Positions 1-64,000 of a DNA stretch of 64,000 nt are shown piece after piece. How positions within the stretch are numbered: the stretch's first letter is position 1; every line of letters begins with the position of its first letter. Location of the stretch: NCBI GenBank assembly GCA_964234715.1, contig OZ174277.1, one strand, 5' to 3'. This DNA comes from Podarcis melisellensis (lineage: Eukaryota). The notes beneath the pieces were generated by a model. That model was not told the DNA's origin, did not search any database, and was given only the letters and a program-made list of their open reading frames with translations. A program made the position numbers and the translations under genes.

Positions 1-843
1 CTTAAAAAAATGGGGGGGCTTATTGATTTGGTGGGATTACCAAACGCACAAATCTCTACTTAAAAGTAATTGGGATGTGTCTGGAACTCAGTGCTATACT
101 TGCTCAAAATGTTATTGATTTCAGGAACCCATCAACTGAAGTGCCCCAGGCTTAAAGCTACTTTTAGTGTCTCTAAGGAATGTTTCCCCATGTAATCACT
201 GTAGTGCCTGTAAAAATTGTGTAGAATTAAAAGAATTTGTTGATTGGACAGATAAGGAAAGTAGATTCTCCAAGATTTTTACAGTTGTAATACACTAAGC
301 TTATATGCATTTAACTTGTGCTCATTCAGCTTTATGTGCTTGGCAATTTTTTAAAAAATAAAATAGAAAGGGGACAGAAAGGGGGTAGGTCTTTAGCAAA
401 CCCATCCACCATTTATCCCAATGTTCTTTTGATTATACATAGTTTTGGCTTTAGGTGTGATCCCTGGAACGTAGCCCTCATGTATGTTGCAGGCTTACTG
501 TACTACTAAAGGAATCAAATATGTGGCTCAGTGCCCCTGTTTGTGGTGATGCCAGTGAGATAAAATGAGGATATATGAGTATAAAAGCTGTGTCAGGAAT
601 TACAGAAGAACCAATTTGGGTGTAGGTTTTTAGTTGCTAAGCTCTTGCAATGATGACCTGCTGGAATAAAAAGACTTCAAGATGAAGATGAGCCAGAAGT
701 TGCTGGTCGAATGGAGAGGCCTTGAACTCCTGCCTTTCCTTCCATTATAGCCTGATTGAATGACTTTAATCTGTTTGGGAAACCTCCACAGAAGCAGCAG
801 GCTCCCTGATACCCTTCAGTACATGGGAAGGCAGTACATATGT

Positions 844-980
844 CAGGCATAGGCAAACTTGGCCCTCCAGATGTTTTGAGACTACAATTCCCATCACCCC
901 TGGCCACTGGTCCTATTAGCTAGGGATGATGGGAGTTGTAGTCCCAAAAACATCTGAAGGGCCGAGTTTGCCTATGCCTG
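844..980. mobile_element. Non-autonomous hAT MITE (palindromic, TIR CAGGCATAGGCAAACT)
   Basis: TIRs caggcataggcaaact / agtttgcctatgcctg. 8-bp TSD acatatgt/atatatgt (7/8 match). Second copy at 31763. Confidence 0.85.
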
Positions 981-3900
981 ATATATGTGATGGATAGTGG
1001 TGGAGCTATCTAGCCATCTCTGATTTTTCCACCTGTGATTCTGATTATTTGAGCAGGAGAATGCCTGGATAGTGTTAGGGAGACAGTAACCTGCAATAGG
1101 GCTTGCCCAGTGAGTTCATTTTGTAATTGGAAAACTTATGTCTTTGTGCTTTAGAATGCTATTCACACTGATGCTGTGAATAAGGTAAAGGAGCACCAGC
1201 TTTTCACACATCAGTTACAGGAAGCCCACAATTCTGGGCTGTTACTGGTTAATTTTACCTAAGGGAGTTAGTAATTCATTTGTATTGATTGTTTTATTGA
1301 CTTCTTTATACTGTAATCAAATTTTCTTCTTCTAAGGTCATTTCTCCCTTTGACCTTACAGTAGATTTCTTAGTAACATAGCTGGCTTTTCCATGTGCTG
1401 CTGACTCAGATGTTTTCTGTTCAAACTAGACATATTAATTAATTGGCTACTTTGAATCTATTTTTGAATGAGAAATGTACATATAAACCCAAATTCTTTT
1501 CTAATAATTGCTGATTCGTGCAGTTATTTGTCCTATTGACATGAAAGCGGAACCACTCTGAAACTACTTTGCATGCACAATGTGCTATCACCTGCTGTAT
1601 TTTAGCTAACTTGTCCTTCAGATTATTTGTAAAAAGGCATTCATCATTGCTTGGCAAGATTTTTGCATGAAGCAAAACTGGATTTCCAATAGTTTCACTT
1701 TGTAAATATGTTGGGTTTTCTTTTTTAAGTTAATACAGTACTCAAGATCATGGTAAACTTACAGTCATGAATATTAATTGAATGCATGGTTACGCCATGG
1801 AAACGGAATTGTTTCATTCAGTTGAAATGCAAATACCCTGTAACAGGTATTCATACTAAATTTGGCCTCTATAAAATAGTAATTTATTATTTATATCCCC
1901 TTCTGTCATGATCAGAATCCAATGAGATACAAATCCACATTCATTTGCATAACCTTTTACATTTTGAAAATTTAATTACCATAATTTGATAACCCAATCT
2001 TTAGACTGAAGGCTTGTAGAACAGCTTACATATTCTAAAATAAAAAGTAGCTACTGAAACTGAAAGAGCAGCAAAGTCAACATAAAATTTGAAAAAAAAA
2101 ATCTAAAAGTTCTAATAAAAGGCCTAAAATGGGTGGAAGGCTATACTGGAGGGCTGCAGGTTTCCTCTACTCTGCCCTAGGCAAAAGAACTTTTAGCACT
2201 ACAGAAAACCCTTACTCAATATTACTTGCTAGGTAACCAGCCTAAAGATACTATTGGCTTTTGGATCAGCTACTTTGACTAGTTTCAGTTGTTTTGCTCT
2301 ATGAATCCTGGCATTGCTATTGGGAGTAAGCACAAACTTGTTCCAACTAATTAAGCCAATGGAGAAAATGTGTCCAAATTCAGGGGGACACAAGTAATGG
2401 TATCATGAGCAGGAAAATGTCCACCCTGCAGTTAAGAAGACAGTGATTGGACTCTTCATCTTTCCTAGTGGACAATCTCAACCTATGTTCCTTCTTAGGA
2501 AAACAAAGTGGGAATATGGTTGCTGCACAATTCTAGGCATTATTGGATAACCTCATTTCTTGACCTGTTTTTAATCAGGATTTCAGCTGACTATGGAACT
2601 AAGACAGCTTCGTTGCACAAAACTGTAATAATAACTTAATCAAAAGCTTTAATAAACTGGGTGGTGAAAAAAATTGAAGTTCCAAAGGCCTGCCCAAACA
2701 GTAAGGTTACCCTGGATACTGTCGGCTACGCTTGAAGTAGCAGTTACAACCTGACGACTACTATGAATACAAACCCTGCCACTCTGATAAGTATGGGAAA
2801 AGATGAAGGAATCTGAGAGAGGACGGTCATTGCAGGCAAAGGCTCATGGCAGGTGGCACAGGTTCACAACAGAGAGAGCTCTGTGCTGATTCAGACCTGG
2901 CACAATTTAAAACTGGATTAATTTGAACACACAGCAGATATTCTTCAAATTAATCTGATTCCAAATTAGATAGGGAGATTTGATGCGTTGGTGATGTGAA
3001 CTGGTCCTGAAACTTACAAAGTTGCTATGAAGACTTGGAATTTATACAAGGTACTTTGTATGTTTGGTAAGCTAACATTTACTGAAAGTGGGGCAGATTT
3101 AAAGCTTATGACATCTAAATTATTTCCACATTTGAGCCAAAATGCATTTGTTTTTTCTGCATGCCTCAGTGGTGGATGGGACAAGGGTTTGTTTGTTTGT
3201 TCCATTTCCTATCCCAAAGGCTTGGAGTTGGTCAAACACAAAACTGAGATCCTTATTAGCACCTGAACTCCACAAAACGCTGTTCCTTGTTCTGGTGGTG
3301 CTTGTGGGGGTAGCTCTTCATGGTAGAGATATAATGAATTAGAAAATAGGGGAAAGAGCTAATCAATATTTATTATGTTGTGGTCTAAACAAGATTGTCA
3401 TAATAAGCTCTGTTTTTCCTTTTTTTTTTTTAACGCTTCATTGTTTCTTCACTGTCTGCTTTCTGCTCCTCAGTTCCCAACCTCCTTCCTGGAGTCTTCT
3501 AGTCTCCTGTGTGCATGGATAATGAGGGAGCTGCCGTTACCTACTTAATAATCTTTGTAAAGCCCCACTTTATGCATAATTCTCGCTTTGGATTAAGTGG
3601 TGCCCAGGTCTTTTCCTTTCCTTTACAGCTGTTAAAAGTAAAATAGGACTTTTTTTCTTATTCCTTAATGGATCCTTAGTTTAATTATCACTTCTTAGTA
3701 ACCAGAGAAGTATCAAGATTCAGGAAGGCTGAGATTGCAGAGTTGAAAGAGACCATTGTGAGTGAGCTGAGTTCAAGATGGGAGGGCAACTGAATTCATT
3801 GCCTCTCGGGACTGTCTTTGTGGTGGGAAGTCACTTTTGTTCTCGAGGAAAATGCCAGGGGATGGCTGAGCCTGGCTGGTTTGAAAGGAGAGAAGAATGC

Positions 3901-6900
3901 CTCATAATTTATAAATTATTTATCATTCCTTCCTGTAGAAGAACCATTTGATGGCAATATCCCAGTAAAGCAGGTTGATGGAGTTAATTGAATCTGAGCG
4001 TAAGTGTGCAGGGCTCGATGACTTTTTTGTACCCTTTTTTTAGGTTCTTGCCACAGAACTAATGGAAGGAAGTGTAATTTCTAAAGACTTTGAAAGAGAG
4101 CTCTTGAAAGTACTAAAAGTTGGCAACCTCCCGCATGTGAGAAGGGGTTCAGTGTTTCCTAGGATCATACCCTTAAATAGTTTTCTTTTGCTGCATCATT
4201 CCATGTGTTTAGGGAATCTATGGACATAAATGCACCTATGCCAAGTGAAATGTGCCTGTTTTTAGTCCCTCATATGGCTTCTTGCTCAACCTGGCAAATG
4301 CTTTTGCTTTGTAAAGAGTCTTTCAAAGACCTAATCGTTTTTATGTACACGCAGCATAAAATCTTTAAAATATATAGCAAAATCTAAAGCCCCAGTAAGT
4401 TCAGTGAGTCTGACTCTCAGATAAGTATACATGTGATTTTTTTATTTAGGAGGTCATGGTGCTGCAAATAGTTCTGATTGTATCTTCGTCAGAAACATGT
4501 GAGGTAGTTTAGGCTGTGAAATAGTGACTGGCCCAAGGTCACCTAGCAGACCTCATGGTTGAGTGCTGATTTCACTCGTGTGACCTTCCTACACTTCACT
4601 ACACTGGCTCTCAGCCTTAATTTGTAGATCTGTTTTTCCATTTGCCAGACACACTGAAAAAGCACAGATGTCTGTCTGTTATCAGTGTCTTCTTTTTTGG
4701 GGCAGGGGGAGAACTTTTTCTTTTAGACTTCTAATATTTGAACACACCTCCTTATTTCCCCCTTCCCCCGATGGATTTGGGAGTGGAGATTTTCTGAGAT
4801 TTCTACCATTGGTGTTTTGGGATCGGCCAGTTATGCAACTTTCTTGACTTCATAGGATGTATTATAGTATGTATATATTTTGATAAAGCATTGACTTAAC
4901 ATTGGAACAGCCTTCCATGAAATTTAGAAAAGGTTGAATCCAGCAGTTACGTTAATAGAATTTAATTTCAGAATCACTGGGGCTGGACTGGTTGATTAGT
5001 GATGAATAGATAACTCAGGAACATTCGGTTAATGTCTTCACCCTTGAACTCTTCCTGTAAAATTGCATTCTAAAATGTCATTCATGTTACTTTTTAAAAC
5101 CATATTCGGAATCATGTTTTGAACAGCAGCAATAGATAGTATAAAAGTTTTCAAATTCTTTGCATAGTGCAAGAATGATTCCTAAGGAGTCTTTGTAGCT
5201 TAATTTGAGGAGGGTGGAAAGATGTTTCCAGTTGTTTCATGGCTAAAATCCTTTAATGTGATTCTGATTGTCATGGACCAGGTCAACTGGAAACATATAT
5301 TCAAAGAGGGCAATACAATGGGCTGGGGGGATGGGTGGAATGCATGCTGCAGGCACACCACATAAAACTGACCACTTATGCCTCTCCTGAAATGTCAAGC
5401 AGTTCATGTACAGACCCTTAAAACTAGCAGCATTGCATTTGTTATTAACAGCTGAAATATGTTTTGGTAGTGACAACATCTGTACAGCTGAATAGAAACA
5501 GTCTGTTCTAACATCTCAAATGGTTAATTTTACTGATAGGAGAGTATTATGGTGATCATACCTTCAAAGATTTGGTCTGTTTCGTTCACATTCCCCAAAC
5601 CCTTTGGCCCCTTTCAAGGGTTTCTCCCCCACAGTACCATCTTGGAATTATTTATGTTACTGGGTTGCTGTTTTCTCGACAGCAGGATAGAGAGTTGAGG
5701 ACAAGGATCTTCTTCCTCCTGACCATTTGCTCAGCTATGCACATAATCCGATCTAGTGCTGGGTCACATACTTTTCTCTCTAGCAAATACCGTAAAAAAA
5801 TAAAATAAAATACTTTCTGGCCTTGTTGCATTCATTTTCCAAAGTAGCGTGTAAGAAAGGTTGCTATTATGCCTGTTGATAATGAAAATTGCACACGGAG
5901 ATGAATTGCCCCCCCCCCCAACTCAACAAGTGTGTTCCTACAGCTAAGAAGTCAAGGATTTGAACTCTGGTCTAAGTCCATTCCTTCAGAGCACATTGTT
6001 AGAACAATGCAGCTTAAGTGTACCACTTCTGATTTTAGCTTCTTAATCTTCTACCTGTGATTTAGCAAACAAGGCGCATAGGCGATTCAGCCTCATTTAA
6101 TGCAAATATTAGTCTTCTTGCTTCATGATAGTGCTTCTGAAACCAGCATAGAGAAAACTATTCATGAAGTATTCCTTCAGCATAGAGGGAGTTCTATGCC
6201 AAAGATTAGATGTTAATCTTCCATGTAAATGAGGAAAGACAAATACAGCTGTTTTTATATATATGTTTTTTATCATTATTTTGACTGATAAGGTGGTAGA
6301 TTGTCAAAGTTTGACTAGAACCCAATATTTACTGTTTAACAATATTATAATCCTGTTTGTTTTGTATGTTTTGATACGTGTCTTTGAATTAATGGAATGT
6401 TACATTTATTTAAGGTAAAAACATATTCAGACCTGCATGAAGTTCCCGTTTTTTGTGCTGCATAGACTAGTGACAGGGGCCAATGAATCTGTGTGCTTTT
6501 ATATTGTTTGACTTCTACAGTGATGCTCAACCAGATAAAATCCTTTCCAGGCAATCAAATAAATGTGTGCAAATGATCTTGGGTTTGAAATTTCATGTCA
6601 CAGTCCTATACATGTCTACTCAGATGGAAGTCCCCATTGTGTCTTCTCAGTTAGTAGGTATATAACTGCAACCTTAGCATTTTTATACTCCTTGGTAGTC
6701 AGTGGGTTTTGAGGAGTGCACTTCCTGAAGCTAACTTCCCATTAATTTATGCTAAAAGTAGTTTGTGACATTAAATGCCAAAACTGCGTTCAATTTTCAG
6801 ACCCTTCAGAACACACAACGTTGTCAAACAGAACTATTTTTATTTCTCCTAGGTGTCCTCTTGTAGAAAAGGTTTATGCATTTATTTTTTGTTCTGTGTA

Positions 6901-7367
6901 CCAGTGATTTTTGAAAAATCCACTGAGGCTGGGAATGTTTCCCAAGAGCACCTCCTTCTGCATGTGCTACTCCATAGATCTGAACCTATGTGGCCTCCTT
7001 TGGAAAAGACTGGGCAGGCAGGCCCCTGCTGTTGGGGTTTCTTTGGAGAAGTGAGAATTCCTTTCAATGTCAAGCCAGGACATTGCTTAGCCTTCCTTTG
7101 AAAGGGCAGACTGGCTTCTTGAGCCTCAGCATTCTGTTGCAGGCATGCCCTGCTGAGCACATTGATGCTGTAGTTAGCATTTTTCTCTCCAAATATTGTA
7201 AATCATTTCTAATGGAAGGAGATAGATGTTTTCATTAGAAAGGCTCTTTGCCTAGCCCGTGAAAGAGATTTTTACTTACATGTCTAGGTAACGTGTTAAG
7301 CCATATAGGCTTAGTAATTAAAGTACTTTTTTGTAGCTTACTTTAAGTAAGCTTTAACAAAGCATGC

Positions 7368-7396
7368 GAAAGAAAGAAAGAAAGAAAGAAAGAAAG

Positions 7397-7447
<51 letters not shown>
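7368..7447. repeat. (GAAA)n microsatellite
   Basis: Direct reading. Confidence 0.97.
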
Positions 7448-7448
<1 letters not shown>

Positions 7449-7829
7449 GGGGTGTGTTACCCTTCTTCTTTGCCACCAAATTTGTAGTTAATGGTGGGAA
7501 AAGGGGGGGGGGGAGAGATCTATGACTCGAAAGCAAGGTGATGTGAAGGAAAACCCCGTCCCTGCATGTTGGGAACAATTAAAATGCAGTCCTTAAGAGC
7601 TTGCTAAGCATAAATGTTGGGAAAGAGGGGGGCAGGTTTGGAAAGCAATAGTTGAAAGTCTCACTGTCCCAGGCAAGTTAAATTCTGTATATTCATCGGA
7701 GAGGGTTATACAAAGCATGGCCATGAAAGCATCCACTTCATATTGTGTCCTGTGGAGGATTTTGAAGATCCTTTGAGAATAATGGCAAGGGAAATCACTT
7801 AAAATTACTCATCTTTCTTTGTGGAGTAC

Positions 7830-8275
7830 AACCTGGCGTGGTAGGAAAGGGAGGGGGAAACTGTTGATTATTTGCTAGGGGGAGGGGACAGAGAGGGAGA
7901 CAGGCACGCATGAATGAATGAATGCTGAAGCAGAAATCTCCATCTTGCTTCCATGCAAACATGAACAAAGATTGGCTCCCCCCCCCCCCCCGCGCTCTCT
8001 ATGTTGTAACTGGCTGTTGCAGACACCCGCATTATGTTTCAGAAGGAAGCTTTCAGGTTCAAGGACTGTTAATGGTTTCTAATGCTAGGATGTTCCCTGC
8101 AACTCTGAGCTTGCTCTTAAAGAAGAAACAAAAGGGGTGGAGGGGTGGAAGCAGGAGGCAAAAAGTTAGTAAGGGTTGCAAGGACTGTTGGGGAAGCTCT
8201 GGAAATTAGTTTCTTGCATTGTACCCTTGCTTTCTATGGGATCCAAACTGCAGGAACACAGCAGGCTTTTCTGAA
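7830..8275 (+). promoter_or_regulatory. Probable internal non-CpG promoter / 5' UTR of the NHSL1 short isoform
   Basis: Purine/G-run-rich tract directly upstream of the ATG exon at 8276, with no obvious acceptor. The TSS cannot be determined from sequence. Confidence 0.45.
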
Positions 8276-8333
8276 ATGGTGGTGTTTATCAATACAAAGC
8301 TCAAATCGTTAATCAAATTTTTCAAGAAAAAGA
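8276..8333 (+). CDS. NHSL1: NHSL1 alternative first coding exon, MVVFINTKLKSLIKFFKKK (phase 1 end)
   Basis: ATG in good context (gaaATGG), 19 codons + 1 nt, then donor AGA|gtaagt. Joins exon 2 in frame (A+CT = Thr). Resembles the remembered mammalian isoform N-terminus MVVFINAKIKSLIKLFKKK. Confidence 0.9.
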
Positions 8334-11300
8334 GTAAGTAAACGTGGCTTTTAAATCTGTTTAGATATTTTGCAGAAAAGCTAAATCATGTTGCACAAAT
8401 TTTAAGTAATGTGCTTTAATTTATTGAATTGCATAGCATTTTTTCTTTGCCATACTTTGGAGGGTGTAGAAGCAGTTTCTTTAAAGGAAACTGCTGAGCA
8501 CCTGCACTTTTTGTTGTTGTAAACTTTTGAATCCCGAGTCTGCTAATTTTCTTTGGTCTTCCTGAGAAAAGTAGGGGCCCCTTTCATGCAATAAAATAAT
8601 TGCAGAGCTTAAAGCTTTTGTTTAGGTAACTTGATGCAGGTAGTAGATTTGTGTGCTGTAATGTTTATCCAGCTAAAATCTTGTTGAGCCCTCAGCTCCA
8701 CCAACTATTGTGGACATTCAGAGCCAGCTACAGGCAGAAACCTCTGTCTGGATCCTTTGCTTTATTGCACTGGCGCAAACTTGCAACAAAACATTTTTTC
8801 TACTAACACCCAGAATGATTATTGGAACAGTTTTGAACAGCAAGCTGATCTTTCTTTAAGTTGCTACCAGTCTGCATGCATATTTTCTGTTAACAATGAT
8901 ACTCTTCCTCTTGCCCAAAACAAAATTTGTGGTTAAGAGCCTAGAGTCCTAGGTACTTATTTGGGGGGGGGTGTCAAGATAATTCTGCATGTAGCATCTG
9001 TCACCTTCCCTGTAAGTTATTTTATCCCTGGCAGTAGTTTAATACAGCTTTAATTTTTTTCTGGAAGGCTGAGAACGATTGCATTTTCTGTTCATTATCT
9101 TTAGACTTTGACCTCTGATTAGGAAGGACAGCAAAGACAGTCCTGTATCATGTCAGCATTATCTACCTTGCCGCATGAAATGTTCCTGATCATTTTCAGT
9201 GTAATGAATGTAGGTGCCCATAAGAGTTCCTCAAGCGCATCCTGCTGAGGATGTGCTTGATGAGCTCCAAGGGCAACAATGTCATGTTCATGCTCTCCAT
9301 AAAGGAGGGACTTGTACTTAGATATAGCATGTATATAGCAGGCATAAATAATACACAAGAACTAGTCCATACAGTTGGCTCACTGTGGCAAAAGGCAATG
9401 ATTTCCCCCCATTATAAAATGTTTTTATATTTACCTGTATACTTCTTTAGCATACAGAACTCTTAATGTGTAGGAGCATGTTCTGTAACCATTGTGTGCA
9501 ATAGCAGGAGACATTGACTCAGTCTCGCAAGTGCCTCTCATCTGGAGTCATCCTACATGTGGTTAAGTCCCCCTTACCTGATATCTAAATGTTGAGGGCA
9601 TTGCTGGTATTTTTGAGCAGTTTGGACTTTGCAGAGGTAGTGCTGTTTTAACAAGGCAAATAATAAAGTTGAAAAATCTCTTAATTCAGGGCAATAAAGG
9701 GATATGGTCTCAGTAATGAGCAACTAAGAGGCAAAGAAAATCAGGCAGGGCAGTGAGGTAGTGACTATGGTCTTGGGTAAGTTCACATAAACTTAACAAG
9801 TGCTTGGGGTGGGGGCGTGGAAGCACAGATGTAAGGTTTGTGCTTGGGAAAGCTAAGAGTAAAGAGAGCATCATGTGGGCTGAAGGCCAAATACTACCTA
9901 GGGGATAATACAGATCTCCCCTCCTTGACACACATCACTTTCCTTTATGACCACCACAGAAAAAGGCAAAATGCTACTAAAAATTGACCATGGTGATATA
10001 AGCATATGTGTGCTTTAATTTGGCACAAGTATTTCCAGGTATTTCTGTTAGGTTGTATGGGACAATATGAGGGTAGAAAGGAAGAACTTCTACAAGAAAC
10101 CAAAATGTCATCTGAAGGCAGCAAAAATGCCACTGTTCTGTTTTTGCAGTTTGCTATATAAATATAATAATGCAACATTAGAATGCAACCCAGGTTACTT
10201 ACTGCATTTAGATTTAGAAATTGTGGGTGGTATTCCAACTAAGTCGGATACCTATTTAAATTATTTAACTGGGGCATTTTGAGTACCACACTGCACTTTT
10301 CTCAGTGTGGTAGTCAAAATGCCCCAGTTAATTAATTTTCTCCTTAAATTACAGTATTAGCAGCATCCTTTTCATTTCTCTTCTAAGTCTTTATCTTTAC
10401 CTTTATCATACAGTTACCCACTATACACCTTTTTTTTCTAAGCAGGCCACAAGTAAGAACCCATTATGCAGATAAGAAACAAAACCTATAGTAATTATCT
10501 GGAGTGATTTCCTATTTCGCCACCTGAGGTGAAACGGGAAAGTGTAACCCTACCCTGCTTCCACCAAAGCATCCTTTCCTTGGGTCTTGTGGCAATGGAC
10601 GCAAGATATTGTGAGGTGTGGGCAAGATTGCGCCAGAAGCTGCCACTGCTGCTTCTCCACTGGTGGGCAGGAGAGCCACGCACCTCCTTCCCAGAGCCTG
10701 GCACCTTTTAACTTGGTTTGGGAAGGCAGTGCAATGAGTGGAACTGTGCATCAAATTTTGGCCTCCCCCACCCCCATGATACAAGGCAGTGTATGGTCCA
10801 TGGGTTCCCTGTTGAAGTACTCTTGTGACCTACTTGGTATGAAAAGTTGGGCTGCCCTGAACTGAGGTGTCATCGCTATGCTGTTGCTATCCAAATTGGA
10901 TTACTGTTAATAAAGAATAAATGGGCTTTGGAAATTACAGTGGTACCTCGGGTTAAGAACTTAATTCGTTCCAGAGGTCCATTCTTAACCTGAAACTGTT
11001 CTTAACCTGAGGCACCACTTTAGCTAATGGAGCCTCTCGCTGCCACCGTGCCATCAGAGCACGATTTCTGTTCTCATCCTGAAGCAAAGTTCTTAACCTG
11101 AGGCACTATTTCTGGGTTAGCGGAGTCTGTAACCTGAAGCATCTGTAACCCGAGGTACCACTGTATTCAGAAACCTCAGTTGGTGCAAAAAGCAATGATA
11201 ATACTGATTTATTACTTTACAGATCATTTCATTCCACTTCTCTTCCATCTGCACTGGCTTCTAGTTTGTTTCTGAGTACAGTTCAGAGTTCTGGTTCTCA

Positions 11301-14300
11301 TCTACACATCCCTAAATGGATTGGGACCAGAATATCTGAAGGATCACTGTTTTCCATGTGATCCTCCCTCCTATGCATTCAGCATTGCGAGTCCTCTGTG
11401 TCATGCTGAGATCTTTGTATTTTGTAGAGCTTTCAGTATGGTCCAGTGTCTTTTATCCAGTGATACAAGCTTTCAGAGAAAATTAGAAATGGAATTGTTT
11501 CTGGAAAATTTTCACGTGCACCATGTTTTTTCCTTGATGCTTCAGAGAGTGATCTTAATTTTCATGTTTATTTTTCTTGTATGTGAGAAACAAAGCTAAA
11601 AACTTGGAAACTGCCTAATAATGGATCTGCAGTTGACACCCGTTCATTGTTACTAATGAATTTACGTAATTTAAATTTTTCTGCAGAAAAATAAAGCACT
11701 AAAGTTTCTGCCCATAGCTGAATGAGGAATCAAAGCCTGTTGATGAGCAGCGTTATTTGCAATCCTTGTGTCGTGCTTTGAAATCACTTATTCTTCTCCC
11801 CCCACCCTCCAACAAGAGACAACCTTTGACAGGCGGGGTAGGAGAGCCCACCTGTCAATCACCTCTCCTCATTATGACATCAGATGATTGACAGGTGTGT
11901 TATCCTACCCATCAGCTAAACATAGGCCATGGGGAGAGGGCTGATATCTGATCCGACAGAGCAAAATTCTCCCCCACTCCTGTTGTAGAGCATAACTTCA
12001 GGTTAATAGCAGCATTCCTTTCTAATTTGACTCTCTCTTATTTACAGCTGTCTCCAATCTAGATGAAGAGAGCAGATGGACAGTCCATTACACTGCACCC
12101 TGGCATCAACAAGAGAATGTGTTTCTACCCACCTCAAGGCCACCCTGTGTAGAGGATCTGCACCGCCAAGCCAAGCTGAACCTGAAGTCGGTACTAAGAG
12201 GTAGGAAGCTGACAATAATAACACACCATATCATTACATATTTTTTTTCTTTAGCAGTAAAACTATGTGCCTGCTTGCATCTGCCTGCTTTCACAGCCCT
12301 GTGACCTCTTGTACTTTTATCAAGGAACTAAACAAGTCAATAGGGAAGAAAATATCACACCAGTATTTCAGATGATTATACTCTTCTTGCTGTAATGTGG
12401 TCTCCATAAAACTTACTTATGCAACGTGCAGCTCTAGTTGGTTTCAGCCAGGCACAATAATATCATCACAAGTTCCAACTGTAGCTGAAGAGGAGGCTGG
12501 GAAAGAAAGTCTGAAGAGCCATCCTAGAAATGAGATTGAACCCATCCTGCGGATTACAAGTTTCAGGACACTCTCTGATATATGGAACATGTGGAATCAA
12601 ACAAAGCAGTTTAAACATTTGACATTGGAATATTCTCATTTTAGAGTTCAGGTGTAAAGTGCTGAACAAATATATTAGGTCAGTAAATATATATTTGTCA
12701 GAGTGCATACTGCTTCTGTCCTTTCTTCTCAAAAGTGTCTGAAATATATTAGTAAAAATAACTCAAGCTAGGTTAATCCAATAACTCATAAAAATTGGCA
12801 GAGAAGATAGCCACACCATAATAAAGCATCAGTGTAACAATATATATGTTTGTAACTATATTTAACTTTCCATCAGTAACTATTGCATTAGCTTAGGAAC
12901 CAGGTCCTATATTTGTTTTTAATTGTAATAATGCATTTGATACATATATAAAAGAACCAGTTCCTATATTTTAAAGGTACAGAGTACATACTTGGCAACT
13001 TGATATGCGAAAATATTGTGTGAGGAAAAGGAAACAAAAGATTGTTGGGCTCTTATGAAAGCTACTGTGATTCAAAATTAAGAATTCAGCAGGAAAAATC
13101 CAGGCATTTACAACTGTAATACAGGGGATTTTACAATGCAATCCTATGCATGTTTACTTGGAAGCAAATCCCACTATATTCAGTGGGGCTGACTCTGGGT
13201 AAGTATACAATGGATTGTAGCCTCTTATTTTGTTCAAACTTTATTTACTCTACAGAAAGTTTACTTTTTAACCACTCACAATTAGCTATTATTTTTCTAA
13301 GTTTGCAAATCAGTAGCTAAGAAGATAAAATAACATGTTAACAGAATTAGAGTTGGGGGAAATGAGGCTTGGTGTGGAAAAATATATACCTGTCTAGGTG
13401 TGTATCTAGGTAGCATAAGAGTCAGTGGATTGTAGCCTGTGAACAAAAACATACACAAACATTTAATTTAATTCTCTCTTGTTACTGTTTGTACATTTTT
13501 GTTCTCATTTGTTCTCAGAAAACACTGTAGGAAGGTGTAGAGGTACAGGCTATAAAGGACATGTTTAATAGCAAGAGATATGTTCAGTCTGCTTCAAGAA
13601 TTGAAGTTGAGCCACTCCCTGGCAGATTGTTTTGGCAGAGATCTATATTATCTGTAATATAAATCTCTTTGTACTGACATGATTTAGAAAAATGCACTGC
13701 CAGAATTGGGGGATAAGAGTTTCAACACAGCCTGAAGAGTCCCACAGCTTCAGGAGATGTAAATTGGTTGGTAGTACTATTGAGAACATGTCACTGAGGC
13801 CACAGAACAGCAAGGATATGGAAAGAAACTAATTATGAAAAGAATTATGAACTCACTGTTCATTCTCCATAGAATTTTGCTCCAGTTATATCTAGCTGCA
13901 CCAAAGCAAGTCATGAGTGTTGGGTTTCACAGTCCCTGGACTTTAATCTAGAGTGAACTAATTCAGCTTGCATCCCACTTACTCAGGAACAAAAAATATG
14001 TTAAAAGTATGATTGCATTTAACCTGATTTGGGTTTTTTTATTTTAAATCATACGTTTTTGGGTGATATGGAGGTATGTACAATTGGGCCACATAGAGGG
14101 GGAGAGGTTGCCAATGACAGCTTCCCTTTGAGGCAAGATGGCTAATCAATAACCATAGAAACAATGTAAAATACAGTGGTACCTCGGGTTATATACGCTT
14201 CAGGTGACATATGCTTCAGGTTACAGACTCAGCTAACCCAGAAAAAGTGCTTCAGGTTAAGAACTTTGCTTCAGGATGAGAACAGAAATCATGCTCTGAT

Positions 14301-17300
14301 GGCGCGTCAGTAGCAGGAGGCTCCATTAGCTAAAGTGGTGCTTCAGGTTAAGAACAGTTTCAGGTTAAGTACGGACCTCCGGAACGAATTAAGTACTTAA
14401 CCCGAGGTACCACTGTACAAGATAATAGCTAGCTTTTATGCTTGTTCCTGCTTGCATAAGGTTTTAATTTTAACCTTGCTGCAATTTCCCATTTAATAAA
14501 AATGCACCAGAGGTCGGTTTCAGACCTATATATGTAAAATTTGCAGGCTCTTTTGTTTTCAGTAAATATTGATTCTCCATCATCAGTGCAGTCATATATA
14601 CCATTGCTTTTGTTGCTGCAGGGCCCTAGTATCTGTGGTGATTCATTAGTTATCCCAGCTTATTGGCGCATTGGTTTTGTAGACTAAGGTTGGAGATGTG
14701 TTTCTATACTGTCCTGGTTCCAGACATAGCTTAGGAAGCAATGCTTTAAGTGTTTGAATTAAATCCCAGAAGACATCTGGTTAACATGTAAAATAAACAA
14801 ATTAAAAGATAAATCAGCAGACCTTCCTACATGCTTCCCTAATCTTATACAGAGAATAACATGTTATTGCTCAGGCTTTGTTTTTCCTATGATTCATTGG
14901 ATCAATATGTTGATGAGAAATATGGGTCATCCCTCGCTGGTGGTTAATTTCTGCTGAGAAGATTACTTGTTTTATGTATTAATCATATGTTCAATTAATG
15001 GCCTGTTAAGCAAAAGGGAACCATTTAATATAAGTGACAGTTTTAGCCCTGGATTTATGTTGATGCTGAGATGTGAAATTTATATCAATTTAGAATAATG
15101 AAATAAAAGATAGGCAAGAGGCAGCATGGTTAAGCTAGGCTGCCTTGTTTCCAAGGGAGAAAATAAAACCAAGACTGTTTGCTAGCGCTGGTAGCTATAC
15201 CCATGTATTCTTTATGGTTTTTAACTATTTGAAGCCATTCACAGTTCATACGCACTTGGCTTTGGAAAATGTCTGTCTTTCAAATGCTCTTCTGAAGAAT
15301 TGCGAGGAGTCCTATGCAATGAAAATCTTAAAGAATATATTTATACATAATAGTTGCTGGTTCCATGCTGAGAAATGGAATCTATTGAACTATAGTTGTG
15401 CATTTAGTCCAAAAGCATTCTGCTGGCTGTGAAGTATGTAAGAAAAAAAATTAACTAGATTCAATAGTTGTGACCTGCACAGTATTAGAAACTGAGATTT
15501 GAAAGCTAGGAGCTAAATGGCACCTTGAACCGAAGTTATAGGCGCAATAACGGAATGTCTAGGCACACTTTTTTTTTATAACAAGAATCCAAAGCTGAAA
15601 ATGAATGAACTGCAGCTAAAATATGCTCATTTTTCACCTTTTTAACCTTTTGTTAATGTGTTCTAGAGCCATGGAACCACCATAGAAAAGGTCTCCTGTG
15701 TCATTCCTGGCAAACTCACTGCCCTAAGTTGGCCTTGGTTGCTAAAATTAACTTGTGAACCAGATAATATGGATATAGGTGGCCCTTCAAAAACTGTTTA
15801 GTTTATAAAATTAACATTTTGAATTGGGCTCAAGAGGGCACTGGCAATCAGTGCAACTGGTATAATAATGGTGTAACATGGTCCAAATGACATGCCCTTG
15901 TCAGGACTCTGACAGGTGCATTTTGAACCAGATGAAGTTTCAAAGTCATCTTCAAAGGCAGCCCCACATAGAGCCACATGGAGGTTTCTTCAGAAAAGAC
16001 TTCCGTTAATGTACCAGACAAAGCTGAGAAAATGTGTTCTGGCCCTCATGTGGCGTTCAAGAGAGCGGGACTGGTCTTTAAAATGGAGTGCCACTCACCT
16101 AGGACTAGCTGTAAACTGTCGTGTACAGGAGATAACCTCCCAGTTCATAGTGTCTCCAGTTTGCTTTGCTGTAACCCCTGCTTGTTCACAGTCATCCGCT
16201 TCTGCATAATTATAGTATGGAAAAATTTCCTAAGTGGAAGTGTCTGTGCTCTGTATTCTCTCACCTCACATGATAATAGTTGCTTACAAAAGTACATGCT
16301 TGGAGAGAATGGCTGGGAGTCTCAAGTAAGCAGAGCAGTATTGCACAAACTAGTTATACATGAAAAGAGCATCTGTGGTCTGAAATGATCTTTGAGGAAA
16401 ACCTCAGTAAGATGTTGGACCCTACTGGTAGAATGGGATAAGCTGCTAGTTGTAGCAGCTGCTCCCTCTTACTTCTGTCAGGAGAAAAGGCACGGTTTTG
16501 TTTAGTCTTGTATGCAGTGCATTTCTAGCTCCTGTCTACTCTTCCTTTCCCTACAAAGAATATTTAGAATGTGTTGGTTTAAATGTGCACGCATTTGTTT
16601 TGTTTCAACAGCACAGCTGCTGTGTGATTTTCATCCCTTGTTCAGCGTCGTAGACAAGCTGATTGAATGCTTAAAATAAAAAAAAATCCAAAGATTAGAG
16701 AAGAGAAGGAACACCTTGGAAATCCAAGTTGAAAGTATAATACATTACCATATTTAAGCACATCCTTTATCTTATTCTCTCACCATTCTCTAAAGGAGAA
16801 AATTCAAGGAAAGTGGTTGAAAAGATGCTATCAGCATGACTCAGAGAACCCAACAGGCTTTCCAGTGGCATGAAGCTGAAACAGGCATTACAAATGATAT
16901 TTGTTAACAGGCTGTCACTGGGGAGCGCTCAATGTGATTATCTCCATTTGTCTTGGGCTAATTTGGATTTCTACGGGGATGAAATCTTAGTACACTTGTG
17001 GATGATAAATCGCGATTGCTTCAGTCATGCCTGCTTATCTCTACATTTTGCAAGCTGAAAGACAGAAAAGAAAGGCCTGTGCCTGACCCTTTTGCTGTTA
17101 ACCGAAATAGATTTTTGAAAAGAAAATACCCACAAAACTATTTATGGCTTTCTGTCCAAGTCATTTCATAGAATCACAGAACTGTAGAGTTGGAAGGGAT
17201 CCCGAGGGTCATATATGCTGCTATGCTTGCATCCTGCTATGCAAGAATCTTAACTAAAGCATCCATGACAGAGGACCACCCAACCCCTACTTAAAAATAT

Positions 17301-18326
17301 CCAATGAAGGAGAGTCCACCACCTTCCGAGGGATTCTGTTCTGCTGCCAGCTCTTACTGTCAGAAAGCTCTTTCTGATATTTAGTCAGAATTTCCTTTCT
17401 TGTAACTTGAATCTGTTGGTTCAAGTCCTACCCTCCAGAACAGGAGAAGACAAACTTGCCCCATATTCCATGTGACAGCCCTTTAGATATTTGAAGAAGG
17501 CCATCATATCTCCTCTCAGTCGCCTCTTTTCCAGGCTATACATATCCAACTCTCTCAACCTTTCCTCATAAGGTTTGGGTTCTAGACCCTTGATCATCAT
17601 GTTTGGGCTTATCAATATCCTTCTTAAATTGTTCTGAGCAGGACCAACCTAACAATTCTGTTGCAGATAATTCTAGAGGAGCGTCTTCTGGTGTGATGTG
17701 ATTTGAAAAAGGAATCTGCCATTGGCTGCCACTTTCTCTTCAGTTGAATACATTTGGGCCAAAAAGGTGGCCAGTGTGTAAGCAGTAGCTTTCATTGGAA
17801 TCTATTGAATAATGCTTGACAGTTTTAGTCTCAGATGGACAGCACTCTGTGATAAGCCTGTGCGGGGCCCCCCTCTATGTTTGAACAGAGATGAAGAGAT
17901 GTTACATCTGAAAGATTGTGATAGTGGTACGAAGAGCTATTTTGGAAACAGCAGGAACTCTGATAACCAAAATGGTGAATTTCTTCTTAGCCATGTGGCA
18001 GAGTCCTGGCTGCATGCTTGGTTCTCACATGTACATCAAAGTCAGTTAGTTTGCAGAACTGATATATATAGTTGAGTTATGCCATTTGCTTGTAAACTGT
18101 TCTGTGGACAACTAATTTCCTGTTGCCTTTGGGAATGTAATGATGGAAGAAGAATCAGCATCTCTTAAAAACCTACTTGCCTACTCAAGCTTTCCTGAAC
18201 TCTTGACTCTAATGGTTTTGTTTGTATGCTTCTCTGTTTTGTTTCATTTTTTAAAAAGGGTTTTTTCCCAGTAAATTTTATTAAATGTTGTTGCATTTTT
18301 ATTGTTTTTATGTAAACCTCTTAGGT

Positions 18327-18377
<51 letters not shown>

Positions 18378-21300
18378 GAGAGAGAGAATTGGCAAAATCA
18401 GCTAAATTCCGTTAAACCAAACATATTTCAGTTAATCTGCTCTGGCAGTACATCTGTTGGAATTCCTGACTCAGTAAAAAAAAGTAAAAGGGTTTCCATT
18501 TCCAAAACTACACTGAACTGTATTATTGATAAAGTTCATGAACCTGCTTTATAGTCCATGCTGGCTGTTTTTCAGCAACAGTCCAAAAGCTGCCGTGGTG
18601 TTTCTCTCTAGCATCTTTTTAAAACTAAGCTTGACATGGAACAGTCCTTGTGATAACTCCTTTTTGCAGATGATATAAGGGGTTTTTATCTGCAGAAATG
18701 GGTCCAAGTCAGATGCCTTCTTGTGTGGCTCAATGGCTGATGCTTGCCTTATTTAGACTGTGATACAAAAATAGAACCTTCATCAGGATCTAAGTGAGAA
18801 TTGTGTTTTAAAGTCCTGTTATGATACAGATAGCTGCAGAATCTAGTTGTGTTGCCAGCTGGTCTATTCTTCCATAGTATGCATTGTTGATAGATTCTAA
18901 ATGTCACTTTCAAATGTCATAATTAATTTCCAACCCGTCATATGGATCAGTAGGATACAATGCGGTCGAGATGCTTGTAGCTAGGCAGATTCTATGCAAC
19001 AACAGTCCCATTAGGAACAGAACACAAGCTGCTGGCAGGTCATATCAATTCAAATGATAAAACATAGAAGAATTTAAATATATTTTAGCAGAGTACTGAT
19101 AGGTGTAGACTTTGACAGATGAGAGGTTATGAAGGTCCTGAAGACTACCGGCATGTGCATTTATGTTCTGCTACAATTCACTTGTTCTTTCCTCACCACC
19201 ACCATACCCTCAGCTGCTGGCTCTAGCTAGGTTTAAAGTCAAGAGAGGCAGGTTGTCAAGGTAAACGGTGTCACATCAGTCATACAACTGCATATGTGCA
19301 CTTTTTCTCTCCTTCAGGCAATATGTGAGACCATCATCTTTTGGTGGGCATCTTGGAACATGAAATAAGGTGTGAAGTGAGTTTTCTGAGCTGTTCCATT
19401 GTGTCCCCAGGTGGTATTTGAAGGTTGAGCAAGAGCCAGTATTTGCTTCTTTCTACCTGAAAGACACGGGTGGTCCAAACCACTTAGCCTAGGGCTTGCC
19501 GATCAGAAGGTCGGCGGTTTGAATCCCTGTGATGGGGCGAGCTCCTGTTGTTTGGTCCTAGCTCCTACCCACCTAGCAGTTCAAAAGCACAGCAAAGTTC
19601 AAGTAGATAAATAGGTACCGCTCTGGCAGGAAGGTAAACGGCGTTTCCGTGTGCTGCTCTGGTTTGCCAGAAGTGACTTAGTCATGCTGGCCGCATGACC
19701 CAGAAGCTGTGTGCCGGCTCCCTCGGCCAGTAAAGCGAGATGAATGCCGCAACCCCAGAGTCTTATTTCATGTAGACTTGGGCCCCCGGGTCTTGTTAGC
19801 AATGTCCCTGGTGAGCAAAACAAGCTTTGAAATTCCACTGAGATCCTGTGCTAGAATGACTGGTGTATGAAAGATAGCCGCCTCAGCTTCCAATTTCTTT
19901 CTCCTGAGTCTCATGAACAGTTAGGCCAAGAAGTCAACCTGAATTTAGCGAAGCTGATCATTTCAAGCATACAAATGCTTGCCAGTAGGTTTTCATTCTT
20001 TACCTACTTCCGGACATCTGCCAGAACAATGACAGCTCCTATATGCTGTTCTACCTTTTTCTTTTTTTCTAGTCTGGATGCTGCCCCCCCCCCAATCCGG
20101 CCGCTTGGAATCAGTTCCATACAGACCCATCTGCTTTGCTTATCAGTGTGCCAGCAGAAATTACTAAGTGCCAGCTGGCTTTTTAGTTCTGGACTTACAC
20201 CAGTCTGGAGTTCTAGTGAAATTGTTTCTTTATTGAGATAAAGGGGGAAAAATGTGATTTGTGGTTTTCAGAGAAAAAAAATAGTAAACTGCTTGGTTTT
20301 ATAAGAAGTACAATGTAGAAATGAAATATTCAGACCATGGACATTTATGCAGCCTTTACACATATAAAATTCTTGAAGGAACTGAATCTGCCCAAATGTC
20401 AGAAATGGAATACAGGATCAGCTGAAACACTGGTCTGATTCCATTAGTAATTCTGTCAATTAATGGGTGGTTCCAGAAGTATTGAATAATTCTATGTATT
20501 TTTAAAGCACTGTATAGGATCATAGAATTGTAGAGGTGACCCCAAGGATCATCTAGTCCAACTTCCTGCAATGCAACATGCACCCCCTTCCCATCTAATT
20601 GAAATCATACCAGACCCTGCTTAGCTTTGCAAATGTGCTAGCGGTTTTGTTTGTTTGTTTGTTTGTTTTGCTGCACCACAAAGAGGACTGTAATCAAGGA
20701 TGTTAATTCTCTGTTAAGTAAAAACTGTATATAAGTTTCCGCCCTCAAAGTTAAGCCATACACAGTATTTATCTGACTCCTGTACAGTATCCAAATGGTC
20801 TATCTCTGCTAATCATGGAAAAAAGCAAGGCAGGTCACAGCCTTTGGCAATTGCATGTCCTTCTTGACTATTAAAACTTATCAGCACGGCACTAACTTGA
20901 AGGTGTATCTTTTCAGCTGTAAATACTAGAAAGTAACTGGATGCTAAGACTTCTGAGTAGGGTTGGGCACCTAGTGATTCGTGTTCAATGTGATTGTATA
21001 TACGTGTGTGAGAGACGTATACCATATTTTTCGCTCCATAAGACGCACCAGACCATAGGGCGCACCTAGTTTTGGGAGGAGGAAAACAAGAAAAAAATAT
21101 TCTGAATCCCAGAAGCCAGAACAGCAAGAGGGATCTGGCTTCTGGGATAGCCGCACCAAGCCTCTTCAGGGCAGCAGGTTAAGGCAGAAGCCAGGACAGG
21201 CACATCGCTGAAGGGGCGCTGCGCAGTTCTCCCTCTTTATGCAGCGCCTCTCCTTCGCACATCCTGTCCCCACCCCCACAAAGCCTCTCTCATTCCTGCC

Positions 21301-22239
21301 CATGCATGTAATGCTAAATCATGGTTTAGTGTTACATGTGAATTAGGCCATAGTGTAGCCCTGGATTTTTAATAGGAGAACCATATAAGGAAGCACTTTA
21401 TAAAGGTTTGTAATTCATACTACTACTTCATATATATTGAGCGTTGGTATGCTAAACCAGAAAGTCACATATAAGACCTTTCCCAACACCTCTTAGAATT
21501 TGACAAACAACATAGGAAGGAATAAGTAGCTTCAGATATCGAACTGACAGAAAACTGGCAGTGATCCCTAGGGCTGCAAGGGAAAATTGTAATTCCTTCC
21601 CAGTTTGATTATCTTCCATCCCCCCACCATGTCTTGGCCTGCCTTTCCAAAAACTACCCAGTTCTTTAATAAGCAGCCTCCTCCTTCGGGGTAGGGGAGG
21701 GTGAGCAACACACTAGAGATAGTACAGTCATACCTCGTGTTGAGTTAGGTTCATGTTGCGTCTTTTTGGCTTGCAAACATGGCAAGAAGTGCTCTGCGCT
21801 TGCACAGAAGCGCTGCTCTAGTTGTGGACTTTTCGGGGTGCAAACGGCACCCCAGAACAGATTGTGTCCGCAACTAGAGGTACCACTTTATTCAACTAAA
21901 TTTTACTCAGAGTAACCCCACTGAAATTAATGGCCCTAGCATAGTGATGTTTTAAGTTTGATAGGTCTACTCTGAGTAGCACTTAGTTGAATACTGTGTT
22001 AGGCTTGTCAAAATGTTATTCTTTGAGTTACTCTTGGAAACCTAAATTATATCTCCATGATCTTTATGCTACAGAAAGGTCCTGTCTGTTTTGTTTTTGC
22101 CCTGCTTTGTCTTTGTCTTGCTTTTAATGATGCCAACATGCAGTTTATAAAGGTAACACCTTCTAAGCCCTGCAATAGAGAGGCTTGATTGAAAAGGAAT
22201 CCTGTAATCTGCTGCATAACACAAAAACTTCAGGACTTT

Positions 22240-22285
<46 letters not shown>

Positions 22286-25200
22286 GAGCCCTTGAACCAG
22301 TGCAGCTAAGGTGTGCCAAACCCAATGTTGCATAGGTGTAGCACCACATACCTGCTTCGCAGACACCCACAACCAGCAGTGATGTAACATGGTCTGATCT
22401 GTGCAGTCACATTCACAGGGCCGGATCACGTGTCTTTTCTAATTTTCCCACATACATGATTGCCACAACTCACAAGGCACAAAACGGTGAGCTCCCACTG
22501 TTTGGTCCCAGCTCCTGCCCACCTAGCAATTCAAAAGCACAGCAAAGTGCAAGTAGATAAATAGGTACCGCTCTGGTGGGAAGGCAAACGACGTTTCCGT
22601 GCGCTGCTCTGGTTCGCCAGAAGCGGCTTAGTCATGCTGGCCACAGGACCCGGCCAGTAAAGCGAGATGAGCGCAGCAACTCCAGAGTTGGCCACAACTG
22701 GACCTAATGGTCAGGGGTCCCTTTACCTTTATCTTTATACTTAACTAGTATACAGATAATAAATGTAATATATCAGGTGTTTTGTATGGGCTAGTGAATT
22801 TTCTCAGTTAGCCTGAATTTAGACAAGCAGAAATCATACCTTAAGAAAGTATGACTTTTAATAGCTACCTTTTTACTTTTGTTAGGTGGCCATACAGCCT
22901 CTGACATCCTTTGTTATAATAATTGTAATCTTGTAAAAGATTCTTTCTGCTAGAATATTCTGTATCACTTTCTATATTCTGTCTTTATTTAACAAAAGAT
23001 TACTTTGAAGTCTAGAAACCTGCTGACTTTTTTGCAAGAACGTCTCAAGTTTTCTGTATCGTTTTAAGAGATAAGTAACCATGTAACATGATTTCAGGAG
23101 ATGAGAAAACAAAAACCTGGTTATCTGCCATAATCTTGCACTTCTGAATTTAATCATGAAGTTTGGCATTATACTCTATTCAGAGCACTGCAATTAAAAA
23201 CTCTCTCTGTTACATGGAATTCAATTCCTGATCTTAACAAAAAAAGAGCTTTCTGTTTGTAGAAATAGACGTATAGCATATTTTAATTTGCTTTTCTTCA
23301 CCAGCGATTTCTTGCTTTTGTGGAAAGCTATGGAACTAGAGTTGCTGAATAAATTTAATTACAGAAATATTGGTTCTGAGTTTCCTAGATTTCAGGTTCT
23401 TGTAAGAGCAAAACTTTCTGGAAAGCCAAAGGATATATCTGTTTCCAGGATATACTTCTATTCAGCCACTTCTTACAGAAAATTTATTGTGAAATATAAT
23501 ATTGATAATTTTTATATGGTAGTTGTGTGCTTTTGTAGAGGACATATCACAATGTGCATTCCATTAATTACTTAATGCCAAAATAGGTTTCTAAGCAGGT
23601 TATGATGTATAAAAATCAATTAAACATTAAAATATCAGCATCCATTACTAAAATGCACAAAGTAACAATTTTGTTAAAACAACACAGCAATTAAGGGAGG
23701 AGAGTAAGATCAAGAGTATATTCTTAGTTATTTCCTCATAGGATTACTTTACATGCCCCTGATCATCTTTATTCTTCTTTGTACTTGTTCCAATTAGTTG
23801 ATACCTTTCTGCAAGTGTGAATGGAAGAACTGGCTAATACTGCTGGATTCAGATTAAATAGTATGAATTAAAACAAGAAAAAAAAATATTTGATTCACAA
23901 GGGTTTTTTTTTATATAAAAGAAGTGCACCTGTTATGGAAGTGTTTTTTTTTTTAATATATGAAAACCTTGCTTAAACTATTCAGAATGTGTGTATGTAT
24001 GAATCATGGTAGCATCATGATAAGATCTGTATTTTACAGATAAAATTTAATTTCTTGAAAATTGATGCTTAATATATTTTCCACTCTGTGCTCATGACAG
24101 ATTTTCTGGAAAGGTAAAAGTAACAGTTGGACTAGGCAGCTTAGCATGTTCATCCACATCTTGAAGATTTCATTTTTCCCTTATGTTCCAGCGTCTGTTG
24201 CTCTTTAGCTGTATTTCATTGAATATCAATTAAGGAAGAAGACAGGGATTGGGAAACAGCTACAGTAATGATAAGGATTTTTATCTAATTTCAAATTCAG
24301 GGCATGTTGTTTGGAAGTTTCATGGAAATATTATTTCAGTTTAATCAGTTTCTCAGCAATTCCTATTTATTCTGAAGAAGGCCGAGGATTGTTATTTTGA
24401 TAAGTGTTTTGTTCTCCATTGGGGGGAAATGTTAGTTTTCTTCACCCCATGGAAGGAGGTTAGCTTAGTAGTCTTTGCCAAAGCTGCTTAGCAGATGGTG
24501 ATTGTGTAGTGAGCAACATCCCTACTCAGATTCAAAGCATTTTATGGGGGTCTACCAGACTGGTGAATAAGACCCCTATCGCTAGTGTCCTTCTCTCTCT
24601 ATATCTCGTGTTTCTAGCAATCTTCCACCCAAATGGTTCAATAGACAGCCATCTGTCAATCTAGACCACAGTTTGTCCATTTCTCTCCATCAATTTTGAC
24701 AACTTCTGTTTTGAAATAAGTAAATGCACACGTGTCCTTTAGTATAGCACATTCCCTGTTACCCTGTGTAAAGTAAATATCGTTTTACCTTCTAAATTGT
24801 TCAAAGAAAAACAGAGTTTGGGTTCGTACTGTGTTTCCTTAAGTCTATTTTTCACAAAGTGATATAAGTGTCTACTGATGACATGCAATATATTAACGTT
24901 TGATGGTTTTGAATCTAGGACTACTTTATAGTCTAGAAACTATAGATAATTACATTTTGGAGTAGAGAGATGCATGGGCAACAATGGAGAGGTCACACTT
25001 TAAGACTTAGTCTCCTGGGTTCCAAAATGGCTCAAGACTCTGGGGTATCTACTTCTGCCAAAGAATCAACATTGAAGCAGAGCAGCAGACTATGACCTTT
25101 AATATGCATTATATGCATAATTTATGTATTAAATATGTCCATTAAAATATGCTGGTTTTTATGATAAAACCCAGAAATGTCTTTGAACTGGAAGGGGCGG

Positions 25201-28200
25201 GCAGCAGTATAAATGTAGGGTTCCAGTCAGCCTAAACAAATGTGGAATTTGGAGCAGAATTTAATATTCAAAGAATGTCAGCATGCATTTTTATATGTAA
25301 CACGTTGTTCATTCAGCTGCAAAGGTGGGTTTGAAAGTGTGTGCCTGGTGGAAACTCTGAAGCCAGAGTTAGATTTGAAGATGTTGTCAGGGAGATAAAA
25401 TACATTCATTCATCCTCAGGGCTGGAAAAAAGACAGGATTTATTAAAATAGCAAAACATAACCATAGAATCATAGATCTGTAGAGTTGGAAGGGCCCATG
25501 AAGTCATCTATTCCAACATCCTGCACTGTGGAAATCCTTTGCCCAACATGAGGCTCAAACCCACAACCTTGAGATACACAGTTTCCTGTTCTACCAATGT
25601 AAGCTATCCCAGCAGTTAGTTGATTGATGGGATTTACTTGGCCAAAAGTCCTTTTCTCTTCTTGAAGCAGAATTATGGTCACATTTTTTCTTTTTGGCAA
25701 AGAATATAAGGCTGGGTTAGCTGGTTGTGTGTTTTAGTCTCACACTACTTTGTGCCAGTTCTCTTGGGAACATTGTCACTTTTTTAGCTGAATGTGTCCC
25801 AAACATTGGTGGGTGGACGAAGTTGTATACAAATGAATAAATTTGACACTGGCACAATTTCACCCCTGTGCTTTAGTCTGCATATGTTGGTTTGTTGAGG
25901 GCCATTTTCCACCAGGGGCCACATACCTAGGTGGAGACACAGCTGAAGATAGGAACATAAGGAACTGCCTTTCATGGAGTCAGACAATGTAGCTCAGTGT
26001 TTTCTGAATGGCAATGGTTCACCAAGGTTTCAGATTAGGGATATTCCCAGCTCTACCTGGAGATACATATCATGAATTGATTTTTAGGACCTATGAATTT
26101 GGGAACTTGAGCTATGACCCATTCTGAAAATGGATGGATTGAAAATGGAAAGCAGGATATAGAATACCCTACGAGATAACTCAAATTAGAATTCCCAACT
26201 TCTATGCAGATTTACTCAGAAGGAAGCTCACTGGGTGTGAATGGGTTAATCTCAAATAAGCATACAGATGCAGGGAACAGATGAATACAACTACTGTTCT
26301 GGAAAGCAAGCAAAACTAATTCCTTTCTGACTTAGGCTTCTGGCATGAGCTTGCATCCAGTGAGTTTGTTTCAAGACAGTGGGAGTTGGGAATGGAACTT
26401 CTTTCCCCAAACCATACAATCAGAAAGAAAGTTTTAAAATTTGAATATAATATTGCTCCTTTGAAAGGAGGAGAAAATACTTTAAAAGGCCAGGAGTAGT
26501 GCAGCCATAGGAGGTTTTAGGGGTTGCATGAATTGAATTTGGGTACCACATGTTGCCTGTAAGCTGCCTACCTTGGTATCTAGCAACCAAAACACTAATG
26601 TTTATTTTTTATTTTTCTCTCTCCATGATGTACAGAATGTGACAAGCTGCGAAGGGATGGCTATCGAAGTTCTCAATACTATTCTCAGGGCCCAACTTTC
26701 TCATCTTCTTCCAGTGCAATCTGCGGAAGTCACCACGATGACTATGAAGAAATTGAACAAAAGGTGAGGTACCAAGCACCCTAGGAAATAATGTAATACA
26801 ATGCACATATAATCAAAAATTAAATCAACATAAAACACAATAGAACTCTGCAAAATATTTAGAAAATAAAAAACACCACCTATAGTGTGTTTCAACTCAA
26901 ATAAGAAAATTGCAATGCAAACATCTCTGGCAGGCAGAAGTACAGATTTTGAAACCGGTTATATTAGTATTTGCTGCTTTCATGAGCAAATAGAAAATAA
27001 AGCCATTATCCCTTTGTGAGCAGTACCTTTGTTTTTTTGTTTTTTAAAGTGTTCAGAGTTCACCTTACATTTTATTTCAGGCATTTTGTTTCAAGCAAGC
27101 TTGATGTGTTCAGAGTGGACTTAGTGCAATTAGGTTCTCTGGAAGGAAATAAACATAGCACTATGCAGATGTTTTGTGGGTGCAAGCATTGCAGCTTGCC
27201 AGATGGACCGTTCCCCACTCTCTCTCCTTGCCCCATGCGTTATTCTGGGGGTTCTCCTGCCCCTGCACCAATTTCAGGGACCTGAGAGGGAGGAAAACCA
27301 GAGTGTGCAGGCGGAAGTCCTTGTGTGAGCTTCCCCTGACAGAACTCATTAGTTGAATCCTTCCCTCTGTTCTAATTGTGCATTTGTTTCTTCATTGCGA
27401 TTTCTGTATCGTATCCACTTGAGTAATACTTGCCCCTTGTGCAGGAATCTGTTATGTGCACTGTGTTTCATAGCTATCAACTCCTTATCCACCATCTTCT
27501 TTCCTTTCTCAGGATCAGCTATGAACTCATAGCATATGTATGTGCTCAACCACTCAACCACTGGCCCTGTTCTCATACATGTGTGTACAATATATAATAA
27601 TACTTACCTACCTTAAAGGGTTGTTGCAAAGATACTGAAATCCTTGAACAGTGAAGACAGCACTGTTTGGATGGGAAGTTGTTGTTGTTTGCACCCTTCT
27701 AGCTCATTTAATCTTGAAGTTAAAGGCTGCATAACGATACTTGAAAAATAAACAAACACAGATGTGATGCATTTTCCAATAGCCTCCTCACTCCACTCCT
27801 TCCCTGTTGGTCTTCAACCATGAGTGTGTGCACTTCAATTTCCCACCTGGAGAGGGTGGGATTCATGCATGAAGATCTTGAGATGCTATTATTTAGTTTC
27901 AAGTAAATATATTTAGAGCTGTGTTGGTTTAAATCTCAAAAAAAAATCTTAGCTAGTTTTTGGACTATGATTTTTTAAATATTTATAACAGAAAATAGAG
28001 TGCAATGTCCTCAGCAAGTCAGTATTTCTTAATAGTCCTGCACTTTTGTTCCTGTGTAGGAGAAATTATTATATATGTGTTATTTGCAAAATCAGTAAAA
28101 TATTAAAACTGACTCAATAAGTGGCATTATGAGGAGATTATAGAACTGCTGAGGGCTAATTTATAGTGAAATACTACCTAATATTATAAGCAAAATGGTA

Positions 28201-31200
28201 TTTTCCTTGAAAACTACCTTCCCATAAAAATTATCTTAGAGTGATATTCCACTTTTCTTTGTTTTGATATGGTATGTACTGGTGGATATCAGTCCTCAGT
28301 GAAAGACACAGTGAGATGTACTGTTGGGTGAGGCTGTTGTTATGGTCCCTCTAGAACTAATATTGTGGGGAAGGTGGGAAGCCTGAAGCTGAGGGAGGTT
28401 TTGTAGAGAAGTAACATGGTATCTGAGAATATTTGTTCAAAAAACAGCAGTAATATATTTAGGAGAAGTGTTAGCCTCAAGGATGGGAGAGGGGAGGTTC
28501 CTTCCTTCTCTGTGGCTCCTTCCTGAGATGGTCCCAGAAGGGGGTCTTTCATGGTTCTTGTTGCCCCAGAACTTCAAAGGAAGGGGAAAATGAGCATTTG
28601 ATGTAAAAGTCTAATGTGCAGTCCCTTTGCAAGTCCGGATCAGGATGCAGATGTTATGAAATACATCTATTTGGGACCCTAGAAATTTTATGGAAATATG
28701 ATCGACTTCATGCATATTCCTGTAATTTGGTTCATACTGCCCACAGATACTTCTATGGGGACAGTTTGGGGTGGAGCCATCTTTTTAATGTGATAAATGG
28801 CCCTAATTCAAGGCAGCATTTCTGACATCCTGTACTGAAGCATATTTCCCTATTGTGAGTCCACTGAATTGGCTGGTTCTTGTTTTTGTTTTATTATTAT
28901 TATTATTTAAAAAACCCTTTGATTAAAACACGACAAACTAGTATGATATTTTCTCTCTCTCTCTTCATCACTTAAGCATGTATTCCTTGCATGGAAAATT
29001 GATGTCTTCAGATAGCAACTTCTCTTTGCTTTCTGAAATTATGTTTATCTTGTTGCTATGTTTATTGTGTCTGTTGTGTCTTTTTATGTGTGTTTTTCAT
29101 TCTCTTTTCTTTGCCACTCATTCACTTTCTTTTTTCTCTCACTCAACAGTCTAGTCTGTTAGACTGCCTCCCTCAGTCTTGCCTTAGTGCCTGCTGTTGT
29201 TTGATTCCATGGAAGATCAAGGTATCTGGCTCCAAAATGGGATCATCCAGCTGTTATGTATATATACAGCTTGATGTTATTGTGACGCTAGAATATTCTC
29301 AAATCTTATTTTTAAATTTTAACCTATTGTTGGTTTCACTTTTTCAAGATAAATCTTGTACTAACATTGTGTGATTCTATCCTTATCTCAGTAGTTGTCA
29401 ATCTAGAACCCTCAGTTTGTATATTTAACGGACTAACTCCTTTTTTGCTGCTCATACTTTGTTAATGTTCTCTGTTCTCTGTGAATAGTTACTAACTTTA
29501 CAAACCGTTATAAATGTTTTTGTAATTTGGATTGTTGTGCCGTTTTACAATAATTTATTCCAAATCAGACAAACTATATATTGATATATATATGAAATGG
29601 AAAACAAAACTTCTTAGCATTGAATCCGAGAGTGAATGTGAGTGTCTGTTAGGTTCCTCTTAACTCACACGTTTTACGACAGGGGTGGCTACCTTCCAGT
29701 TCAAGTGCCTAATCCAGCCCCCCCCCCATTTTTGTCTGCCCCTCAAGACTCCATAAACTTTTGCAATGGTTTCAAGTTTTTTAAAAAGTAAACACAATAT
29801 TTGGATGAATGGCATCCAGGGTCTAGATGGGGATGCAAGTTATCCCCTCTCTGATAATGAGATTTATCATTTGATGAGTGGGAAGAGGATGATAATTCCT
29901 GTTTACTGGCTTCAGCAACCAAAATGCCACTAATCTCATTTCTGAACATTCCTTTTCCAATCCTTACTATATGCTTTCCTGTACTGAAAACAAATAATGT
30001 TTTTGTTCCACTGTGTTCTATTCAGAGATCATGTAGAAATCCAGAAATCTCAGATGACAATCTTAAAAGATCAGTTTACTGAAATGAAACCTGAAACTTT
30101 TAATAACTGCTATTATATTTATTGAACAATCCAACCATCTCAGTATAACACTGGGAAAAATAATATTTAGTAATAGAATTAAGCATGAAAACCAAACTGT
30201 GCTACTCTTTGTAATACATAAGAATAATATTAATTTCGCTTCCTATTCATTCTCATTCCTTTTCTTCTAACACTAATCTTTGGACTGAGTTTTAAACCAC
30301 CACAAATCTGCATACTGTTTGGTTTCTTTATTATAGGCTTTGTTGGAGCAATGAATCCAGGTTGCTGCTTATTCTGAAGAGTTGTTATTTCCTTGTGCCT
30401 GCCTTTGAAATAGTCATTTAAGAACATATTGTTACACACCACCCCAGTCTTCACAGCAGTGCAAGATTCCAGGGGTTACAGCGGAGACTGTGGTGTCTTT
30501 ATGATATATGGTTCATTTACAACCTGAACCTACAAGGGAGGGACTCCCAGGATTACACTCCAAAGCTGGTCCTGTTCCTCCCATGGGTGCAACGTTGGAT
30601 TCAAACTTCCCACCCCATTCTGCTCTGACCCACATTTTCCAGCTTTGAAACTGCTTTCTAAATGCAACTATTTTCCCTTCAGCTTACATAACCCCCCACT
30701 GCAGTTCTGAAACTTCCTCCTCGCCACTCTGGCATTGTCTGTTGCTAACTACCCAGAGCCCAGAGTAAGTCTCCATGACTTTCTTGATGAGTCATCATTC
30801 TGTTTTTGCTTGCTTAATGACTAGGCCATTCACAGGCTCACCTGGCTATTTTGATATAAATCCAAGCACCCAAAAACTCTTGATACCCAAAGACATATAA
30901 CAATATTCAAAGAGTGGATTCTTCATTCCCAGCTGTTTGTTGGGGAATACAGCCAGAACACAGGAATTCTCTGGGGCAAAACTAGGGACTGTGGCAGGGT
31001 GGGGGGGTCGCATCGTGGGATGCATTCATTGCAAGAAATTAGTACAGTCGTACCTTGGTTCTTGAGCACCTTGGTACTCGTACGTTTTGGCTCCCGAACG
31101 CAAAAACCCGGAAGTAAGTGTTCCGGTTTTCGAACACTTTTTGGAAGTCGAACGTCCGACGCGGCTTCCGCCTGAGTGCTGAAAGCTCCTGCAGCCAATA

Positions 31201-34200
31201 ATATTAATTTCACTTCCTATTCATTCTCATTCCATTTCTTCTAACACTAATCTTTGGACTGATCTTTCAAACACTTTCGGAAGGTGAAAGGACTTCCGGA
31301 ACGGATTATGTTCGAGAACCAAGGCACAACTATATTGCACATGCACACCTTTCAGACATGCATAGGTCTTAGAAATTCCAGAGCTGATGTTTTCAAGCTG
31401 TTGACTGGTAGATAGTGTCTAAGCCCTACCTCAGCTGCCCCAACCATAAACATCTATAATTTTATAATTCTGTAATTAATTTCACCCTTGGCTGAGCTAC
31501 TTTTGAAAGGTTGTTTTCCATCAGGGCTGAGAATAGGGCCAGGTGTGAGTAGTTTCCCCTCACCAAGCGATCCCAGGACCTGGAGGGTTTTTTAATGCAT
31601 TAAACCAGGCTTTGCCAACCTGGTGCCCTCCAAATGTTTTGGCCTTGGCACAAGAAATGGAAACAATTGCTGCTTGGGTTGTATAAAAATATTTGTATGC
31701 ACTAAAACCTGACCAACATTTGGACAGTGTTTTGTCAGAGTAGCTGATCTGACTATTTAAATCAGGCACAGGTGAACTCGGCCCTCCAGATGTTTTTAGG
31801 ACTACAACTTCCATCATCCCAGACCACTGGTCCTGTTAGCTAGGGATGATGGGAGTTGAAGTCCCAAAACATCTGGAGGGCCAAGTTTGCCTATGCCTGA
31901 TTTAAATGGTCTATTATTTATTGGCCATCGGATCAGCTGATTTATTTTCCCATGTGTCGAAATTGTTAATTTTGTTTGTTTTGTATAACAAGGATTCAGA
32001 TATAAATTTCCCTGTCTGCCTATGTGTGTGATTTGTTTTGCCTCATGCCTCATAATTGCTTTTAAAATATGCTTTATTTGCAGTTTCCTTGAAAAAGAAG
32101 GAAAGTTATATAGTATCCATTTATGTCTCTGTCTCTTGTCATGTTCGAAGAGCCCCTGGTGACTGGCTAATGGCAGCTGGGTTTCCAAATACAATACACT
32201 GGGTCAACATAACATGACAGTTATTCATTTTGACAATGTCAACCAACCAGATAAAAAGTAGGTTACTGGGGCTTATCACACAGCACCATGCTTGAAGTAT
32301 TACTCCCTTGGCACCTGAGCCTAGAGTAAGCTTTTTTTCATGTGTAATAGTAAGATAAACAAAAGCTACACACTAATGAACCATTGCATATCATTTTAGT
32401 TTGCATTTCTATCTCTGTGACTCAGACCTTTTAAAAACTGATTTGGTGGAGTCACACTTGCAAATTTCCCCTTTGTACAAAGGAAGAAGATGGCACAGAA
32501 GGTTTCTTATCCTAATACTAAGGTCAGGGATACCAAAAGAGGGGCCATTTTCCCTAAGATTTGGTCATTGCATTGAAGAAGCTCTTCTGACATTTCAGTT
32601 GTAAATGTTTTACAAGATTTGTAAATCCATTCTTTCATGTTTGGGATTTTTAAAAATCCCATCAGAGTAGCCCTAGAGTTTGGACTAGAAGCACTGTATT
32701 TTATAGCACTGTTAAAATTCCTACTGAGAATAGTAGAGTTCTTGGTATACTATTAACAGACCAGTATTAATTCCTATGTTTTATACGTAAATTTAGTATA
32801 TGGTTCCGCATAATGTCCCTTTTTTCCAATGAGAAAAACAGTTAAGTACAAGTTTAATAATTAGATTTTTTGCATGTTTACTCAAAAGTATTCTGTATTC
32901 AGTAGTACTTACTCCCAGGTAAGTGTCCATAGGATTGCCTGTCACATTGAATTCAATTCCTTAGCATGTGCTTTATTGATTTTTTTTTAAAAAAAACTTA
33001 TTGGGTGTTGGGTGAAATCGGTTCAGTATTTGTAATTACTGCTAAAGAGGATGTACAAACCTTTACTCATGTACAAATTGGAACAAGGTCTGTCTAATTC
33101 ATATTTTGCTAGAAGTAGCCAAGGCAAAAGCATCATAACTATTTTGAATGCTTTAATTCATATTTGAAAGATAAATAAGTAAGATAAATATATTTGCACT
33201 GAATTTACAGTGTACTTTTTTTTAATAGTGTTCGACCCCTTCTCCTGAGGAGGAGAAGCTTATTAGCATCAAGAGACCCAAAACACCAGTTTCAAATGAA
33301 TTCTCTGATATCAACACTCAAACAAATTGGACCAAATCACTTCCATTGCCAACCCCGGAGGAGAAAATGCGACAGCAGGCTCAAGCAGTCCAAACTGATG
33401 TTATACCTATTAACGTAACTGGTAGGCTTTTAATTTTGTTTCTGTGTGGTGAGAAAGAGCAAGGGCTCTCAACTGGTTATTGGTTTTTATTTTGTCTGAA
33501 AATTATTGGTTTTTATTTTGTCTGAAAATACGTTTTGTAAACCCTTGTTCAAAATTTATTTGAAATACTGATGAAACTTAAAATGAGAGGCTGATTAGAT
33601 TGAAAGTACTGGTTAAATTACTACTACACTTTTCAAGAGCAGGGTTCTTTGCAGGAATTATGAAGAATATCGGTAAGAGCACACATTCAGCCTTAGATCT
33701 TAAGTTTAGTGGGTCCCCAACAAAAGGATTCTTGTGGCATAGTCAAATATATACTGAGGTTTAAAAAGAGCACAAAACCCAATATGTTTTCTACAATAAC
33801 TTTCTCTTAAGATTTTAGGATCTCTCTGCTTTTCAGTCTATGAATAATATTGAGAAACTTGCCCAAGCCAACAGATTTACATGCTCATCTGTGGCAAAAA
33901 ATATTGTTGTATGGAATATTCTTCAGGACCTTTGAGATGAAACCTATGTTAACCTCTTTCTCGGTCACAACGAAATGCTCTGTGTTAGCTTCAAAGATGA
34001 AATGTACATATTAGAAATGGTTTGCTGCTATATTAAGCTTAAAAAGTTTCAGAAAGCCTTAGATAAGATCCACTTACAGTATGTGAATATCCGCCTCTTT
34101 TGTACAATGACTGTACTTCAGTTATCCACTGGAGGAGGAAAGTGAAATGCAGAACTGTACTCCTGTTCCATTAACAAAGAAGATTTGTCTTTCTCCTGCA

Positions 34201-37200
34201 GCATGGTTGTTCTTCACTGGTGCAAAAAGGACCCCAAGGGCCATGGCACAATTACTAAATTACAACCGCATTGCCACATTCCAGCTGGTCTGAGGCACAA
34301 GAAGTTAACTTCAGTTATGCCGCATAGACTTCCATTGTGCTTTAGGTTTTCAATTAGATATTTTTGATTACATTGTTAAGGCAGCTGACTTTATTTCATT
34401 AATAATCACTTAACTTGGGCACGCCTTTCCCCTATGTGATTGCTAATAACCACTTAGCGCTGGCATCCATCTTATTTTAGCAAGATTTTCAGTATTAAAC
34501 AGTTGCCTGAGATAAATAAGAAGCTCGTGAAAGTAATTAGAAATGCAAAATGAAAAGATATTATTGAATGCCACAACTTAAAAGAGAAATGGTTTTGCGC
34601 ATTTAATTCATTACACAAATGAATAAACTGGGGTTCCTCCCAGTCCACATTGCTGCCTTCCAATTGCATAGAAGTTAAAAGACAGAGAAATAATCAGTAT
34701 GCTTAATCATAAGAGCGCAGTATATTTAGAAAAGTATGCAGTTTAATCTTGTTTAACCCTCAAAGTATGTAAAAACAAAAGGTTGGACATGAGATGGGTG
34801 AAAGGTGGGCAATTCAACGGATATACTGAAGCTGAGCCATATCGCTTTACACTTTAGAAACTGAGGTTGCATTGTAAGCTCAATTGAACACAGTGTGACT
34901 TCCTTTTGAATTAATATCTGTAAGACAAGATTTGCAGTGATACATCCTCTTTGATATGTACTTAGTTGGGAGAGGAAAAGGGGGAATACATTTTAGTTCT
35001 AACCATATCTTTAAATTGATGTAAGCGCTAGAAATCATGTATTTATATACTTTCTTCTCCCCTCTCCTTTTTTTGAAATGGCAAGGTAATATTTTTGGCT
35101 GTCTAAACCAGCAGCAGTAGATTGGGCTATTCACCACAATAAAATATTGATGTGTCTGAAATAAAATATTAACCCTAGATGTGCTTTTTAATAAATCAAG
35201 CGCCTTTTTAAAAAGATTAATTAATAATGAACACAGCCCACAACCTTTCACTTGGCTGCACAACAGATGAGACCTGCTTTGGTTTCGTTTGGCAGCGCTC
35301 TTTCAGTCGGACAGATTGTAGTACTGTAAATCTGGCGAGTAACCTGAAGGTGCTGGGGCATTGCATTAATCTGAAAAGCTGCTGACTGGCTATCCATGTT
35401 TGGGAGTGGAATTAGTTTCTTGGGTCATCAGGAGCTGAGCTTGCTCTGGAAGGGATAGACTCAAAGTTTTAGTCTTTAAAAAGCATATGCTCCCAATCTA
35501 TTGAACACCATGCTCTAATTTTTAATCCAGGAACAGGTGGCGTCGTCGGGTGTGGGTCTTACCCAGATACAAAGGAAGATAATAGGAGCTGGTGCGCATC
35601 TAAGTCATAAATAAAAGATAAAGGGCTTCATTCTGCAAATTACTGAAACACTGACTTACGTACCATTGACTTCATTGGGCTGTTCCTTGATGAACAAGTT
35701 AAATTTAAGCAAGTGCATAAATTGAATTGTGGCCAGAGAAGGCTACCGAAAAGGTTGTTTTTTTAAAAAAAAAACACAAACCCACCACAAAAATTAAATA
35801 CAGGTTTATTTTTAAAAACTAAAACTTTCAACCAGTTTTTGCACACAAGTTTCCTAACAGGTTTTATTTGATTTTGGATGAATACAGACAGTTGTTTACC
35901 AAGTGGTAACTTATCAAAGTATGTACGCAGAAACTTGGTAAACCACTTACCTGTAGCAACCTGCTAAATAGTGAGGATAACTTTTTTTATCACATATGCA
36001 AGCTGAATCAGAACTCTGGTGAAGCAGAAGAGTGGTAAAAAGTATCCTTACTACGTGAAACAATATTACTTCCTTACCAACTCATTACTGGTTGGTAAAG
36101 AATAATACCTATAAATATGCTGACTTAAAAAAAATATTTCTGTACAAGTTGACTTTGTGCCTTCGCTGATACAGATTTTGGTACAAAATAGACAACTTTG
36201 CCACTATTTCCATGTGCATGATGGGGCTTTTGATCTTTTTCTCTACAAGGCTTAGTTCTTATCTCTCAGGTTCTAAGCTACATGGTGAGCTATTCAGAGG
36301 AGCGTCAGTAGCTTTCCCAGTGTGACATAGGAGGGCTGCAGTTCAGTGTAATAATTAAATAATTAACCCCCTGGCATGCCTAACAGCAGGCCATTGGTCT
36401 GAAACTCTTAATTTTATAACTCCCAGTTCTCTTCACTAACCTCATCTACTATTAGAGTTTCAAAGGTTTCACTTAACAAGCACATTGTATCTTTAAACCC
36501 AAATATGATTATTCAGGGAAAACCAATTCTTTTCATTTGGCAACCAGGGATGGAACATGTCTCTTCTAGTCTTTGTTCCTGTAATCTAGAAATGTCCACG
36601 TGCATTGTTGTATAATTTGTAAAAGTCATTTTCCTTATGCCATACAATCTAATGGAAGCGTTCTGGTCCGAAACTCCTAGGATGTCACATATGATGCGCA
36701 CAGCAATGTCTAGCAAATACCAAATGCACTGTTCAATGAGAAATAACTTGGCTATCTAGATATTTAAAATAGAATTCGGAAGAATTCAAATACCTACCTT
36801 TTTTCCGGAAAGAAGTATAGTGAAACAGAGCTTTGACACTTCTATATTTACTGCCCTAAGGATTTATAGGTTTGAGAAGAATATTAGGAATGTGAAGTTT
36901 GTTAAGGGGGAGAAAATAAAATGAGATTTTAAAATCACTTGTATGTTTTAACTAATTTGTAAAGCATCTCAAATGACAGAAGAAGCAAGATAGAAATTTC
37001 AAACAAATGGAAATGGCCAGGTTATTAATTCATTGAAAGAAGTGAATTTGTTTGAAGCTGTTCAACCTGTAGAAATGCTGCTGGGTCCAGATATGATACA
37101 GCAAATGGTCAACTATAAGGCTTTCTTGTTTTGCATGCACCACACAAACTTTTAATTTTGTTGACATCCAGGTGGGTTCAGTCCATTGCGAAAATGCAGT

Positions 37201-37215
37201 ATCACCCAATGATAG

Positions 37216-37269
<54 letters not shown>

Positions 37270-40200
37270 TCATATACTGCTTACCTGCCAAAATTACTTT
37301 AAAGACTAATATAGCCAGGGTGCAGTTCTGTGACACTGAAGTCACAGAGAATTTATGTTCAATAAATGTTACTGGCATTTGGCATGGCTCTTTGGTACCA
37401 ACCAAAAAGAGACAGTGAGACCTCTGTCAGGGTTTCACAGTATGATGGAGCTGTTTCCATCTGCATCAGTCTCTCTCTGTCTCTTTCTCCCCCCCCCCCC
37501 CAATATAATGTTGTATTTAAAAATAGTAAATTTTCAGAGGTAACAGACATTAAATTTTGGCTAACCTGAAAGTCAGAACATTGCCTAGACTTAGCCATGT
37601 TTGTTATTTAATATTTTTCTCCCACTGTTCCAAATGTGCCCAAGGCTGTTCACAACACTGCTAACGTAAGTTCACTGCAAAATACAGCAGTGCTTACTTC
37701 AAATTTCAGTTCAAATTATTTGTTGATTTTAAAAATACCTAAGACATTCAGATATTATAAAACTTCATCGTAGTCATATAATAAATACCGTATTTTTCGC
37801 CCCATAGGACGCACCAAGTTTTTTTGGGGGGAAATAAAGAAAAAAAAATTATTTCCCCCACCAGGCGCTTGTGGGGCCGGCAGCGGGGAGAAGCACTCAT
37901 CTCCCCGCCGCCCGCCTGCAGGCGCTGCGCCTCCCAGCTGTCCCCAGAGCCTGCGAGGCAGGCAGCGGGGAGAAGCGCTCTTTTCCCCGCCGCCCGCCTG
38001 CTGATCAGGTCCGGGGACAGCGGGAGGACGCGCTGCGCCTCCCAGCTGTCCCCGGAGCTTGCGGGGCAGGCAGCGGGGAGAAGAGCTCTTCTCCCTGCCG
38101 CCCGCCTGCAGATCAGGTCCGGGGACAGCGGGAGCACGCGTCTCCCCACCGTCAGCCTCCAAACCACAGCGGGATGGCGGCGTTCCGCCTCCCTGCTGTC
38201 CCCCGACCTTGTGGGGCTGGCGCTGCGGCTCTCCTGAAGCCTGGAGAGCGAGAGGGGTCAGTGCGCACCGACCCCTCTCGCTCTCCAGGCTTCAGTGAAA
38301 GCCTGCATTCGCCCCCTAGGACGCACACACATTTCCCCTTCATTTTTGGAGGGGAAAAAGTGCGTCCTATAGGGCGAAAAATACAGTAATCTGCAATCAG
38401 TTCCTCTGAAGTTTCAAATGCAGGGGAAAGTAGTCAGATTTCTTATGACTGTCAGTATAAAAAGTTTTGCATGCAGAGGTATCATCTTACTTTACTTATG
38501 CTTGGAGTCTGGAAGTTTCAAAAAACTAAAACACACATATAAGGGCCTATGTTAGGTGTTGAACAAAAGAGGCAGTCTAGGGATGTTCTTAGTGTCTGTC
38601 CACCCTGCTGCTTAACAGCAGCAAGAAACCAAACTTTTTGTGTTGTCATCCCAGTTCTGCCAATAGAGGTTCCTCAGGTATATTCTGTTTTAACTTTTGA
38701 AACACCTCCTGAAAACTTTTCCATGCTACTGAGCTAATGCAGTCAATTAAGAAAATATATTTAAATATTAAATGATTTGTCATTTTCCAAATTAACAGCT
38801 TACAACAGTGGAAAAAAGAGAACCACAGTCCCTCAGAAAATATCTTTGTAATAGTTCTGATGTTTTTATGAATAGTGATATACAATTTTTAAGTAAATAA
38901 ATAAGCAATGAGGCCTCAAACCTCTGACATCATTCCAGGAACCCACTTATCCAAACTGACCTCCACACCTTACATCCACTTCCATTAGCTTCATATCTGC
39001 CTCATGTCCATTAATTTAAATTAAACCTCCAATTAAGTATATTTAGGATCGTCGCTGAAGTCATTAGCCATGCCATGCCATGCCATGCCATGCCATAAGA
39101 AAATGAATAAATACTTATTCAGTACATTTCTCAAAAACAAGAGCATAAATTCTCTCTCCCCCATTCCTCAAAGTTCATAAGAAGGTAAGCTGGGACATAA
39201 TGTAACTATAAATGTCCAATGTTGACATTAATGGCTCACTGATATGTTTAGATTAAATGAAGATTTGGTCTGATGAGACAATTGTATTTGATAGGAGCAT
39301 GTAATCCCTTCCATTTTAAAGCCTTAAAGTGACAGTATGCTGTATCTTTTCCTTCTATGTATATCCACTCTGTATGACTGAGCTAACATCATATATTAAT
39401 GCCTTTTCTTCATTTCTATAATAAGCAAGTGGAAGAAAGTGCATGATGTCAGCGTGCTTGAAAGTAATGGTGCTTTGCTTGTTCTACTGTACATCAGGGG
39501 AGAATTTTGACCGCCAAGCCAGCATACGGAGGTCTCTAATTTACACAGATACTGTGGTAAGGCGGCCGAAGAAAGTGAAAAGGAGAAAGACTATTACAGG
39601 AATCCCTGACAACATCCAAAGAGAGCTAGGTATGGCTCATCAGAACTGTATTCCATTACAATTAATAATTATCTTGCTTACTGTGACTAAACTCATAACA
39701 TTTACCCCACGCTCATGAAGTCAATACAGTCTGATAGCCTATTAAAAGTTAAAATGAATGTATGCCTGACCACCAGGAAAGAATAAATAGTGTATGCTTA
39801 AACCGATCATTTTGCCCACCTGGAAATTAAAGTTCTGTCTTTTTAAACAAACAAACACACAAACAAACAAACAAACAAACAAACAAACAAACTGAATTTA
39901 CTGAATGCCATGCAAAGCTGCAATTTTCTGAAATCATGTACTGGGACAGTAAAAATCTATAAGAATTTTAGGGTTGTTTTTATTCTCTTGGTCTTAAAGA
40001 TATATCTTACAATTACCGGTAAATTTGAGCACGTCAGTCTCACATTTCCTTCATTCTTCACTGAAGACTGGATTTTACTAGGAGGAGTAATGCTGTCTAA
40101 AATTGGTTCCAGAATCTCATTAAAAACTTCCCCACTTACCATCTGATCATAAGTCTTATCAGTCAAATGGCTGAAACATTTGTGAAATGCTATAGGAGAG

Positions 40201-43200
40201 TCCATATTTGGAACATAAATATTCACTACGCAATTATCATATTTGAGGTCTTCTGGGTTTGTCATTTGTTTAACCAAAGAACTTAACCATAAATAACTTT
40301 CATCCCCAGCCATTCCTTCTTGGCAAACATGAATGTAATGGGCATAAGCTAAGGCCCTTTTTAGGCTAGAGCCTTGTTTGTATTCTGTCACTTCCATTTT
40401 TTCCCCTTTCCTAACAACAACAAAAGTGTAGATAGCTTTTATTCTCTTCATAGCCAACTTGAGACAATGATCTTCCTGGTTGTTCACTTGAATGCTTAGT
40501 AGACATTCTAGGCTCCCTGTAATCCTGCTTGAGGCATTTAGTTTGCATATTCAAGTAGCTGTGGCATGGCTGTTTTGAAGTCCAGGTATTTGTGGCCATC
40601 TCCCAACATGGAAGCTTTGATTTTACACCATGGCACCACAAACCCACATTTAGGAAGGCTTGTGCTGACATACTGAATTGCTATGCAGAAATTACTTGAC
40701 ATACAGAAAAGCCCACGCACAGTGCAAGTTACAGTGTTCATCATATGTCTTAGAAGTTTTATTGGTGTCTGCAATGGTGAAATGGTGCCGGTGAAATTCT
40801 GCCCTCATTTGGCATGGAGTCATGCCAGTTGCATGCAACTTGATGGCAGTTCCATTGGGTTGTGGGACTTAAAGGAACTTCCTATACATTTTTTCCAGCC
40901 GTGATGTCCTGTGTTCCTTCTGTAGCTTTGGTGTAGGTGAGCTCCATTGGCCTACAAATTAGTGCAGGCAAACCTCTGGTTGCTCCTTCTCCTCTAAAAC
41001 CTCTACCCACCTGACCTTTGGTATTTGAAGAACCCAGTAGTCTTTTTTCTGACCCCAAACTCCATTATATTGGCAGCTACCACCCTTGGCTCCCTCTCTT
41101 GTGCTTGCATGCTTGCTTACTCACATTCAGAAGAGACAGTCTGCAATATAACCATCATAGCTCTGTGCTGGGTTTTTCTGGCTAGTGTAACTTACCTCCT
41201 TGTTTTAAAGGGTACTGGGAGGGTATTATGGACTGTACTGTTGGACTTTATCCTGTAATTTAAAACAAGTGAATGATATCTACCATGGTGTTTTCCTATC
41301 CTTCAACATGGAAGGAGCACAACACTATTTGGGCTACTTGCCCTAGCATTAAAGGGCAGGGTAAGGCCTAGTATTGCAGCCAAGAACTGAAGGGAAACTG
41401 GCAGTTTGCAATTTGGCTACTTCTTGAGGAGGATTGCTCTTCAACACTAGCAAACAGCAATAGATATCTTATTATACTTTCCTAATTAATAATATCTTAC
41501 ATAATTTGGCATTTAATTTTTCTCTTAAAGAATTTGAGATTAATCTCCGGTTTCATAATCTGTCAATATGAAACTCATAATTCCCCTGACAAGTTCTCGT
41601 GATTTCACATACAGTTGTGGTTCGAGTCGCGACGAGTTGTGGTTCGACTCGCGGCGAGAAGGTGAAAAGTGAGGCGGAATGGCTGGCGCAGCGGTATCTT
41701 AAACCGCAAACCACGCCCCCTACAATCCGCCCGGTTGGGCGCTTACCTGTGGGCATGGTACGCCAGCCAGGTGAGTGGGGCAGGGGGCATAACACCCCCT
41801 GCATGATACAGAAATCACATCCCGCCCACAACACCTCTACATGAGTAGAATATTAAAAGTATCCATTTATGCCAGAAATGCTTTTTGAAAAACATTACGC
41901 TACAATATATATTTTAAAGTGCTTTGAGTCTCTTCGAGTAGTGAAAAAAAATGCCACAAATAAATACATTAGTTTAAGTACATATTTAAGCAGTAGTTAC
42001 AATGATAACTTGGAATTTAGTAACTGAAACTTAACTTATGGACTGACAACTTTTGTTGTTGGAAAAATCTGAATTTGTATCATATTCAGGAAGCTGATGA
42101 CTTTAGAACATCACCCAGAGAAGGTGTTTATTTTCAGTTACAGCTAACATTGACTCATGCCAATCAATATAAATAACTTACAAATCCTCTCTTTCTTACT
42201 TGATTGGCCTTTGTGCCTATAGTCATTTTGATAAAACTCTGCTTTTGAGAATTATCAAGCTGCTTGCCAGCATTAAAGGGACATAATGTAATTTCTCACT
42301 TGAGCCCATTGTGGTAGAAAAAAAGTCTAAAGGTCAAATTCTAGCTGCCTTGAAGTTCTAGCTAAAACCACACTGACTTCGCTGAATCAGGGCTTCAGTT
42401 TATGCTTTTTGGAAAACTTTAAAAGCAGGCAAAATGCACAAAAACATGTGTAAAGGTTTGATTTTATTTGAAAGCAGGTTAATGTTTCATAAATGGCATT
42501 GTCTTTAACTTTCCCTCCATCCTCCATTCTCTCCGATGCCAGTGTTTCGTTGTATGCCAAGAAAAACAAGAAGTGAATATGACTTAAACAGCTATTAAAT
42601 TTTATGGGGAAGAATGACCTTACTCTTCACAGTCCACTTGCATTCAACAATTAAGAGAATTGAAAGGCTCTGGGAAGGGAGCTCCTTATCTGACATGCCA
42701 TAAAAAACCCGCAAGAGCTGCTCAGAAGCAAGCATTCCAAAATGGCTGCATTTTTCAATGGCAGACCTGCAGCATTTCAGATACCAAACTTTCCCCCACC
42801 TCTTTTTTACATCATTGTAGCATAATTCGGAGAGAAGAAAGTGCTATTTTAATAGAATTTCAGTGCAGATATATATTTAAGTATACAGTGCAGTGATCTC
42901 ATGTGCATTCAAATCAGTGACTTTCAAGCTTGTTGGGGTAATAATAAAAATAAAAATAATGGTGGCAAACAACATTCCTTGAAAGACAGCTCACTACTAC
43001 TGATCTCCTTCAGCAATGGACAACATCAAGAGAATGTCGGTTCATGGTTTGACTCTCAGTTCACCATTGGCAATGATGAAATCAGCATTCCATGTGAACT
43101 GTTCGTATGTACTTGGGCATGATTCTATAATAACTTGTTTTCTTCGGCAGGAATAAAAGCATTCTTCAGCCGATATCGCTGACCTGGTTCTTTCATCATT

Positions 43201-46200
43201 TTAAACCATAGTTAAGATTTAGCGTATAACATGCTGGTGCACAGGACAAAAATCTTGGTCAATTTGCACCTTCCCCATTCCTAATGTTGCTTTGCTACTG
43301 GGAGCTAAGCCATGGTTTGGCTCATGGTTTGTTTGGGAAAAACAAACCACTAGTCCCCTTTTGGACATAACACTTAGATTTACATGAAACCAGAAAACTT
43401 CAAGCAACCCACATTTCAAAAATGTGGAGTATTAAAAAAAACCCCACACAGGAAGTGTGCCTGTCAGTAGTTAATTGGCATTATAAAATCAGCAAATCAG
43501 AAGGCAGGGACAGCCATAAAAATTCAAATATGGGCGAGTGTAGACTGCTTTGAATGGAGGATTCACAGCTAAATAATGCTCAAATGTGGACAAACCCTTT
43601 AACTATGGTCGAATGATGTGCGAGCACTTGCCACTGGGGAAGGGGCAGCCAGAAGACAGGAAGTTTGAAAATAATTTTGTTAATTTAATATTAGATTTGC
43701 AAGTCCTCCTCCTGTCACTGGTCAACTTGAAAGAATGAGAGTTGGATTTTCTGTGAGATGACTCTCTTGCAATTCTGTCTGTACCTTGCCTTGCGCTTAG
43801 TCTCCCTCCACCTGCATTGCAGACAGAAGCCATTGTCTAATTAGGCTGTAGACTCTGCTTCAGTAGGTGAGCAACACTATTCTCCCTGCCTTTTGTTCTT
43901 CCTCAAAGAACAATGTAGATGTTGCTATGCTAAGTATTAATACATAGATGGAATAGTTCTTAGAAACTTGGGCAGGCCTTTAGAATTTCTTCATTTAATG
44001 TGTTTAAATGTATTTCAATTTGTTCCTTTAAAGAGGTCAGTGGTTTTAAAAAGCAATTGTTAGCACTTTATTTTTCTCCTGTGGTATAGTGCAAGGTCCC
44101 AAAAATAAACATTTCATGATTCAAGTAGATAATAATATAGAAAAATAATTTGTGTGGAATTGCTTGAATTTCCTGGAATCCCATGGTGCTTTTGAATGGA
44201 AGGTGCAGCAGTCAAGACATAGTTTGCAAAGAACAAGGACTGAGACACGCTTTGCTTGTTCTTTATTTTCTTCATTTTTCACACTGGGGATAGGGTACTA
44301 TATTATATATATGTAACATAAATAAGCTCCTGTACGTTGTGACTTAAATTATGGTCTGCTGAGTGCAACAATAGCTGCAGCTGCTATTATTTAAAGTGAA
44401 GTGTGCAGGCAGCCTAGTAGGATAGTATTGATTGTTCCCAGTTGGCCTTTAGCCTGTTGGTTAGGTAATAACAGCTATTCTTGTCTATCAGGGGTTTTGT
44501 TTGTTTTTTATCTGAGTGACGTGACTGGAGAGTAGTCCTAGTTTGAATGTAAACAGACCCAGGTTCTTATTTATATTTGAAACAATTAAGCATATTTGAA
44601 ACATCCAAGGAAACAACTTTTTGATACATGTTTTGTTAATGAACACAGGAGTTTAAATGTGAAATCTTGATGTGTATAATAACTGTTTTATTTTAACTTC
44701 CAACAGTTGGCACTGGTAAAAACGACTTCCGTGGCCATTCATTATGCATCCCTGACCACTATTCCACGCTAGGAAGGCTTGATAGTTATCACTCTTCCAT
44801 GCAGCAGTCTGACACCAAGGACTCCGGCTGTCAGACAGAGGAAGTCAAAGTGGTGCCACCTTCAGTGAGGCGAATACGTGCCCAGAAAGGTCAAGGAATT
44901 GCAGCCCAGATGTCACAGTTGTCCAGTTCTTCTGGAAACATGTCTGTGATGAGTGATTCCGCTGGGGTTGTGTTTGCCTCCCGCCTAAACAATGACCTGG
45001 GTTTTCATAGTCTACCTCGGTCTGGGGCAAGGGTGTCCCTACAGTTCCTGGAACGTAGACATAGCCTGTCTAAGTCAACAGAAGACGGAGCACTGTCACA
45101 CCAGATAAGCAAACTGCAAGTGGATGATAGCATAGACCACATGAGGAACAACAGTAGGACAGGTATGCTTCAAAGGCCAAAGTCCCAAGAGGTCAAGGGC
45201 TCTGAGAGTGACCAAACAGAAAGTCTAGCATGCATGGTCTCTCCACATAGTATGTATTCAACCAGCATTATACCAAATGCAACCCTATCATCCTCTTCAG
45301 AGGTTATTGTGATTCACACCACACAGAGTGCGGGCGCAATGGATAGTAAAATCACCAACCCTCCTTCATATACAAAACCTAGAGACAATCTTGTTGTCAA
45401 CAGCATGGTAGGCACAAAAGATCAGCAGCATTCCTCTAGTGGGACCTGGAGTGAGACCAGTTCAACACATCACTCGCGTTCCTCAGACACTGCTGTTTCA
45501 TCGAATGCTGCAATGGTGCTCAGTCTTGGAGATTCAGGAGTTTCTCTCAGCGGTGCAGGAGCTGTGGAAAATGCCCCTCAAAGTATGACCTACAGCAGTA
45601 GGAATAACCTCAGTTTTCCAACCCACTCTCAGGACAGTGACAGTAGGAGTGAATCAAATTACTCTGTTGACAAAACACAGAGCCAGGTCCAGAACAGCAC
45701 AGAGCACTGTGGTTTGAAGTGCTCTGGAAAGGAAGACGTGTTGTTACACAAACTAAACTGTGCCACTCCAGGCTGCTCCACGCCTGTGAGCAACCTGAGT
45801 ACCAGCAGCCTTGAAAGAGTCTCTGCCAAAGAAGACTCAAGCTCTTTATATTCTGTGGACCATGATGGCTATTACACTTCCATGCACATGGACTCGGGAC
45901 TCAAGTCTGGCAAAACTTGCAATAGCAATAACGGCTTTGGAAACCCCAGGCACAGTGTCATTAATGTGTTTGATGGCACTGAGAAGAAATCTCTGGGAGA
46001 CTTGTCGAATTACAGCGACAAATCCCTCTCACGAAGCATATCCTTTAAAAAGGCAAAGAAACCGCCTCTGCCGCCATCCCGAACAGACTCTCTTAGAAGG
46101 ATCCCCAAGAAGAAAACTCAGTCCAATGGGCAGGTATTGGATGACATGTTGATTGCTAGCCTCCAACACTCCCTACAGTTGAACCTCAAGTGCAAAAATG

Positions 46201-49200
46201 GCAGCTCACCATCTCAAAGCCCCTGCAGTGATTATGATGACCCTTGGGTGCTACGCTCTCGTAGTCAGAGCTCGGTGAGCGCCAGTAGCAGCATGATGTC
46301 TGGAACAGGCCTGAACATGTACTCCATCTGTACTGTCACACCCTCCCAGAGCGAGACGAGCAGCATCAGGTCAGAGTATGCTGACCAGTGGGGCTACTAC
46401 AGCGATTGTCCTGGGATGCCGGAGGATCAGCTGAAATCCCCAGTAGTTCATTCGGCTAATGCTGGACCCAGGCTAAATGATTATAACGTCAGCCGCCTTA
46501 ACGATGGGTCAAGGGCTTCTACACCACAGGTGCCCAGCGGGTTGGCCAAACCAAAGACCACTTCTCCAGAAAAGCCACATAGGGTTACATCACCATCTAG
46601 TGGGTATTCTAGCCAATCCAACACACCCACAGCAGTTACACCAGTGCCTGTCATTCTGAAATCTATGTCAACAGGAAACGGGAAACCCAAGATGAAACCT
46701 AAAGTGCCTGAAAGAAAGTCATCCCTTCTGTCTTCAGTTTCAGTGTCTTCCTCCTCCACATCCCTTTCTTCTAATACATCTGCTGAAGGGAGTGGGAGTG
46801 TGAAGAAATCTGACTCTGGCCCAAGCTTCCCTCTGGTTTTGTCTCCAGACTCTTCTGAGTACCTTCTTCCACCACCACCACCTCCCTCATCAGATGTTAT
46901 GGATCTGCCGCCTCCTCCTGGATCTCCCAACTTCCCACCGCCTCCACCAGAAGCGGTTATAAACATATCGTTTTCTCAAAGTATCCCATGGTTTAATTAC
47001 CTACCGCAAGACCCTTCGTTGGATCATTTCTCTCCCTTGTCACCGCCTGTTCCATCTCCTCCCCTTCCACCTCCTGTCCCTTCTTCAGTTCCTCCACCAG
47101 CGCCCCCCTTGGACCCTAAACTCACAAAAGGTGCATATAAAAATGCACCATGTTCTTTCAAGAAATATAATCAGGAAGGTTCTTCTCACAGTACAATAAA
47201 GAGAGCATCCTTGAAAAAGGAGGATCCCGCCAGGCCTTCAATGCCTCTAGTAACCACCCAAGCACTGCAAATGGTACAGCTGAGGTCCGTGAAGAAAACT
47301 GTGGTGTCAGAGGTTGAACAGCCAGTTGAATCTGCTTCTGACATAAATTCTCAGGAAAAATCAACTGATGTGCTTTCAGGACAGCTGCCTATAAAACCAG
47401 GTGTATCAGTAGGACACTGCGACAGCCTGGAAGAAGGTGAAGTGAAACCCCATGGTGCTTTTGACAATACCTTTGTTTACAGTCCTAATCAGAGATCTTA
47501 TCCCGGACTCTGTGGTAACTATGAACTTTCGAGTGGTACAATGCCTGGAAATGCAGGCAGTCTAGCGAATTCCTTTGCCAGTGATTTGCCACCAGCCAGT
47601 GTTGAAGAAGCAGCACAGGGTTTTTGCTCTGATCTTGCAAGCTCATCTCTTGAGGGGCAGCCAGGGTGTCTCAACAAGCCTCAGGGTGTATCGCCAAACA
47701 AGAAGCCGCCACCTGTTTCAAAGAAACCCAAACTGTTCCTGATTGTGCCACCCCCACAACCCGATGTTACAGCAGAAAAAATAGCTGGAGTGGGTGAAAC
47801 AGTTAGAATCGCTCCAGGGGATGCTGTCATTGCACAGTACAGCCAGGCTGAGGATTATCCTACAGATGGACTCTGCTCCTATGAAATGGACTCTGGCAGC
47901 CTGGTTCCAGAAGGAGGAGCTGCAGGTTCCACCTCCTGTGAGACACTGGAAGTCGGCGTTTCTGCGCTGCAGCCCAAGCAGGAGGAGCAGCCTTGCTTGT
48001 GCGAACGAAGCAGTTCCAACAGAATTGGAGACAGTGTCTCTAGAGGAGACAGGCATGCATCTCAAGGGGATGAAAGTGGTAAGTCTGTTTTCTATTTTCA
48101 TCCAGTATATTTAGTGACTAGACCTATTTGGGAGTGGGATAGGGAGGGCTGCAGCATTGGCATCAGTGTAACACTCTCGGTGCAAATGCATGCAGATCCT
48201 AAGGGAAATAATAGAACTCGGGCTAATGGTGTGTAAAGAATCCTTCTTTATTTAAGGGGAACAATTGTCAAGGGGGATTTCTCAACCAAATCTCTGTTGT
48301 GTTGATTTTTAAACTGCGACAATAATGATGGCCATGGGGTGGGGATGAGGGAATCCAGAAATGTCAGTGTTATGTTCCTTGTAAGCAAATAAATAGCTTT
48401 TCACAGAATGTAGTTACTCAAAATAATTTTGTTGTTGCCATCAGTAAAAAGGCAGAAGCATGGCTGTGTTGTGCATTTTTAGGGAAATTTACAGTCTTTA
48501 TTGCCCTGTTGGCTATTTAACTCTTAACTCTTCAGATATTGCGAGTTTATAATCCCGCATAATTTTCTTACTTATTGCATTTTAGCTGAGGGGTTTGAAT
48601 CAGATGCAGCAAACAGCTTTTTACTGCAAAGCCCTAGTTATGGAGAAGACAGTGAGGTGGTGGCAGTGCCAACCAGACCAAGGACTACTGAGGATCTTTT
48701 TGCAGCCATTCACAGGTATTGTTTAATAGCCTTATTTGTGTTGCTTTATCCATTATCCCTTAAGAGTTTTAAATATATCTTACATAATATGTAATGCTAA
48801 TGACTATTATTTTATTTTTCAAAGAAATTCACTTTAGTTTCTGGTAATACGTAGTTAAAATAGATTATTCATATATGCACCTTTCATTGCTTTGCAATCA
48901 ACTAATTCTGAAACTAAACTTTGCTGGCAGCAAAATCAAGTTTGGTAAAATTGTCAGTCTCTGGCCCTTCTGTGAATGTCAAGTGATCCCTTGTTTGTAT
49001 TGTACTGTTTCTCTCAAATCTGCTTGATTTAACATATACTATTGCTTTCTTTGTGTATCTTTTTGTTTTCATTTCCTCTACCCTCCATTCTTTTCCCCCC
49101 TCTTCTCTGCTGATTATATGGTGCAGTTTGGGACAGAGGCTCAACTCTAATGCTTCATGGCAAGCTTGGCTTAAACTGGCAAGTAAACATGATCTATCCG

Positions 49201-52200
49201 TCATATGGCAAAACATATGACAGTAGCTGGATTATAGATTGCCATAATCCAGTTGAAGATGAGCTATTTCTGTGACACACTGATCTGTCGTTTCGAATGT
49301 GCAATACAGACTAACCCCAATCATACTCTCCTGATTAAAGGAAGGAAGGAAGTTCAATGGATGAACACATTTCACAAGGCTAAACAAATGCAAATGAATC
49401 TCTACAAATAATTATGGTTCTTTAGACGATATCTTTGATTACAGATTTTCAGAATGCAACCCATTTTTAAAAATACTTTAAGATACCTTTAGCTAGAAGG
49501 GGCAGGCAGGAAATGCCCTAAAAAGAAAGTGACATATCTTGACTTGGAATATCTAATGTGTGTTACTGGTGCCACCTTGTGGTGATTTTTCTCTCTCTAC
49601 GAATTGGAACATCTTTGGGGAGTGTAATTGAAAGTGGCACAAGTATGTTCTCATTATGTTATGTGAGTATAGGTTGGGAATGCTCTGTGTTGGGAACTTT
49701 GGGTCATGTTTATATATTGTACAGTTTATATATTGTAGTGTTAAATATTGCAGGGTAGAAAAGTTTTGCTTCTAGGATGATATCCTTTCATGGCAAACAA
49801 TTGTGCATTTCAGAGTAACGTGTTTCCCACTACCCTACATATTTCCCATTACTAAACATATATAGACCAAGACTGAAGACACCACTCAACTAGTTCCAAA
49901 AGGCACTGAAAGGAAGTGAATTGCAATATGGCACAGGAGTTTGCTATATGTAGAGTAAAGTAACAATTCCCACCACACATGGCAAGTCCATGGGTATACC
50001 TAAATAACTCTTGGATTCAAGAGAAACATTCATCTTTGTGTGGGAAAAGAGCAGTGTGTATATGTGAGACACAGATTGCATTTGTGAGTAGGGGAAGAGT
50101 GTTTACATTCTTCTCTCACCTTCCTCCCCAGTCTTCCTTGTAAGAGAACAAATAAGTCCTGAGTATGTTGACTACAAAACTGGCAAACATCCTCTGGAAA
50201 CACCTGAGATGTGATTGCACAGCCACTTTCAAATTAGATACTGAGTGAGGATACATCCCATGGATACCGACATACATTAACTGATAACACCTGGTGTTTA
50301 CTTTTCATGCTGTTGTGTGTCACAGTGCAAACTTCAGCTGTTAATGTCGTATGAAACTTCCAATTATGACTGGAGAGAATCATAGAATAAAATAACGTGG
50401 GCATAATTTTATAATGTAGTTATGTCCCATAGTTTTCAATTGTCTTTAAGTACATCTAATTTTCTATGGATGGTGTTCTTTGTTTTTCGCAAGGGGCTTG
50501 GTCTGTATTGCACAATTATACAAACTGTGTATTTTGTGTGAAATGTACATAAGAATAAGTCCTGAAAACATGTTTTTACTAGTTACATAGTACTATATAT
50601 CTTTCATCTGCTGACCCCAAAATTTTCAAATTTATCTGCTAGTCCACATTCGTATAGCTCTCATTTTTCCTGCATTTTAGGAACATAGGAAGCCGCTTCA
50701 CACAGAGTCAGATATTTGTTGTCTACTCTGGCAGTGGCTCTCCAGGATTCCAGTAAGGAGTCCTTCTCAGGCCTAGCTGGAGATGCCAAGATTTGCACCT
50801 GGAACCTTCTGCATGCAAAGCCAATGCTCTACCACTGAGCTGTGGTCCTTTTGTGATCTTAAACCCACAAGTTGATCTCATTCTCAGTGAACTGAAGTAA
50901 ACATGGAGAGGGTGGTCCTTCCCTTCCCCTAATTTTTCTTGAAATCCCAGCTTTGGCTTGGCCATTTTCAGTTTGAAAATGATTTTATCGGTACCCCAGC
51001 CAGGGGTAATAAACATAGCATCCCCCATCCAATATGGCCAATGATAAGGGATAATGGGAATTGGATTCCAATATCTGGAGGGCATTTTGGCTACTGCTAT
51101 GCTAGACTTTACTGGAAACTCATTTTCAGTATAGGCACGCATGTCTGTGTGTGTCATCAAATAGTTTAGGCATGTTTATTTTAACCCAGGAAAGTGTTAC
51201 CTACTTTCCAGTATTTGTTTGTATGCAGTATCTCTGCAACCCCCCTTTTTTAAAAAAATACTGCATAGTCAGTTATATATATAGCATTTAAATAAATATA
51301 GAACAGCACAGCCCATTTATGTTCTCCCTCTGGATAGGCCAAGGGGCACACAATAGTCCAAGACTCTTGGGTTGAGGTTTCTTCCTAGAGACTGACAAGT
51401 GAACATATTGCTCAGTCTTTTCTTCTGAACTGTGAATCTACATAAGGCTTTCTTCAAAAGTGATATTATTTTCTTATCGGTACCATTTTTAAATGTGTTG
51501 GGAGTGTTTGGGCGGCATTAATATATGATTGGTGTTAACTTGAAAGGAATACTACATGTCCTTTACCATCTTTGTTAATCACTTACCAACTCCTTGTTTT
51601 ATCCTATACACTTTCTGATTTCCCCTGTATACAAATTAATTTGTTGTTTTTAAGGGATGTCCTTTCCCTTCTTTGCGGGTCAATGCAACTGCTTTTAGAT
51701 GAAGCTTCATAGTATGTCCTATGTGCTAATTACTTTTGATACAGTAAAATGCTTCTTATGTTCCTAGCTCCCCACAGAGCATGTGGATTTCATTTAGGCT
51801 TCATTAATTTCACGCCCTTTGGCAATTTCATTTGGAACACCTTGACAAGTGTAGCTAGAATATATTAATTTGGAGGACGCTACTATATTGGAAAGCTGTT
51901 TTAATTAAGAAAATACAATTTAGCAAGATTCAAATATTTGCTTTGCAAAATATTTATGAGAAATTAATATTGTAACTTGCAAGTAAATTGGATTAATTCA
52001 GTTCTGTACTGGAGAATACAGTTCAGAACAAGACTCCTGTTATCAGAATGTCACCATTCCTGTTGCCAGTCTCTTCCTACTCATTTCAGCTTATATTCAT
52101 CTGCTTGCTTGTTACAATATTCATATGTGAAATAGGAAAAGCATTGAAGTGAGATGCTAATACTGATTTTATGTTTTTCTTCTACATTAAAATCATAGAT

Positions 52201-52850
52201 CCAAAAGGAAAGTCCTTGGCCGCAAAGACTCTGAGGATGATCATACCCGAAATCATTCGCCATCACCCCCTGTTACACCCACTGGTGCTTCTCCAAATCT
52301 GGCTTCCCTTAAACAGGCAGGATCAATTCAAAGAAATATTCGCAAAAGCAGCACCAGCAATGACAACTTCAAGGCACTTCTGCTTAAAAAAGGGAGCCGT
52401 TCAGATACCAGTTCTCGCATGTCAGCAGCAGAGATGCTAAAAAACACAGACCCAAGGTTTCAAAGAGCCAAGGCAGATTCTTCCTGGGAGCCCACTGACA
52501 GTAGCTCAAGTTGTTCTCCTACCAAGAGCAGACGGGCCCAGGAAGAATGGGCCAAGAGTGAAGGCCTGATGCCAAGAAGTCTGTCCTTTTCCAGCGCCAG
52601 GTACGGCAGGTCTCGAACCCCGCCATCTGCTGCAAGTAGCAAATACAATGTTCGAAACAGGATCCAGAGTAGCCCTATGACTGTTATCAGCGAGGGAGAT
52701 GTGGAACCATTTGAACCTGCAGAAAGCAGAACTTGTAGGTCTTTAGACGAGGAACAATTTGATGTGTTTGACAGTGATGAAATGGACATTAATGAAGATG
52801 TGGCCTCCAGTGAGAACAGTACAACTCACCCAGACTTGATAACTGGTTGA
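8276..52850 (+). CDS. NHSL1: NHS-like protein 1, spliced CDS join(8276..8333,12048..12200,26636..26763,33229..33421,39498..39629,44707..48078,48586..48715,52199..52850), 1605 aa
   Basis: Hand-spliced exons with GT-AG boundaries and matching phases (58+153+128+193+132+3372+130+652 = 4818 nt). Translation matches remembered NHSL1 motifs: [115 protein letters not shown]. Adjacent to HEBP2 as in other amniotes. Confidence 0.95.
10938..11163 (+). mobile_element. Tc1/mariner (Tigger-like) MITE
   Basis: TA|CAGTGGTACCTCGGGTTA ... TAACCCGAGGTACCACTG|TA, with internal aacctga repeats. Orientation label is arbitrary. Confidence 0.9.
11247..11370 (+). mobile_element. Decayed L2 LINE ORF2 3' fragment
   Basis: Reads LHWLLVCF*VQFRVLVLIYTSLNGLGPEYLKD, matching the L2 C-terminal LHWLP...LNGLGP.YLK signature, with an internal stop. 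Confidence 0.7.
12048..12200 (+). CDS. NHSL1: NHSL1 exon 2 (C-terminal part of the WAVE-homology-like region), [10 protein letters not shown]...NLKSVLR
   Basis: Acceptor ctctctcttatttacag|CT, donor GAG|gtagga, 153 nt, phase 1-1. Highly conserved NHS-family peptide. Confidence 0.96.
13135..13223. repeat. Short palindromic dispersed repeat (caatcctat...cagtggggct..ggtaagt..ggattg); related copies at about 6598-6675, 21890-21993, 26200-26270 and 32868-32940
   Basis: Recurrent imperfect hairpin of about 90 bp within the window. Confidence 0.55.
14174..14415 (-). mobile_element. Tc1/mariner (Tigger-like) MITE, inverted copy of the 10938 family
   Basis: Same TIR and TA TSD. The body is the reverse complement of 10938-11163. 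Confidence 0.9.
17167..17645 (-). mobile_element. CR1 LINE 3' fragment
   Basis: ORF 17421..17615 (MIKGLE.KPYEERLRELDMYSLEKRRLRGDM) is the CR1 ORF2 C-terminus. Followed by the typical ccttccaactc...attctatg tail. Confidence 0.9.
18328..18387. repeat. Compound (CA)n(GA)n microsatellite
   Basis: Direct reading. Confidence 0.95.
19463..19762 (+). mobile_element. Sauria SINE (lacertid type), 3' end missing
   Basis: tRNA-like head (ggtttgaatccc), caagtagataaataggtaccgct core. Shares sequence with the 22486 copy. Confidence 0.85.
21022..21250. mobile_element. Partial element related to 37788-38386 (one TIR only)
   Basis: ta|ccatatttttcgctccataagacgcac matches the 37788 TIR. No second TIR seen. 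Confidence 0.6.
21725..21888. mobile_element. Diverged Tigger-like MITE
   Basis: TA|cagtcatacctcgtgttg ... caactagaggtaccactt|TA, imperfect TIRs. Confidence 0.65.
22242..22283. repeat. (GT)n microsatellite
   Basis: Direct reading. Confidence 0.97.
22486..22737 (+). mobile_element. Sauria SINE, 5'-truncated
   Basis: Same core, ending ggggtccctttacctttatcttta (ACCTTT-type tail). Confidence 0.85.
25463..25615 (-). mobile_element. tRNA-derived SINE with CR1-type tail (shorter relics at about 20519-20577 and 56572-56655)
   Basis: Minus strand: gggatagct..ttggtagaac..ggtttgagcc tRNA-like head, then ccttccaactctacagatctatgattctatg tail. Confidence 0.65.
26636..26763 (+). CDS. NHSL1: NHSL1 exon 3, ECDKLRRDGYRSSQYYSQGPTF...EIEQK
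   Basis: Acceptor tacag|AA, donor AAG|gtgagg, 128 nt, phase 1-0. Frame not reported by the ORF track. Confidence 0.94.
29150..29221 (+). CDS. NHSL1: Candidate NHSL1 cassette exon, SSLLDCLPQSCLSACCCLIPWKIK (72 nt, phase 0-0)
   Basis: Very long polypyrimidine tract ending caacag|TCT, donor AAG|gtatct. Length divisible by 3, stop-free, and fits the phase-0 intron between exons 3 and 4. The CC..PW..K ending resembles the NHS cassette exon. Confidence 0.7.
31045..31332. mobile_element. Tigger-like MITE containing a 66-bp local insert
   Basis: TA|cagtcgtaccttggttc ... gaaccaaggcacaacta|TA. CpG-rich body. Confidence 0.8.
31763..31899. mobile_element. hAT MITE, same family as 844-980
   Basis: Near-identical body. 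Perfect 8-bp TSD atttaaat on both sides. Confidence 0.9.
33229..33421 (+). CDS. NHSL1: NHSL1 exon 4, CSTPSPEEEK...[35 protein letters not shown]
   Basis: Acceptor ttttaatag|TGT, donor CTG|gtaggc, 193 nt, phase 0-1. Conserved [10 protein letters not shown] motif. Confidence 0.95.
33477..33528. repeat. Exact 26-bp tandem duplication
   Basis: ttattggtttttattttgtctgaaaa occurs twice in tandem. Confidence 0.9.
37216..37266. repeat. (ATT)n microsatellite
   Basis: Direct reading. Confidence 0.97.
37788..38386. mobile_element. Tc1/mariner/pogo-type non-autonomous element with GC-rich internal tandem repeats
   Basis: TA|ccgtatttttcgccccataggacgcac ... gtgcgtcctatagggcgaaaaatacag|TA. Internal repeated unit of roughly 108 bp. 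Explains the six overlapping GC-rich ORFs here. Confidence 0.85.
39067..39096. repeat. (GCCAT)n pentanucleotide repeat
   Basis: Direct reading. Confidence 0.9.
39498..39629 (+). CDS. NHSL1: NHSL1 exon 5 (symmetric, basic), GENFDRQASIRRSLIYTDTVVRRPKKVKRRKTITGIPDNIQREL
   Basis: Acceptor catcag|GG, donor TAG|gtatgg, 132 nt, phase 1-1. Lies within ORF 39443..39718. NHS-family FDRqASIRrSL motif. Confidence 0.94.
39845..39892. repeat. (AAAC)n microsatellite
   Basis: Direct reading. Confidence 0.9.
41613..41833 (-). mobile_element. CpG-rich LTR-like fragment
   Basis: Minus strand begins TGTTGTGG, with a GC box and a TATA-like tttaagata. 22-bp tandem duplication at the other end. No clear TSD. Confidence 0.4.
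44707..48078 (+). CDS. NHSL1: NHSL1 large exon 6 (NHS domain, Ser/Pro-rich), 3372 nt
   Basis: Acceptor ttccaacag|TT upstream of the 1145-aa ORF 44799..48236, in frame (VGTGKNDFRGHSLCIPDHYSTLGR). Donor GTG|gtaagt at 48078/48079. Confidence 0.96.
48586..48715 (+). CDS. NHSL1: NHSL1 exon 7, AEGFESD...[14 protein letters not shown]
   Basis: Acceptor gcattttag|CT, donor CAG|gtattg, 130 nt, phase 1-2. Conserved [11 protein letters not shown]. Confidence 0.94.
50679..50849 (-). mobile_element. Squamate tRNA-derived SINE (Squam3-like); degenerate copy at about 25951-26122
   Basis: Minus-strand head agctcagtggtagagc...gcatgcagaaggttccaggtgcaaatc (A/B boxes), tail ttcctatgttcct. Confidence 0.7.
52199..52850 (+). 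CDS. NHSL1: NHSL1 last coding exon, [14 protein letters not shown]...NFKALLLKKGSRSD...HPDLITG*
   Basis: Acceptor aatcatag|A, in frame with ORF 52419..52850. TGA at 52848-52850. Confidence 0.95.
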
Positions 52851-54380
52851 TACAAAATTCTTTTAATATGTATGCCATCAACTGAAAAAAGGGTGAGGAT
52901 TAAGAAGGCACTATGATGTCACAGCTTTCATAAGGTATACAAAATGACCCAGACTTAGCAGGAAGCCCTAATCAGTACAATTTACTTCGCCAAGTATTTA
53001 GAATGTGGTAATTGATGCTACAGTACTGATACCTCTATGTGGCTCGATGGGGTGAGATTTTTAGTTTAAATGGAAGTGACTTTTAGTTTAAATGGAACTA
53101 AGTCAGATCAGTCCATTAAAGCATTAAAATCCTTTAGATAAAAAAAAGAAACTAATATTTTCAGATTCTGGGTTGTGTGTGATTTTTTTAAGAGTGTAGA
53201 AAATTAAAGTAAGCCTACAGAGAAAATGGGGAGCTTCTGTGGTACAGGGTGGCAGCAGCTTTCAAAGTGTTATATTTATGAAACCTAGTAATCTCTTTTG
53301 AGCAGGGAACGATAGAATATGTGGCCTAGTAGTTAGCCGTGTTGGCTGTTGTCCCACTGTTTCTTCTAGTTTGTGTAGGGAGTCCTCTGCTGGTCTAACC
53401 ATGTCATGATAGCATAACAAACAGGCTGACCAGATTCTGAATTACTGTTTTTTAAAAAACGCAATAGGAAAGAAGCACTATTGTAATACAGAAGTGACTG
53501 CTGTGTGGGTATATTACAGTCCATCTATTGGGTTCTTAAGGGAAAAAAACCTCATAGGTGAATTTGTTTCTTTGAATGGAAATTATGATGTCCTATAGAA
53601 GACCTAAAATAAATGGCTGCCGATTTGTAAAGAAGATGTAGGTAAATCTGGGATGGGGTGAGGCATAATAATAATAATAAGCAAATGGCCATTAACTTCT
53701 CGATTTGAGAGCTTATAGTATATAACTGCAAATGGTACCCTTTTCTTTTCAGTTAAACTGGGAATTACCAGTTTTTCTTATATTTGTCAAAATGGGAAAG
53801 TTTTAAGCAACATATCACTTGGAATATTGAAACACTTGCTAACTTTTGGTTACCAAAGAATACACTACAATTAGTTTTACTTTTTTGTCTACAGTCAGCA
53901 TCTCCTTGATATGGGAAAATAAACTTAACGATTTAGGAGACTTTGCTTAATTGTATTGAGTCTTTACCAGTGTGTTTAAATATATAGATATATATATATA
54001 TAACTTTCTTATTTGTAAAGAATATAACTGATAGCTAAAATATCAGCTGTGATTTTGATCACAGGATTGTTGGGTTTTTTGGAAAATGAATTTTGAATAA
54101 GTTGCTAGTCTTCTGTTTTTATAATGTTTGTACATAATACAAGTTCTTGAGGTAGCCTTTGCCCTACCAGTGCTGGACCTTTTACATTTTTTTAAAGAAA
54201 AAAACAACCCTCCTCTATGTAGATAATTTATTTTGATGAAAAACACTTGGCTCTTTTTCTCTCCATCTCTGTTCTTTGTTAGTTCTATAAATTTTAGTGG
54301 CCTTCACTCAACTCGAGAAGGGGATGGGGACGATCCTGTGACTGCGTCAATAAACAAGGCTGCCATTTGTCATCTTGTGG
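52851..54380 (+). other. NHSL1: Probable NHSL1 3' UTR with candidate poly(A) signals (AATAAA near 53608, 53918 and 54349)
   Basis: AT-rich, repeat-poor sequence after the stop, with several AATAAA hexamers. The one at 54349-54354 is followed by GT-rich sequence. The end point is inferred. Confidence 0.5.
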
Positions 54381-55271
54381 CTAGAGTTAATACTGCAACA
54401 CTTGAAAATCTGGGGGTGCTGTTATACTGAACGCTAGCCTGGCAGAGCAAGGGTTTGTGGCAGGCTTGAACACGAGGAATAGGTAGGTCTGAACACATCC
54501 TTATGGTCTTATTAAAGGGGGTAAGAAAGCATTGATCAACCACAAGGAGGCATAGATGGGACTGAGCCTGCTGGTCAAAATCCAAAGCCCCAAACACAGT
54601 TTTCTATTCTAGAGAACCTCTTTGTGCAAATATGGTGATTTCCCATGAGGTGTGCCAAACGTTAGACTCTCTCAAAAAGGAATGGTATCCCCCTGTGTGT
54701 AAACCGAGGCCACTGGATCACAGCTATTAGATTTAGTGGATCATGCCCTATATAGTTCCATGACTGAGCCTCCGCTTCCTAAGTTGCACAGCCATACGTT
54801 TTTCTGCTCTCCTTGCTCAGGGAGGAATTCAACGTCATACTCTTCTCATCGTTCCATCAACACAAGCATTTCTGTTTGCCAAACAGGAGGATCCCTCCCC
54901 CATCTTCGCACCCCATATACTCTTCTGGGAGTTCTGCTGATCCTCCAGAGAGGATTGGGGGAGGCATGGGGGAATGAGGAAGACCCCATTGAGCTAGCAG
55001 GGGCTTCTGCTAGTGTATTGCATTTGTTGAATCCAGCCCTAAGAGTGTCTAATGGTTGTTTTCAGGGAACTACACAGTCGCCCCTCTTCTCTCCTCCAAC
55101 TCATGTTGTGTCCTATACGTTCTAAAACATGTAAATTGTTACAAAGTAAGGGGGGAATTGATAAATGAACACTTTTTGCTTCCCAAAGCCTCATGTTTAT
55201 GAATGCTGGAAAAATACACCATTATGATATCCTCAGAACAAAGGAAACTATTTTTAAAAAAATTAGTTGTA

Positions 55272-55293
55272 TTTATTAATGACAAATTTTATT
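55272..55293 (-). terminator. Candidate distal HEBP2 poly(A) signals (two AATAAA on the minus strand); a proximal one lies at 56957-56962
   Basis: tttatt at 55272-55277 and 55288-55293 on the + strand, downstream of the HEBP2 stop. Confidence 0.4.
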
Positions 55294-57109
55294 GGCGACA
55301 ATGGACACATTATTTATATTATTACCAATGAAATAGGCAGCTTCTCTCTGCAGCTGAACAAAGCTGCTGGTTTCTGTTAGAGCAGGTGCTAAGAAAACAT
55401 CCATTGTGTTTTCCATTCATCTGTCACAGCTGCTGGTGTAAATAGATTGCACAGACTATTAGCATCTCACATTAGCAGATACATTAACTGGCCAAAAATT
55501 TTTTTAAAGCTAAGTGTATAGGAAAGTAACAACATTCAGCCTTTCCTGTTAATTCACACGTTCCCATAGATGCTATATCTTTCTAAAGATTGACAGCCTA
55601 TCAAATGGTTTCAAGTCCACTTTCAAGCTCATCTATGTGTTCAGTACAAACACAAGGCTTTTCTGGCTAGCGACATTTCAGAGCTTAAAACTTAAATGTG
55701 CAAGTAAACACTACCCCTTCTTATTATTTTTGATACGTCTTCACGTGTGTGATCTATTTGCCAGGAGCAGCACTACAGTTTGGCAACATCAGCATCAGTA
55801 GTTTTCAGTGTCAATTATTTGATTTAACATTTTGGTTTTACAAAAATCACACTTTATACAACTTAAAAATTATTATATAGCACCTTACAAAATTCCAAAG
55901 GCGGAAAGTCCTCAAAAGCCTAATAACTGAATATTTTAATGTGCTGAAAATTACACAGTTTGTCCATTTAATATAAAGTATTGGAGAATGGGACCACATG
56001 TTGTCTTCCCCATGAAAATATGCCCATGTAAGTGGCTATTCCAGCACCACCCTCCAACTGACCTACGCTGCATCTTCACTGTGGCAACATGGAACATAGG
56101 TTTCTATGAAAGATCTCTTGATGTATCTATAATGTGAGAAGGAACATTAAGGCAGGCACATCAAATTCCAATTGGTTGGAGGGCCATTTTCCCCTCCTTT
56201 CAAGTGCCCAAAGGCAAAAACATAAAACTAATGTCAGCGTGATCAAAATTAGTCTCAGTTTATATATCAAAATGGTAAAGGTTTTAAATGATTCCTGTAA
56301 CTTTGAGAAGTAATATGGATAAAAAAATTACAAAATATTATTAAAAGTATTACAAAGGTTACAGTAAGCTCCTTTTCCCCATTAGTTTCCTACCCCAGAA
56401 TCTGATTCAGTAATTACTGAAGGGGCAACAGTGGAGGTCCTTAATGCCCTAGCAATTAGGGCATTGAGACCATAACTGTATTACAGGACATCTGAAGAGG
56501 CCTGGCTTCCTTCCTTTTGAAATGGATCCTTTAACTACTGTTTTTAAAAGGCTGCAGTAAAAAGGAACATATAATAACAGAATTGGAGAGACTGAAGGGA
56601 CTACGAGAGTAATCGAGTCCAATTCTCTGCAATGCAGGAATCTTGTGCCCAACATGCGTTAGTTAAAATCAGAGATCAGGGCCTGTGCATTCCTACCTTC
56701 CGCTACCCTAATCAACTGAGAACTGCTTATGTCTTGTTTCCTACCCGTGCCTTAGGAGTATGGAATCTGCATAGCAGTTCAGAAGCTATAATGTTCCCAT
56801 ACTGACGTCAGTGGAGTTGAGCCAGCTATAAGGACAGAGAAATTGCCTGCAGAAAGAGAGTTTGGTCACATGCTCACTCTGATGCATGGCTGCACATGCA
56901 GCCACACTATAGCAACCTATATAGCCATCTTACATTTTTGTAAACCACTTGGAAGTTTTATTATATAGTTATATATAAATATTGTGAAACAAGTATTATA
57001 TTGGCACTGATAGATATTAAGGCAATGGGCTAAGTAGGAAAATATTAGGAAATATATTTAGTTAAGGACACTTATGGTTATTAAGGCTATAATCTGAATT
57101 GTTGAGGTT

Positions 57110-57287
57110 TTAGCTTTTCCTGATAAGCCAAACTTCATTGTGTCTGTTCAGCAATTTAAATGGACTATCATAGCCTGCAGTATAATAGACCTTTTCTTGA
57201 AAAGTTTTTCCATCCCGCTTCAGACTTTCAGCAAGTGCCAGTATTTCATCCTGGTTCTTTTTAGCATTGGCAAATCCTCCAAAAGAT
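57110..57287 (-). CDS. HEBP2: HEBP2 last coding exon, SFGGFANAKKNQDEILALAESLKRDG...EVWLIRKS*
   Basis: Acceptor ttctcaacag|A, TAA at 57110-57112. Translated by hand (not in the ORF track). Confidence 0.95.
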
Positions 57288-59757
57288 CTGTTGAGAACAA
57301 AAAACCAAAGTATTCTGTATATGTTGAGACTACTGTTTTATGTTCTAAGTAGAATACCTGTGTACGTGATAGACAAATGTAGGCAAGCCACATGGAATCA
57401 ACACTCATAAACCAGTATTAGTAAATTTTTCTACCTACGATGGTCCAATAATAATAATAATAATAATTTCCAAATCAATGATTTCATTTATATGTAACTA
57501 AATTTATGTTGAGGAAACAAGAATCCTTTCCATTTCATTGCAGAGGGATTCAAAGAGTCTTGCTCTGCAACATTCTCGTGTATACATTTTGAAAGCTGCT
57601 GTGTGGCAATTGCTCAATCTCCTTCTACAGGCAAGGACAGCAGTAACTTATATGGCCTGCATTGTGGGAACATGGGAAACTCTACAAGCCACTTCACATG
57701 CATGGCTAGATCCCGTGACAATGCCACTGAGCTTGAGCTTGGGCAGTAATTTCTTGGACACAATGTTTGTGTGAACCAGCGTAGCTACATGGAAGCTGTC
57801 TACACAGCGGGTTATGATTTTAATAACTAGTGTCTCAAAAAAATCACTGCACAGTTCTTTTGCAACCTGGGCCAGGATGGAGCACCGACATGAAGGCACC
57901 AGTTCATTCTCATATATATATATATCAGCTTTTAATGTCACAGACACTATATATGTGAGCAAGAACATGCAGGCCCCCGTTTTGAGTTCACTTTTAAGGG
58001 AAAGAAGAAACTAGAAGGCACTGGAGAAAGCTCTTGTTTACACAAATACATTTCACCAGGACTGTGTGGCTCGCCTGAAGGGCAGTTTGGATTTTTACAG
58101 CTCCACAAAGCACTGTAGCAAAAATATTAATGGAGAAAATGGCTCATCTTCCCCATTAAAGCATCCAAGAAGGTTTATTAAAATTCTAGTTTCAGCAGTT
58201 TTTCTTTCCAGTTCCTTCCACCTCCCATATCTGCACCTTCATGAAACACATAAAACCTTGACACAATACTGTTACCACAAGGTGGCAGTCAAAGTTAGCA
58301 GACATTTTCCAAGATAAATTACAAAAATGGTGTTGGCCACACGGAGGTAGTCTTGGGGTTGATGGGAATTACAGTTCAGCCAGCATGGCCAATGGCTAGG
58401 GAAAGTGGAAGCTGTAGTTCTCCACACCTGGTGCAGGTTATAGACACACATGCTTACCTGACAAACACAGTAATTGCTGGCCTCGTTTCAATGAAGACAT
58501 CTGCCTCTGATGGCTTAGGTGGATTTGCCTGGTGTTGAGGTGGCACGTAAAAAGAGACGGTTGTTGTGGACTCACAGAATGGGCCAGCACCTGGCTGCAC
58601 ATAGCATGTCACTGGAGCTGTCATGTCTATCTTTACTCCTGCAAGAGGCAAGATATTACTAGCTACACTTAACACATTATCAAAACATTACAAAAGAAAG
58701 GATGGAATAGAACAGGAATAGATTGCTAAGATTGCAGGGGGGTATGAAGGAAGCAAGAGCATCTCTAATCCACACCAGAGTGATCAGGACCTCAACCTGA
58801 AATAAGGCTGAACTAGATGACATCACCTGTGCTTTCCAACACTAAAATCCCTTTGGGATGTTGGGTTTTTAGTTAGAAATTTGGATTCTCTCCTTTACTA
58901 TTTCTCACATTCCCCCACCAAAAAGACACACCTGAGGTATATTTTCAAGAAGAAGAGGAACAATGTGTGCTTAGTGTTTGTCTCCCGCCAAAGGGAAGCT
59001 GATTTCAAGGGAAACACAAGTAGAGCAAAACACACCTTACCTTTTTCATTCTTGCCCTTAATATAATTAAAGAGCTTAGTAAAACCAGTATTGATAGCTG
59101 AATCCCAGTCCACAGTTTTAACAGATGTGCAAACCCATTTGGCTGGTTCATACTGTCGAATTTCATAATCAGTAGCCTTAAGGGGGGGAAAAACAAAAAT
59201 CAAGACTTGTTACCTGGTAATTTTCATACAATAAACTGCATAGATATTGAACTCTTTAAAAGTAGGAACCACAACTAAAAACGAGTAAATGAAAGTGTGT
59301 TCCCTATCTCTAGACCAGGGTTGCCAACCTGGTCCCTACCTAGTGGGCGTTTCAGGATTCTAGGTGGGCGGTAAGGGGTTCTACGGCACAAGCTGAATCC
59401 TCCTTCCATCGAGCACTGGTGGGCGGTAAGGAAATTTTACCATCAAGAAAGATGCATTAGTGGACGGTAGGTATAAAAAGGTTGACTACCCCTGCTCTAG
59501 ACAGAGGAAATGCCTATCACAATACGTATTGTGATAAGGGCTGTGAATTGTTACAAAAACACACAAAACCAATCTCTTTCCTCGATTTTACCTCACTAGT
59601 CATTTACCCATTGCTATTCTGCAAACTGATCCCATATATACACCTTTAGATCAAGATCTTAGGACCAAAGTAGACTCCATATAGCAGATGCAGTTTGCTA
59701 CTGCTTTTATTTTCATGAATAGTAGTAATAGGAGGTTGCCACCCAAAGCAGTTGAAT

Positions 59758-59789
<32 letters not shown>

Positions 59790-62302
59790 ACTGATTAACT
59801 TTTTCTCCTCTGGTCAGTTTCCCTTTCAAAATGGCCTTCCTGCTGTTTTTCCAACTAAATAGTGAAAGCTCACTGTTCTCCATGATGGAAAAACAGCTTG
59901 TAGAAGACAATTTTTGAGTGGGGAAATTACCACTAACCCCAGGCACTGTTAATCCCAGGTAAACAAGTCATCTTTGAGTGTCCCAGGTCCTCTCTTTTTA
60001 AAAACGTATTGTCTGGTCCCAGGGTGGTTGTGAGGATGAAATGGGCAGGGGAGAACTATGTTTGCCACCTTGGAGGAAATATGGTATATAAAGAGTAGTA
60101 AATAAATAAAATAACTTTGTTATTCTCAGTGAATCAGGCCCTCACTCCTGATATGTATATTTGGGGGCAGGAGATGCCACAGAGCTTAGCAGCATTGAGA
60201 AATAAGGAAGATGGGTGCGGCAACAGTGACTGCAAACGCTTCACCCCCAGCACTATAAAGGAAAGCACTGGGCCCACCAGCATAGCTGCTGAAGAACTTT
60301 CTAAGTATTTGAAGGCGTTTCTGCTGCAGCATCACATGGTAAGGCCAGGTTCAGTCCTTAAGTGTATTTGGGCAGCAGCAGGAGGAGGAATAAATGTGAC
60401 ACAGAGTTTTTTCTTCGCCTGTCTTGTTGGAAGACCACAATCTGCTTGACTGTTTGGGTTGCCACTGGATGTTTTGCATGGCAATCTATGGTTTGAAGAA
60501 AAAGGGAAGCAGTAATCGGGGCGCTTGGAGGAGACCCAGCTGCCCCTTAACAGTTGGGGCTCCCTTAATGCAACAGTTGCCCTCCTGGTATGTCTTCAAG
60601 GGACTAATGACAAATCCTGGAGAATATTTACTTATTTATATCCCACATTTCCCCCTGTGCTCCTTAATTACTTCCCACAACAGTCCTGTGAGGGAAGTTA
60701 GGCTGAGAGGCAATGACTGAACCAAAGTCACCCAGTGAGCTTCATGGAGTGAGTGAGGATTTGAACCCTGGTCTAAAATTTGTTTGAAGTATAGGCACTC
60801 TGCGTTTTTGCGACTAAGTCTTTGAGGCAGTTTATAAAACCACTGTTGTTGTTGTTGTTTAGTCGTTTAGTTGTGTCCGACTCTTCATGACCCCATGGAC
60901 CAGAGCACGCCAGGCACTTCTGTCTTCATAAAACCACTAACAATGATCAAATAAAAACTTAAAATTCATCCAGCCACACGGCCCAGTAAAAGAAATAGCA
61001 GAAGCAACATGGTAATTTGGAAAATCCCATGAAAGTATCTAAAAAACAAGAGCAGGTGCCAGCTGAATATTTCTGAACATTCAGCCCCCCCCCACCACAT
61101 GACCCCATTTCTCATGAATAGAGAGGGTGGGGAGCTACTGCATTGTGCTCTCAGATCTTTTAAATACATAGCAAGGCCCCTGCAGAGGGAAGAGGGTTAC
61201 GTTGTTCTTCACCCCAGCGGTCTTCCCCTCCCCAACTCCAGCCAATTTTCTTTTTTTAAAAAAGTTGGGAGAAATGTTACATGAGCTTGCTGTTTACTTT
61301 GGCAATAAGTAAGTCTTTGTGGGAATTGAGCACCAATGTTGCAATACTCAATCGGATGATCCACTTGAGAACAGGAACCAAATATCTGGCTGGGTATCTG
61401 TATGTAAGTGCTAGCTTTCCTCTCACAACACCTTAGCATGCATTTCTCCCTCCTAGCCCACTGTTTTCCACCTTCAAAGGCTGAAGACCACACAGAAGGC
61501 TTATAAGCCGAAGTTCACTTCTACAATCCTTTGTCCTAGAAGAGCTCAGCATTAAAATTTGTTTCTGAACACATATATTTCGTGCAGCCACTGATAATTA
61601 AACATGTTCAGAACTTTTAAACCTGCAACATTTAACATTTTAAAGATGTATTTGTAAATATTTATTTTTACCAAGAAAAAATGCATGGTGTCGAAGACAT
61701 ATTTTCTGGAATGAGGTGAACAATTTCCTAACATTTAAATCTTCAGAAATGACTGCAGTATGTAGCCATGTTAACAGAGTTCAAACCTCAGGTTCTCTCA
61801 GTAATGTAAGGTTATCCTTAATCAATGACATAGATTTAAATTGCAATCTGAAGGTATTTTCAAAAATAATAATAGGTTAATCAAACTCATTTACACTGTT
61901 GCATTACTCAACCACAGTACCTCGTAGCTGAACCCAAAATTTAGACTTTTTGGCAACAGTGATATTTCCAGCTGCAATAGGGAACTCTCACACGTAATGA
62001 ACCCCTGCTTAGGTGCCGCCCACTCTATCACATATTTAGTCAAGCAACTTGTGTTTAGGACTCCGCTCAGGGACGTGTGTATGCATGTGTGCAAATCTAT
62101 ATAAATAAAATTTATTATTATTATTATTATTATCTCTTCCCCTTCCACTTACTGGACGCGATCAAGGATTAAGCGGAAAGTCACCTTCCAGTCATTAAAA
62201 ACAACAACAACCATAAACGCTGGTCACCTGGTTTGGCAGGGCTGTCCATTTGGGCATCTCCAGCCCAGTAGAGAAGAGGGCTTGTTTTATAGTCTTCAGC
62301 AT
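57110..62302 (-). CDS. HEBP2: Heme-binding protein 2 (SOUL), spliced CDS complement(join(57110..57287,58458..58638,59041..59176,62228..62302)), 189 aa
   Basis: Four GT-AG exons with consistent phases (75+136+181+178 = 570 nt). SOUL-family motifs YEIRqY.PAKWV, GFTKLFNYIKGKNE, MTAPV, VFVRSFGGF, YYTAGYDSPFKLLNRHNEVW. Confidence 0.95.
58458..58638 (-). CDS. HEBP2: HEBP2 coding exon 3, GVKIDMTAPV...PAITVFVR
   Basis: Within ORF 58454..58675. Acceptor cttgcag|GA, donor CAG|gtaagc, 181 nt. Confidence 0.95.
59041..59176 (-). CDS. HEBP2: HEBP2 coding exon 2, ATDYEIRQYEPAKWV...KGKNEK
   Basis: Within ORF 58898..59203. Acceptor cccttaag|GCT, donor AAG|gtaagg, 136 nt. Confidence 0.95.
59316..59494. mobile_element. 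hAT-Charlie-type MITE in a HEBP2 intron
   Basis: cagggttgccaacct ... aggttgactacccctg, with perfect 8-bp TSD ctctagac (NTCTAGAN consensus). Confidence 0.85.
60672..60775 (-). mobile_element. MIR/CORE-like SINE fragment (related relics at about 4490-4614 and 60020-60112)
   Basis: cacaacagtcctgtgagg..aggctgaga..tgactg..ccaaagtcacccagtgagcttcatgg..ggatttgaacc motif shared with the 4.5-kb copy. Confidence 0.55.
60845..60927 (-). mobile_element. 5'-truncated RTE/BovB-like 3' end with (CAA)n tail
   Basis: gttgttgttg...tttagtcgtttagttgtgtccgactcttcatgaccccatggac, flanked by an exact 11-bp TSD ataaaaccact (60834-60844 and 60928-60938). Confidence 0.8.
62228..62302 (-). CDS. HEBP2: HEBP2 first coding exon, MLKTIKQALFSTGLEMPKWTALPNQ
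   Basis: Minus strand reads ccttttctccacccag|G ATG ... CAG|gtgacc. 25 codons, phase 0, joins the next exon in frame. Confidence 0.85.
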
Positions 62303-62479
62303 CCTGGGTGGAGAAAAGGAACGACGTTAGAGCTTCCCTTCCACATTCTGCATGTGCACCTGCACATCTCTTCCCTCAGAGCCCGTCCCTTTGTATTCAA
62401 CGGAGTATGCAGAAAGGCAACTGGTGCAAACATTTCCCCCAGTATGGAAATGTATTGCAAGAAGCTGCGCCTAGTATTA

Positions 62480-63450
62480 TTTTTATTTTTTAAGGCGCAG
62501 CTTCCCTAAAGCAGAAACCAAAGCGCAACCTTCGCAATCCCTCCCCCGCCCCGTTGCCCTTTCAAATCCCCCCGCCGCATCCCCTCTACCCATATTCCCC
62601 TTCGCTCTCGGCTCCTGCCTTTCTGTCTGCCGGCAGCACCTTCCGTCTCTTCCTCGCTCTCCTTGCATAAGGCCCCGGCGCCTTGTGTAACAACATTTCA
62701 GGCGACGCTCTCCGTGGCGTCGGAAACACCCAGGGCGGGGAGGGGAGGTGGCCTGGGACACTACGCTGCGAAGGAGGGGAGCAAACAACCTCCCCCCCCC
62801 TGCAAAGTTGTGAGGAAGAGCCGCTGACGGCATTATGGGGTGCGGGGGGGGCACTTGGCCGCCTTTCCAGCTAGCCTACGAGAGGCGTCCGGATTGGCTG
62901 CCCTCAAAGGAGCAGCTTCGCACGTGTGAGAGGGTGCGCGCGCGCGAGGGGTGGGGAGCGAGGAGCGAAAGCGGCTGTTTTGCTGGCGAGGGCGGTGGAC
63001 GGGGAACGGGCGCGCGCTCCTCCTGGCCCTGCAGTGCCGCTTGGTGTCAGATGCTGCTTGTTGTGCTGGCTGGCTGGCCCCCAAGCTCTTGGGAATGCGG
63101 GAGTGAGCTAATGGCAGATTGTCATATGCCTCAAGCGGGAGGAGGGAAGGAGGGGGGGGCGGCCGAGATGACAAGGGCCCTTTGAAAGCCGAAGGCATTC
63201 GCGCGCCTTGGCTCTCTTTTCCTCCCACTCCCAACTTTGTGAGGAGATGCATCGCCTCCTTTAGGAGCGCAAATGTACTATAGAATGCGCGGGGGCGCCT
63301 TGTTGGCTCGTGCTCCTCCGCATATTCTCATATTCTGAGGCTCCTCTGTGAGGAAAGTGGTCCGTAGAAGCAGAAACGCGGGCGAAACTTCTGGCACGCG
63401 AGTTGCTCTGGGAGCGACCCGCAGATTTAATGTTTTCAGTCTGAGAAGCA
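62480..63450 (-). promoter_or_regulatory. CpG island, probable HEBP2 promoter and non-coding first exon
   Basis: Sharp rise in GC and CpG. GC boxes (gggcgg near 62732 and 62990), CCAAT on the minus strand (attgg near 62893), CACGTG E-box near 62921. Lies immediately upstream of the HEBP2 ATG exon. Confidence 0.8.
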
Positions 63451-64000
63451 GCACTGGCAAGTGTTTTGTGGATTGCAGACCAAGGAGTTTAAGTTTTCAA
63501 CACCCTCTCTTAAAATGCAAAGGGAACAAGTTCCCCTCCTGCAGAATTGCAATTTTATTTTTTTGCGGGTGGGGGTGAGAAGCAAAAAGGGCATTCATAG
63601 TTCCTGACACATTTAGGGATGAACAGCATCTCCACATGCTAGGAATGCTCTCCATAGCAAAAATGGACCAGAGCCCACGTATTTATCGGTTGCTTTCTAG
63701 AAATGAAATGGTTGAATTGAAGCTGGTAGCTCCAGGTAAGTAAGAAAAGTATAGCCCAGGAATGGAGAGGTGGAAATATAAATTAATTTGTGGCATTGCA
63801 AAATCACCAACTGTCCCTGTTGCGACCTTTCAGATAAAGATGTAAACAAATAAGATCTAGAAGTGGGCATAATGGTGACACACTGCAGAAAGCAACCCTA
63901 GTAAAAATTTGCAGTCGCCCACTTGTGCAGTGAAGCCAATAGGCAAAGCCTTTATGACACTATAAAAGGCTTTCCAAGCACAGACACAGCAGTCAGGAGC

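Follow-up and report, generated by a model that had tools for sequence, protein, structure and literature searches.

Exons of NHSL1 in the window

The window, the whole 64,000-nt stretch of Podarcis melisellensis DNA analysed here, is free of N and carries on its plus strand exons of a gene that is, by homology, the NHSL1 orthologue, a member of the NHS family (Pfam NHS, PF15273). Exons were searched one by one, and database isoforms that naturally bear the insert described below were used as queries. Exon 2 (VSNLDEESRW...) is placed by tblastn with Varanus and Zootoca NHSL1 at about 12047-12199, with approximate ends. Exon 3 (..CDKLRRDGY...YEEIEQK) occupies 26636-26763, matches positions 53-90 of the Pfam profile, and is also found by tblastn. 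Exon 4 (CSTPSPEEEK...PINVT) occupies 33229-33422; it matches Pfam positions 117-180 and is further located by RNA depth and tblastn. Downstream lie a second optional exon of about 44 residues (GENFDRQ...KKVKRRK..., about 39494-39628, tblastn, approximate ends), the large NHSL1 exon (about 44706-48065, placed by Pfam, protein matches and tblastn, approximate ends), and further exons in the tblastn map at about 48585-48716 and 52194-52847. The large exon is accompanied by a 1145-codon open frame (44799-48233) that matches the Pfam profile. The profile scores 838.6 bits for the large exon, 108.5 for exon 4 and 39.2 for exon 3. The best protein matches of the flanking exons are lacertid NHSL1 sequences (96-98.6% identity), and the large exon is 98.6% identical to NHSL1 of Podarcis muralis and P. 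raffonei.

A 72-nt cassette between exons 3 and 4

Exon 3 ends at 26763 with GAA CAA AAG/gtgagg and exon 4 starts at 33229 with tag/TGT TCG ACC. Both junctions are phase 0, so a 72-nt segment between them stays in frame, as the earlier note had stated. The intron they delimit is 6465 nt long and contains, at 29150-29221 on the plus strand, 24 codons without a stop that translate as SSLLDCLPQSCLSACCCLIPWKIK. This peptide has five Cys, with a CCC cluster at residues 15-17, and its C-terminus, ..CCCLIPWKIK, fits the core CC-x3-PW-x2-K of the NHS family discussed below. The segment is directly preceded by ...ctcactcaacag, with the acceptor tcaacag closing a pyrimidine-rich tract (29090-29149) that is conserved from lizard to bird, and it is directly followed by the donor gtatctgg (29222-29229). 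The caacag acceptor, 72 stop-free nucleotides, five Cys and gtatct donor of the earlier note are thus all read in the window. Its pyrimidine tract of more than 50 nt stands as a pyrimidine-rich region (48 pyrimidines in the 60 nt 5' of the cassette) and not as an unbroken tract.

On a single sequence, the case for a cassette exon would be weak, because 217 candidate stretches of 30-300 nt in the same intron are open, in phase and bounded by AG..GT, and the cassette's own donor scores weakly on a rough matrix. None of the other candidates matches the cassette for pyrimidine tract and donor score combined. The strength of the case comes from conservation in other species.

The cassette in NHSL1 of other sauropsids

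Among the 105 NHSL1 proteins from a word search that show both anchors, 22 carry a 24-residue insert exactly between ...EQK and CS/CP.... The insert of Varanus komodoensis NHSL1 X3 is identical to the window peptide at all 24 residues, and those of Anolis sagrei X3 and Anolis carolinensis X2 at 23. The turtle form reads SSLLDCIS[QR]SC[IV]S[AT]CCSLVPWSLK, and the bird form, SSLLDCISQSCISACCNLVPWSKK and its variants, shares 17/24 residues with the window peptide. Cys6, Cys11, Cys15, Cys16, Trp21 and Lys24 are invariant across all sauropsid variants, and the CCC cluster is confined to squamates. Within single species, for example in Haliaeetus, Chelonoidis, Caretta and Gopherus, some isoforms carry the insert and others lack it. 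A query with the bird cassette region returned 140 cassette-bearing clusters, and each of the 120 that were listed is an NHSL1 of birds; B10K bird entries named 'NHSL1 protein, partial' also bear the cassette.

The Pfam NHS profile itself has match columns for the cassette. A 168-residue segment that includes it is colinear with profile positions 50-216, and in the lacertid isoform that lacks it profile positions 50-182 are spanned by only 109 residues. The 24-residue peptide alone gives no Pfam match even at an E value of 10. Sixteen lacertid isoforms were inspected (Zootoca, Lacerta agilis, Podarcis muralis, P. raffonei and P. lilfordi; 15 of the 51 cluster members listed), and the cassette is absent from all 16, each of which joins EQK to CSTPSP. 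The description of the exon as hidden therefore applies to these lacertid annotations and fails elsewhere, since the exon is annotated in Varanus, Anolis, turtles, more than 100 bird clusters and teleosts and lies within Pfam NHS. The databases already contain the cassette as an exon, and its novelty is limited to the unannotated copy in lacertids.

Conservation of the intronic sequence

In the loci fetched from other species, the cassette peptide is found in the same NHSL1 intron, about 2.4-3 kb past exon 3. It is identical at 24/24 residues in the introns of Phrynosoma and Podarcis lilfordi, the gene models of both of which omit the exon, and at 22/24 in the skink Lerista; the Pandion intron contains the bird form. 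At the nucleotide level, identity to the window cassette is 72/72 in P. lilfordi, 71/72 in Phrynosoma, 70/72 in Lerista and 59/72 in Pandion. The acceptor caacag and a donor gta[tc]ct are kept in the window and in all four of these species. Taken together, these alignments indicate that the cassette and its splice sites are under strong purifying selection from lizards to birds.

Synonymous sites are nearly frozen as well. Compared with Phrynosoma, the cassette shows one synonymous difference in 24 codons, against 11 in 42 for exon 3 and 9 in 64 for exon 4. Regulated alternative exons often show so little synonymous change, and this pattern suggests that the cassette is also constrained at the RNA level. 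A block at 29244-29276 on the plus strand, 23-55 nt past the donor, is conserved from lizards to bird and could form a hairpin of 10 bp (CAUC.AGCUGU / ACAGCU.GAUG). Among the four sequences compared, one pair of this candidate hairpin is U-A in lizards, U-G in the skink and C-G in the bird. The putative intronic hairpin is a lead rather than a finding.

Counterparts in fish NHSL1 and in NHS

The paralogue NHS and the fish relatives were reached by an exhaustive search with a natural bird segment, the word search with the bird cassette region having been saturated with bird clusters. Within NHSL1, the eel cassette is PSLLGCLTQSCLTVCCHYNPWDKK, which is of the NHSL1 type. In Osmerus the cassette is present in one model and absent from another, and in Syngnathus the nhsl1a isoforms differ by ..RSTFWDFLSQSCFSLCLEWS[VF]WRQK. 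Three of the 12 invariant columns of a lizard-to-teleost NHSL1 alignment fall inside the cassette (Cys11, Trp21 and Lys24). Some teleost nhsl1a copies have a single Cys, at 15/16, and have lost Pro20.

NHS has an optional exon 3a, which distinguishes isoforms of 1651 and 1630 aa (Brooks et al., 2010, PMC2876887; Sharma et al., 2008, PMC2571945). In NHS of the whale shark and zebra shark, FHSTRSSSPTECCQMTPWSKK stands between ...QQIAT and SVPS..., and an isoform shorter by 21 residues lacks exactly that stretch. Poison frog NHS isoforms likewise differ by exactly one optional insert, FNRTRPPSPTECCHLTPWSRK. The alligator, the rattlesnake and one teleost carry ...TECCHMTPWS[RK]K in NHS, the alligator stretch ending ...TECCHMTPWSRK; across NHS, the C-terminus of the cassette is ECC[HQ][ML]TPWS[RK]K. 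The NHS exon described in the earlier note, of about 21 residues and ending ECCHMTPWSRK, thus agrees with the published isoform sizes (PMC2876887) and with the alligator ending.

Aligned with the NHSL1 cassette, as the earlier note had proposed, NHS exon 3a matches in position, phase, length and C-terminal motif. It lies in the same intron of the paralogue, is in frame and optional, has 21 residues against 24, and ends in CC-x3-PW-x2-K. The two differ in the first half, which is polar and Pro-rich in NHS and reads SLLDC..QSC in NHSL1, so that NHS cassettes lack Cys6 and Cys11. The core common to both is C(C)-x3-(P)W-x2-K, within which only one Cys (15/16), Trp21 and Lys24 are universal across the paralogues. 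Throughout the family the cassette sits in a phase-0 intron between the homologues of exons 3 and 4 and measures a multiple of three, 63-75 nt, to which the window copy conforms. Isoforms that differ by exactly the cassette are found for NHS in shark and frog and for NHSL1 in Syngnathus, Osmerus, bird and turtle. A literature search found no function assigned to NHS exon 3a.

The shared position and core support the view that an optional exon at the exon 3/4 junction predates the NHS/NHSL1 duplication. The pre-duplication origin proposed by the earlier note is borne out at the level of gene models, those of fish NHSL1 and of shark and frog NHS. By its sequence, then, 29150-29221 is the lacertid copy of an alternative coding exon of the NHS family, equivalent to NHS exon 3a. 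It is orthologous to, and at the same junction as, the exon in the annotated insert isoforms of Varanus, Anolis, turtle, bird, eel, Osmerus and Syngnathus NHSL1, from which it differs in being known here from DNA alone. With such isoforms annotated and the DNA intact in relatives, the earlier reading as a true in-frame cassette exon is upheld, and the segment is very probably a genuine, translated optional exon.

The mammalian locus

In an NHSL1 fragment of the primate Pongo and in a mammal-like representative, CS[LI]SSS follows ...TDQK with no insert between them. The direct DQK-CSLS join that the earlier note gives for human NHSL1 is thus seen in a primate, as TDQK to CSLSSS in Pongo. In the one mammalian intron examined, that of the bat Pteropus alecto, an open relic, ASLLHYIIQCCINFCNFLVPWSVR, lies 3 kb past exon 3; it is identical to the bird cassette at 49/72 nt, and the orthologous AG and GT are both lost. 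According to a preprint by Jalal et al. (2025, bioRxiv 10.1101/2025.03.13.643034), human NHSL1 isoforms differ in whether "exon 3" and "exon 6" are skipped. This resembles the sauropsid arrangement, in which two optional internal exons, the cassette and the 44-residue exon (39494-39628), lie 5' of the large exon, human 'exon 3' being, under the numbering of that study, no more than a possible counterpart of the cassette. On the mammalian side, the bat cassette also differs in lacking both splice sites.

RNA reads from lacertids

Reads from four runs of unspecified tissue, about 12% of each raw run being sampled, were placed over 27450-33449; the run search used 29130-29241 as query. In two raw runs that bear the same species label, the depth on the expected strand of exon 4 is 6.3 and 11.7, and that of the cassette bin 0 and 0.57. 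The latter value corresponds to about one read, in a run that has sparse intronic reads too. No 29221^33229 joint is listed in these two runs at that sampling. A 7175-nt contig from a related organism covers exon 4, and its loose upstream end is the 3' end of exon 3, which marks it as the skip form. The only contigs that overlap the cassette (151 and 166 nt, at a depth of about 3) were rejected as evidence of inclusion, since they carry 67 nt of upstream intron and are unspliced. When short fragments were sought by word search, the matches were skip forms and intron read-throughs, and none was a spliced fragment with the cassette.

Of the splice junctions named in the earlier note, the four runs, at about 12% raw sampling, hold no cassette junction read; the join seen is that of exon 3 to exon 4. 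The cassette is skipped in most or all transcripts of the lizard samples read, and inclusion in the lacertid samples is rare at best. Inclusion is therefore expected to be tissue- or stage-restricted.

Possible roles of the insert

An AlphaFold model of the cassette region, built on an alignment of 20 sequences, is of low confidence (mean pLDDT 54.9). It predicts a helix of four residues only inside the insert, and places the insert between acidic, disordered flanks. Such a low-confidence, mostly unstructured region fits a short linear motif rather than a fold, and the insert may thus be a short linear module and not a domain. A strong amphipathic-helix reading of the insert was dropped, the helical hydrophobic moment being only modest.

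Inclusion would add 24 hydrophobic, Cys-rich residues, ending in Pro-Trp and basic residues, to an acidic disordered stretch downstream of the NHSL1 N-terminal region. The cassette Cys are flanked by hydrophobic and basic residues in a disordered cytosolic context, as in S-acylated inserts of the STREX type. STREX, in BK (KCNMA1) channels, is a Cys-rich optional exon with a palmitoylated CC beside basic residues, and it tethers a cytosolic region to the membrane (PMC2911306, PMC3256903). It would serve as a model for the cassette as an optional, Cys-rich exon with a CC beside basic residues that acts as an S-acylated membrane tether. It is, however, unrelated in sequence and protein and 59 aa long, and its acylation is experimentally shown, whereas the NHSL1 cassette is known from sequence. 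Both NHS and NHSL1 work at the periphery of the cell and at the edge of lamellipodia (PMC2876887, PMC8478917). Following this model, the conserved Cys beside hydrophobic and basic residues would become S-acylated, and the including isoform would be reversibly tethered to the membrane of lamellipodia or junctions, the sites at which both proteins work. Splicing would then set whether NHSL1 can be membrane-tethered.

S-acylation is ranked as the single most likely mode of action of the cassette, because its conserved cytosolic Cys lie near hydrophobic residues and Lys/Arg in proteins of the membrane edge, although even so it falls somewhat short of being probable. Against it stand the restriction of CCC to squamates, the single Cys of some teleosts and the lack of Cys6 and Cys11 in NHS. 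The attribution of NHS peripheral localisation to exon 1 (PMC2876887) also counts against such a role, as do the RNA-level constraint suggested by the nearly frozen synonymous sites and the conservation of Trp21 and Lys24, which equals that of the Cys. A literature search found no report linking NHSL1 to palmitoylation. A fuller history is rather doubtful as a whole: the exon may have been a splice-controlled S-acylation site since before the duplication, setting whether the WAVE-like actin regulators of the NHS family are held at the membrane by lipid, and may have decayed in mammalian NHSL1, as in the bat relic, but been kept by mammals as NHS exon 3a, with the candidate hairpin aiding inclusion.

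A genuine optional exon could also act lipid-free, as a short docking motif (C-C-x3-P-W-x2-K) or a small hydrophobic helix; by contacting either a partner protein or another region of NHSL1/NHS, it would change which complexes the scaffold joins. Trp21 and Lys24 show the same invariance as the Cys, and NHS, with its polar, proline-rich first half, keeps only the CC..PW..K core. The disorder around the insert is also what linear motifs typically have, and NHSL1 is a multi-partner scaffold (PMC8478917, 10.1101/2025.03.13.643034). Cytosolic docking motifs nevertheless seldom contain conserved Cys, there is no known partner, and the 24 residues matched no family or motif; docking seems unlikely, if a serious contender. 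The Cys could instead serve as a cluster that binds metal or senses redox state (C-x4-C-x3-CC in NHSL1, CCH in NHS), as four invariant Cys in sauropsid NHSL1 and the Cys-Cys-His or Cys-Cys-Gln kept by NHS might suggest. Their spacing, however, matches no known zinc module, the one or two Cys of NHS and some teleost copies are too few ligands, and no fold is predicted, which makes this reading improbable.

Other explanations deny the lacertid segment a coding role. It may no longer be spliced in; what persists may be a relic, or else a non-coding element conserved for splicing, for RNA structure or as an enhancer, as the bat copy may be. The dominance of the skip form with no cassette junction reads, the 16 lacertid isoforms that lack the cassette and the scarcity of synonymous change relative to exons 3 and 4 agree with this, and the bat relic is recognisable though without splice sites. 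Set against it, lacertids, an iguanian and Varanus, which deep splits among squamates separate, all retain the AG, the GT, the open frame and the full 24 residues, and the reads come from only four runs of unspecified tissue sampled at about 12%; we regard the loss of splicing as having little likelihood. That the segment is a chance pseudo-exon, a meaningless open AG..GT stretch, might be argued from the 217 intron candidates and the weak donor. This is refuted, and practically without any remaining likelihood, given a peptide conserved from teleosts to lizards, the isoforms with and without it annotated in many species, sauropsids among them, the conserved introns and the counterparts in fish and NHS.

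Significance

NHS and NHSL1 are scaffolds that control Arp2/3-driven protrusion, and loss of NHS leads to a human syndrome. Work on their isoforms has so far centred on alternative first exons. In both paralogues the optional exon described here retains a Cys-Cys..Pro-Trp..Lys core, in lineages that range from shark and teleosts to lizards and birds. Lacertid NHSL1 models appear to miss an exon that is perfectly preserved in lacertid DNA. Should the insert be a lipidation or docking switch, it would offer a simple handle on isoform-specific localisation. If the acylation switch were true, part of NHS isoform biology, and possibly of Nance-Horan pathology, would depend on this exon.

RNA reads and database proteins at the NHSL1 locus

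Dense RNA reads from both strands, reaching a depth of about 230, cover intronic repeats at window positions 30450-30650 and 31050-32050, with numerous loose ends and joints to the opposite strand. This signal comes from expressed interspersed repeats and not from NHSL1. Within exon 4, all reads of RNA runs X23 and X24 disagree with the window at 33261 (T>C) and 33375 (G>A), meaning that the sequenced animals were not the assembled individual or members of its population.

Five short bird ORF "proteins" (P0356, P0378, P0385, P0393, and P0417) are genomic read-throughs, in which ..FCLAQQ is followed by the cassette (SSLLDC..WSKK) and then by VPCP... They retain the intron flanks of the cassette; they document its DNA and provide no splicing evidence. 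A hypothetical protein of Saguinus oedipus (P0243) carries an unrelated insert of ~95 aa at the DQK/CS junction, where exons 3 and 4 join; its probable origin is either faulty annotation or an exon confined to primates.

A second optional exon of ~44 aa, basic in composition (GENFDRQ...KKVKRRK...), lies at window ~39494-39628 and is included or missing between isoforms in many species. In the human nomenclature its counterpart is probably the exon numbered "exon 5" in 2021 and "exon 6" in 2025 (preprint 10.1101/2025.03.13.643034).

Cassette relic in a bat

An NHSL1 intron of Pteropus alecto holds a relic of the cassette, open over 24 codons (ASLLHYIIQCCINFCNFLVPWSVR; L005:86917-86988), from which both the orthologous AG and the orthologous GT are absent. 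The relic contains an internal cag (L005:86941-86943) and a gt (L005:86983-86984), which, as pure speculation from sequence, would bound an in-frame mini-exon of 39 nt (CCINFCNFLVPWS).

Conservation of the cassette and of a downstream intronic block

In squamate cassettes (window 29150-29221) the synonymous sites are nearly frozen, unlike those of exons 3 and 4. Compared with the squamate loci L001 and L004, the window differs by synonymous changes at 1/24 and 0/24 cassette codons, against 10-11 per 42 codons in exon 3 and 9-11 per 64 in exon 4. This near-absence of synonymous change suggests that the cassette is constrained at the RNA level in addition to the protein.

Downstream of the cassette donor, at a distance of 23-55 nt, an intronic block (window 29244-29276, + strand) is conserved from lizards to one bird. 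Predicted pairing allows a 10-bp hairpin here, of which a single pair varies between species (U-A, U-G, or C-G), and this candidate hairpin may regulate cassette inclusion.
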